Assembly: GCA_046563655.1 (NCBI GenBank)
Contig: JAJCTO010000011.1
Location: 310,001-374,000, forward strand
DNA from: Yuukianura sp. NJ FZ-2021
Lineage: Eukaryota
Direction of reading: 5' to 3'
Length of the DNA: 64,000 bases
In this document: positions 1 to 64,000 of the stretch, piece by piece
How positions within the stretch are numbered: the first letter of the stretch is position 1
How the letters are laid out: every line of letters starts with the position of its first letter
Notes under the pieces: model-generated
What the model saw: the letters and a program-made list of their open reading frames with translations, nothing else
The model's database searches: none
Told to the model about the DNA's origin: nothing
Position numbers and translations under genes: made by a program

Positions 1-2561
1 CAATAAACACAATTTTCTTCAGTCAATTTTTTGTTGCACCGTTGAGCAAGCGCCTACAACCACACTCACATATGCAAAATTATGGAGCGACTTTCCTCAT
101 CGTACGGTTGCTGTTGCTTACTCTTACACAGAAGTTACACTGAAAATCCGTGAAAACCGTGCTTTAGAAAAATATATAGTGTAGTTTGCTCCTGAAGTTG
201 TATGGCTGTATGCCGCTATAGAAGCCTACACAACATCTTTGCAATGATTTTGCAGTACATGGTGGATTTCAAAAACCATTTACACGCAACATCTCGTTTC
301 ACACATAGGACACCCAAAATAAATTACCTATTAGAGTCTCTACTTTTCGTTTCGGCAGCGGTTTTGTAAAGCCGCTCCGCTGAACATAAATCAAGAATGC
401 CGGCGTGTTCTCATGATAATCCAGCTTTACATCTAGTGTCGTGTTGTCGCATGAAAACTAGCAGACCTCTCCTTTGGCAGATATTGTTTAGGTGCAATAA
501 ACACAATTTTTTTCAGTCAATTTTTTGTTGCACCGTTGAGCAAGCGCCTACAACCACACTCACATATGCAAAATTATGGAGCGACTTTCCTCATCGTACG
601 GTTGCTGTTGCTTAGTCTTACACAAAAGTTACACTGAAAATCCGTCAAAACCGTGGTTTAGAAAAATATCTAGTGTAGTTTGCTCTTGAAGTTGTATGGC
701 TGTATGCCGCTATAGAAGCCTACACATCATCGTTGCAACGATTTTGCAATACATGGTGGATTTCAAAAACCATTTACACTCAACATCTGGTTTCACGCAT
801 AGGACACCCAAAATAAATTACCTATTAGAGTCTCTACTTTTCGTTTCGGCAGCGGTTTTGTAAAGCCGCTCGGCTGAACATAAATCAAGAATGCCGGCGT
901 GTTCCCATGATAATCCAGCTTTACATCTAGTGTCGTGTTGTCGCCTGAAAACTAGTAGACCTCTCCTTTGGCAGATATTGTTTAGGTGCAATAAACACAA
1001 TTTTCTTCAGTCAGTTTTTTGTTGCACCGTTGAGCAAGCGCCTACAACCACAGTCACATATGCAAAATTATGGAGCGACTTTCCTCATCGTACGGTTGCT
1101 GTTGCTTACTCTTACACAAAAGTTACACTGGAAATCCGGCAAAACCGTGCTTTAGAAAAATATCTAGTGTAGTTTGCTCTTGAAGTTGTATGGCTGTATG
1201 CCGCTATAGAAGCCTACACATCATCGTTGCAACGATTTTGCAATACATGGTGGATTTCAAAAACCATTTACACTCAACATCTCGTTTCACGCATAGGACA
1301 CCCAAAATAAATTACCTATTAGAGTCTCTACTTTTCGTTTCGGCAGCGGTTTTGTAAAGCCGCTCCGCTGAACATAAATCAAGAATGCCGGCGTGTTCTC
1401 ATGATAATCCAGCTTTACATCTAGTGTCGTGTTGTCGCATGAAAACTAGCAGACCTCTCCTTTGGCAGATATTGTTTAGGTGCAATAAACACAATTTTTT
1501 TAGTCAATTTTTTGTTGCACCGTTGAGCAAGCGCCTACAACCACACTCACATATGCAAAATTATGGAGCGACTTTCCTCATCGTACGGTTGCTGTTGCTT
1601 AGTCTTACACAAAAGTTACACTGAAAATCCGTCAAAACCGTGGTTTAGAAAAATATCTAGTGTAGTTTGCTCTTGAAGTTGTATGGCTGTATGCCGCTAT
1701 AGAAGCCTACACATCATCGTTGCAACGATTTTGCAATACATGGTGGATTTCAAAAACCATTTACACTCAACATCTCGTTTCACGCATAGGACACCCAAAA
1801 TAAATTACATATTAGAGTCTCTACTTTTCGTTTCGGCAGCGGTTTTGTAAAGCCGCTCCGCTGAACATAAATCAAGAATGCCGGCGTGTTCCCATGATAA
1901 TCCAGCTTTACATCTAGTGTCGTGTTGTCGCCTGAAAACTAGTAGACCTCTCCTTTGGCAGATATTGTTTAGGTGCAATAAACACAATTTTCTTCAGTCA
2001 GTTTTTTGTTGCACCGTTGAGCAAGCGCCTACAACCACAGTCACATATGCAAAATTATGGAGCGACTTTCCTCATCGTACGGTTGCTGTTGCTTACTCTT
2101 ACACAAAAGTTACACTGGAAATCCGGCAAAACCGTGCTTTAGAAAAATATCTAGTGTAGTTTGCTCTTGAAGTTGTATGGCTGTATGCCGCTATAGAAGC
2201 CTACACATCATCGTTGCAACGATTTTGCAATACATGGTGGATTTCAAAAACCATTTACACTCAACATCTCGTTTCACGCATAGGACACCCAAAATAAATT
2301 ACCTATTAGAGTCTCTACTTTTCGTTTCGGCAGCGGTTTTGTAAAGCCGCTCCGCTGAACATAAATCAAGAATGCCGGCGTGTTCTCATGATAATCCAGC
2401 TTTACATCTAGTGTCGTGTTGTCGCATGAAAACTAGCAGACCTCTCCTTTGGCAGATATTGTTTAGGTGCAATAAACACAATTTTTTTTAGTCAATTTTT
2501 TGTTGCACCGTTGAGCAAGCGCCTACAACCACACTCACATATGCAAAATTAGGGGGCGAGT

Positions 2562-2617
2562 TGGCTCAGTGGTTAAGCCATCAATGCTTTTCCACTGGTC
2601 GACTTGGGTTCGCACCC
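2562..2617 (+). promoter_or_regulatory. RNA polymerase III type-2 internal promoter (A and B boxes) of the SINE head; also present in copies 2 and 3
   Basis: TGGCTCAGTGG fits the A-box consensus. GGTTCGCACCC lies in a T-arm-like hairpin (ctggg-ttcgca-cccag in copies 2 and 3). Confidence 0.75.
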
Positions 2618-2989
2618 AGTCAGCGGGAGAGAAAAAGAAGCCGAGGCCGTGGGTTCTCCCTGTCCCGAAGCAGGGAGGCAAGTGCTGGACTTCTCTTCTC
2701 TCCAGCGGCTGCTGTGTGGACACCCCAAGATAAAGGAGTATATTGGGGGTGCCGCACCTGCAAGCACTGCCTGCTGTGGTTACGGAAGGAGCTGACCTTG
2801 AGTCAGAGGCGTCCGTAATCATAGGTACCAGCGGGTAAGAGCTTCGCAGATTGTGGTGGTTGCCGATTCCTACTCCTTGAACCAGTCCATTAAGCATAGA
2901 TACACATTCAATCTGATTTGACTATCAATTACGGACGACCTCCGTAAGAAATAGCATTGAAGATTACCATAATGTGTATCTACTCATAA

Positions 2990-3775
2990 AGCCCGAATCA
3001 CATTGCAAGCCTTGCGTCGTGCGTCAACTTTAAAGCTGACGCTCAGAATTAAAGCGCGTTGATTTTGACGCAGACCCGAAGGCTATCACACTGCGAGCTC
3101 TGGCGTTAAAAAAAAAGCAGCTTCAAAAAAAACGCACAGATTTTACCTACACCTACTATGACTGATCCTAGGCTATGACTTATATCCTATGAGGAACCTG
3201 CAGAAAAGTATTGGATATGGATGAACAGCTGAGAAGCTGAAGTTAAATGTAATTCTTGGTCAATTTCGATGCTTGACTTTCCGTTTCTTGACTTTCCCAT
3301 TAAAGTCAAGGTTCTTCATCCATTTTTCCATAAACACATAACCTTTTTAGATAATTAAATAATTAAATTAAAATAACAAGTCCGGCGCCGTAAGTTTTAA
3401 CAATATTTTGTTTCAGTAATGCAAAATGGACATTACCTGACTTGAAACTGAAGTTAAACCGTGTCATTTTTGGTTAAAGTTCAAATTACAGATGGTAAAC
3501 AATTAAAAGAAACAGGCGATTCGATTTTGACGCGAAGAAAAGTTGAACCAAGTTCAACTTCTCATCGCGTCAACTTTTCTTGACGCGACGTCAGTTTTGA
3601 ATCGGAAGGAGGCAGTGTGATAGCTCCCCGATTTTGAGGTCGCGTTGAGTTTGAAGCTGAGAAAAAACGCGCGTCAACTCAACGCAGCCTCAAATGCAAT
3701 GTGATAGCCTTTTTCTCGCGTTGGATTCAAATCCAACGCAAAAAGTTGAGGTGCGTCGGCAATGTGATACGGCCT
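2990..3775. mobile_element. Non-autonomous PIF/Harbinger-type MITE (786 bp) nested in SINE copy 1
   Basis: Absent from SINE copies 2 and 3. Imperfect 17-bp TIRs AGCCCGAATCACATTGC / GCAATGTGATACGGCCT (15/17). 3-bp TSD TAA at 2987-2989 and 3776-3778. No ORF. Confidence 0.85.
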
Positions 3776-4401
3776 TAAAGGACAAAAAATAACGCTGTTT
3801 CAAAAGGGGTAGACTGAAAAATACCATAAGCGTATGCTCAGCGTGGGTCAGTCACCTAATTATAGGTGACTGCTCCCCCCAATAAACATATATATATGCA
3901 AAATTATGGAGCGACTTTCCTCATCGTACGGTTGCTGTTGCTTACTCTTACACAAAAGTTACACTGGAAATCCGGCAAAACCGTGCTTTAGAAAAATATA
4001 TAGTGTAGTTTGCTCTTGAAGTTGTATGGCTGTATGCCGCTATAGAAGCCTACACATCATCGTTGCAATGATTTTGCAGTACATGGTGGATTTCAAAAAC
4101 CATTTACACTCAACATCTCGTTTCACGTATAGGACACCCAAAATAAATTACCTATTAGAGTCTCTACTTTTCGTTTCGGCAGCGGGTTTGTAAAGCCGCT
4201 CGGCTGAACATAAATCAAGAATGCCGGCGTGTTCCCATGATAATCCAGCTTTACATCTAGTGTCGTGTTGTCGCCTGAAAACTAGTAGACCTCTCCTTTG
4301 GCAGATATTGTTTAGGTGCAATAAACACAATTTTCTTCAGTAAAACTTTTTGTTGCACCGTTGAGCAAGCGCCTACAACCACACTCACATATGCAAAATT
4401 A

Positions 4402-4957
4402 GGGGCGAGTTGGCTCAGTGGTTAAGCCATCAATGCTTTTCCACTGGCCGACCTGGGTTCGCACCCAGTCAGCGGGAGAGAAAAAAAAAGAAGTCGAGGC
4501 CGTGGGACCTCCCTGTCCCGAAGCAGGGAGGCAAGTGCTGGACTTCTCTTCTCTCCAGCGGCTGCTGTGTGGACACCCCAAGATAATGGAGTATATTGGG
4601 GGTGCCGCATCTGCAAGCACTGCCTGCTGTGGTTACGGAAGGAGCTGACCTTGAGTCAGAGGCGTCCGTAATCATAGGTACCAGCGGGTAAGAGCTTCGC
4701 AGATTGTGGTGGTTGACGATTCCTACTCCTTGAACCAGTCCATTAAGCATAGATACACATTCAATCTGATTTGACTATCAATTACGGACGACCTCCGTAA
4801 GAAATAGCATTGAAGATTACCATAATGTGTATCTACTCATAGAGGACAAAAAATAACGCTGTTTCAAAAGGGGTAGACTGAAATATACCATAAGCGTATG
4901 CTCAGCGTGGGTCAGTCACCTAATTATAGGTGACTGCAAGCCCCAATAAACATATAT
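4402..4957 (+). mobile_element. tRNA-derived SINE copy 2 (556 bp)
   Basis: Same head, body and tail as copy 1 without the MITE. TSD ATATGCAAAATTA at 4389-4401 and 4958-4970. Confidence 0.9.
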
Positions 4958-7900
4958 ATATGCAAAATTATGGAGCGACTTTCCTCATCGTACGGTTGCT
5001 GTTGCTTACTCTTACACAAAAGTTACACTGGAAATCCGGCAAAACCGTGCTTTAGAAAAATATATAGTGTAGTTTGCTCTTGAAGTTGTATGGCTGTATG
5101 CCGCTATAGAAGCCTACACATCATCGTTGCAATGATTTTGCAATACATGGTGGATTTCAAAAACCATTTACACTCAACATCTCGTTTCACGTATAGGACA
5201 CCCAAAATAAATTACCTATTAGAGTCTCTACTTTTCGTTTCGGCAGCGGTTTTGTAAAGCCGCTCGGCTGAACATAAATCAAGAATGCCGGCGTGTTCCC
5301 ATGATAATCCAGCTTTACATCTAGTGTCGTGTTGTCGCCTGAAAACTAGTAGACCTATCCTTTGGCAGATATTGTTTAGGTGCAATAAACACAATTTTCT
5401 TCAGTCAATTTTTTGGTGCACCGTTGAGCAAGCGCCTACAACCACACTCACATATGCAAAATCATGGAGCGACTTTCCTCATCGTACGGTTGCTGTTGCT
5501 TACTCTTACACAAAAGTTACAGTGAAAATCCGTCAAAACCGTGGTTTAGAAAAATATTTAGTGTAGTTTGCTCTTGAAGTTGTATAGCTGTATGCCGCTA
5601 TAGAAGCCTACACATCATCTTTGCAATGATTTTGCAATACATGGTGGATTTCAAAAACCATTTACACTCAACATCTCGTTTTACGCATAGGACACCCAAA
5701 ATAAGTTACACTATTAGAGTCTCTACTTTTCGTTTAGGCAGCGGTTTTGTAAAGCCGCTCGGCTGAACATAAATCAAGAATGCCGGCGTGTTCCCATGAT
5801 AATCCAGCTTTACATCTAGTGTCGTGTTGTCGCCTGAAAACTAGTAGACCTATCCTTTGGCAGATATTGTTTAGGTGCAATAAACACAATTTTCTTCAGT
5901 CAATTTTTTGGTGCACCGTTGAGCAAGCGCCTACAACCACACTCACATATGCAAAATCATGGAGCGACTTTCCTCATCGTACGGTTGCTGTTGCTTACTC
6001 TTACACAAAAGTTACAGTGAAAATCCGTCAAAACCGTGGTTTAGAAAAATATTTAGTGTAGTTTGCTCTTGAAGTTGTATAGCTGTATGCCGCTATAGAA
6101 GCCTACACATCATCTTTGCAATGATTTTGCAATACATGGTGGATTTCAAAAACCATTTACACTCAACATCTCGTTTTACGCATAGGACACCCAAAATAAG
6201 TTACACTATTAGAGTCTCTACTTTTCGTTTAGGCAGCGGTTTTGTAAAGCCGCTCGGCTGAACATAAATCAAGAATGCCGGCGTGTTCCCATGATAATCC
6301 AGCTTTACATCTAGTGTCGTGTTGTCGCCTGAAAACTAGTAGACCTCTCCTTTGGCAGATAATTGTTTAGGTGCAATAAACACAATTTTCTTCAGTAAAA
6401 CTTTTTGTTGCACCGTTGAGCAAGCGCCTACAACCACACTCACATATGCAAAATTATGGAGCGACTTTCCTCATCGTACGGTTGCTGTTGCTTACTCTTA
6501 CACAAAAGTTACAGTGAAAATCCGTCAAAACCGTGGTTTAGAAAAATATTTAGTGTAGTTTGCTCTTGAAGTTGTATAGCTGTATGCCGCTATAGAAGCC
6601 TACACATCATCTTTGCAATGATTTTGCAATACATGGTGGATTTCAAAAACCATTTACACTCAACATCTCGTTTTACGCATAGGACACCCAAAATAAGTTA
6701 CACTATTAGAGTCTCTACTTTTCGTTTAGGCAGCGGTTTTGTAAAGCCGCTCGGCTGAACATAAATCAAGAATGCCGGCGTGTTCCCATGATAATCCAGC
6801 TTTACATCTAGTGTCGTGTTGTCGCCTGAAAACTAGTAGACCTCTCCTTTGGCAGATAATTGTTTAGGTGCAATAAACACAATTTTCTTCAGTAAAACTT
6901 TTTGTTGCACCGTTGAGCAAGCGCCTACAACCACACTCACATATGCAAAATTATGGAGCGACTTTCCTCATCGTACGGTTGCTGTTGCTTACTCTTACAC
7001 AAAAGTTACACTGAAAATCCGTCAAAATCGTGCTTTAGAAAAATATCTAGTGTAGTTTGCTCTTGAAGTTGTATGGCTGTATGCCGCTATCGAAGCCTAC
7101 ACATCATCGTTGCAATGATTTTGCAATACATGGTGGATTTCAAAAACCATTTACACTCAACATCTCGTTTCACGTATAGGACACCCAAAATAAATTACCT
7201 ATTAGAGTCTCTACTTTTCGTTTCGGCAGCGGTTTTGTAAAGCCGCTCGGCTGAACTTAAATCAAGAATGCCGGCGTGTTCCCATGATAATCCAGCTTTA
7301 CATCTAGTGTCGTGAAAACTAGTAGACCTCTCCTTTGGCAGATATTGTTTAGGTGCAATAAACACAATTTTCTTCAGTAAAACTTTTTGTTGCACCGTTG
7401 AGCAAGCGCCTACAACCACACTCACATATGCAAAATTATGGAGCGACTTTCCTCATTGTACGGTTGCTGTTGCTTACTCTTACACAAAAGTTACACTGGA
7501 AATCCGGCAAAACCGTGCTTCAGAAAAATATATATTGTAGTTTGCTCTTGAAGTTGTATGGTTGTATGCCGCTATAGAAGCCTACACATCATCTTTGCAA
7601 TGATTTTGCAATACATGGTGGATTTCAAAAACAATTTACACTCAACATCTCGTTTTACGCATAGGAAACCCAAAATAAGTTACACTATTAGAGTCTCTAC
7701 TTTTCGTTTAGGCAGCGGTTTTGTAAAGCCGCTCGGCTGAACATAAATCGAGAATGCCGGCGTGTTCCCATGATAATCCAGCTTTACATCTAGTGTCGTG
7801 TTGTCGCCTGAAAACTAGTAGACCTCTCCTTTGGCAGATAATTGTTTAGGTGCAATAAACACAATTTTCTTCAGTAAAACTTTTTGTTGCACCGTTGAGC

Positions 7901-9918
7901 AAGCGCCTACAACTACACTCACATATGCAAAATTATGGAGCGACTTTCCTCATCGTACGGTTGCTGTTGCTTACTCTTACACAAAAGTTACACTGAAAAT
8001 CCGTCAAAATCGTGCTTTAGAAAAATATCTAGTGTAGTTTGCTCTTGAAGTTGTATGGCTGTATGCCGCTATCGAAGCCTACACATCATCGTTGCAATGA
8101 TTTTGCAATACATGGTGGATTTCAAAAACCATTTACACTCAACATCTCGTTTCACGCTTAGGACACCCAAAATAAATTACACTATTAGAGTCTCTACTTT
8201 TCGTTTAGGCAGCGGTTTTGTAAAGCCGCTCGGCTGAACATAAATCAAGAATGCCGGCGTGTTCCCATGATAATCCAGCTTTACATCTAGTGTCGTGTTG
8301 TCGCCTGAAAACTAGTAAACCTCTCCTTTGGCACATAATTGTTTAGGTGCAATAAACACAATTTTCTTCAGTAAACCTTTTTGTTGCACCGTTGAGCAAG
8401 CGCCTACAACCACACTCACATATGCAAAATTATGGAGCGACTTTCCTCATCGTACGGTTGCTGTTGCTTACTCTTACACAAAAGTTACACTGAAAATCCG
8501 TCAAAATCGTGCTTTAGAAAAATATCTAGTGTAGTTTGCTCTTGAAGTTGTATGGCTGTATGCCGCTATCGAAGCCTACACATCATCTTTGCAATGATTT
8601 TGCAATACATGGTGGATTTCAAAAACCATTTACACTCAACATCTCGTTTCACGCTTAGGACACCCAAAATAAATTACACTATTAGAGTCTCTACTTTTCG
8701 TTTAGGCAGCGGTTTTGTAAAGCCGCTCGGCTGAACATAAATCAAGAATGCCGGCGTGTTCCCATGATAATCCAGCTTTACATCTAGTGTCGTGTTGTCG
8801 CCTGAAAACTAGTAAACCTCTCCTTTGGCAGATAATTGTTTAGGTGCAATAAACACAATTTTCTTCAGTAAACCTTTTTGTTGCACCGTTGAGCAAGCGC
8901 CTACAACCACACTCACATATGCAAAATTATGGAGCGACTTTCCTCATCGTACGGTTGCTGTTGCTTACTCTTACACAAAAGTTACACTGAAAATCCGTCA
9001 AAATCGTGCTTTAGAAAAATATCTAGTGTAGTTTGCTCTTGAAGTTGTATGGCTGTATGCCGCTATAGAAGCCTACACATCATGGTTGCAATGATTTTGC
9101 AATACATGGTGGATTTCAAAAACCATTTACACTCAACATCTCGTTTCACGCATAGGACACCCAAAATAAATTACCTATTAGAGTCTCTACTTTTCGTTTC
9201 GGCAGCGGGTTTGTAAAGCCGCTCGGCTGAACATAAATCAAGAATGCCGGCGTGTTCCCATGATAATCCAGCTTTACATCTAGTGTCGTGTTGTCGCCTG
9301 AAAACTAGTAGACCTCTCCTTTGGCAGATATTGTTTAGGTGCAATAAACACAATTTTCTTCAGTCAATTTTTTGTTGCACCGTTGAGCAAGCGCCTACAA
9401 CCACACTCACATATGCAAAATTATGGAGCGACTTTCCTCATCGTACGGTTGCTGTTGCTTACTCTTACACAAAAGTTACACTGGAAATCCGGCAAAACCG
9501 TGCTTTAGAAAAATATATAGTGTAGTTTGCTCTTGAAGTTGTATGGCTGTATGCCGCTATAGAAGCCTACACATCATCGTTGCAATGATTTTGCAGTACA
9601 TGGTGGATTTCAAAAACCATTTACACTCAACATCTCGTTTCACGTATAGGACACCCAAAATAAATTACCTATTAGAGTCTCTACTTTTCGTTTCGGCAGC
9701 GGGTTTGTAAAGCCGCTCGGCTGAACATAAATCAAGAATGCCGGCGTGTTCCCATGATAATCCAGCTTTACATCTAGTGTCGTGTTGTCGCCTGAAAACT
9801 AGTAGACCTCTCCTTTGGCAGATATTGTTTAGGTGCAATAAACACAATTTTCTTCAGTAAAACTTTTTGTTGCACCGTTGAGCAAGCGCCTACAACCACA
9901 CTCACATATGCAAAATTA

Positions 9919-10475
9919 GGGGGCGAGTTGGCTCAGTGGTTAAGCCATCAATGCTTTTCCACTGGCCGACCTGGGTTCGCACCCAGTCAGCGGGAGAGAA
10001 AAAAAAAGAAGTCGAGGCCGTGGGTCCTCCCTGTCCCGAAGCAGGGAGGCAAGTGCTGGACTTCTCTTCTCTCCAGCGGCTGCTGTGTGGACACCCCAAG
10101 ATAATGGAGTATATTGGGGGTGCCGCATCTGCAAGCACTGCCTGCTGTGGTTACGGAAGGAGCTGACCTTGAGTCAGAGGCGTCCGTAATCATAGGTACC
10201 AGCGGGTAAGAGCTTCGCAGATTGTGGTGGTTGACGATTCCTACTCCTTGAACCAGTCCATTAAGCATAGATACACATTCAATCTGATTTGACTATCAAT
10301 TACGGACGACCTCCGTAAGAAATAGCATTGAAGATTACCATAATGTGTATCTACTCATAGAGGACAAAAAATAACGCTGTTTCAAAAGGGGTAGACTGAA
10401 ATATACCATAAGCGTATGCTCAGCGTGGGTCAGTCACCTAATTATAGGTGACTGCTCCCCCCAATAAACATATAT
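9919..10475 (+). mobile_element. tRNA-derived SINE copy 3 (557 bp)
   Basis: Near-identical to copy 2. TSD ATATGCAAAATTA at 9906-9918 and 10476-10488. Lies 5,517 bp from copy 2 within a duplicated satellite block. Confidence 0.9.
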
Positions 10476-13400
10476 ATATGCAAAATTATGGAGCGACTTT
10501 CCTCATCGTACGGTTGCTGTTGCTTACTCTTACACAAAAGTTACACTGGAAATCCGGCAAAACCGTGCTTTAGAAAAATATATAGTGTAGTTTGCTCTTG
10601 AAGTTGTATGGCTGTATGCCGCTATAGAAGCGTACACATCATCGTTGCAATGATTTTGCAATACATGGTGGATTTCAAAAACCATTTACACTCAACATCT
10701 CGTTTCACGTATAGGACACCCAAAATAAATTACCTATTAGAGTCTCTACTTTTCGTTTCGGCAGCGGTTTTGTAAAGCCGCTCGGCTGAACATAAATCAA
10801 GAATGCCGGCGTGTTCCCATGATAATCCAGCTTTACATCTAGTGTCGTGTTGTCGCCTGAAAACTAGTAGACCTATCCTTTGGCAGATATTGTTTAGGTG
10901 CAATAAACACAATTTTCTTCAGTCAATTTTTTGTTGCACCGTTGAGCAAGCGCCTACAACCACACTCACATATGCAAAATCATGGAGCGACTTTCCTCAT
11001 CGTACGGTTGCTGTTGCTTACTCTTACACAAAAGTTACAGTGAAAATCCGTCAAAACCGTGGTTTAGAAAAATATTTAGTGTAGTTTGCTCTTGAAGTTG
11101 TATAGCTGTATGCCGCTATAGAAGCCTACACATCATCTTTGCAATGATTTTGCAATACATGGTGGATTTCAAAAACCATTTACACTCAACATCTCGTTTT
11201 ACGCATAGGACACCCAAAATAAGTTACACTATTAGAGTCTCTACTTTTCGTTTAGGCAGCGGTTTTGTAAAGCCGCTCGGCTGAACATAAATCAAGAATG
11301 CCGGCGTGTTCCCATGATAATCCAGCTTTACATCTAGTGTCGTGTTGTCGCCTGAAAACTAGTAGACCTCTCCTTTGGCAGATAATTGTTTAGGTGCAAT
11401 AAACACAATTTTCTTCAGTAAAACTTTTTGTTGCACCGTTGAGCAAGCGCCTACAACCACACTCACATATGCAAAATTATGGAGCGACTTTCCTCATCGT
11501 ACGGTTGCTGTTGCTTACTCTTACACAAAAGTTACACTGAAAATCCGTCAAAATCGTGCTTTAGAAAAATATCTAGTGTAGTTTGCTCTTGAAGTTGTAT
11601 GGCTGTATGCCGCTATCGAAGCCTACACATCATCGTTGCAATGATTTTGCAATACATGGTGGATTTCAAAAACCATTTACACTCAACATCTCGTTTCACG
11701 TATAGGACACCCAAAATAAATTACCTATTAGAGTCTCTACTTTTCGTTTCGGCAGCGGTTTTGTAAAGCCGCTCGGCTGAACTTAAATCAAGAATGCCGG
11801 CGTGTTCCCATGATAATCCAGCTTTACATCTAGTGTCGTGAAAACTAGTAGACCTCTCCTTTGGCAGATATTGTTTAGGTGCAATAAACACAATTTTCTT
11901 CAGTAAAACTTTTTGTTGCGCCGTTGAGCAAGCGCCTACAACCACACTCACATATGCAAAATTATGGAGCGACTTTCCTCATTGTACGGTTGCTGTTGCT
12001 TACTCTTACACAAAAGTTACACTGGAAATCCGGCAAAACCGTGCTTCAGAAAAATATATATTGTAGTTTGCTCTTGAAGTTGTATGGCTGTATGCCGCTA
12101 TAGAAGCCTACACATCATCTTTGCAATGATTTTGCAATACATGGTGGATTTCAAAAACAATTTACACTCAACATCTCGTTTTACGCATAGGAAACCCAAA
12201 ATAAGTTACACTATTAGAGTCTCTACTTTTCGTTTAGGCAGCGGTTTTGTAAAGCCGCTCGGCTGAACATAAATCGAGAATGCCGGCGTGTTCCCATGAT
12301 AATCCAGCTTTACATCTAGTGTCGTGTTGTCGCCTGAAAACTAGTAGACCTCTCCTTTGGCAGATAATTGTTTAGGTGCAATAAACACAATTTTCTTCAG
12401 TAAAACTTTTTGTTGCACCGTTGAGCAAGCGCCTACAACCACACTCACATATGCAAAATTATGGAGCGACTTTCCTCATCGTACGGTTGCTGTTGCTTAC
12501 TCTTACACAAAAGTTACACTGAAAATCCGTCAAAATCGTGCTTTAGAAAATTATCTAGTGTAGTTTGCTCTTGAAGTTGTATGGCTGTATGCCGCTATCG
12601 AAGCCTACACATCATCGTTGCAATGATTTTGCAATACATGGTGGATTTCAAAAACCATTTACACTCAACATCTCGTTTCACGCTTAGGACACCCAAAATA
12701 AATTACACTATTAGAGGCTCTACTTTTCGTTTAGGCAGCGGTTTTGTAAAGCCGCTCGGCTGAACATAAATCAAGAATGCCGGCGTGTTCCCATGATAAT
12801 CCAGCTTTACATCTAGTGTCGTGTTGTCGCCTGAAAACTAGTAAACCTCTCCTTTGGCAGATAATTGTTTAGGTGCAAAAACACAATTTTCTTCAGTAAA
12901 CCTTTTTGTTGCACCGTTGAGCAAGCGCCTACAACCACACTCACATATGCAAAATTATGGAGCGACTTTCCTCATCGTACGGTTGCTGTTGCTTACTCTT
13001 ACACAAAAGTTACACTGAAAATCCGTCAAAATCGTGCTTTAGAAAAATATCTAGTGTAGTTTGCTCTTGAAGTTGTATGGCTGTATGCCGCTATAGAAGC
13101 CTACACATCATGGTTGCAATGATTTTGCAATACATGGTGGATTTCAAAAACCATTTACACTCAACATCTCGTTTCACGCATAGGACACCCAAAATAAATT
13201 ACCTATTAGAGTCTCTACTTTTCGTTTCGGCAGCGGTTTTGTAAAGCCGCTCCGCTGAACATAAATCAAGAATGCCGGCGTGTTCCCATGATAATCCAGC
13301 TTTACATCTAGTGTCGTGTTGTCGCCTGAAAACTAGTAGACCTCTCCTTTGGCAGATATTGTTTAGGTGCAATAAACACAATTTTCTTCAGTCAATTTTT

Positions 13401-15138
13401 TGTTGCACCGTTGAGCAAGCGCCTACAACCACACTCACATATGCAAAATTATGGAGCGACTTTCCTCATCGTACGGTTGCTGTTGCTTACTCTTACACAA
13501 AAGTTACACTGAAAATCCGTCAAAATCGTGCTTTAGAAAAATATCTAGTGTAGTTTGCTCTTGAAGTTGTATGGCTGTATGCCGCTATAGAAGCCTACAC
13601 ATCATGGTTGCAATGATTTTGCAATACATGGTGGATTTCAAAAACCATTTACACTCAACATCTCGTTTCACGTATAGGACACCCAAAATAAATTACCTAT
13701 TAGAGTCTCTACTTTTCGTTTCGGCAGCGGTTCTGTAAAGCCGCTTGGCTGAACTTAAATCAAGAATGCCGGCGTGTTCCCATGATAATCCAGCTTTACA
13801 TCTAGTGTCGTGAAAACTAGTAGACCTCTCCTTTGGCAGATATTGTTTAGGTGCAATAAACACAATTTTCTTCAGTAAAACCTTTTGTTGCACCGTTGAG
13901 CAAGCGCCTACAACCACACTCACATATGCAAAATTATGGAGCGACTTTCCTCATCGTACGGTTGCTGTTGCTTACTCTTACACAAAAGTTACACTGAAAA
14001 TCCGTCAAAATCGTGCTTTAGAAAAATATCTAGTGTAGTTTGCTCTTGAAGTTGTATGGCTGTATGCCGCTATAGAAGCCTACACATCATGGTTGCAATG
14101 ATTTTGCAATACATGGTGGATTTCAAAAACCATTTACACTCAACATCTCGTTTCACGTATAGGACACCCAAAATAAATTACCTATTAGAGTCTCTACTTT
14201 TCGTTTCGGCAGCGGTTTTGTTAAGCCGCTCGGCTGAACTTAAATCAAGAATGCCGGCGTGTTCCCATGATAATCCAGCTTTACATCTAGTGTCGTGTTG
14301 TCGCCTGAAAACTAGTAGAAATATCCTTTGGCAGATATTGTTTAGGTGCAATAAACACAATTTTCTTCAGTCAATTCTTTGTTGCACCGTTGAGCAAGCG
14401 CCTACAACCACACTCACATATGCAAAATTATGGAGCGACTTTCCTCATCGTAAGGTTGCTGTTGCTTACTCTTATACAATAGTTACACTGAAAATCCGAC
14501 AAAACCGTGCTTTAGAAAAATATCTAGTGTAGTTTGCTCTTGAAGTTGTATAGCTGTATGCCGCTATAGAAGCCTACACATCATCTTTGCAATGATTTTG
14601 CAATACATGGTGGATTTCAAAAACCATTTACACTCAACATCTCGTTTCATGTTTAGGACACCCAAAATAAATTACCTATTAGAGTCTCTACTTTTCGTTT
14701 CGGCAGCGGTTTTGTAAAGCCGCTCGGCTGAACATAAATCAAGAATGCCGGCGTGTTCCCATGATAATCCAGCTTTACATCTAGTGTCGTGTTGTCGCCT
14801 GAAAACTAGTAGACCTCTCCTTTGGCAGATATTGTTTAGGTGCAATAAACACAATTTTCTTCAGTCAAAACTTTTTGTATCACCTAAGTATCACATTTCG
14901 TGTTAGAAATATTTTTTGCTACACCATGGTTTCTAAAAACCATCCCGGAAATCATGAAATGGAAGAATTCTATCCGCTGAGCTAGTTGGTCTCTATAGCG
15001 TGAAATTGTGTACTAGTTGGTTTCCATCGTGAATTTGTAAAATGTTTTGTAGTGTTCATAAGTTTTAGAGGCTGGTTCAGAGGAGTGGGTTTTTACAGAG
15101 CGGTCTGCATAACGTCAAAATCTAATTGTTCCGTATAC

Positions 15139-15391
15139 TGTGACGGTCTGAGTTATCCGCCCGTCCGAGGAAGAGGGGGACCGTAGATGACTAGCAGCGG
15201 AGCAGCACCAGAGCCAGTCAGTTTCTGTCGGACAGGACTCAAGGAAGGGAGCCAGCCACTGCACCTTGGCTCTTAGTTTCATTTCTTTTAGATCTTTATT
15301 GTACCAATAAAGATCAGTCTTTTCATTGCACCAGACATGGGAGAGAGCTTTCAGGTCATTCTTGGGTCAGTGGTGGCCCCGCTACTTCACA
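15139..15391 (+). repeat. 5' LTR (253 bp)
   Basis: tgtgacggtctgag...gctacttcaca. Differs from the 3' LTR by two substitutions and a 6-bp indel (atggac). Confidence 0.95.
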
Positions 15392-15392
15392 C

Positions 15393-15408
15393 TGGCGACC
15401 GTGACAGG
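15393..15408 (+). promoter_or_regulatory. Primer-binding site, tRNA-Arg(UCG) type
   Basis: TGGCGACCGTGACAGG lies 1 bp after the LTR end. It is complementary to ...CCTGTCACGGTCGCCA, the 3' end I recall for insect tRNA-Arg(UCG). Drosophila 412/mdg1-lineage Gypsy elements use an Arg primer. Confidence 0.8.
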
Positions 15409-16516
15409 CGACCTCCAATCCGAAGGTCAAGTCGAAAACTTCGAGGTCAAGATCAGAGAACTTCGCTCCAAAAGCAGCTGTCTTCAACGTTAACATCAAA
15501 TCAACGGATTCATTTTGGTACAACGATGGTACGTGTAATTAAGTAATTTTAAGGTGGGACGCAGCGTATACAGGCAGCGTTCCAGCGCAGCGATTGTAGT
15601 TTTGCGCGTAAAATCAGGCTAAAGTTAGTCTAGTGACCTATGACATGCACATGTGAGGCTAAATCATTCCTATCTACATTTTTCCTGGTAAACCATGAAA
15701 GTATCAATATAAAACAATAAGATTAGCCTATGAACTGTTCAGTGCAATGTCATACGTTGCTTTTATGATCGTTTTTGCAAAGTAAAGTTACGAATTGGCC
15801 TAGAAACGTGGTATAACGTGGCGTGTTACAAAATGGCGTCGTGAGCATGCAGAGTCAGGTTATCAGCATTAGTTTCGTCAGTTAGCAAATCGAGGTCACA
15901 GGAAATAGCAGATTAGTAAAAGTAATTCAGAAAGACAAAATCTATGAAACTTAATCTAAATTCTTTCGGGCTTACAATCTTAAAGTGAATGGAAATGGAC
16001 GGAACGTAGTAAAAGTCGACATCCCAGTTTAGGATAGTCATACATTAAAGTAATCGTTGAAACTAGAAACACGACATAGATTAAGTCGTCGTCTCACATC
16101 ACATTTCATGCACAGTACAATCATTACTTTTCAATTGAGAGACGCAGCGTAGATTAAGCAGTCGTCTCCACAATTAGGTTGCAGTAAGGCATAAATCTAA
16201 AGTTTGTTCATCGATTGGAAGTTATTACTTTGTTTTTCAAGTTTTTTCGAAGTGAATGGTTAAGTAAAGAAAGGTTATAAAGTAAATTGAAGGTTGTTAA
16301 ACAGTAAATGAGTAAAAGACAAGAATCTAAAGTTATCATGTTTGAGACGCAACGTAGAATAAGTAGACGTCTCTGTGACTTATTCCTTATAGTTCATAGT
16401 TAGTGTTAGTTAGTAAGAAAGTCGGGACGACGCGAGTGGCGACGACCCACAAAATTTTGTAAATTTGCAGCAGTTAAGTTACTTTATAAAGCATAGAAGT
16501 TGGTTAAAAGAAAATT

Positions 16517-16758
16517 TTTAGAGAAAAAGCTAGAATCAGAGCTTAAAGAAATATTTAGAGAAAAAGCTAGAATCAGAGCTTAAAGAAAAGAAAAGAGTTT
16601 AATAGTTGAATAGTTGAATCCCTTGACATTGAGAGTCATTAGGACAGAGTCAGAGACAGAGTCAAAGACATAGTCAGAGACCTAATGTAAAGAGACATTG
16701 AGAGTCATTAGGACATAGTCAAAGGCAGAGTCATAGACATAGTCAGAGACCTAATGTA
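16517..16758. repeat. Two local tandem duplications inside the LTR element
   Basis: tttagagaaaaagctagaatcagagcttaaagaaa occurs twice (~16517-16588). gacattgagagtcattaggaca...gtcagagacctaatgtaa occurs twice (~16625-16758), built from gtcagagaca-like subunits. Confidence 0.85.
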
Positions 16759-17280
16759 AGGAGGTTAACTAGTTCAAGCCAAGTTATTGATGTTGTAAGT
16801 TTAGGTTATGTGTTGTTTTGTTAGATTGATACTAAAATATTGATGAGTTAAGAGTTTAAGTAAGTGTTATAGTAACAATGGTTGAAAGTATTATGAAGTT
16901 TATAGATAAAATAGAAAAGTAAGGGACGCATCGAAGGGCAGCGATCCAGAATTTAAGTTTGTACATAAAGTGAAGATATGTTTACTAAATTTTCCCTAGT
17001 TTAATGCACCAATTGTTAAGAATTTTTAAGAATTTACCGTTTATGAGAAAATTTCGGTAAATATAAGGATATTAGTTACGAATTGAGTTGTTATCATATA
17101 AGTTTCAAAGTCTATTTTGCCATTTTGAAGAATAATTACAAGGATAATGCACAAATACTAGTAAATTTAGTCAGGCTATGCCAAGTTTTCAGTTTAGTTA
17201 TTAAGGAAAGAGTTCAAAGGTCAGTCAAAGTGACACAAGGGTCAGCGTAACCCGGTAAAGAGGGCTTTGTCGCAGGAGAA

Positions 17281-17539
17281 TGTGACGGTCTGAGTTATCC
17301 GCCCGTCCGAGGAAGAGGGGGACCGTAGATGACTAGCAGCGGAGCAGCACCAGAGCCACTCAGTTTCTGTCGGACAGGACTCAAGGAAGGGAGCATGGAC
17401 CAGCCACTGCACCTTAGCTCTTAGTTTCATTTCTTTTAGATCTTTATTGTACCAATAAAGATCAGTCTTTTCATTGCACCAGACATGGGAGAGAGCTTTC
17501 AGGTCATTCTTGGGTCAGTGGTGGCCCCGCTACTTCACA
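17281..17539 (+). repeat. 3' LTR (259 bp)
   Basis: Direct repeat of 15139-15391, followed by the ATAC TSD and resumption of SatB in register. Confidence 0.95.
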
Positions 17540-20500
17540 ATACCTCCTAATGTCGCCTTGAAGTATCACATTCCGTGTTAGAAATATTTATTGCTACACC
17601 ATGGTTTCTAAAAACCATGCCGGAAATCATGAAATGGAAGAATTCTATCCGCTGAGCTAGTTGGTCTCTATAGCGTGGAATTTTGTACTAGTTGGTCTCC
17701 ATCGTAAATTTGTAAAATGTTTTGTAGTGTTCATAAGTTTTAGAGGCTGGTTCAGAGGAGTGTGTTTTTACAGAGCGGTCTACATAACGTCAAATTTTTA
17801 AATGTTTCGTATACCTCCTAATGTCGCCTTAAAGTATCACATTTCGTGTTAGAAAGATTTCTTGCTACACCATGGTTTCTAAAAACCATGCCGGAAATCA
17901 TGAAATGGAAGAATTCTACCTGCTGAACTAGTTGGTCTCTATTGCGTGAAATTTTGCACTAGTTGGTCTCCATCGTGAATTTGTAAAATGTTTTGTAGTG
18001 TTCATAAGTTTTAGAGGCTGTTTCAGAGGATTGGGTTTTTACTGAGCGTTCTGATAACGTCAAAATCTAATTGTTCCGTATACCTCCTAATGTCGCCTTG
18101 AAGTGTCAGATTTTGTGTTAGAAATATTTTTTGCTACACCATGGTTGCTAAAAACCATGCCGGAAATCATGAAATGGAAGAATTCTACCTGCTGAACTAG
18201 TTGGTCTCTATTGCGTGAAATTTTGTACTAGTTGGTCTCCATCGTGAATTTGTAAAATGTTTTGTAGTGTTCATAAGTTTTAGAGGCTGTTTCAGAGGAT
18301 TGGGTTTTTACTGAGCGTTCTGATAACGTCAAAATCTAATTGTTCCGTATACCTCCTAATGTCGCCTTGAAGTGTCAGATTTTGTGTTAGAAATATTTTT
18401 TGCTACACCATGGTTGCTAAAAACCACGCCGGAAATCATGAAATGGAAGAATTCTATCCGCCGAACTAGTTGGTCTCTATTGCGTGAAATTTTGTACTAG
18501 TTGGTCTCCATCGTGAATTTGTAAAATGTTTTGTAGTGTTCATAAGTTTTAGAGGCTGTTTCAGAGGATTGGGTTTTTACTGAGCGTTCTGATAACGTCA
18601 AAATCTAATTGTTCCGTATACCTCCTAATGTCGCCTTGAAGTGTCAGATTTTGTGTTAGAAATATTTTTTGCTACACCATGGTTGCTTAAAACCACGCCG
18701 GAAATCATGAAATGGAAGAATTCTATCCGCTGAACTAGTTGGTCTCTATTGCGTGAAATTTTGTACTAGTTGGTCTAAATCGTGAATTTGTAAAATGTTT
18801 TGTAGTGTTCATAAGTTTTAGAGGCTGATTCAGAAGAGTGGGTTTTTACAGCGCGGTCTGCGTAAAGTCAAATTTTAAAATGTTCCGTATACCTCCTAAT
18901 GTCGCCTTGAAGTATCACATTTCGTGTTAGAAAGATTTCTTGCTACACCATGGTTTCTAAAAACCATGCCGGAAATCATGAAATGGAAGAATTCTACCTG
19001 CTGAACTAGTTGGTCTCTATTGCGTGAAATTTTGTACTAGTTGGTCTCCATCGTGAATTTGTAAAATGTTTTGTAGTGTTCATAAGTTTTCGAGGCTGTT
19101 TCAGAGGATTGGGTTTTTACTGAGCGTTCTGATAACGTCAAAATCTAATTGTTCCGTATACCTCCTAATGTCGCCTTGAAGTGTCAGATTTTGTGTTAGA
19201 AATATTTTTTGCTACACCATGGTTGCTAAAAACCATGCCGGAAATCATGAAATGGAAGAATTCTACCTGCTGAACTAGTTGGTCTCTATTGCGTGAAATT
19301 TTGTACTAGTTGGTCTCCATCGTGAATTTGTAAAATGTTTTGTAGTGTTCGTAAGTTTTAGAGGCTGTTTCAGAGGATTGGGTTTTTACTGAGCGTTCTG
19401 ATAACGTCAAAATCTAATTGTTCCGTATACCTCCTAATGTCGCCTTGAAGTGTCAGATTTTGTGTTAGAAATATTTTTTGCTACACCATGGTTGCTAAAA
19501 ACCACGCCGGAAATCATGAAATGGAAGAATTCTATCCGCCGAACTAGTTGGTCTCTATTGCGTGAAATTTTGTACTAGTTGGTCTCCATCGTGAATTTGT
19601 AAAATGTTTTGTAGTGTTCATAAGTTTTAGAGGCTGTTTCAGAGGATTGGGTTTTTACTGAGCGTTCTGATAACGTCAAAATCTAATTGTTCCGTATACC
19701 TCCTTATGTCGCCTTGAAGTGTCAGATTTTGTGTTAGAAATATTTTTTGCTACACCATGGTTGCTAAAAACCACGCCGGAAATCATGAAATGGAAGAATT
19801 CTATCCGCTGAACTAGTTGGTCTCTATTGCGTGAAATTTTGTACTAGTTGGTCTAAATCGTGAATTTGTAAAATGTTTTGTAGTGTTCATAAGTTTTAGA
19901 GGCTGATTCAGAAGAGTGGGTTTTTACAGCGCGGTCTGCGTAAAGTCAAATTTTAAAATGTTCCGTATACCTCCTAATGTCTCCTTGAAGTATCACATTT
20001 CGTGTTAGAAAGATTTCTTGCTACACCATGGTTTCTAAAAACCATGCCGGAAATCATGAAATGGAAGAATTCTACCTGCTGAACTAGTTGGTCTCTATTG
20101 CGTGAAATTTTGTACTAGTTGGTCTCCATCGTAAATTTGTAAAATGTTTTGTAGTGTTCATAAGTTTTCGAGGCTGTTTCAGAGGATTGGGTTTTTACTG
20201 AGCGTTCTGATAACGTCAAAATCTAATTGTTCCGTATACCTCCTAATGTCGCCTTGAAGTGTCAGATTTTGTGTTAGAAATGTTTTGTGCTACACCATGG
20301 TTGCTAAAAACCACGCCGGAAATCATGAAATGGAAGAATTCTATCCGCTGAACTAGTTGGTCTCTATTGCGTGAAATTTTGTACTAGTTGGTCTCCATCG
20401 TGAATTTGTAAAATGTTTTGTAGTGTTCATAAGTTTTAGAGGCTGATTCAGAAGAGTGGGTTTTTACAGAACGGTCTGCATAACGTCAAATTTTAAAATG

Positions 20501-23500
20501 TTCCGTATACCTCCTAATGTCGCCTTGAAGTATCACATTTCGTGTTAGAAAGATTTCTTGCTACACCATGGTTTCTAAAAACCATGCCGGAAATCATGAA
20601 ATGGAAGAATTCTACCTGCTGAACTAGTTGGTCTCTATTGCGTGAAATTTTGTACTAGTTGGTCTCCATCGTGAATTTGTAAAATGTTTTGTAGTGTTCG
20701 TAAGTTTTAGAGGCTGTTTCAGAGGATTGGGTTTTTACTGAGCGTTCTGATAACGTCAAAATCTAATTGTTCCGTATACCTCCTAATGTCGCCTTGAAGT
20801 GTCAGATTTTGTGTTAGAAATATTTTTTGCTACACCATGGTTGCTAAAAACCACGCCGGAAATCATGAAATGGAAGAATTCTATCCGCCGAACTAGTTGG
20901 TCTCTATTGCGTGAAATTTTGTACTAGTTGGTCTCCATCGTGAATTTGTAAAATGTTTTGTAGTGTTCATAAGTTTTAGAGGCTGTTTCAGAGGATTGGG
21001 TTTTTACTGAGCGTTCTGATAACGTCAAAATCTAATTGTTCCGTATACCTCCTAATGTCGCCTTAAAGTATCACATTTCGTGTTAGAAAGATTTCTTGCT
21101 ACACCATGGTTTCTAAAAACCATGCCGGAAATCATGAAATGGAAGAATTCTACCTGCTGAACTAGTTGGTCTCTATTGCGTGAAATTTTGTACTAGTTGG
21201 TCTCCATCGTGAATTTGTAAAATGTTTTGTAGTGTTCATAAGTTTTAGAGGCTGTTTCAGAGGATTGGGTTTTTACTGAGCGTTCTGATAACGTCAAAAT
21301 CTAATTGTTCCGTATACCTCCTAATGTCGCCTTGAAGTATCAGATTTCGTGTTAGAAATATTTTTTGCTACACCATGGTTTCTTAAAACCATGCCGGAAA
21401 TCATGAAATGGAAGAATTCTACCCGCTGAACTAGTTGGTCTCTATAGCGTGAAATTTTGTACTAGTTGGTCTCCATCGTGAATTTGTAAAATGTTTTGTA
21501 GTGTTCATAAGTTTTAGAGGCTGTTTCAGAGGATTGGGTTTTTACTGAGCGTTCTGATAACGTCAAAATCTAATTGTTCCGTATACCTCCTAATGTCGCC
21601 TTGAAGTGTCAGATTTTGTGTTAGAAATATTTTTTGCTACACCATGGTTGCTAAAAACCACGCCGGAAATCATGAAATGGAAGAATTCTATCCGCTGAAC
21701 TAGTTGGTCTCTATTGCGTGAAATTTTGTACTAGTTGGTCTCCATCGTGAATTTGTAAAATGTTTTGTAGTGTTCATAAGTTTTAGAGGCTGTTTCAGAG
21801 GATTGGGTTTTTACTGAGCGTTCTGATAACGTCAAAATCTAATGTTCCGTATACCTCCTAATGTCGCCTTGAAGTATCACATTTCGTGTTAGAAATATTT
21901 TTTGCTACACCATGGTTTCTAAAAACCATGCCGGAAATCATGAAATGGAAGAATTCTATCCGCTGAACTAGTTGGTCTCTATTGCGTGAAATTTTGTACT
22001 AGTTGGTCTCCATCGTGAATTTGTAAAATGTTTTGTAGTGTTCATAAGTTTTAGAGGCTGTTTCAGAGGATTGGGTTTTTACTGAGCGTTCTGATAACGT
22101 CAAAATCTAAATGTTCCGTATACCTCCTAATGTCGCCTTGAAGTATCACATTTCGTGTTAGAAAGATTTCTTGCTACACCATGGTTTCTTAAAACCATGC
22201 CGGAAATCATGAAATGGAAGAATTCTACCTGCTGAACTAGTTGGTCTCTATTGCGTGAAATTTTGTACTAGTTGGTCTCCATCGTGAATTTGTAAAATGT
22301 TTTGTAGTGTTCATAAGTTTTAGAGGCTGTTTCAGAGGATTGGGTTTTTACTGAGCGTTCTGATAACGTCAAAATCTAATTGTTCCGTATACCTCCTAAT
22401 GTCGCCTTGAAGTGTCAGATTTTGTGTTAGAAATATTTTTTGCTACACCATGGTTGCTAAAAACCATGCCGGAAATCATGAAATGGAAGAATTCTATCCG
22501 CTGAACTAGTTGGTCTCTATTGCGTGAAATTTTGTACTAGTTGGTCTCCATCGTGAATTTGTAAAATGTTTTGTAGTGTTCATAAGTTTTAGAGGCTGTT
22601 TCAGAGGATTGGGTTTTTACTGAGCGTTCTGATAACGTCAAAATCTAATTGTTCCGTATACCTCCTAATGTCGCCTTGAAGTGTCAGATTTTGTGTTAGA
22701 AATATTTTTTGCTACACCATGGTTGCTAAAAACCATGCCGGAAATCATGAAATGGAAGAATTCTATCCGCTGAACTAGTTGGTCTCTATTGCGTGAAATT
22801 TTGTACTAGTTGGTCTCCATCGTGAATTTGTAAAATGTTTTGTAGTGTTCATAAGTTTTAGAGGCTGTTTCAGAGGATTGGGTTTTTACTGAGCGTTCTG
22901 ATAACGTCAAAATCTAAATGTTCCGTATGCCTCCTAATGTCGCCTTGAAGTATCAGATTTCGTGTTAGAAATATTTTTTGCTACACCATGGTTTCTAAAA
23001 ACCATGCCGGAAATCATGACATGGAAGAATTCTATCCGCTGAACTAGTTGGTCTCTATTGCGTGAAATTTTGTACTAGTTGGTCTCCATCGTGAATTTGT
23101 AAAATGTTTTGTAGTGTTCATAAGTTTTAGAGGCTGGTTCAGAGGAGTGGGTTTTTACAGAGCGGTCTGCATAACGTCAAATTTTAAAATGTTCCGTATA
23201 CCTCCTAATGTCGCCTTGAAGTATCACATTTCGTGTTAGAAATATTTCTTGCTACACCATGGTTTCTAAAAACCATGCCGGAAATCATGAAATGGAAGAA
23301 TTCTACCCGCTGAACTAGTTGGTCTCTATTGCGTGAAATTTTGTACTAGTTGGTCTCCATCGTGAATTTGTAAAATGTTTTGTAGTGTTCATAAGTTTTA
23401 GAGGCTGGTTCAGAGGAGTGGGTTTTTACAGAGCGGTCTGCATAACGTCAAATTTTAAAATGTTCCGTATACCTCCTAATGTCGCCTTGAAGTATCACAT

Positions 23501-26500
23501 TTCGTGTTAGAAAGATTTCTTGCTACACCATGGTTTCTAAAAACCATGCCGGAAATCATGAAATGGAAGAATTCTACCTGCTGAACTAGTTGGTCTCTAT
23601 TGCGTGAAATTTTGTACTAGTTGGTCTCCATCGTGAATTTGTAAAATGTTTTGTAGTGTTCATAAGTTTTAGAGGCTGTTTCAGAGGATTGGGTTTTTAC
23701 TGAGCGTTCTGATAACGTCAAAATCTAATTGTTCCGTATACCTCCTAATGTCGCCTTGAAGTATCAGATTTCGTGTTAGAAATATTTTTTGCTACACCAT
23801 GGTTTCTAAAAACCATGCCGGAAATCATGAAATGGAAGAATTCTATCCGCTGAACTAGTTGGTCTCTATTGCGTGAAATTTTGTACTAGTTGGTCTCCAT
23901 CGTGAATTTGTAAAATGTTTTGTAGTGTTCATAAGTTTTAGAGGCTGTTTCAGAGGATTGGGTTTTTACTGAGCGTTCTGATAACGTCAAAATCTAATTG
24001 TTCCGTATACCTCCTAATGTCGCCTTGAAGTGTCAGATTTTGTGTTAGAAATATTTTTTGCTACACCATGGTTTCTAAAAACCATGCCGGAAATCATGAA
24101 ATGGAAGAATTCTATCCGCTGAACTAGTTGGTCTCTATTGCGTGAAATTTTGTACTAGTTGGTCTCCATCGTGAATTTGTAAAATGTTTTGTAGTGTTCA
24201 TAAGTTTTAGAGGCTGTTTCAGAGGATTGGGTTTTTACTGAGCGTTCTGATAACGTCAAAATCTAAATGTTCCGTATACCTCCTAATGTCGCCTTGAAGT
24301 ATCACATTTCGTGTTAGAAAGATTTCTTGCTACACCATGGTTTCTAAAAACCATGCCGGAAATCATGACATGGAAGAATTCTATCCGCTGAACTAGTTGG
24401 TCTCTATTGCGTGAAATTTTGTACTAGTTGGTCTCCATCGTGAATTTGTAAAATGTTTTGTAGTGTTCATAAGTTTTAGAGGCTGTTTCAGAGGATTGGG
24501 TTTTTACTGAGCGTTCTGATAACGTCAAAATCTAATTGTTCCGTATACCTCCTAATGTCGCCTTGAAGTGTCAGATTTTGTGTTAGAAATGTTTTGTGCT
24601 ACACCATGGTTGCTAAAAACCACGCCGGAAATCATGAAATGGAAGAATTCTATCCGCTGAACTAGTTGGTCTCTATTGCGTGAAATTTTGTACTAGTTGG
24701 TCTCCATCGTGAATTTGTAAAATGTTTTGTAGTGTTCATAAGTTTTAGAGGCTGATTCAGAAGAGTGGGTTTTTACAGAACGGTCTGCATAACGTCAAAT
24801 TTTAAAATGTTCCGTATACCTCCTAATGTCGCCTTGAAGTATCACATTTCGTGTTAGAAAGATTTCTTGCTACACCATGGTTTCTAAAAACCATGCCGGA
24901 AATCATGAAATGGAAGAATTCTACCTGCTGAACTAGTTGGTCTCTATTGCGTGAAATTTTGTACTAGTTGGTCTCCATCGTGAATTTGTAAAATGTTTTG
25001 TAGTGTTCATAAGTTTTAGAGGCTGTTTCAGAGGATTGGGTTTTTACTGAGCGTTCTGATAACGTCAAAATCTAATTGTTCCGTATACCTCCTAATGTCG
25101 CCTTGAAGTGTCAGATTTTGTGTTAGAAATATTTTTTGCTACACCATGGTTGCTAAAAACCATGCCGGAAATCATGACATGGAAGAATTCTATCCGCTGA
25201 ACTAGTTGGTCTCTATTGCGTGAAATTTTGTACTAGTTGGTCTCCATCGTGAATTTGTAAAATGTTTTGTAGTGTTCATAAGTTTTAGAGGCTGTTTCAG
25301 AGGATTGGGTTTTTACTGAGCGTTCTGATAACGTCAAAATCTAAATGTTCCGTATGCCTCCTAATGTCGCCTTGAAGTATCAGATTTCGTGTTAGAAATA
25401 TTTTTTGCTACACCATGGTTTCTAAAAACCATGCCGGAAATCATGACATGGAAGAATTCTATCCGCTGAACTAGTTGGTCTCTATTGCGTGAAATTTTGT
25501 ACTAGTTGGTCTCCATCGTGAATTTGTACAATGTTTTGTAGTGTTCATAAGTTTTAGAGGCTGTTTCAAAGGATTGGGTTTTTACTGAGCGTTCTGATAA
25601 CGTCAAAATCTAAATGTTCCGTATACCTCCTAATGTCGCCTTGAAGTATCACATTTCGGGTTAGAAATATTTCTTGCTACACCATGGTTTCTAAAAACCA
25701 TGCCGGAAATCATGAAATGGAAGAATTTTATCCGCTGAACTAGTTGGTCTCTTTTACGTGGAATTTTGTACTAGTTGGTCTCCATCGTGAATTTGTAAAA
25801 TGTTTTGTAGTGTTCATAAGTTTTAGAGGCTGGTTCAGAGGAGTGGGTTTTTACAGAGCGGTCTGCATAAAGTCAAATTTTAAAATGTTTCGTATACCTC
25901 CTAATGTCGCCTTAAAGTATCACATTTCGTGTTAGAAAGATTTCTTGCTACACCATGGTTTCTAAAAACCATGCCGGAAATCATGAAATGGAAGAATTCT
26001 ACCCGCTGAACAAGTTGGTCTCTATTGCGTGAAATTTTTTACTAGTAGTTTTCCATTGTGAAATTGTAAAATGTTTTGTAGTGTTCATAAGTTTTAGAGG
26101 CTGGTTCAGAGGAGTGGGTTTTTACTGAGCTTTCTGCATAACGTCAAAATCTAAATGTTCCGTATGCCTCCTAATGTCGCCTTGAAGTATCAGATTTCGT
26201 GTTAGAAATATTTTTTGCTACACCATGGTTTCTAAAAACCATGCCGGAAATCATGAAATGGAAGAATTCTACCCGCTGAACAAGTTGGTCTCTATAGCGT
26301 GCAATTTTGTACTAGTTGGTCTCCATCGTGAATTTGTATAATGTTTTGTAGTGTTCATAAGTTTTAGAGGCTGTTTCAGAGGATTGGGTTTTTACTGAGC
26401 TTTCTGATAACGTCAAAATCTAAATGTTCCGTATACCTCCTAATGTCGCCTTGAAGTATCACATTTCGTGTTAGAAATATTTCTTGCTACACCATGGTTT

Positions 26501-29500
26501 CTAAAAACCATGCCGGAAATCATGAAATGGAAGAATTCTATCCGCTGAGCTAGTTGGTCTCTATAGCGCGAAATTTTGTACTAGTTGGTCTCCATCGTGA
26601 ATTTGTAAAATGTTTTGTAGTGTTCATAAGTTTTAGAGGCTGGTTCAGAGGAGTGGGTTTTTACAGAGCGGTCTGCATAAAGTCAAATTTTAAAATGTCC
26701 GTATACCTCCTAATGTCGCCTTAAAGTATCACATTTCGTGTTAGAAAGATTTCTTGCTACACCACGGTTTCTAAAAACCATGCCGGAAATTATGAAATGG
26801 AAGAATTCTACCCGCTGAACTAGTTGGTCTCTATTGCGTGAAATTTTGTACTAGTAGGTCTCCATCGTGAATTTGTAAAATGTTTTGTAGTGTTCATAAA
26901 TTTTAGAGGCTGTTTCAAAGGATTGGGTTTTTACTGAGCGTTCTGATAACGTCAAAATCTAATTGTTCCGTATACCTCCTAATGTCGCCTTGAAGTGTCA
27001 GATTTTGTGTTAGAAATATTTTTGCTACACCATGGTTGCTAAAAACCATGCCGGAAGTCATGAAATGGAAGAATTCTATCCGCCGAACTAGTTGGTCTCT
27101 ATTGCGTGAAATTTTGTACTAGTTGGTCTCCATCGTGAATTTGTAAAATGTTTTGTAGTGTTCATAAGTTTTAGAGGCTGTTTCAGAGGATTGGGTTTTT
27201 ACTGAGCGTTCTGATAACGTCAAAATCTAATTGTTCCGTATACCTCCTAATGTCGCCTTGAAGTGTCAGATTTTGTGTTAGAAATATTTTTTGCTACACC
27301 ATGGTTGCTAAAAACCACGCCGGAAATCATGAAATGGAAGAATTCTATCCGCTGAACTAGTTGGTCTCTATTGCGTGAAATTTTGTACTAGTTGGTCTCC
27401 ATCGTGAATTTGTAAAATGTTTTGTAGTTTTCATGAGTTTTAGAGGCTGGTTCAGAGGAGTGGGTTTTTACTGAGCATTCTGATAACGCCAAAATCTAAA
27501 TGTTCCGTATACCTCCTAATGTCGCTTTGAAGTATCAGATTTTGTGTTAGAAATATTTTTTGCTACACCATGGTTGCTAAAAACCATGCCGGAAATCATG
27601 ACATGGAAGAATTCTATCCGCTGAACTAGTTGGTCTCTATTGCGTGAAATTTTGTACTAGTTGGTCTCCATCGTGAATTTGTAAAATGTTTTGTAGTGTT
27701 CATAAGTTTTAGAGGCTGGTTCAGAGGAGTGGGTTTTTACAGAGCGGTCTGCATAAAGTCAAATTTTAAAATGTTTCGTATACCTCCTAATGTCGCCTTA
27801 AAGTGTCACATTTCGTGTTAGAAAGATTTCTTGCTACACCACGGTTTCTAAAAACCATGCCGGAAATTATGAAATGGAAGAATTCTACCCGCTGAACTAG
27901 TTGGTCTCTATTGCGTGAAATTTTGTACTAGTTGGTCTCCATCGTGAATTTGTAAAATGTTTTGTAGTGTTCATAAATTTTAGAGGCTGTTTCAAAGGAT
28001 TGGGTTTTTACTGAGCGTTCTGATAACGTCAAAATCTAAATGTTCCGTATACCTCCTAATGTCGCCTTGAAGTATCACATTTCGTGTTAGAAAGATTTCT
28101 TGCTACACCACGGTTTCTAAAAACCATGCCGGAAATTATGAAATGGAAGAATTCTACCTGCTGAACTAGTTGGTCTCTATTGCGTGAAATTTTGTACTAG
28201 TTGGTCTCCATCGTGAATTTGTAAAATGTTTTGTAGTGTTCATAAGTTTTAGAGGCTGTTTCAGAGGATTGGGTTTTTACTGAGCGTTCTGATAACGTCA
28301 AAATCTAATTGTTCCGTATACCTCCTAATGTCGCCTTGAAGTGTCAGATTTTGTGTTAGAAATATTTTTTGCTACACCATGGTTGCTAAAAACCACGCCG
28401 GAAATCATGAAATGGAAGAATTCTATCCGCCGAACTAGTTGGTCTCTATTGCGTGAAATTTTGTACTAGTTGGTCTCCATCGTGAATTTGTAAAATGTTT
28501 TGTAGTGTTCATAAGTTTTAGAGGCTGTTTCAGAGGATTGGGTTTTTACTGAGCGTTCTGATAACGTCAAAATCTAATTGTTCCGTATACCTCCTAATGT
28601 CGCCTTGAAGTGTCAGATTTTGTGTTAGAAATATTTTTTGCTACACCATGGTTGCTAAAAACCATGCCGGAAATCATGAAATGGAAGAATTCTATCCGCT
28701 GAACTAGTTGGTCTCTATTGCGTGAAATTTTGTACTAGTTGGTCTCCATCGTGAATTTGTAAAATGTTTTGTAGTGTTCATAAGTTTTAGAGGCTGATTC
28801 AGAAGAGTGGGTTTTTACAGCGCGGTCTGCGTAAAGTCAAATTTTAAAATGTTCCGTATACCTCCTAATGTCTCCTTGAAGTATCACATTTCGTGTTAGA
28901 AAGATTTCTTGCTACACCATGGTTTCTAAAAACCATGCCGGAAATCATGAAATGGAAGAATTCTACCTGCTGAACTAGTTGGTCTCTATTGCGTGAAATT
29001 TTGTACTAGTTGGTCTCCATCGTAAATTTGTAAAATGTTTTGTAGTGTTCATAAGTTTTCGAGGCTGTTTCAGAGGATTGGGTTTTTACTGAGCGTTCTG
29101 ATGACGTCAAAATCTAATTGTTCCGTATACCTCCTAATGTCGCCTTGAAGTGTCAGATTTTGTGTTAGAAATGTTTTGTGCTACACCATGGTTGCTAAAA
29201 ACCACGCCGGAAATCATGAAATGGAAGAATTCTATCCGCTGAACTAGTTGGTCTCTATTGCGTGAAATTTTGTACTAGTTGGTCTCCATCGTGAATTTGT
29301 AAAATGTTTTGTAGTGTTCATAAGTTTTAGAGGCTGATTCAGAAGAGTGGGTTTTTACAGAACGGTCTGCATAACGTCAAATTTTAAAATGTTCCGTATA
29401 CCTCCTAATGTCGCATTGAAGTATCACATTCCGTGTTAGAAATACTTCTTGCTACACCATGGTTTCTAAAAACCATGCCGGAAATCATGAGATGGAAGAA

Positions 29501-32500
29501 TTCTACCTGCTGAACTAGTTGGTTTCTATAGCGTGCAATTTTGTACTAGTTGGTCTCCATCGTGAATTTGTAAAATGTTTTGTAGTGTTCATAAGTTTTA
29601 GAGGCTGGTTCAGAGGAGTGGGTTTTTACAGAGCGGTCTGCATAACGTCAAATTTTAAAATGTTTCGTACACTTCCTAATGTCGCCTTAAAGTATCAGAT
29701 TTTGTGTTAGAAATATTTTTTGCTACACCATGGTTGCTAAAAACCACGCCGGAAATCATGAAATGGAAGAATTCTATCCGCTGAACTAGTTGGTCTCTAT
29801 TGCGTGAAATTTTGTACTAGTTGGTCTAAATCGTGAATTTGTAAAATGTTTTGTAGTGTTCATAAGTTTTAGAGGCTGATTCAGAAGAGTGGGTTTTTAC
29901 AGCGCGGTCTGCGTAAAGTCAAATTTTAAAATGTTCCGTATACCTCCTAATGTCTCCTTGAAGTATCACATTTCGTGTTAGAAAGATTTCTTGCTACACC
30001 ATGGTTTCTAAAAACCATGCCGGAAATCATGAAATGGAAGAATTCTACCTGCTGAACTAGTTGGTCTCTATTGCGTGAAATTTTGTACTAGTTGGTCTCC
30101 ATCGTAAATTTGTAAAATGTTTTGTAGTGTTCATAAGTTTTCGAGGCTGTTTCAGAGGATTGGGTTTTTACTGAGCGTTCTGATGACGTCAAAATCTAAT
30201 TGTTCCGTATACCTCCTAATGTCGCCTTGAAGTGTCAGATTTTGTGTTAGAAATGTTTTGTGCTACACCATGGTTGCTAAAAACCACGCCGGAAATCATG
30301 AAATGGAAGAATTCTATCCGCTGAACTAGTTGGTCTCTATTGCGTGAAATTTTGTACTAGTTGGTCTCCATCGTGAATTTGTAAAATGTTTTGTAGTGTT
30401 CATAAGTTTTAGAGGCTGATTCAGAAGAGTGGGTTTTTACAGAACGGTCTGCATAACGTCAAATTTTAAAATGTTCCGTATACCTCCTAATGTCGCATTG
30501 AAGTATCACATTTCGTGTTAGAAAGATTTCTTGCTACACCATGGTTTCTAAAAACCATGCCGGAAATCATGAAATGGAAGAATTCTACCTGCTGAACTAG
30601 TTGGTCTCTATTGCGTGAAATTTTGTACTAGTTGGTCTCCATCATGAATTTGTAAAATGTTTTGTAGTGTTCATAAGTTTTCGAGGCTGTTTCAGAGGAT
30701 TGGGTTTTTACTGAGCGTTCTGATAACGTCAAAATCTAAATGTTCCGTATACCTCCTAATGTCGCCTTGAAGTGTCAGATTTTGTGTTAGAAATATTTTG
30801 TGCTACACCATGGTTTCTAAAAACCATGCCGGAAATCATGAAATGGAAGAATTTTATCCGCTGAACTAGTTGGTCTCTTTTGCGTGGAATTTTGTACTAG
30901 TTGGTCTCCATCGTGAATTTGTAAAATGTTTTGTAGTGTTCATAAGTTTTAGAGGCTGGTTCAGAGGAGTGGGTTTTTACAGAGCGTTCTGCATAACGTC
31001 AAATTTTAAAATGTTTCGTATACCTCCTAATGTCGCCTTAAAGTATCAGATTTCGTGTTAGAAAGATTTCTTGCTACACCACGGTTTCTAAAAACCATGC
31101 CGGAAATTATGAAATGGAAGAATTCTACCCGCTGAACTAGTTGGTCTCTATTGCGTGAAATTTTGTACTAGTAGGTCTCCATCGTGAATTTGTAAAATGT
31201 TTTGTAGTGTTCATAAATTTTAGAGGCTGTTTCAAAGGAGTGGGTTTTTACAGAGCGGTCTGCATAACGTCAAATTTTAAAATGTTTCGTATACCTCCTA
31301 ATGTCGCCTTAAAGTATCACATTTCGTGTTAGAAAGATTTCTTGCTACACCACGGTTTCTAACAACCATGCCGGAAATTATGAAATGGAAGAATTCTACC
31401 CGCTGAACTAGTTGGTCTCTATTGCGTGAAATTTTGTACTAGTAGGTCTCCATCGTGAATTTGTAAAATGTTTTGTAGTGTTCATAAGTTTTAGAGGCTG
31501 ATTCAGAAGAGTGGGTTTTTACTGAGCGGTCTGTATAACGTCAAAATCTAAATGTTCCGTATGCCTCCAAATGTCGCCTTGAAGTATCAGATTTCGTGTT
31601 AGAAAGATTTCTTGCTACACCATGGTTTCTAAAAACCATGCCGGAAATCATGAAATGGAAGAATTCTACCCGCTGAACTAGTTGCTCTCTATTGCGTGAA
31701 ATTTTGTACTAGTAGGTCTCCATCGTGAATTTGTAAAATGTTTTGTAGTGTTCATAAGTTTTAGAGGCTGATTCAGAAGAGTGGGTTTTTACTGAGCGGT
31801 CTGTATAACGTCAAAATCTAAATGTTCCGTATGCCTCCAAATGTCGCCTTGAAGTATCAGATTTCGTGTTAGAAAGATTTCTTGCTACACCATGGTTTCT
31901 AAAAACCATGCCGGAAATCATGAAATGGAAGAATTCTACCCGCTGAACTAGTTGCTCTCTATTGCGTGAAATTTTGTACTAGTAGGTCTCCATCGTGAAT
32001 TTGTACAATGTTTTGTAGTGTTCATAAGTTTTAGAGGCTGTTTCAAAGGATTGGGTTTTTACTGAGCGTTCTGATAACGTCAAAATCTAAATGTTCCGTA
32101 TACCTCCTAATGTCGCCTTGAAGTATCACATTTCGGGTTAGAAATATTTCTTGCTACACCATGGTTTCTAAAAACCATGCCGGAAATCATGAAATGGAAG
32201 AATTCTATCCGCTGAGCTAGTTGGTCTCTATAGCGCGAAATTTTGTACTAGTTGGTCTCCATCGTGAATTTGTAAAATGTTTTGTAGTGTTCATAAGTTT
32301 TAGAGGCTGGTTCAGAGGAGTGGGTTTTTACAGAGCGGTCTGCATAAAGTCAAATTTTAAAATGTTTCGTATACCTCCTAATGTCGCCTTAAAGTATCAC
32401 ATTTCGTGTTAGAAAGATTTCTTGCTACACCATGGTTTCTAAAAACCATGCCGGAAATCATGAAATGGAAGAATTCTACCCGCTGAACTAGTTGCTCTCT

Positions 32501-33907
32501 ATTGCGTGAAATTTTGTACTAGTAGGTCTCCATCGTGAATTTGTAAAATGTTTTGTAGTGTTCATAAGTTTTAGAGGCTGATTCAGAAGAGTGGGTTTTT
32601 ACTGAGCGGTCTGTATAACGTCAAAATCTAAATGTTCCGTATGCCTCCAAATGTCGCCTTGAAGTATCAGATTTCGTGTTAGAAAGATTTCTTGCTACAC
32701 CATGGTTTCTAAAAACCATGCCGGAAATCATGAAATGGAAGAATTCTACCCGCTGAACTAGTTGCTCTCTATTGCGTGAAATTTTGTACTAGTAGGTCTC
32801 CATCGTGAATTTGTACAATGTTTTGTAGTGTTCATAAGTTTTAGAGGCTGTTTCAAAGGATTGGGTTTTTACTGAGCGTTCTGATAACGTCAAAATCTAA
32901 ATGTTCCGTATACCTCCTAATGTCGCCTTGAAGTATCACATTTCGGGTTAGAAATATTTCTTGCTACACCATGGTTTCTAAAAACCATGCCGGAAATCAT
33001 GAAATGGAAGAATTCTATCCGCTGAGCTAGTTGGTCTCTATAGCGCGAAATTTTGTACTAGTTGGTCTCCATCGTGAATTTGTAAAATGTTTTGTAGTGT
33101 TCATAAGTTTTAGAGGCTGGTTCAGAGGAGTGGGTTTTTACAGAGCGGTCTGCATAACGTCAAATTTTAAAATGTTTCGTATACCTCCTAATGTCGCCTT
33201 AAAGTATCACATTTCGTGTTAGAAAGATTTCTTGCTACACCACGGTTTCTAACAACCATGCCGGAAATTATGAAATGGAAGAATTCTACCCGCTGAACTA
33301 GTTGGTCTCTATTGCGTGAAATTTTGTACTAGTAGGTCTCCATCGTGAATTTGTAAAATGTTTTGTAGTGTTCATAAATTTTAGAGGCTGTTTCAAAGGA
33401 GTGGGTTTTTACAGAGCGGTCTGCATAACGTCAAATTTTAAAATGTTTCGTATACCTCCTAATGTCGCCTTAAAGTATCACATTTCGTGTTAGAAAGATT
33501 TCTTGCTACACCACGGTTTCTAACAACCATGCCGGAAATTATGAAATGGAAGAATTCTACCCGCTGAACTAGTTGGTCTCTATTGCGTGAAATTTTGTAC
33601 TAGTAGGTCTCCATCGTGAATTTGTAAAATGTTTTGTAGTGTTTCAAATCAAAAATCAAAAGTTTGGAAAACACGAAATTTTGCTCCTCAATTTTCCAGT
33701 TTTTTAAGACATTAATTTGTGATCTACCCAACTTTTGCTCATATCGTCCTAAAGCACTTCGTCTACTGATCAACTCGTGACAGGTTTCAAGAAAATACGT
33801 TGCCAGTTCAGCCTGTCCGGTCCTGTTTTGTCACTTGGAAGTCCAGTCACCGTCAACTAAGTTTTCAGCACCAGCGGATCCTTCAACTCATCTCCATAGC
33901 AACAAAT

Positions 33908-36900
33908 ATGACTCAACGAAAATTAAAAAATCGAAGTAAAATGAAATCAACATCTATCTCCTTGACTCCAGCTCCTGATTCTTCATCTGTGCAAACAATC
34001 TCTAAAGTGTCACCAGCTCCAGCCCAGAATGCAGTTTCTTCACCAGTTCCAGCATCAAGTTCCTCCGGGTCCCGTATTACATCCGTTCCAGCATCAAGTG
34101 ATTTCATCATCATTCCAGCGTCAGCTTCAAATGACTACGGTTCCTGTATTGAATCAGTTCCAGCTTCAAATGACTATGGTTCCTGTATTGAATCAGCTCC
34201 AGCTTCAAATGACTATTGTTCCTATATTGAATCAGTTCCAGCTTCAAATGACTACGGTTCCTGTATTGAATCAGTTCCAGCTTCAAGCGACTATGGTTCC
34301 TGTATTGAATCAGTTCCAGCTTCAAACGACTATAGTTCCTGTGTTGAATCAGTTCCAGCTTCAAATGACCCCGGTTCCTGTATTGTGTCAGTTCCAGCTT
34401 CAAATGATCCCGGTTCCTGTATTGATTCAGTTCCAGCTTCAAATGACTATGCTCCAACTTCAAAGGAGTCAGTTCCAGTTTCAAATGATTCCGGTTTCTG
34501 CATTAACTCAACCCCAGCTGCAATTGAATCATTTCCATCTCCAAATGACTCCGGTTCCTGTATTGTGCCAGCTCCAGCGTCAAATGACTTCGGTTGCCGT
34601 GCTGCATCAGCTCCAATCAATGTTATGGCTTCAAGTTCATGCTCAGTCCCAATTACCAATCAACACGTTTCCAATACTCCTTCTCTTACTAGAACACTCC
34701 AGAATCGCAAAATAACAGATGAATGGATTGCTGATAACATCATTTCGTCCGCCAGTGGCTCAATTCGAAAATTAGACGTCAAATCCAAATACCATCAATT
34801 TTGCAACTCTCTCAACATTCGTCCAGTCGTTGACACCACATTCGGTACCAAACTGCGAAAGTTATTCCCTTCAATGTCGACAGTTCGTGCCGGAGGTCGC
34901 CGTCATTCTGAACAGTCCTACTCTGGCATTGCTTGGAAGGATGTTTGCTCTTCACCTGCTCGCAATTCCACAGAAGAAGACCTAGGAAGCATCCTCGCAA
35001 AACTCAAACAATCGACACACACGATGAAGCACGTTCCTAAAGGTGCCAGGACCACTGCCGCGTCCAGGCTTTCAGACTTCATTGATGAAGTGACTTCAAC
35101 TAATTCCGCCGAGTCATGGTCAAACCTCTTGCTTTTCCCATTCTTCGCGTTTCGTCTACCTAAGAAGGCCGACCGTGTCACCAACCTCACCTCCTGGGTA
35201 AAATCCAATATCTGCACCTTGTCACCTTCTTCGGCTCTCAACGTTTCAACGTTAATCTTGGAAACTTCAAGCACTCCACAATCAAATTCAGCCATTCAGT
35301 CCCACATTATTCAATCTAAACTTGCTGATGGAGACATTCACGGTGCAGTTCGTATTTTATGTTCCGATGACTCAATGGCCAATGAAGATTCTTCTACATT
35401 AGACGCTCTTGAACGATTACATCCTCCTTATCCAGTACCACTCCAGTTTCCAGATCGTCAACAATCATCTGAAGTTGTCTTCGACGAACTCGAACTGCTA
35501 AAATCAATCTCTTCTTTTCCGAATGGTTCGGCCGGAGGTCTCGACTCTCTGCGACCTCAAGTACTGAAAGAGCTAACTTCAAAAATTACTGGCGATTCCG
35601 GTCAAAAACTTCTGTCTTCCATAACGAAGCTTGCAAACCTCATCATTAATAACACCATCCCTGAAGTAATCCGTCCGATCTTCTACGGTGCCTCTTTAAT
35701 TGCACTCCAGAAAAAAAAAGGTGGGATCCGCCCTATCGCGATTGGATTGACCTGGCGCCGGATAGCATCAAAGCTTGTCTTATCGAGATCAATGAAAGAC
35801 ATCGTCTCATACCTGAGCCCGGTACAAATTGGGGTAGGAGTCAACAACGGTTCTGAAGCTGCAGCCCACGCCGCTAGGATCTACGTCAATTCTCCACATT
35901 CTTCCAGTAAGGTCATGCTCAAGATTGATTTCAAGAACGCCTTTAACCTCATCAGAAGAGATAAAATGCTAGATTCTGTTAAATCTCTCATTCCCGACTT
36001 CTATAACTTCATCCATCAAGCTTATTCATCAGACTCGAATTTATTTTACGGTTCTTCCAAAATCAAATCGAGCCTTGGAGTCCAACAAGGCGATCCGATC
36101 GGTCCCGCCCTCTTCGCCATCACCATCCAGCCACTGGCAACAGCAATCCAGTCAGAGTTTAACGTATGGTATCTTGACGATTCAACCATTGCCGACAAGC
36201 CTGAAATAGTCCTGAAGTATCTGCAGCATATCACCACCAACGCAGCATCTTTTGGCCTACAACTTAACACACAGAAATATGAGATCATCGTCATCGGTGG
36301 CGATGAAATGGAGTCCAGAGCCATCTCTAGCTCATTTCTTTCGTTCGCACCTGATATACGAGTCTGCAATGAAGAAGACGCCGAACTACTCGGAGCCCCA
36401 TTATCCAAAGCTTCTGGACGACGAATCTTGAAGATGAAGACCGACGATTTCAACAGACTTTCGTCTAAGCTGCTAGCTCTTCCGACTCACGTGGCTTTCT
36501 TCTTACTAAGAGCTTCAATTTCGATTCCAAGACTGACATACTTCCTTCGCTGCGCACCATCATTTCTTGAAGAAGACCTACTGAAAGACTACGATGATTC
36601 TCTTCGTAAAGTTTTGGAAAAAATTCTCAACATAAGCCTTTCTGAAAATGCCTGGATTCAAACATCTCTGCCGGTGGCACAAGGAGGTTTGGGAATCCGC
36701 CAAGCTAACGATTGCGCTACACTCTGTTTTTTGGCTTCAATCTTTAGCTGCGCAGACCTAATCACCTCCTTCCTACCTGGTAACCTATCGCCTTTCGATC
36801 CATCGTACGACTTAGCAACTTTCAAATGGTCCAACGATTTTGATTTTCCATCTAATCACAAAGTTCAGAAGGAATGGGAGATATTAAAATCATCGAAAAT

Positions 36901-37654
36901 TTACACCAGTCTGCTGAACAACTCCACCACTTTGACTGACAAAGCAAGACTAATTGCTGCCGCTGCTGCTCATTCCGGTGATTGGCTGAAGGCCCTACCC
37001 TCTTCACAACTGGGGACTCTTCTATCCAACGAATGCTTCAGAATTTCGTGCTCCTTGCGGCTTGGCACCAACTTATGTCTACCCCACAAATGTCGCTGTG
37101 GTGCAACTGTTAACGAAGACGGTCTTCACGGGCTGAGTTGTCCGAAAAGTGCAGGAAGACACTCAAGACATGGTTCAATCAACGATATTATTGCTCGAGC
37201 CTTTCAAACAGCCGGAGTCCCTAGCCTGAAAGAACCTCCAGGTTGTTCTCGTTCTGATGGAAAACGCCCCGACGGCATCACTTTGATACCTTGGAATACT
37301 GGACGGGACGTCACTTGCCGAGACACTTATGCCAACTCGTACCTCTCCATTTCCTCTTCTTCAAGTGGCTATCCTGCCGCTTTGGCTGAAATCCAGAAAC
37401 ACAAAGTGTATCAAGACCTAAATCATCAATTCATCGTCTCCATCATTGCTGTTGAAACTTCGGGGGTCTTCGGAGCCGAAGGACTAATTCTCATCAGGTC
37501 AATTGGTCAACGTCTTGCCGAGGTCACCGGTGAACTCCGATCCACCAACTTTTTGCTTCAACGGATTAGCATCGCCATTCAACGTGGCAACTCCGCATCA
37601 ATCCTTGGCACTCTTCCCCCGGGGAAAGGATTGGACGAAATTTTTTACCTCTAA
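33908..37654 (+). CDS. Retrotransposon polyprotein (1,248 aa from the first ATG; frame open from TTG 33800): 13-aa repeats, RFX-like winged helix, reverse transcriptase, CCHC knuckle, PD-(D/E)XK restriction-like endonuclease
   Basis: CRE-type RT motifs SAGGLDSLRPQVLK, GASLIALQKKKGGIRPIAIG, KIDFKNAFN, GVQQGDPIGP and WYLDD (~36167-36181); LPVAQGGLGIR; CRC-x9-H-x3-C (37091-37141); RHSRH; DGKRPDG (~37256-37276); AVETSG; QRISIAIQRGN. Confidence 0.92.
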   Translation: MTQRKLKNRSKMKSTSISLTPAPDSSSVQTISKVSPAPAQNAVSSPVPASSSSGSRITSVPASSDFIIIPASASNDYGSCIESVPASNDYGSCIESAPASNDYCSYIESVPASNDYGSCIESVPASSDYGSCIESVPASNDYSSCVESVPASNDPGSCIVSVPASNDPGSCIDSVPASNDYAPTSKESVPVSNDSGFCINSTPAAIESFPSPNDSGSCIVPAPASNDFGCRAASAPINVMASSSCSVPITNQHVSNTPSLTRTLQNRKITDEWIADNIISSASGSIRKLDVKSKYHQFCNSLNIRPVVDTTFGTKLRKLFPSMSTVRAGGRRHSEQSYSGIAWKDVCSSPARNSTEEDLGSILAKLKQSTHTMKHVPKGARTTAASRLSDFIDEVTSTNSAESWSNLLLFPFFAFRLPKKADRVTNLTSWVKSNICTLSPSSALNVSTLILETSSTPQSNSAIQSHIIQSKLADGDIHGAVRILCSDDSMANEDSSTLDALERLHPPYPVPLQFPDRQQSSEVVFDELELLKSISSFPNGSAGGLDSLRPQVLKELTSKITGDSGQKLLSSITKLANLIINNTIPEVIRPIFYGASLIALQKKKGGIRPIAIGLTWRRIASKLVLSRSMKDIVSYLSPVQIGVGVNNGSEAAAHAARIYVNSPHSSSKVMLKIDFKNAFNLIRRDKMLDSVKSLIPDFYNFIHQAYSSDSNLFYGSSKIKSSLGVQQGDPIGPALFAITIQPLATAIQSEFNVWYLDDSTIADKPEIVLKYLQHITTNAASFGLQLNTQKYEIIVIGGDEMESRAISSSFLSFAPDIRVCNEEDAELLGAPLSKASGRRILKMKTDDFNRLSSKLLALPTHVAFFLLRASISIPRLTYFLRCAPSFLEEDLLKDYDDSLRKVLEKILNISLSENAWIQTSLPVAQGGLGIRQANDCATLCFLASIFSCADLITSFLPGNLSPFDPSYDLATFKWSNDFDFPSNHKVQKEWEILKSSKIYTSLLNNSTTLTDKARLIAAAAAHSGDWLKALPSSQLGTLLSNECFRISCSLRLGTNLCLPHKCRCGATVNEDGLHGLSCPKSAGRHSRHGSINDIIARAFQTAGVPSLKEPPGCSRSDGKRPDGITLIPWNTGRDVTCRDTYANSYLSISSSSSGYPAALAEIQKHKVYQDLNHQFIVSIIAVETSGVFGAEGLILIRSIGQRLAEVTGELRSTNFLLQRISIAIQRGNSASILGTLPPGKGLDEIFYL
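34121..34615 (+). repeat. In-frame 39-bp minisatellite encoding (P)ASNDYGSCIESV repeats, about 8 well-conserved and 4 degenerate units
   Basis: The unit ccagcttcaaatgactacggttcctgtattgaatcagtt is repeated in tandem and is visible in the translation. Confidence 0.95.
34709..34939 (+). other. RFX-type winged-helix DNA-binding domain within the retrotransposon ORF (aa ~304-380 of the 1,284-aa frame)
   Basis: EWIADN...GSIRKLDVKSKYHQFCNSLNIRPVVDTTFGTKLRKLFPSMSTVRAGGRRHSEQSYSGIAWK aligns by eye without gaps to the RFX1 DBD as I recall it (QWLLDN...YLLHC...PVNAASFGKLIRSVF...TRRLGTRGNSKYHYYGLRIK). W, DN, Y, C, PV, FG, R, F, T-R-G-R, S, Y-G and K are conserved. Confidence 0.78.
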
Positions 37655-40600
37655 CTTTTCTCAATATATACTCTAAACCTTTTCAACCTGCCCTAGGCAG
37701 GTGTTTGTGAATTCTGTTTAATAAACTTCAAAATTTTGTAGTGTTCATAAGTTTTAGAGGCTGATTCAGAAGAGTGGGTTTTTACTGAGCGGTCTGTATA
37801 ACGTCAAAATCTAAATGTTCCGTATGCCTCCAAATGTCGCCTTGAGGTATCAGATTTCGTGTTAGAAAGATTTCTTGCTACACCATGGTTTCTAAAAACC
37901 ATGCCGGAAATCATGAAATGGAAGAATTCTACCCGCTGAACTAGTTGCTCTCTATTGCGTGAAATTTTGTACTAGTAGGTCTCCATCGTGAATTTGTAAA
38001 ATGTTTTGTAGTGTTCATAAGTTTTAGAGGCTGATTCAGAAGAGTGGGTTTTTACTGAGCGGTCTGTATAACGTCAAAATCTAAATGTTCCGTATGCCTC
38101 CAAATGTCGCCTTGAAGTATCAGATTTCGTGTTAGAAAGATTTCTTGCTACACCATGGTTTCTAAAAACCATGCCGGAAATCATGAAATGGAAGAATTCT
38201 ACCCGCTGAACTAGTTGCTCTCTATTGCGTGAAATTTTGTACTAGTAGGTCTCCATCGTGAATTTGTACAATGTTTTGTAGTGTTCATAAGTTTTAGAGG
38301 CTGTTTCAAAGGATTGGGTTTTTACTGAGCGTTCTGATAACGTCAAAATCTAAATGTTCCGTATACCTCCTAATGTCGCCTTGAAGTATCACATTTCGGG
38401 TTAGAAATATTTCTTGCTACACCATGGTTTCTAAAAACCATGCCGGAAATCATGAAATGGAAGAATTCTATCCGCTGAGCTAGTTGGTCTCTATAGCGCG
38501 AAATTTTGTACTAGTTGGTCTCCATCGTGAATTTGTAAAATGTTTTGTAGTGTTCATAAGTTTTAGAGGCTGGTTCAGAGGAGTGGGTTTTTACAGAGCG
38601 GTCTGCATAAAGTCAAATTTTAAAATGTTTCGTATACCTCCTAATGTCGCCTTAAAGTATCACATTTCGTGTTAGAAAGATTTCTTGCTACACCATGGTT
38701 TCTAAAAACCATGCCGGAAATCATGAAATGGAAGAATTCTACCCGCTGAACTAGTTGCTCTCTATTGCGTGAAATTTTGTACTAGTAGGTCTCCATCGTG
38801 AATTTGTAAAATGTTTTGTAGTGTTCATAAGTTTTAGAGGCTGATTCAGAAGAGTGGGTTTTTACTGAGCGGTCTGTATAACGTCAAAATCTAAATGTTC
38901 CGTATGCCTCCAAATGTCGCCTTGAAGTATCAGATTTCGTGTTAGAAAGATTTCTTGCTACACCATGGTTTCTAAAAACCATGCCGGAAATCATGAAATG
39001 GAAGAATTCTACCCGCTGAACTAGTTGCTCTCTATTGCGTGAAATTTTGTACTAGTAGGTCTCCATCGTGAATTTGTACAATGTTTTGTAGTGTTCATAA
39101 GTTTTAGAGGCTGTTTCAAAGGATTGGGTTTTTACTGAGCGTTCTGATAACGTCAAAATCTAAATGTTCCGTATACCTCCTAATGTCGCCTTGAAGTATC
39201 ACATTTCGGGTTAGAAATATTTCTTGCTACACCATGGTTTCTAAAAACCATGCCGGAAATCATGAAATGGAAGAATTCTATCCGCTGAGCTAGTTGGTCT
39301 CTATAGCGCGAAATTTTGTACTAGTTGGTCTCCATCGTGAATTTGTAAAATGTTTTGTAGTGTTCATAAGTTTTAGAGGCTGGTTCAGAGGAGTGGGTTT
39401 TTACAGAGCGGTCTGCATAACGTCAAATTTTAAAATGTTTCGTATACCTCCTAATGTCGCCTTAAAGTATCACATTTCGTGTTAGAAAGATTTCTTGCTA
39501 CACCACGGTTTCTAACAACCATGCCGGAAATTATGAAATGGAAGAATTCTACCCGCTGAACTAGTTGCTCTCTATTGCGTGAAATTTTGTACTAGTAGGT
39601 CTCCATCGTGAATTTGTAAAATGTTTTGTAGTGTTCATAAGTTTTAGAGGCTGATTCAGAAGAGTGGGTTTTTACTGAGCGGTCTGTATAACGTCAAAAT
39701 CTAAATGTTCCGTATGCCTCCAAATGTCGCCTTGAAGTATCAGATTTCGTGTTAGAAAGATTTCTTGCTACACCATGGTTTCTAAAAACCATGCCGGAAA
39801 TCATGAAATGGAAGAATTCTACCCGCTGAACTAGTTGGTCTCTATTGCGTGAAATTTTGTACTAGTAGGTCTCCATCGTGAATTTGTACAATGTTTTGTA
39901 GTGTTCATAAGTTTTAGAGGCTGTTTCAAAGGATTGGGTTTTTAATGAGCTTTCTGATAACGTCAAAATCTAAATGTTCCGTATACCTCCTAATGTCGCC
40001 TTGAAGTATCACATTTCGTGTTAGAAATATTTCTTGCTACACCATGGTTTCTAAAAACCATGCCGGAAATCATGAAATGGAAGAATTCTATCCGCTGAGC
40101 TAGTTGGTCTCTATAGCGCGAAATTTTGTACTAGTTGGTCTCCATCGTGAATTTGTAAAATGTTTTGTAGTGTTCATAAGTTTTAGAGGCTGGTTCAGAG
40201 GAGTGGGTTTTTACAGAGCGGTCTGCATAACGTCAAATTTTAAAATGTTTCGTATACCTCCTAATGTCGCCTTAAAGTATCACATTTCGTGTTAGAAAGA
40301 TTTCTTGCTACACCACGGTTTCTAACAACCATGCCGGAAATTATGAAATGGAAGAATTCTACCCGCTGAACTAGTTGGTCTCTATTGCGTGAAATTTTGT
40401 ACTAGTAGGTCTCCATCGTGAATTTGTAAAATGTTTTGTAGTGTTCATAAGTTTTAGAGGCTGATTCAGAAGAGTGGGTTTTTACTGAGCGGTCTGTATA
40501 ACGTCAAAATCTAAATGTTCCGTATGCCTCCAAATGTCGCCTTGAAGTATCAGATTTCGTGTTAGAAAGATTTCTTGCTACACCATGGTTTCTAAAAACC

Positions 40601-43600
40601 ATGCCGGAAATCATGAAATGGAAGAATTCTACCCGCTGAACTAGTTGCTCTCTATTGCGTGAAATTTTGTACTAGTAGGTCTCCATCGTGAATTTGTAAA
40701 ATGTTTTGTAGTGTTCATAAGTTTTAGAGGCTGATTCAGAAGAGTGGGTTTTTACTGAGCGGTCTGTATAACGTCAAAATCTAAATGTTCCGTATGCCTC
40801 CAAATGTCGCCTTGAAGTATCAGATTTCGTGTTAGAAAGATTTCTTGCTACACCATGGTTTCTAAAAACCATGCCGGAAATCATGAAATGGAAGAATTCT
40901 ACCCGCTGAACTAGTTGCTCTCTATTGCCTGAAATTTTGTACTAGTAGGTCTCCATCGTGAATTTGTAAAATGTTTTGTAGTGTTCATAAGTTTTAGAGG
41001 CTGTTTCAAAGGATTGGGTTTTTACTGAGCGTTCTGATAACGTCAAAATCTAAATGTTCCGTATACCTCCTAATGTCGCCTTGAAGTATCACATTTCGGG
41101 TTAGAAATATTTCTTGCTACACCATGGTTTCTAAAAACCATGCCGGAAATCATGAAATGGAAGAATTCTATCCGCTGAGCTAGTTGGTCTCTATAGCGTG
41201 AAATTTTGTACTAGTTGGTCTCCATCGTGAATTTGTAAAATGTTTTGTAGTGTTCATAAGTTTTAGAGGCTGGTTCAGAGGAGTGGGTTTTTACAGAGCG
41301 GTCTGCATAACGTCAAATTTTAAAATGTTTTGTATACCTCCTAATGTCGCCTTAAAGTATCACATTTCGTGTTAGAAAGATTTCTTGCTACACCACGGTT
41401 TCTAAAAACCATGCCGGAAATAATGAAATGGAAGAATTCTACCCGCTGGACTAGTTGGTCTCTATTGCGTGAAATTTTGTACTAGTTGGTCTCCATCGTG
41501 AATTTGTAAAATGTTTTGTAGTGTTCATAAATTTTAGAGGCTGTTTCAAAGGATTGGGTTTTTACTGAGCGTTCTGATAACGTCAAAATCTAAATGTTCC
41601 GTATACCTCCTAATGTCGCCTTGAAGTATCACATTTCGTGTTAGAAAGATTTCTTGCTACACCACGGTTTCTAAAAACCATGCCGGAAATCATGAAATGG
41701 AAGAATTGTATCCGCTGAGCTAGTTGGTCTCTATAGCGTGAAATTTTGTACTAGTAGGTCTCCATCGTGAATTTGTAAAATGTTTTGTAGTGTTCATAAG
41801 TTTTAGAGGCTGGTTCAGAGGAGTGGGTTTTTACAGAGCGGTCTGCATAACGTCAAATTTTAAAATGTTTCGTATACCTCCTAATGTCGCCTTAAAGTAT
41901 CACATTTCGTGTTAGAAAGATTTCTTGCTACACCACGGTTTCTAACAACCATGCCGGAAATTATGAAATGGAAGAATTCTACCCGCTGAACTAGTTGGTC
42001 TCTATTGCGTGAAATTTTGTACTAGTAGGTCTCCATCGTGAATTTGTAAAATGTTTTGTAGTGTTCATAAGTTTTAGAGGCTGATTCAGAAGAGTGGGTT
42101 TTTACTGAGCGGTCTGTATAACGTCAAAATCTAAATGTTCCGTATGCCTCCAAATGTCGCCTTGAAGTATCAGATTTCGTGTTAGAAAGATTTCTTGCTA
42201 CACCATGGTTTCTAAAAACCATGCCGGAAATCATGAAATGGAAGAATTCTACCCGCTGAACAAGTTGGTCTCTATTGCGTGAAATTTTTTACTAGTAGTT
42301 TTCCATTGTGAAATTGTAAAATGTTTTGTAGTGTTCATAAGCTTTAGAGGCTGATTCAGAAGAGTGGGTTTTTACTGAGCGGTCTGTATAACGTCAAAAT
42401 CTAAATGTTCCGTATGCCTCCAAATGTCGCCTTGAAGTATCAGATTTCGTGTTAGAAAGATTTCTTGCTACACCATGGTTTCTAAAAACCATGCCGGAAA
42501 TCATGAAATGGAAGAATTCTACCCGCTGAACAAGTTGGTCTCTATTGCGTGAAATTTTTTACTAGTAGTTTTCCATTGTGAAATTGTAAAATGTTTTGTA
42601 GTGTTCATAAGTTTTAGAGGCTGTTTCAAAGGATTGGGTTTTTACTGAGCGTTCTGATAACGTCAAAATCTAAATGTTCCGTATACCTCCTAATGTCGCC
42701 TTGAAGTATCACATTTCGGGTTAGAAATATTTCTTGCTACACCATGGTTTCTAAAAACCATGCCGGAAATCATGAAATGGAAGAATTCTATCCGCTGAGC
42801 TAGTTGGTCTCTATAGCGTGAAATTTTGTACTAGTTGGTCTCCATCGTGAATTTGTAAAATGTTTTGTAGTGTTCATAAGTTTTAGAGGCTGGTTCAGAG
42901 GAGTGGGTTTTTACAGAGCGGTCTGCATAACGTCAAATTTTAAAATGTTTTGTATACCTCCTAATGTCGCCTTAAAGTATCACATTTCGTGTTAGAAAGA
43001 TTTCTTGCTACACCATGGTTTCTAAAAACCATGCCGGAAATCATGAAATGGAAGAATTCTACCCGCTGAACTAGTTGGTCTCTATTGCGTGAAATTTTAT
43101 ACTAGTTGGTCTCCATCGTGAATTTGTAAAATGTTTTGTAGTGTTCATAAGTTTTAGAGGCAGGTTCAGAGGAGTGGGTTTTTACAGAGCGGTCTGCATA
43201 ACGTCAAATTTTAAAATGTTCCGTATGCCTCCTAATGTCGCCTTGAAGTATCAGATTTCGTGTTAGAAAGATTTCTTGCTACACCATGGTTTCTAAAAAC
43301 CATGCCGGAAATCATGAAATGGAAGAATTCTACCCGCTGAACTAGTTGCTCTCTATTGCGTGAAATTTTGTACTAGTAGGTCTCCATCGTGAATTTGTAA
43401 AATGTTTTGTAGTGTTCATACGTTTTAGAGGCTGTTTCAGAGGATTGGGTTTTTACTGAGCGTTCTGATAACGTCAAAATCTAAATGTTCCGTATACCTC
43501 CTAATGTCGCCTTGAAGTGTCAGATTTTGTGTTAGAAATATTTTGTGCTACACCATGGTTGCTAAAAACCACGCCGGAAATCATGCAATGGAAGAATTCT

Positions 43601-46600
43601 ATCCGCTGAACTAGTTGGTCTCTTTTGCGTGGAATTTTGTACTAGTTGGTCTCCATCGTGAATTTGTAAAATGTTTTGTAGTGTTCATAAGTTTTAGAGG
43701 CTGGTTCAGAGGAGTGGGTTTTTACAGAGCGGTCTGCATAAAGTCAAATTTTAAAATGTTTCGTATACCTCCTAATGTCGCCTTAAAGTATCACATTTCG
43801 TGTTAGAAAGATTTCTTGCTACACCACGGTTTCTAAAAACCATGCCGGAAATTATGAAATGGAAGAACTCTACCCGCTGAACTAGTTGGTCTCTATTGCG
43901 TGAAATTTTGTACTAGTAGGTCTCCATCGGGAATTTGTAAAATGTTTTGTAGTGTTCATAAATTTTAGAGGCTGTTTCAAAGGATTGGGTTTTTACTGAG
44001 CGTTCTGATAACGTCAAAATCTAAATGTTCCGTATACCTCCTAATGTCGCCTTGAAGTATCACGTTTCGGGTTAGAAATATTTCTTGCTACACCATGGTT
44101 TCTAAAAACCATGCCGGAAATCATGAAATGGAAGAATTCTACCTGCTGAACTAGTTGGTCTCTATTGCGTGAAATTTTGTACTAGTTGGTCTCCATCGTG
44201 AATTTGTAAAATGTTTTGTAGTGTTCATAAGTTTTAGAGGCTGTTTCAGAGGATTGGGTTTTTACTGAGCGTTCTGATAACGTCAAAATCTAAATGTTCC
44301 GTATACCTCCTAATGTCGCCTTGAAGTATCACATTTCGGGTTAGAAATATTTCTTGCTACACCATGGTTTCTAAAAACCATGCCGGAAATCATGAAATGG
44401 AAGAATTCTATCCGCTGAGCTAGTTGGTCTCTATAGCGTGAAATTTTGTACTAGTTGGTCTCCATCGTGAATTTGTAAAATGTTTTGTAGTGTTCATAAG
44501 TTTTAGAGGCTGGTTCAGAGGAGTGGGTTTTTACAGAGCGGTCTGCATAACGTCAAATTTTAAAATGTTTCGTATACCTCCTAATGTCGCCTTAAAGTAT
44601 CACATTTCGTGTTAGAAAGATTTCTTGCTACACCACGGTTTCTAAAAACCATGCCGGAAATTATGAAATGGAAGAAGTCTATCCGCTGAGCTAGTTGGTC
44701 TCTATTGTGTGAAATTTTGTACTAGTTGGTCTCCATAGTGAATTTGTAAAATGTTTTGTAGTGTTCATAAGTTTTAGAGGCTGATTCAGAAGAGTGGGTT
44801 TTTACTGAGCTTTCTGATAACGTCAAAATCTAAATGTTCCGTATACCTCCTAATGTCGCCTTGAAGTATCACATTTCGTGTTAGAAATATTTTTTGCTAC
44901 ACCATGGTTTCTAAAAACCATGCCGGAAATCATGAAATGGAAGAATTCTATCCGCTGAGCTAGTTGGTCTCTATAGCGTGAAATTTTGTACTAGTTGGTC
45001 TCCATCGTGAATTTGTAAAATGTTTTGTAGTGTTCATAAGTTTTAGAGGCTGGTTCAGAGGAGTGGGTTTTTACAGAGCGGTCTGCATAACGTCAAATTT
45101 TAAAATGTTTCGTATACCTCCTAATGTCGCATTAAAGTATCACATTTTGTGTTAGAAAGATTTCTTGCTACACCACGGTTTCTAAAAACCATGCCGGAAA
45201 TCATGAAATGGAAGAATTGTATCCGCTGAGCTAGTTGGTCTCTATAGCGTGAAATTTTGTACTAGTAGGTCTCCATCGTGAATTTGTAAAATGTTTTGTA
45301 GTGTTCATAAATTTTAGAGGCTGTTTCAAAGGATTGGGTTTTTACTGAGCGTTCTGATAACGTCAAAATCTAAATGTTCCGTATACCTCCTAATGTCGCC
45401 TTGAAGTATCACATTTCGGGTTAGAAATATTTCTTGCTACACCATGGTTTCTAAAAACTATGCCGGAAATCATGAAATGGAAGAATTCTACCTGCTGAAC
45501 TAGTTGGTCTCTATTGCGTGAAATTTTGTACTAGTTGGTCTCCATCGTGAATTTGTAACATGTTTTGTAGTGTTCATAAGTTTTAGAGGCTGTTTCAGAG
45601 GATTGGGTTTTTACTGAGCGTTCTGATAACGTCAAAATCTAAATGTTCCGTATACCTCCTAATGTCGCCTTGAAGTATCAGATTTTGTGTTAGAAATATT
45701 TTTTGCTACACCATGGTTGCTAAAAACCATGCCGGAAATCATGAAATGGAAGAATTCTACCTGCTGAACTAGTTGGTCTCTATTGCGTGAAATTTTGTAC
45801 TAGTTGGTCTCCATCGTGAATTTGTAAAATGTTTTGTAGTGTTCATAAGTTTTAGAGGCTGGTTCAGAGGAGTGGGTTTTTACAGAGCGGTCTGCATAAC
45901 GTCAAATTTTAAAATGTTTCGTATACTTCCTAATGTCGCCTTAAAGTATCACATTTCGTGTTAGAAAGATTTCTTGCTACACCATGGTTTCTAAAAACCA
46001 TGCCGGAAATCATGAAATGGAAGAATTCTACCTGCTGAACTAGTTGGTTTCTATTGCGTGAAATTTTGTACTAGTTGGTCTCCATCATGAATTTGTAAAA
46101 TGTTTTGTAGTGTTCATAAGTTTCCGAGGCTGTTTCAGAGGATTGGGTTTTTACTGAGCGTTCTGATAACGTCAAAATCTAAATGTTCCGTATACCTCCT
46201 AATGTCGCCTTGAAGTGTCAGATTTTGTGTTAGAAATATTTTTTGCTACACCATGGTTGCTAAAAACCATGCCGGAAATCATGAAATGGAAGAATTCTAC
46301 CTGCTGAACTAGTTGGTCTCTATTGCGTGAAATTTTGTACTAGTTGGTCTCCATCGTGAATTTGTAAAATGTTTTGTAGTGTTCATAAGTTTTAGAGGCT
46401 GGTTCAGAGGAGTGGGTTTTTACAGAGCGGTCTGCATAACGTCAAATTTTAAAATGTTTCGTATACCTCCTAATGTCGCCTTGATGTATCACATTTCGTG
46501 TTAGAAAGATTTCTTGCTACACCATGGTTTCTAAAAACCATGCCGGAAATCATGAAATGGAAGAATTCTACCTGCTGAACTAGTTGGTTTCTATTGCGTG

Positions 46601-49600
46601 AAATTTTGTACTAGTTGGTCTCCATCATGAATTTGTAAAATGTTTTGTAGTGTTCATAAGTTTTAGAGGCTGTTTCAGAGGATTGGGTTTTTACTGAGCG
46701 TTCTGATAACGTCAAAATCTAAATGTTCCGTATACCTCCTAATGTCGCCTTGAAGTGTCAGATTTTGTGTTAGAAATATTTTGTGCTACACCATGGTTGC
46801 TAAAAACCACGCCGGAAATCATGAAATGGAATAATTCTATCCGCTGAACTAGTTGGTCTCTATTGCGTGGAATTTTGTACTAGTTGGTCTCCATCGTGAA
46901 TTTGTAAAATGTTTTGTAGTGTTCATAAGTTTTAGAGGCTGGTTCAGAGGAGTGGGTTTTTACAGAGCGGTCTGCATAAAGTCAAATTTTAAAATGTTTC
47001 GTATACCTCCTAATGTCGCCTTAAAGTATCACATTTCGTGTTAGAAAGATTTCTTGCTACACCATGGTTTCTAAAAACCATGCCGGAAATCATGAAATGG
47101 AAGAATTCTACCTGCTGAACTAGTTGGTCTCTATTGCGTGAAATTTTGTACTAGTTGGTCTCCATCATGAATTTGTAAAATGTTTTGTAGTGTTCATAAG
47201 TTTCCGAGGCTGTTTCAGAGGATTGGGTTTTTACTGAGCGTTCTGATAACGTCAAAATCTAAATGTTCCGTATACCTCCTAATGTCGCCTTGAAGTGTCA
47301 GATTTTGTGTTAGAAATATTTTGTGCTACACCATGGTTGCTAAAAACCACGCCGGAAATCATGAAATGGAAGAATTCTATCCGCTGAACTAGTTGGTCTC
47401 TATTGCGTGGAATTTTGTACTAGTTGGTCTCCATCGTGAATTTGTAAAATGTTTTGTATTGTTCATAAGTTTTAGAGGCTGGTTCAGAGGAGTGGGTTTT
47501 TACAGAGCGGTCTGCATAAAGTCAAATTTTAAAATGTTTCGTATACCTCCTAATGTCGCCTTAAAGTATCACATTTCGTGTTAGAAAGATTTCTTGCTAC
47601 ACCACGGTTTCTAAAAACCATGCCGGAAATTATGAAATGGAAGAATTCTACCCGCTGAACTAGTTGGTCTCTATTGCGTGAAATTTTGTACTAGTAGGTC
47701 TCCATCGTGAATTTGTAAAATGTTTTGTAGTGTTCATAAGTTTTAGAGGCTGTTTCAAAGGATTGGGTTTTTACTGAGCGTTCTGATAACGTCAAAATCT
47801 AAATGTTCCGTATACCTCCTAATGTCGCCTTGAAGTATCACATTTCGGGTTAGAAATATTTCTTGCTACACCATGGTTTCTAAAAACCATGCCGGAAATC
47901 ATGAAATGGAAGAATTCTACCCGCTGAGCTAGTTGGTCTCTATAGCGTGAAATTTTGTACTAGTTGGTCTCCATCGTGAATTTGTAAAATGTTTTGTAGT
48001 GTTCATAAGTTTTAGAGGCTGGTTCAGAGGAGTGGGTTTTTACAGAGCGGTCTGCATAACGTCAAATTTTAAAATGTTTCGTATACCTCCTAATGTCGCC
48101 TTAAAGTATCACATTTCGTGTTAGAAAGATTTCTTGCTACACCACGGTTTCTAAAAACCATGCCTGAAATTATGAAATGGAAGAATTCTACCCGCTGAAC
48201 TAGTTGGTCTCTATTGCGTGAAATTTTGTACTAGTAGGTCTCCATCGTGAATTTGTAAAATGTTTTGTAGTGTTCATAAGTTTTAGAGGCTGATTCAGAA
48301 GAGTGGGTTTTTACTGAGCGGTCTGTATAACGTCAAAATCTAAATGTTCCGTATGCCTCCTAATGTCGCCTTGAAGTATCAGATTTCGTGTTAGAAAGAT
48401 TTCTTGCTACACCATGGTTTCTAAAAACCATGCCGGAAATCATGAAATGGAAGAATTCTACCCGCTGAACTAGTTGCTCTCTATTGCGTGAAATTTTGTA
48501 CTAGTATGTCTCCATCGTGAATTTGTAAAATGTTTTGTAGTGTTCATAAGTTTTAGAGGCTGTTTCAAAGGATTGGGTTTTTACTGAGCGTTCTGATAAC
48601 GTCAAAACCTAAATGTTCCGTATACCTCCTAATGTCGCCTTGAAGTATCACATTTCGGGTTAGAAATATTTCTTGCTACACCATGGTTTCTAAAAACCAT
48701 GCCGGAAATCATGAAATGGAAGAATTCTATCCGCTGAGCTAGTTGGTCTCTATAGCGTGAAATTTTGTACTAGTTGGTCTCCATCGTGAATTTGTAAAAT
48801 GTTTTGTAGTGTTCATAAGTTTTAGAGGCTGGTTCAGAGGAGTGGGTTTTTACAGAGCGGTCTGCATAACGTCAAATTTTAAAATGTTTCGTATACCTCC
48901 TAATGTCGCCTTAAAGTATCACATTTCGTGTTAGAAAGATTTCTTGCTACACCACGGTTTCTAAAAACCATGCCTGAAATTATGAAATGGAAGAATTCTA
49001 CCCGCTGAACTAGTTGGTCTCTATTGCGTGAAATTTTGTACTAGTAGGTCTCCATCGTGAATTTGTAAAATGTTTTGTAGTGTTCATAAGTTTTAGAGGC
49101 TGATTCAGAAGAGTGGGTTTTTACTGAGCGGTCTGTATAACGTCAAAATCTAAATGTTCCGTATGCCTCCTAATGTCGCCTTGAAGTATCAGATTTCGTG
49201 TTAGAAAGATTTCTTGCTACACCATGGTTTCTAAAAACCATGCCGGAAATCATGAAATGGAAGAATTCTACCCGCTGAACTAGTTGCTCTCTATTGCGTG
49301 AAATTTTGTACTAGTATGCCTCCATCGTGAATTTGTAAAATGTTTTGTAGTGTTCATAAGTTTTAGAGGCTGTTTCAAAGGATTGGGTTTTTACTGAGCG
49401 TTCTGATAACGTCAAAATCTAAATGTTCCGTATACCTCCTAATGTCGCCTTGAAGTATCACATTTCGGGTTAGAAATATTTCTTGCTACACCATGGTTTC
49501 TAAAAACCATGCCGGAAATCATGAAATGGAAGAATTCTATCCGCTGAGCTAGTTGGTCTCTATAGCGTGAAATTTTGTACTAGTTGGTCTCCATCGTGAA

Positions 49601-52600
49601 TTTGTAAAATGTTTTGTAGTGTTCATAAGTTTTAGAGGCTGGTTCAGAGGAGTGGGTTTTTACAGAGCGGTCTGCATAACGTCAAATTTTAAAATGTTTC
49701 GTATACCTCCTAATGTCGCATTAAAGTATCACATTTCGTGTTAGAAAGATTTCTTGCTACACCACGGTTTCTAAAAACCATGCCGGAAATTATGAAATGG
49801 AAGAATTCTACCCGCTGAACTAGTTGGTCTCTATTGCGTGAAATTTTGTACTAGTTGGTCTCCATCGTGAATTTGTAAAATGTTTTGTAGTGTTTATAAG
49901 TTTTAGAGGCTGGTTCAGAGGAGTGGGTTTTTACAGAGCGGTCTACATAACGTCAAATTTTTAAATGTTTCGTATACCTCCTAATGTCGCCTTAAAGTAT
50001 CACATTTCGTGTTAGAAAGATTTCTTGCTACACCATGGTTTCTAAAAACCATGCCGGAAATCATGAAATGGAAGAATTCTACCCGCTGGACTAGTTGGTC
50101 TCTATTGCGTGAAGTTTTGTACTAGTTGGTCTCCATCGTGAATTTGTAACATGTTTTGTAGTGTTCATAAGTTTTAGAGGCTGGTTCAGAGGAGTGGGTT
50201 TTTACAGAGCGGTCTGCATAACGTCAAATTTTAAAATGTTTCGTATACCTCCTAATGTCGCCTTGATGTATCACATTTCGTGTTAGAAAGATTTCTTGCT
50301 ACACCATGGTTTCTAAAAACCATGCCGGAAATCATGAAATGGAAGAATTCTACCCGCTGAACTAGTTGGTCTCTATTGCGTGAAATTTTATACTAGTTGG
50401 TCTCCATCGTAAATTTGTAAAATGTTTTGTAGTGTTCATAAGTTTTAGAGGCTGGTTCAGAGGAGTGGGTTTTTACAGAGCGGTTTACATAACGTCAAAT
50501 TTTTAAATGTTTCGAATACCTCCTAATGTCGCCTTAAAGTATCACATTTCGTGTTAGAAAGATTTCTTGCTACACCATGGTTTCTAAAAACCATGCCGGA
50601 AATCATGAAATGGAAGAATTCTACCCGCTGCACTAGTTGGTCTCTATTGCGTGAAATTTTATACTAGTTGGTCTCCATCGTGAATTTGTAAAATGTTTTG
50701 TAGTGTTCATAAGTTTTAGAGGCTGATTCAGAAGAGTGGGTTTTTACAGAGCGGTCTGCATAACGTCAAATTTTAAAATGTTCCGTATACCTCCTAATGT
50801 CGCCTTGAAGTATCACATTTCGTGTTAGAAAGATTTCTTGCTACACCATGGTTTCTAAAAACCATGCCGGAAATCATGAAATGGAAGAATTCTACCCGCT
50901 GAACTAGTTGGTCTCTATTGCGTGAAATTTTATACTAGTTGGTCTCCATCGTGAATTTGTAAAATGTTTTGTAGTGTTCATAAGTTTTAGAGGCAGGTTC
51001 AGAGGAGTGGGTTTTTACAGAGCGGTCTGCATAACGTCAAATTTTAAAATGTTCCGTATACCTCCTAATGTCGCCTTGAAGTATCAGATTTCGTGTTAGA
51101 AAGATTTCTTGCTACACCATGGTTTTTAAAAACCATGCCGGAAATCATGAAATGGAAGAATTCTACCCGCTGGACTAGTTGGTCTCTATTGCGTGAAATT
51201 TTATACTAGTTGGTCTCCATCGTGAATTTGTAAAATGTTTTGTAGTGTTCATAAGTTTTAGAGGCTGGTTCAGAGGAGTGGGTTTTTACAGAGCGGTCTA
51301 CATAACGTCAAATTTTTAAATGTTTCGTATACCTCCTAATGTCGCCTTAAAGTATCACATTTCGTGTTAGAAAGATTTCTTGCTACACCATGGTTTCTAA
51401 AAACCATGCCGGAAATCATGAAATGGAAGAATTCTACCCGCTGGACTAGTTGGTCTCTATTGCGTGAAATTTTGTACTAGTTGGTCTCCATCGTGAATTT
51501 GTAAAATGTTTTGTAGTGTTCATAAGTTTTAGAGGCTGGTTTAGAGGAGTGGGTTTTTACAGAGCGGTCTGCATAACGTCAAATTTTAAAATGTTTTGTA
51601 TACCTCCTAATGTCGCCTTGAAGTATCACATTTCGTGTTAGAAAGATTTCTTGCTACACCATGGTTTCTAAAAACCATGCCGGAGATCATGAGATGGAAG
51701 AATTCTACCCGCTGAACTAGTTGGTCTCTATTGCGTGAAATTTTATACTAGTTGGTCTCCATCGTGAATTTGTAAAATGTTTTGTAGTGTTCATAAGTTT
51801 TAGAGGCTGGTTCAGAGGAGTGGGTTTTTACAGAGCGGTCTACATAACGTCAAATTTTTAAATGTTTCGTATACCTCCTAATGTCGCCTTAAAGTATCAC
51901 ATTTCGTGTTAGAAAGATTTCTTGCTACACCATGGTTTCTAAAAACCATGCCGGAAATCATGAAATGGAAGAATTCTACCCGCTGGACTAGTTGGTCTCT
52001 ATTGCGTGAAGTTTTGTACTAGTTGGTCTCCATCGTGAATTTGTAAAATGTTTTGTAGTGTTCATAAGTTTTAGAGGCTGGTTCAGAGGAGTGGGTTTTT
52101 ACAGAGCGTTCTGCATAACGTCAAATTTTAAAATGTTTCGAATACCTCCTAATGTCGCCTTGAAGTATCACATTTCGTGTTAATATTTCTTGCTACACCA
52201 TGGTTTCTAAAAACCATGCCGGAAATCATGAAATGGAAGAATTCTACCCGCTGAACTAGTTGGTCTCTATTGCGTGAAATTTTATACTAGTTGGTCTCCA
52301 TCGTAAATTTGTAAAATGTTTTGTAGTGTTCATAAGTTTTAGAGGCTGGTTCAGAGGAGTGGGTTTTTACAGAGCGGTCTACATAACGTCAAATTTTTAA
52401 ATGTTTCGAATACCTCCTAATGTCGCCTTAAAGTATCACATTTCGTGTTAGAAAGATTTCTTGCTACACCATGGTTTCTAAAAACCATGCCGGAAATCAT
52501 GAAATGGAAGAATTCTACCCGCTGCACTAGTTGGTCTCTATTGCGTGAAATTTTATACTAGTTGGTCTCCATCGTGAATTTGTAAAATGTTTTGTAGTGT

Positions 52601-55600
52601 TCATAAGTTTTAGAGGCTGATTCAGAAGAGTGGGTTTTTACAGAGCGGTCTGCATAACGTCAAATTTTAAAATGTTCCGTATACCTCCTAATGTCGCCTT
52701 GAAGTATCACATTTCGTGTTAGAAAGATTTCTTGCTACACCATGGTTTCTAAAAACCATGCCGGAAATCATGAAATGGAAGAATTCTACCCGCTGAACTA
52801 GTTGGTCTCTATTGCGTGAAATTTTATACTAGTTGGTCTCCATCGTGAATTTGTAAAATGTTTTGTAGTGTTCATAAGTTTTAGAGGCAGGTTCAGAGGA
52901 GTGGGTTTTTACAGAGCGGTCTGCATAACGTCAAATTTTAAAATGTTCCGTATACCTCCTAATGTCGCCTTGAAGTATCAGATTTCGTGTTAGAAAGATT
53001 TCTTGCTACACCATGGTTTTTAAAAACCATGCCGGAAATCATGAAATGGAAGAATTCTGCCCGCTGAACTAGTTGGTCTCTATTGCGTGAAATTTTGTAC
53101 TAGTTGGTCTCCATCGTGAATTTGTAAAATGTTTTGTAGTGTTCATAAGTTTTAGAGGCTGGTTCAGAGGAGTGGGTTTTTACAGAGCGGTCTGCATAAC
53201 GTCAAAATCTAAATGTTCCGTATACCTCCTAATGTCGCCTTGAAGTATCACATTTCGTGTTAGAAAGATTTCTTGCTACACCATGGTTTCTAAAAACCAT
53301 GCCGGAAATCATGAAATGGAAGAATTCTACCCGCTGAACTAGTTGGTCTCTATTGCGTGAAATTTTATACTAGTTGGTCTCCATCGTGAATTTGTAAAAT
53401 GTTTTGTAGTGTTCATAAGTTTTAGAGGCTGGTTCAGAGGAGTGGGTTTTTACAGAGCGGTCTACATAACGTCAAATTTTTAAATGTTTCGTATACCTCC
53501 TAATGTCGCCTTAAAGTATCACATTTCGTGTTAGAAAGATTTCTTGCTACACCATGGTTTCTAAAAACCATGCCGGAAATCATGAAATGGAAGAATTCTA
53601 CCCGCTGGACTAGTTGGTCTCTATTGCGTGAAATTTTGTACTAGTTGGTCTCCATCGTGAATTTGTAAAATGTTTTGTAGTGTTCATAAGTTTTAGAGGC
53701 TGGTTTAGAGGAGTGGGTTTTTACAGAGCGGTCTGCATAACGTCAAATTTTAAAATGTTTTGTATACCTCCTAATGTCGCCTTGAAGTATCACATTTCGT
53801 GTTAGAAAGATTTCTTGCTACACCATGGTTTCTAAAAACCATGCCGGAGATCATGAGATGGAAGAATTCTACCCGCTGAACTAGTTGGTCTCTATTGCGT
53901 GAAATTTTATACTAGTTGGTCTCCATCGTGAATTTGTAAAATGTTTTGTAGTGTTCATAAGTTTTAGAGGCTGGTTCAGAGGAGTGGGTTTTTACAGAGC
54001 GGTCTACATAACGTCAAATTTTTAAATGTTTCGTATACCTCCTAATGTCGCCTTAAAGTATCACATTTCGTGTTAGAAAGATTTCTTGCTACACCACGGT
54101 TTCTAAAAACCATGCCGGAAATAATGAAATGGAAGAATTCTACCCGCTGGACTAGTTGGTCTCTATTGCGTGAAATTTTGTACTAGTTGGTCTCCATCGT
54201 GAATTTGTAAAATGTTTTGTAGTGTTCATAAGTTTTAGAGGCTGGTTCAGAGGAGTGGGTTTTTACAGAGCGGTCTGCATAACGTCAAATTTTAAAATGT
54301 TTTGTATACCTCCTAATGTCGCCTTGAAGTATCACATTTCGTGTTAGAAATATTTCTTGCTACACCATGGTTTCTAAAAACCATGCCGGAAATCATGAAA
54401 TGGAAGAATTCTATCCGCTGAGCTAGTTGGTCTCTATAGCGTGGAATTTTGTACTAGTTGGTCTCCATCGTAAATTTGTAAAATGTTTTGTAGTGTTCAT
54501 AAGTTTTAGAGGCTGGTTCAGAGGAGTGGGTTTTTACAGAGCGGTCTACATAACGTCAAATTTTTAAATGTTTCGTTTACCTCCTAATGTCGCCTTAAAG
54601 TATCACATTTCGTGTTAGAAAGATTTCTTGCTACACCATGGTTTCTAAAAACCATGCCGGAAATCATGAAATGGAAGAATTCTACCCGCTGCACTAGTTG
54701 GTCTCTATTGCGTGAAATTTTATACTAGTTGGTCTCCATCGTGAATTTGTAAAATGTTTTGTAGTGTTCATAAGTTTTAGAGGCTGATTCAGAAGAGTGG
54801 GTTTTTACAGAGCGGTCTGCATAACGTCAAATTTTAAAATGTTCCGTATACCTCCTAATGTCGCCTTGAAGTATCACATTTCGTGTTAGAAAGATTTCTT
54901 GCTACACCATGGTTTCTAAAAACCATGCCGGAAATCATGAAATGGAAGAATTCTACCCGCTGAACTAGTTGGTCTCTATTGCGTGAAATTTTATACTAGT
55001 TGGTCTCCATCGTGAATTTGTAAAATGTTTTGTAGTGTTCATAAGTTTTAGAGGCAGGTTCAGAGGAGTGGGTTTTTACAGAGCGGTCTGCATAACGTCA
55101 AATTTTAAAATGTTCCGTATGCCTCCTAATGTCGCCTTGAAGTATCAGATTTCGTGTTAGAAAGATTTCTTGCTACACCATGGTTTTTAAAACCATGCCG
55201 GAAATCATGAAATGGAAGAATTCTACCCGCTGAACTAGTTGCTCTCTATTGCGTGAAATTTTGTACTAGTAGGTCTCCATCGTGAATTTGTAAAATGTTT
55301 TGTAGTGTTCATAAGTTTTAGAGGCTGTTTCAAAGGATTGGGTTTTTACTGAGCGTTCTGATAACGTCAAAATCTAAATGTTCCGTATACCTCCTAATGT
55401 CGCCTTGAAGTATCACATTTCGGGTTAGAAATATTTCTTGCTACACCATGGTTTCTAAAAACCATGCCGGAAATCATGAAATGGAAGAATTCTACCTGCT
55501 GAACTAGTTGGTCTCTATTGCGTGAAATTTTGTACTAGTTGGTCTCCATCGTGAATTTGTAAAATGTTTTGTAGTGTTCATAAGTTTTAGAGGCAGGTTC

Positions 55601-58600
55601 AGAGGAGTGGGTTTTTACAGAGCGGTCTGCATAACGTCAAATTTTAAAATGTTCCGTATGCCTCCTAATGTCGCCTTGAAGTATCAGATTTCGTGTTAGA
55701 AAGATTTCTTGCTACACCATGGTTTTTAAAAACCATGCCGGAAATCATGAAATGGAAGAATTCTACCCGCTGAACTAGTTGGTCTCTATAGCGTGGAATT
55801 TTGTACTAGTTGGTCTCCATCGTAAATTTGTAAAATGTTTTGTAGTGTTCATAAGTTTTAGAGGCTGGTTCAGAGGAGTGGGTTTTTACAGAGCGGTCTA
55901 CATAACGTCAAATTTTTAAATGTTTCGTATACCTCCTAATGTCGCCTTAAAGTATCACATTTCGTGTTAGAAAGATTTCTTGCTACACCATGGTTTCTAA
56001 AAACCATGCCGGAAATCATGAAATGGAAGAATTCTACCCGCTGCACTAGTTGGTCTCTATTGCGTGAAATTTTATACTAGTTGGTCTCCATCGTGAATTT
56101 GTAAAATGTTTTGTAGTGTTCATAAGTTTTAGAGGCTGATTCAGAAGAGTGGGTTTTTACAGAGCGGTCTGCATAACGTCAAATTTTAAAATGTTCCGTA
56201 TACCTCCTAATGTCGCCTTGAAGTATCACATTTCGTGTTAGAAAGATTTCTTGCTACACCATGGTTTCTAAAAACCATGCCGGAAATCATGAAATGGAAG
56301 AATTCTACCCGCTGAACTAGTTGGTCTCTATTGCGTGAAATTTTGTACTAGTTGGTCTCCATCGTGAATTTGTAAAATGTTTTGTAGTGTTCATAAGTTT
56401 TAGAGGCTGTTTCAAAGGATTGGGTTTTTACTGAGCGTTCTGATAACGTCAAAATCTAAATGTCCGTATACCTCCTAATGTCGCCTTGAAGTATCACATT
56501 TCGGGTTAGAAATATTTCTTGCTACACCATGGTTTCTAAAAACCATGCCGGAAATCATGAAATGGAAGAATTCTACCTGCTGAACTAGTTGGTCTCTATT
56601 GCGTGAAATTTTGTACTAGTTGGTCTCCATCGTGAATTTGTAAAATGTTTTGTAGTGTTCATAAGTTTTAGAGGCAGGTTCAGAGGAGTGGGTTTTTACA
56701 GAGCGGTCTGCATAACGTCAAATTTTAAAATGTTCCGTATGCCTCCTAATGTCGCCTTGAAGTATCAGATTTCGTGTTAGAAAGACTTCTTGCTACACCA
56801 TGGTTTTTAAAAACCATGCCGGAAATCATGAAATGGAAGAATTCTACCCGCTGAACTAGTTGCTCTCTATTGCGTGAAATTTTGTACTAGTTGGTCTCCA
56901 TCGTGAATTTGTAAAATGTTTTGTAGTGTTCATAAGTTTTAGAGGCTGTTTCAAAGGATTGGGTTTTTACTGAGCGTTCTGATAACGTCAAAATCTAAAT
57001 GTTCCGTATACCTCCTAATGTCGCCTTGAAGTATCACATTTCGGGTTAGAAATATTTCTTGCTACACCATGGTTTCTAAAAACCATGCCGGAAATCATGA
57101 AATGGAAGAATTCTACCTGCTGAACTAGTTGGTCTCTATTGCGTGAAATTTTGTACTAGTAGGTCTCCATCGTGAATTTGTAAAATGTTTTGTAGTGTTC
57201 ATAAGTTTTAGAGGCTGTTTCAAAGGATTGGGTTTTTACTGAGCGTTCTGATAACGTCAAAATCTAAATGTTCCGTATACCTCCTAATGTCGCCTTGAAG
57301 TATCACATTTCGGGTTAGAAATATTTCTTGCTACACCATGGTTTCTAAAAACCATGCCGGAAATCATGAAATGGAAGAATTCTACCTGCTGAACTAGTTG
57401 GTCTCTATTGCGTGAAATTTTGTACTAGTTGGTCTCCATCGTGAATTTGTAAAATGTTTTGTAGTGTTCATAAGTTTTAGAGGCAGGTTCAGAGGAGTGG
57501 GTTTTTACAGAGCGGTCTGCATAACGTCAAATTTTAAAATGTTCCGTATGCCTCCTAATGTCGCCTTGAAGTATCAGATTTCGTGTTAGAAAGATTTCTT
57601 GCTACACCATGGTTTTTAAAAACCATGCCGGAAATCATGAAATGGAAGAATTCTACCCGCTGAACTAGTTGGCTCTCTATTGCGTGAAATTTTGTACTAG
57701 TAGGTCTCCATCGTGAATTTGTAAAATGTTTTGTAGTGTTCATAAGTTTTAGAGGCTGTTTCAAAGGATTGGGTTTTTACTGAGCGTTCTGATAACGTCA
57801 AAATCTAAATGTTCCGTATACCTCCTAATGTCGCCTTGAAGTATCACATTTCGGGTTAGAAATATTTCTTGCTACACCATGGTTTCTAAAAACCATGCCG
57901 GAAATCATGAAATGGAAGAATTCTACCTGCTGAACTAGTTGGTCTCTATTGCGTGAAATTTTGTACTAGTAGGTCTCCATCGTGAATTTGTAAAATGTTT
58001 TGTAGTGTTCATAAGTTTTAGAGGCTGTTTCAAAGGATTGGGTTTTTAGTGAGCGTTCTGATAACGTCAAAATCTAAATGTTCCGTATACCTCCTAATGT
58101 CGCCTTGAAGTATCACATTTCGGGTTAGAAATATTTCTTGCTACACCATGGTTTCTAAAAACCATGCCGGAAATCATGAAATGGAAGAATTCTACCTGCT
58201 GAACTAGTTGGTCTCTATTGCGTGAAATTTTGTACTAGTTGGTCTCCATCGTGAATTTGTAAAATGTTTTGTAGTGTTCATAAGTTTTAGAGGCTGGTTC
58301 AGAGGAGTGGGTTTTTACAGAGCGGTCTGCATAACGTCAAAATCTAAATGTTCCGTATACCTCCTAATGTCGCCTTGAAGTATCACATTTCGTGTTAGAA
58401 AGATTTCTTGCTACACCATGGTTTCTAAAAACCATGCCGGAAATCATGAAATGGAAGAATTCTACCCGCTGAACTAGTTGGTCTCTATTGCGTGAAATTT
58501 TATACTAGTTGGTCTCCATCGTGAATTTGTAAAATGTTTTGTAGTGTTCATAAGTTTTAGAGGCTGGTTCAGAGGAGTGGGTTTTTACAGAGCGGTCTAC

Positions 58601-61600
58601 ATAACGTCAAATTTTTAAATGTTTCGTATACCTCCTAATGTCGCCTTAAAGTATCACATTTCGTGTTAGAAAGATTTCTTGCTACACCATGGTTTCTAAA
58701 AACCATGCCGGAAATCATGAAATGGAAGAATTCTACCCGCTGGACTAGTTGGTCTCTATTGCGTGAAATTTTGTACTAGTTGGTCTCCATCGTGAATTTG
58801 TAAAATGTTTTGTAGTGTTCATAAGTTTTAGAGGCAGGTTCAGAGGAGTGGGTTTTTACAGAGCGGTCTGCATAACGTCAAATTTTAAAATGTTCCGTAT
58901 GCCTCCTAATGTCGCCTTGAAGTATCAGATTTCGTGTTAGAAAGATTTCTTGCTACACCATGGTTTTTAAAAACCATGCCGGAAATCATGAAATGGAAGA
59001 ATTCTACCCGCTGAACTAGTTGCTCTCTATTGCGTGAAATTTTGTACTAGTAGGTCTCCATCGTGAATTTGTAAAATGTTTTGTAGTGTTCATAAGTTTT
59101 AGAGGCTGTTTCAAAGGATTGGGTTTTTACTGAGCGTTCTGATAACGTTAAAATCTAAATGTTCCGTATACCTCCTAATGTCGCCTTGAAGTATCACATT
59201 TCGGGTTAGAAATATTTCTTGCTACACCATGGTTTCTAAAAACCATGCCGGAAATCATGAAATGGAAGAATTCTACCTGCTGAACTAGTTGGTCTCTATT
59301 GCGTGAAATTTTGTACTAGTAGGTCTCCATCGTGAATTTGTAAAATGTTTTGTAGTGTTCATAAGTTTTAGAGGCTGTTTCAAAGGATTGGGTTTTTACT
59401 GAGCGTTCTGATAACGTCAAAATCTAAATGTTCCGTATACCTCCTAATGTCGCCTTGAAGTATCACATTTCGGGTTAGAAATATTTCTTGCTACACCATG
59501 GTTTCTAAAAACCATGCCGGAAATCATGAAATGGAAGAATTCTACCTGCCGAACTAGTTGGTCTCTATTGCGTGAAATTTTGTACTAGTTGGTCTCCATC
59601 GTTAATTTGTAAAATGTTTTGTAGTGTTCATAAGTTTTAGAGGCAGGTTCAGAGGAGTGGGTTTTTACAGAGCGGTCTGCATAACGTCAAATTTTAAAAT
59701 GTTCCGTATGCCTCCTAATGTCGCCTTGAAGTATCAGATTTCGTGTTAGAAAGATTTCTTGCTACACCATGGTTTTTAAAAACCATGCCGGAAATCATGA
59801 AATGGAAGAATTCTACCCGCTGAACTAGTTGGCTCTCTATTGCGTGAAATTTTGTAGTAGTAGGTCTCCATCGTGAATTTGTAAAATGTTTTGTAGTGTT
59901 CATAAGTTTTAGAGGCTGTTTCAAAGGATTGGGTTTTTACTGAGCGTTCTGATAACGTCAAAATCTAAATGTTCCGTATACCTCCTAATGTCGCCTTGAA
60001 GTATCACATTTCGGGTTAGAAATATTTCTTGCTACACCATGGTTTCTAAAAACCATGCCGGAAATCATGAAATGGAAGAATTCTACCTGCTGAACTAGTT
60101 GGTCTCTATTGCGTGAAATTTTGTACTAGTAGGTCTCCATCGTGAATTTGTAAAATGTTTTGTAGTGTTCATAAGTTTTAGAGGCTGTTTCAAAGGATTG
60201 GGTTTTTACTGAGCGTTCTGATAACGTCAAAATCTAAATGTTCCGTATACCTCCTAATGTCGCCTTGAAGTATCACATTTCGGGTTAGAAATATTTCTTG
60301 CTACACCATGGTTTCTAAAAACCATGCCGGAAATCATGAAATGGAAGAATTCTACCTGCTGAACTAGTTGGTCTCTATTGCGTGAAATTTTGTACTAGTA
60401 GGTCTCCATCGTGAATTTGTAAAATGTTTTGTAGTGTTCATAAGTTTTAGAGGCTGTTTCAAAGGATTGGGTTTTTACTGAGCGTTCTGATAACGTCAAA
60501 ATCTAAATGTTCCGTATACCTCCTAATGTCGCCTTGAAGTATCACATTTCGGGTTAGAAATATTTCTTGCTACACCATGGTTTCTAAAAACCATGCCGGA
60601 AATCATGAAATGGAAGAATTCTACCTGCTGAACTAGTTGGTCTCTATTGCGTGAAATTTTGTACTAGTTGGTCTCCATCGTGAATTTGTAAAATGTTTTG
60701 TAGTGTTCATAAGTTTTAGAGGCAGGTTCAGAGGAGTGGGTTTTTACAGAGCGGTCTGCATAACGTCAAATTTTAAAATGTTCCGTATGCCTCCTAATGT
60801 CGCCTTGAAGTATCACATTTCGTGTTAGAAAGATTTCTTGCTACACCATGGTTTCTAAAAACCATGCCGGAAATCATGAAATGGAAGAATTCTACCCGCT
60901 GAACAAGTTGGTCTCTATTGCGTGAAATTTTTTACTAGTTGTTTTCCATTGTGAAATTTTAAAATGTTTTGTAGTGTTCATAAGTTTTAGAGGCTGGTTC
61001 AGAGGAGTGGGTTTTTACAGAGCGGTCTACATAACGTCAAATTTTTAAATGTTTCGTATACCTCCTAATGTCGCCTTAAAGTATCACATTTCGTGTTAGA
61101 AAGATTTCTTGCTACACCATGGTTTCTAAAAACCATGCCGGAAATCATGAAATGGAAGAATTCTACCCGCTGGACTAGTTGGTCTCTATTGCGTGAAATT
61201 TTGTACTAGTTGGTCTCCATCGTGAATTTGTAAAATGTTTTGTAGTGTTCATAAGTTTTAGAGGCTGGTTCAGAGGAGTGGGTTTTTACAGAGCGTTCTG
61301 CATAACGTCAAATTTTAAAATGTTTCGAATACCTCCTAATGTCGCCTTGAAGTATCACATTTCGTGTTAATATTTCTTGCTACACCATGGTTTCTAAAAA
61401 CCATGCCGGAGATCATGAGATGGAAGAATTCTACCCGCTGAACTAGTTGGTCTCTATTGCGTGAAATTTTATACTAGTTGGTCTCCATCGTGAATTTGTA
61501 AAATGTTTTGTAGTGTTCATAAGTTTTAGAGGCTGGTTCAGAGGAGTGGGTTTTTACAGAGCGGTCTACATAACGTCAAATTTTTAAATGTTTCGTATAC

Positions 61601-63843
61601 CTCCTAATGTCGCCTTAAAGTATCACATTTCGTGTTAGAAAGATTTCTTGCTACACCACGGTTTCTAAAAACCATGCCGGAAATAATGAAATGGAAGAAT
61701 TCTACCCGCTGGACTAGTTGGTCTCTATTGCGTGAAATTTTGTACTAGTTGGTCTCCATCGTGAATTTGTAAAATGTTTTGTAGTGTTCATAAGTTTTAG
61801 AGGCTGGTTCAGAGGAGTGGGTTTTTACAGAGCGGTCTGCATAACGTCAAATTTTAAAATGTTTCGTATACCTCCTAATGTCGCCTTGAAGTATCACATT
61901 TCGTGTTAGAAATATTTCTTGCTACACCATGGTTTCTAAAAACCATGCCGGAAATCATGAAATGGAAGAATTCTATCCGCTGAGCTAGTTGGTCTCTATA
62001 GCGTGGAATTTTGTACTAGTTGGTCTCCATCGTAAATTTGTAAAATGTTTTGTAGTGTTCATAAGTTTTAGAGGCTGGTTCAGAGGAGTGGGTTTTTACA
62101 GAGCGGTCTACATAACGTCAAATTTTTAAATGTTTCGTATACCTCCTAATGTCGCCTTAAAGTATCACATTTCGTGCTAGAAAGATTTCTTGCTACACCA
62201 TGGTTTCTAAAAACCATGCCGGAAATCATGAAATGGAAGAATTCTACCCGCTGAACTAGTTGCTCTCTATTGCGTGAAATTTTGTAGTAGTAGGTCTCCA
62301 TCGTGAATTTGTAAAATGTTTTGTAGTGTTCATAAGTTTTAGAGGCTGTTTCAAAGGATTGGGTTTTTACTGAGCGTTCTGATAACGTCAAAATCTAAAT
62401 GTTCCGTATACCTCCTAATGTCGCCTTGAAGTATCACATTTCGTGTTAGAAATATTTCTTGCTACACCATGGTTTCTAAAAACCATGCCGGAAATCATGA
62501 AATGGAAGAATTCTATCCGCTGAGCTAGTTGGTCTCTATAGCGTGAAATTTTGTACTAGTTGGTCTCCATCGTGAATTTGTAACATGTTTTGTAGTGTTC
62601 ATAAGTTTTAGAGGCTGGTTCAGAGGAGTGGGTTTTTACAGAGCGGTCTGCATAACGTCAAATTTTAAAATGTTTTGTATACCTCCTAATGTCGCCTTGA
62701 AGTATCACATTCCGTGTTAGAAATATTTCTTGCTACACCATGGTTTCTAAAAACCATGCCGGAAATCATGAAATGGAAGAATTCTATCCGCTGAGCTAGT
62801 TGGTCTCTATAGCGTGGAATTTTGTACTAGTTGGTCTCCATCGTAAATTTGTAAAATGTTTTGTAGTGTTCATAAGTTTTAGAGGCTGGTTCAGAGGAGT
62901 GGGTTTTTACAGAGCGGTCTACATAACGTCAAATTTTTAAATGTTTCGTATACCTCCTAATGTCGCCTTAAAGTATCACATTTCGTGCTAGAAAGATTTC
63001 TTGCTACACCATGGTTTCTAAAAACCATGCCGGAAATCATGAAATGGAAGAATTCTACCCGCTGAACTAGTTGCTCTCTATTGCGTGAAATTTTGTAGTA
63101 GTAGGTCTCCATCGTGAATTTGTAAAATGTTTTGTAGTGTTCATAAGTTTTAGAGGCTGTTTCAAAGGATTGGGTTTTTACTGAGCGTTCTGATAACGTC
63201 AAAATCTAAATGTTCCGTATACCTCCTAATGTCGCCTTGAAGTATCACATTTCGTGTTAGAAATATTTCTTGCTACACCATGGTTTCTAAAAACCATGCC
63301 GGAAATCATGAAATGGAAGAATTCTATCCGCTGAGCTAGTTGGTCTCTATAGCGTGAAATTTTGTACTAGTTGGTCTCCATCGTGAATTTGTAACATGTT
63401 TTGTAGTGTTCATAAGTTTTAGAGGCTGGTTCAGAGGAGTGGGTTTTTACAGAGCGGTCTGCATAACGTCAAATTTTAAAATGTTTTGTATACCTCCTAA
63501 TGTCGCCTTGAAGTATCACATTTCGTGTTAGAAATATTTCTTGCTACACCATGGTTTCTAAAAACCATGCCGGAAATCATGAAATGGAAGAATTCTACCC
63601 GCTGAACTAGTTGGTCTCTATTGCGTGAAATTTTGTACTAGTTGGTCTCCATCGTGAATTTTTAAGATGTTTTGTAGTGTTCATAAGTTTTAGAGGCTGT
63701 TTCAGAGGATTGGATTTTTACTGAGCTTTCTGATAACGTCAAAATCTAAATGTTCCGTATACCTCCTAATGTCGCCTTGAAGTATCACATTTCGTGTTAG
63801 AAAGATTTCTTGCTACACCATGGTTTCTAAAAACCATGCCGGA

Positions 63844-64000
63844 GTAGTAGCTAGGATAGGACTTTCACGTCAAATCGACCTTTGGACCCATAAGGTTTTA
63901 AACCCACTGACGTGAGATCCAAGTAGGACAAGTCCTGAAGGACAAATTAAGGACAAATTAGTTAAGACTAATTAACACTTCATGGGACCAGCATGAACAT
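63844..64000. other. Start of unidentified non-satellite sequence (insertion or end of the array), truncated by the window
   Basis: SatB breaks abruptly after aaaaccatgccgga. The following sequence matches nothing else in the window and contains aggacaaatta twice plus short inverted repeats. Confidence 0.6.

Follow-up and report, generated by a model that had tools for sequence, protein, structure and literature searches.

A non-LTR retrotransposon copy with an RFX-type winged-helix domain upstream of its reverse transcriptase

LINEs of the RLE type, such as R2, are a model for site-specific retrotransposition and are under development for gene insertion. N-terminal zinc-finger and Myb modules are credited with their choice of target. 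[quoted passage not shown] HERO and CRE elements (Repbase classification) are likewise RLE-encoding and have one ORF. In the available text of PMC3636483, all known CRE and R4 elements are stated to make target-site duplications (TSDs), and that of PMC4640811 describes many non-specific HERO families together with some that are specific for microsatellites.

Exchange of N-terminal modules has precedent among RLE elements. The N-termini of NeSL/Utopia elements vary, with one to three zinc fingers, a Ulp1 protease or an RNase H (PMC4640811, available text), and recombination has altered the number of zinc fingers in BLAG elements (PMC7650587, available text). No winged-helix or RFX domain is reported for NeSL/Utopia or BLAG in these texts, and none is reported for HERO or CRE in the literature searched. 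The element family described here has the same order of parts within a single ORF as R2, but its N-terminal module is an RFX winged helix, in some members together with a PHD finger. It is found in a satellite or at varied sites, and a 12-bp duplication is made.

Structure of the element and its insertion into a satellite

The window, meaning the whole stretch of 64,000 nucleotides that was analysed, is largely occupied by a satellite array that is interrupted once. The features of the array and of the inserted element are as follows.

17540..33643, no strand assigned: satellite array, upstream part (TRF period 269, 59.7 copies, 94% matches)
33632..33643, + strand: target-site duplication, left copy, 12 bp (TTTTGTAGTGTT), from motif spacing and an empty-site contig
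33644..37733, + strand: whole non-LTR retrotransposon copy, 4090 bp; the satellite is left at 33644 and resumed at 37734
33644..33907, + strand: 5' untranslated region; other copies resemble the window copy only from 33657 or later
33908..37654, + strand: single ORF, 1248 codons counted from the first ATG and a stop (open frame)
34122..34449, + strand: 39-bp tandem repeat encoding a 13-residue repeat (SVPASNDYGSCIE-like), 8.4 copies (TRF)
37655..37733, + strand: 3' untranslated region with AATAAA and a tail of four A (from the sequence)
37734..37745, + strand: target-site duplication, right copy, 12 bp, matching the left copy
37734..63843, no strand assigned: satellite array, downstream part (TRF period 271, 96.6 copies)

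There is one ORF of at least 120 codons that spans the element on the element's own strand. The stop-to-stop frame (33770-37654, +) holds 1294 open codons, with the first ATG at 33908. No further enzyme family beside RVT_1 is found in this ORF at E<=1 and an N-terminal APE endonuclease is absent (Pfam). The GC content is 0.45 in the element versus 0.37-0.38 in the flanks, and the copy terminates in ...AATAAACTTCAAAA. The window copy is a structurally complete, single-ORF, RLE-encoding non-LTR retrotransposon of the R2/CRE/HERO/NeSL/R4 group with an intact ORF. The stretch of 13-residue repeats is a low-complexity N-terminal spacer, and its length varies among copies, since contigs in three runs skip from 34195 to 34451 (255 bases, in frame).

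The 12-letter motif of the TSD occurs once per satellite monomer, with 156 occurrences in the window, and the spacing from 33632 to 37734 is 4102 bases as opposed to about 270 elsewhere. A contig of run X2 represents the empty site, joining 33631 to 37734 with 12 letters that fit either side. Other copies begin at 33657, 33667, 33691 or 33728; contigs of runs X1 and X2, for example, match from 33657 on and carry unlike sequence ahead of it. In most copies 4 additional bases follow 33856, and some copies diverge after 37709 or 37725, where contigs have loose ends. The 12-bp TSD, the empty-site joint, the variable 5' ends and the AATAAA with four A are marks of target-primed reverse transcription, which this family has in common with R2.

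Among the contigs are many diverged copies that differ in their flanks and 5' ends, and in at least two labelled organisms the family has multiple copies. There are 38 listed variants among copies, 18 synonymous and 20 non-synonymous, which we read as an excess of silent change. Within the RFX domain, four variants are listed (two silent and two conservative), too few for dN/dS.

The initial annotation had raised the prospect of a target preference peculiar to this element, and the insertion data do not demonstrate one. Just one of the 156 target motifs in the window is occupied, and the contigs of other copies run into non-satellite flanks (loose ends at 33657, 33667, 33691, 33728 and 37725), which together make strict site specificity unlikely. 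There are no matches to Rfam families and no tRNA genes across the whole window, and thus no sign that the satellite is a multicopy RNA gene array. We also considered an X-box-like palindrome in the satellite. A loose form lies 127 bp ahead of the insertion point, once in each monomer, but at least one such match was also obtained in 97 of 2000 shuffled monomers, and the strict consensus has no match; the palindrome was dropped as evidence.

Several of these features bear on the clade of the element, for which the CRE-like label of the initial annotation is provisional. The traits of the R2 clade are lacking, in that neither zinc finger nor Myb is detected at E<=1 in the ORF and there is no rRNA in the window, and the RT is only distantly like that of R2 (phmmer E 5.6e-7 to 9nl2). 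A 12-bp TSD agrees with CRE, although the trait is not exclusive to CRE. The spliced-leader (mini-exon) insertion of classical CRE was not observed; the host sequence is a 270-bp satellite without an Rfam family, and the flanks of other copies differ. Those varied flanks are compatible with the mostly non-specific insertion of HERO, and the spread of the wider family among metazoans (Folsomia, Plutella, Mythimna, Nymphon and Ephydatia) presumably fits HERO as well. Membership in BLAG was set aside because BLAG elements group with R2 (PMC7650587, available text) and the window RT is only remotely R2-like.

Identity of the RFX domain and of the other parts of the ORF

The domains of the ORF are located as follows.

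34712..34939, + strand: RFX-type winged-helix DNA-binding domain, aa 315-390 (Pfam PF02257 and predicted fold)
35036..35707, + strand: pre-RT region, PKGAR motif up to the RT, conserved throughout the element family
35708..36292, + strand: reverse transcriptase domain, aa 647-841 (Pfam RVT_1, 66.3 bits, E 4e-18)
37091..37141, + strand: CCHC zinc knuckle, C1108, C1110, H1120 and C1124 (invariant residues)
37157..37465, + strand: restriction-like (PD-(D/E)XK) endonuclease region (invariant columns, and the fold of a relative)

Scanned in full against Pfam at E<=1, the ORF has matches to two families only, RVT_1 and RFX_DNA_binding. The latter match, with 43.3 bits (E 5.6e-11), is above the gathering score of 27 and covers profile positions 3-78 of 79. 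When an excerpt of 124 aa is scanned alone, the score rises to 48.3 bits, and the sole other match is DUF768 at E 0.2. In a phmmer search of the whole ORF against PDB sequences, the top match is the RFX5 DNA-binding domain (8zjr_M, E 8.3e-8, aa 304-397), which outranks every reverse transcriptase. There are 100 library matches to the domain at E<=1e-3, and all 28 of those scanned have RFX_DNA_binding above the cut-off.

The predicted structure is in agreement. An AlphaFold2 model of the domain (mean pLDDT 87.6) has only two Foldseek matches in the PDB at E<=0.001, namely RFX5 (8zjr_M, E 3.2e-6, TMt 0.90, rmsd 1.1 A) and RFX1 bound to its X-box (1dp7_P, E 6.5e-5, TMt 0.88, rmsd 1.4 A), with the third match at E 0.11. 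True RFX homologues were part of the AlphaFold alignment, and the fold match is therefore not independent of the sequence match. The identity of the RFX domain is confirmed well beyond chance expectation. The RFX signature that had been noted upstream of the RT is thus upheld by profile and by predicted fold, including the likeness to the RFX1 domain. Of the span given for it earlier, 34709-34939, the end is exact and the start is one codon off. The reported lack of zinc-finger and Myb motifs upstream of the RT also holds, as neither a C2H2 nor a Myb family is found in the whole ORF at E<=1 (Pfam) and a C2H2 regular expression run over the ORF yields zero matches.

The domain is homologous to the DNA-binding domain of about 76 residues in the RFX transcription factors (RFX1-3 and RFX5/7), with the same predicted fold, and it keeps the scaffold residues W, Y, C, (F/L)GK, FP, R.G and GI. 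In the element, however, the domain is part of a retrotransposon polyprotein, and it is accompanied neither by the BCD dimerisation domain of RFX1-3 nor by the RFX5_N domain of RFX5/7 (Pfam scan, E<=1).

Perhaps the domain could instead be a generic winged helix of the Cdc6, D5 primase or PadR-like kind that happens to resemble RFX. Weak Pox_D5 and Cdc6_C matches are obtained from host RFX domains too, and PadR, Cdc6 and AsfvPrimPol proteins appear at lower Foldseek ranks (E 0.1-0.5). However, the window protein passes the RFX_DNA_binding cut-off only, over the full profile length, and the E-values of the two RFX structures are over three orders of magnitude better than that of the next match, with a TMt of 0.88-0.90 compared to at most 0.43. 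These values make a generic winged helix highly improbable.

Downstream of the RFX domain, the pre-RT region has invariant columns that run from P423, A426 and R427 on to G590 and R595 (8-protein alignment A2), and its PKGAR motif also follows the RFX domain in element fragments. The YLDD motif of the RT lies at 36170-36181. The four residues of the CCHC knuckle do not vary among the 17 aligned C-termini, nor among the 8 RFX-lineage proteins. The RLE region contains the motifs RH..ND, E-P, RPDG, D-x-T, K...Y and E-T, with RPDG and D1180 invariant in the alignments. Its fold was modelled on the relative L003 (59% identical) and not on the window copy with its deletion; PDB matches 1-7 of this model are all R2 proteins (E 2.1e-5 to 3.8e-3), with Prp8 and cap-snatching endonucleases next in rank. 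With RFX and RT recognised by Pfam, the knuckle invariant and the C-terminus of a relative R2-like in fold, the RFX-RT-CCHC-RLE order proposed in the initial annotation stands.

The window copy itself shows signs of decay. Four codons are deleted from its RLE core after 37304, just before D1180, and this gap of four residues occurs in the window protein alone among 17 C-termini and alone among 8 RFX-lineage proteins. In runs X1, X2 and X3, the main contigs are longer by 12 bases at this place. Because of this deletion, and of private substitutions at two invariant positions, the window copy is probably no longer autonomous.

These observations bear on the idea that the ORF is not mobile and is instead a domesticated gene of the host in which an RFX transcription factor has been joined to an RT. 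The window ORF is intact, and the database names of the proteins P0222 and P0223 would fit such a gene; one Folsomia relative is called 'RFX-like transcription factor daf-19' (NCBI). Yet RT, CCHC and RLE are all there, the 12-bp duplication is accompanied by a precise break of one satellite monomer, an empty-site contig was found, the many diverged copies differ in flanks and 5' ends, and the private changes in the window copy are damaging. We consider domestication very improbable.

Relatives and the history of the RFX domain

There are 11 full-length or near-full-length elements, the window element counted, that have an RFX domain upstream of the RT, and the relatives include four Folsomia candida proteins. 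Both RFX and RVT_1 reach the Pfam cut-off in the window protein and in P0003, P0005, P0127, P0221, P0222 and P0223. The RFX domains of P0002 and P0009 fall under this cut-off but are detected with a custom profile at E 8e-14 and 1.4e-8, and those of P0004 and P0007 are detected by the custom profile only. The RFX-bearing relatives are about 42-54% identical to the window protein over the RT-RLE part. Among metagenome loci, 3 of 80 have RFX upstream of the RT; the contigs of the metagenome loci are about as long as the element and leave no flanks for a comparison of target sites. A word-indexed protein search with aa 305-470 gave 334 candidates and none at E<=1e-5, a search in which known relatives were likewise missed, and the ESM Atlas returned unnamed RVT_1 clusters only (scores 0.84-0.90).

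Public annotation of these proteins is inconsistent. Automatic names of relatives disagree (SLACS, R2DM, LINE-1 ORF2), and Folsomia candida proteins with both RFX and RT are listed either as 'RFX-like transcription factor daf-19' or else as 'RFX-type winged-helix domain-containing protein'. Since transposon proteins bear transcription-factor names, censuses of transcription factors that are based on PF02257 may count transposon proteins.

In a tree of the RT-RLE part, which was built with the RFX columns left out, all 8 RFX-bearing rows lie inside one group of 11 rows (SH-aLRT 87), and the window element joins P0002 and P0127 with a support of 100. A separate tree of the domain against host RFX domains places 15 of 17 element-labelled domains in one clade with a support of 97. 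This clade has a long stem and lies apart from the host RFX1-3-like and RFX5/7-like domains; the domains of P0007 and P0140 are outside it, on long branches. As the element-borne domains are essentially one clade, the capture of RFX is old and was probably a single event.

One might suspect that the RFX segment of the window copy is a recent chimera or an assembly artefact that has no function in the element, such as an RFX exon captured from the host. Nothing beyond the unusual architecture speaks for this. The domain is present in relatives with 42-54% identity, among them the four Folsomia candida proteins and the three metagenome loci, contigs of three runs cover at least 34451-35122 and so span the domain and its junctions, and the element domains form their own long-stemmed clade. 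We give this explanation the least credence of all; the conserved RFX lineage refutes it, and the domain is fused to the RT in other copies and species.

The proposal that RFX stands in place of zinc fingers needs to be divided. Close relatives P0006 and P0010 have C2H2 fingers in the slot equivalent to that of RFX, which agrees with the proposal. However, six RFX-bearing sequences have another type of zinc finger, a PHD finger upstream of RFX (elements P0003 and P0005, fragments P0137, P0143 and P0182, and locus L062), and the proposal is only partly right. P0006 and P0010 nest within the RFX group of the RT-RLE tree, which indicates at least one loss or swap, or else poorly resolved branching (two changes by parsimony, with one also possible). 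Judged from these alignments and trees, the exchange of N-terminal modules between RFX and C2H2 appears to be real. No printed description of an RFX-bearing RLE retrotransposon was found in the literature searched, and the possible novelty suggested for this architecture stands to that extent.

Possible role of the RFX domain and its significance

PHD fingers are commonly readers of histone tails. In host factors, the RFX fold grips DNA mainly by its wing, with wing 1 in the major groove and helix 3 in the minor groove, and nine DNA-contact residues in these two parts are described (PMC2533330, available text). Across 69 host domains, the wing motif RRLG.RG.SKY.Y holds at the 85% level, and the 17-domain element clade, at the 60% level, retains just R..G...GI.W. 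The window domain retains R-x-G-x-R-x-x-S...Y-x-G-I of the host RRLG.RG.SKY.Y.GI, with E-Q versus the host K-Y. Because wing residues that are nearly invariant in hosts are only partly kept, the classical X-box is probably not what these domains bind, and the sequence bound may differ between sublineages. The divergence of the wing would fit a changed specificity and, equally, relaxed constraint.

Our preferred reading, to which we give a probability of roughly 0.55, is that the window holds a copy of an RLE LINE whose genuine RFX winged helix is an N-terminal nucleic-acid-binding module that engages DNA for nicking by the RLE and for target-primed reverse transcription. The retention of the RFX domain by the whole lineage suggests that it helps the element to engage DNA, and from this we infer a role in target-DNA binding. 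The RFX winged helix would replace C2H2/Myb in this function and, by engaging DNA, would bring the RLE into place to nick the first strand and to allow target-primed reverse transcription. In elements that have a PHD finger, this finger might add a contact with chromatin.

Alternatively, the RFX domain may be kept for something other than the choice of target, such as binding to the element's own 5' region, transcription, competition with or mimicry of host RFX, or chromatin tethering together with PHD, and integration would then be essentially untargeted. The single occupied monomer among 156, the unrelated flanks of other copies and the poorly kept wing residues are consistent with this, as are the six sequences in which PHD precedes RFX and may add chromatin contact, and the mostly non-specific insertion of HERO-type RLE elements (PMC4640811, available text). 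Yet RFX sits exactly where close relatives have C2H2 fingers, N-terminal DNA-binding modules of the studied RLE elements serve target engagement (PMC13188248, available text), and nothing here points to promoter binding by the domain. We regard untargeted integration with another use of RFX as possible but unlikely.

The engagement of DNA by an N-terminal RFX module can be taken one step further, to a tentative proposal that we hold at some distance. A metazoan lineage of RLE LINEs may have swapped zinc-finger targeting for a captured RFX domain, often with PHD, and retained it over deep divergence, and the wing of the domain may have diversified to yield new preferences for DNA or chromatin. 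If true, this would be a natural experiment in which an R2-like integration machine was retargeted through a swap of its DNA-binding domain, and it would offer a template for engineered site-specific retrotransposon tools.

A conserved lineage with an RFX winged helix in the targeting slot would widen the repertoire of targeting modules, and it suggests that the RT-RLE core tolerates an N-terminal module of quite different architecture. The RFX lineage would thereby provide natural chimeras for testing how target engagement is coupled to nicking.

The encoded protein and its RFX domain

An open frame on the forward strand (33770-37654, first ATG at 33908) encodes a protein in which a Pfam scan at E<=1 detects two families only, RVT_1 and RFX_DNA_binding. 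The relevant features are as follows.

Features of the window and of the open frame
1-14878, interrupted: 494-497-bp repeat (tandem repeat scan)
17540-33643 and 37734-63843: 269-271-bp repeat (tandem repeat scan)
34122-34449: 39-bp tandem repeat within the ORF, upstream of the RFX domain, encoding about eight 13-residue repeats similar to SVPASNDYGSCIE
34712-34939, + strand: RFX_DNA_binding, aa 315-390, Pfam 43.3 bits (curated cut-off 27), E 5.6e-11, profile positions 3-78 of 79
aa 647-841, + strand: RVT_1, Pfam 66.3 bits

The RFX domain reported in the initial annotation is confirmed, and its coordinates were correct to within one codon. When the RFX excerpt is scanned by itself, its Pfam score is 48.3 bits. 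The absence of C2H2 and Myb motifs also stands, as there is no Pfam match to either at E<=1 and a pattern search finds no C2H2 finger across the ORF. Compared with PDB sequences, the full 1294-residue frame matches the DNA-binding domain of RFX5 best (8zjr_M, E 8.3e-8), above the R2 protein 9nl2 (E 5.6e-7, RT only) and LINE-1 ORF2p.

A phmmer search with the 124-aa region against 1.84 billion representatives returned 100 matches at E<=1e-3, ten of them at E<=1e-10, and RFX_DNA_binding is above the Pfam cut-off in all 28 that were scanned. Some of these are RFX1-3-like with BCD_RFX, some are RFX5/7-like with RFX5_N, and one (P0127) combines RFX with RVT_1. Another seven (P0122-P0126, P0128 and P0129, about 870-1090 residues) have the unusual architecture of 4-5 tandem RFX domains each and are the top-scoring matches of the region.

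An AlphaFold2 model of the same 124 residues, built from a 31-sequence alignment (A1), has a mean pLDDT of 87.6. There are only two Foldseek matches in the PDB at E<=0.001. One is RFX5 within a complex bound to the nucleosome (8zjr_M, E 3.2e-6, TMt 0.90, with an rmsd of 1.1 A across 80 columns), and the other is the DBD of RFX1 crystallised with an X-box (1dp7_P, E 6.5e-5, TMt 0.88, with an rmsd of 1.4 A); the third-ranked match has E 0.11 and TMt 0.39. Since A1 included true RFX homologues, the predicted fold backs up the sequence match without being independent evidence.

Toward the C-terminus, C1108, C1110, H1120 and C1124 of the CCHC motif are invariant in all 17 aligned C-termini and in all eight proteins of the RFX lineage, as are the RH..ND, E-P, RPDG, D1180-x-T, K...Y and E-T positions. 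The restriction-like endonuclease (RLE) fold was modelled not on the window copy but on the C-terminal 208 residues of metagenome locus L003 (59% identical, pLDDT 82.7), the closest metagenome relative with an intact RLE region. R2 retrotransposon proteins take the first seven places among the PDB matches of this model (E 2.1e-5 to 3.8e-3). Below them come Prp8 and the cap-snatching endonucleases of bunyaviruses, whose folds are of a related PD-(D/E)XK type. Together, the Pfam matches, the invariant residues and the L003 fold give the order RFX, conserved pre-RT region, RT, CCHC and RLE. This architecture, the RFX-RT-CCHC-RLE arrangement first proposed, is established, as is its conservation.

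Contigs from three runs jump over 255 bases at the 39-bp repeat, and its length is therefore polymorphic between copies. Relatives carry a PHD finger or different low-complexity sequence at this position.

Insertion site and condition of the window copy

Most of the window is satellite DNA. The 494-497-bp repeat occupies 1-2559, 4958-9926 and 10476-14878 (95-97% matches), with interruptions at 2560-4957, 9927-10475 and 14879-17539. Rfam and tRNA scans of the whole window gave no family and no tRNA, which rules out an array of RNA genes and indicates that the host repeat is plain satellite.

The 269-271-bp array is split by 4090 bp of other composition (GC 0.45 versus 0.37-0.38 in the flanks). 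There are 156 copies of the satellite motif TTTTGTAGTGTT in the window, one per monomer and about 270 bp apart, with one copy as early as 15045. The single exception in spacing is the 4102 bp from 33632 to 37734. Because 4102 equals 4090 plus 12, the insert is assigned to 33644-37733, with a 12-bp target-site duplication. It terminates in AATAAACTTCAAAA. An empty site is represented by a contig of run X2 that connects 33631 with 37734, wherein 12 letters are compatible with both sides.

Comparison with contigs from four sequencing runs places multiple copies of the element under each of two organism labels, with 52 of 113 pieces in run X1 and 27 of 43 in X2 at least 99% alike to it. Likeness of other copies begins at 33657, 33667, 33691 or 33728 with unlike sequence ahead, and some copies diverge at the 3' end after 37709 or 37725. 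The first 13 bases of the window copy (33644-33656) are absent from other copies; they may have been added at the 5' junction, or the other copies may be slightly truncated. The 38 single-base ORF differences among those listed comprise 18 silent and 20 residue-changing ones. Decay without constraint makes about one quarter of changes silent, and by this general expectation silent change is in excess.

Relative to the main contigs of three organism-labelled runs, the window copy lacks 12 bases after 37304 and has Y554 in place of H (35429) and Y837 in place of C (36279). At all three sites relatives vary little or not at all, and the His and the Cys are present in every contig compared and in every relative. 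The four-codon gap (37304-37307, aa 1178-1180) directly precedes endonuclease residue D1180 and is unique among the 17 and among the eight sequences. As judged from this gap and the two private substitutions, the window copy, although its ORF is open, is probably a defective descendant of a family that was active until recently.

Descent of the RFX-bearing lineage

There are 318 relatives at E<=1e-3 in a search with aa 310-1294. Among the 120 matches listed, precomputed Pfam annotation places RFX in two, P0003 (Folsomia candida) and P0005. A rescan of 44 of these 120 found it in four at E<=0.01, with P0003 (32.4 bits) and P0005 (43.2 bits) above the cut-off and P0002 (18.9) and P0009 (20.6) below it. 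A profile derived from A1 detects the domain in seven of the 121 proteins P0001-P0121 (P0001, P0002, P0003, P0004, P0005, P0007 and P0009) and in all seven extra rows (P0127, P0133, P0137, P0140, P0143, P0180 and P0199). The window and several element fragments were used to train this profile, so those rows match by construction; P0002-P0005, P0007, P0009, P0127 and P0140 lie outside the training set.

A profile search of longer proteins added three from Folsomia candida that combine RFX and RVT_1 (P0221-P0223; 31.8, 41.8 and 44.7 bits for RFX by Pfam). RFX also lies upstream of the RT in three of 80 metagenome loci from a single data set (L062, L001 and L002), and it runs straight into the 'PTLRRCPKGAR' region in many short proteins (P0133, P0138, P0143, P0180, P0199 and P0213). 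A chimera confined to the window copy, a concern raised initially, is thereby ruled out, as RFX stays joined to the RT in other proteins, loci and species. The proposal that RFX replaces zinc fingers is only partly right: no PHD finger is seen in the window, P0002 or P0127, and in six RFX-bearing sequences this type of zinc finger precedes the domain (elements P0003 and P0005, fragments P0137, P0143 and P0182, and locus L062).

A tree of the RT-RLE region (68 rows, 880 columns, all downstream of RFX; IQ-TREE quick, LG+G4) places all eight RFX rows inside one 11-row group (SH-aLRT 87), with the window, P0002 and P0127 joined at 100. The remaining three rows are P0006 and P0010, which have C2H2 fingers, and P0008, a Folsomia protein with a short N-terminus that is sister to P0003. 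Parsimony requires two changes of the RFX label, well-supported branches forcing only one, and none of 500 label shuffles gave so few.

The RFX-domain tree has 134 domains on 79 columns, and many forks therefore lack resolution. A single clade (SH-aLRT 97, stem 0.44) contains 15 of 17 element-labelled domains together with the fragments P0131 and P0132, and P0007 and P0140 fall outside on long branches. Weak joins (79 and 76) link the clade to P0215 (RFX1-3-like), P0211 and P0204 as possible sisters. Read together, the two trees suggest that RFX was captured once, long ago, and was then inherited vertically alongside the RT, with some branches later exchanging it with C2H2 modules.

The wider RT-RLE family has strikingly modular ends, including PHD alone, C2H2 fingers, N-terminal OTU protease with C2H2 fingers (P0012 and P0015), N-terminal SAP (P0065) and C-terminal ubiquitin carboxyl-terminal hydrolase (P0027, P0029, P0082, P0091 and P0101).

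Possible role of the domain and relation to known elements

The RFX domain occupies the slot of the C2H2 fingers in sister elements. RFX factors are described in PMC2533330 as placing wing 1 in the major groove, with helix 3 touching the minor groove. The simplest reading is that the domain would hold the element protein on duplex DNA close to where it nicks, which we find plausible at somewhat better than even odds (roughly 0.55). A target preference of its own, as initially suggested, finds no support here, and two observations count against strict specificity: a single one of the 156 monomers open to insertion in the window has been hit, and other copies have flanks unrelated to the satellite. 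Less likely, the domain was kept for a role other than targeting, for instance to tether the protein to chromatin along with PHD, to bind a promoter or to interfere with RFX factors of the host.

If the domain does serve as an anchor, the sequence bound is probably not the classical X-box, since the wing motif is only partly retained. Host domains carry RRLG.RG.SKY.Y (85% level, 69 domains), of which R..G...GI.W alone is left at 60% in the 17-domain element clade; the window retains R-x-G-x-R-x-x-S...Y-x-G-I, with E-Q where hosts have K-Y. There is a palindrome-like GTTTCTAA(A/C)AAC at 33506-33517, one per 270-bp monomer and upstream of the insertion point by 127 bp, which bears a loose resemblance to the X-box. 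It was rejected as evidence because chance can account for the resemblance (97 of 2000 shuffles).

By its defining features the element belongs to the RLE-encoding non-LTR retrotransposons. It falls outside R2: R2 has zinc fingers, Myb and an rDNA site, whereas this element has RFX, no zinc finger or Myb, a satellite location and an RT only remotely alike. According to PMC3636483, classical CRE targets spliced-leader genes, and CRE and R4 make target duplications; our element shares the duplication, but its insertion is not in a spliced-leader gene. The initial label, CRE-like, is a candidate assignment: HERO, described as mostly non-specific in PMC4640811, seems no less likely than CRE to be the clade of this element.

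Varied N-terminal modules are already known in RLE elements. Utopia/NeSL elements have between one and three zinc fingers, Ulp1 protease and RNase H (PMC4640811), recombination altered zinc-finger number in BLAG (PMC7650587), and R2 varies in its zinc fingers and Myb (PMC13188248); neither a winged helix nor RFX is mentioned in these three papers. PMC13580325 cites a catalogue of RLE elements by Fell et al. A full-text literature search, with Repbase Reports, Dfam, that catalogue and the bulk of subscription journals outside its scope, returned no description of a retrotransposon-encoded RFX domain among the papers listed, some of them judged by title and opening of the abstract.

RFX-RT proteins are already public under misleading names; those in use for P0222, P0223, P0221 and P0003 are 'RFX-like transcription factor daf-19', 'RFX-type winged-helix domain-containing protein', 'LINE-1 ORF2 protein' and 'R2DM pol polyprotein'. 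Each has RFX and a reverse transcriptase and is a transposon protein, and such proteins could be miscounted as transcription factors. The lineage should be of moderate to good interest to transposon biologists and to engineers of R2-like insertion tools.
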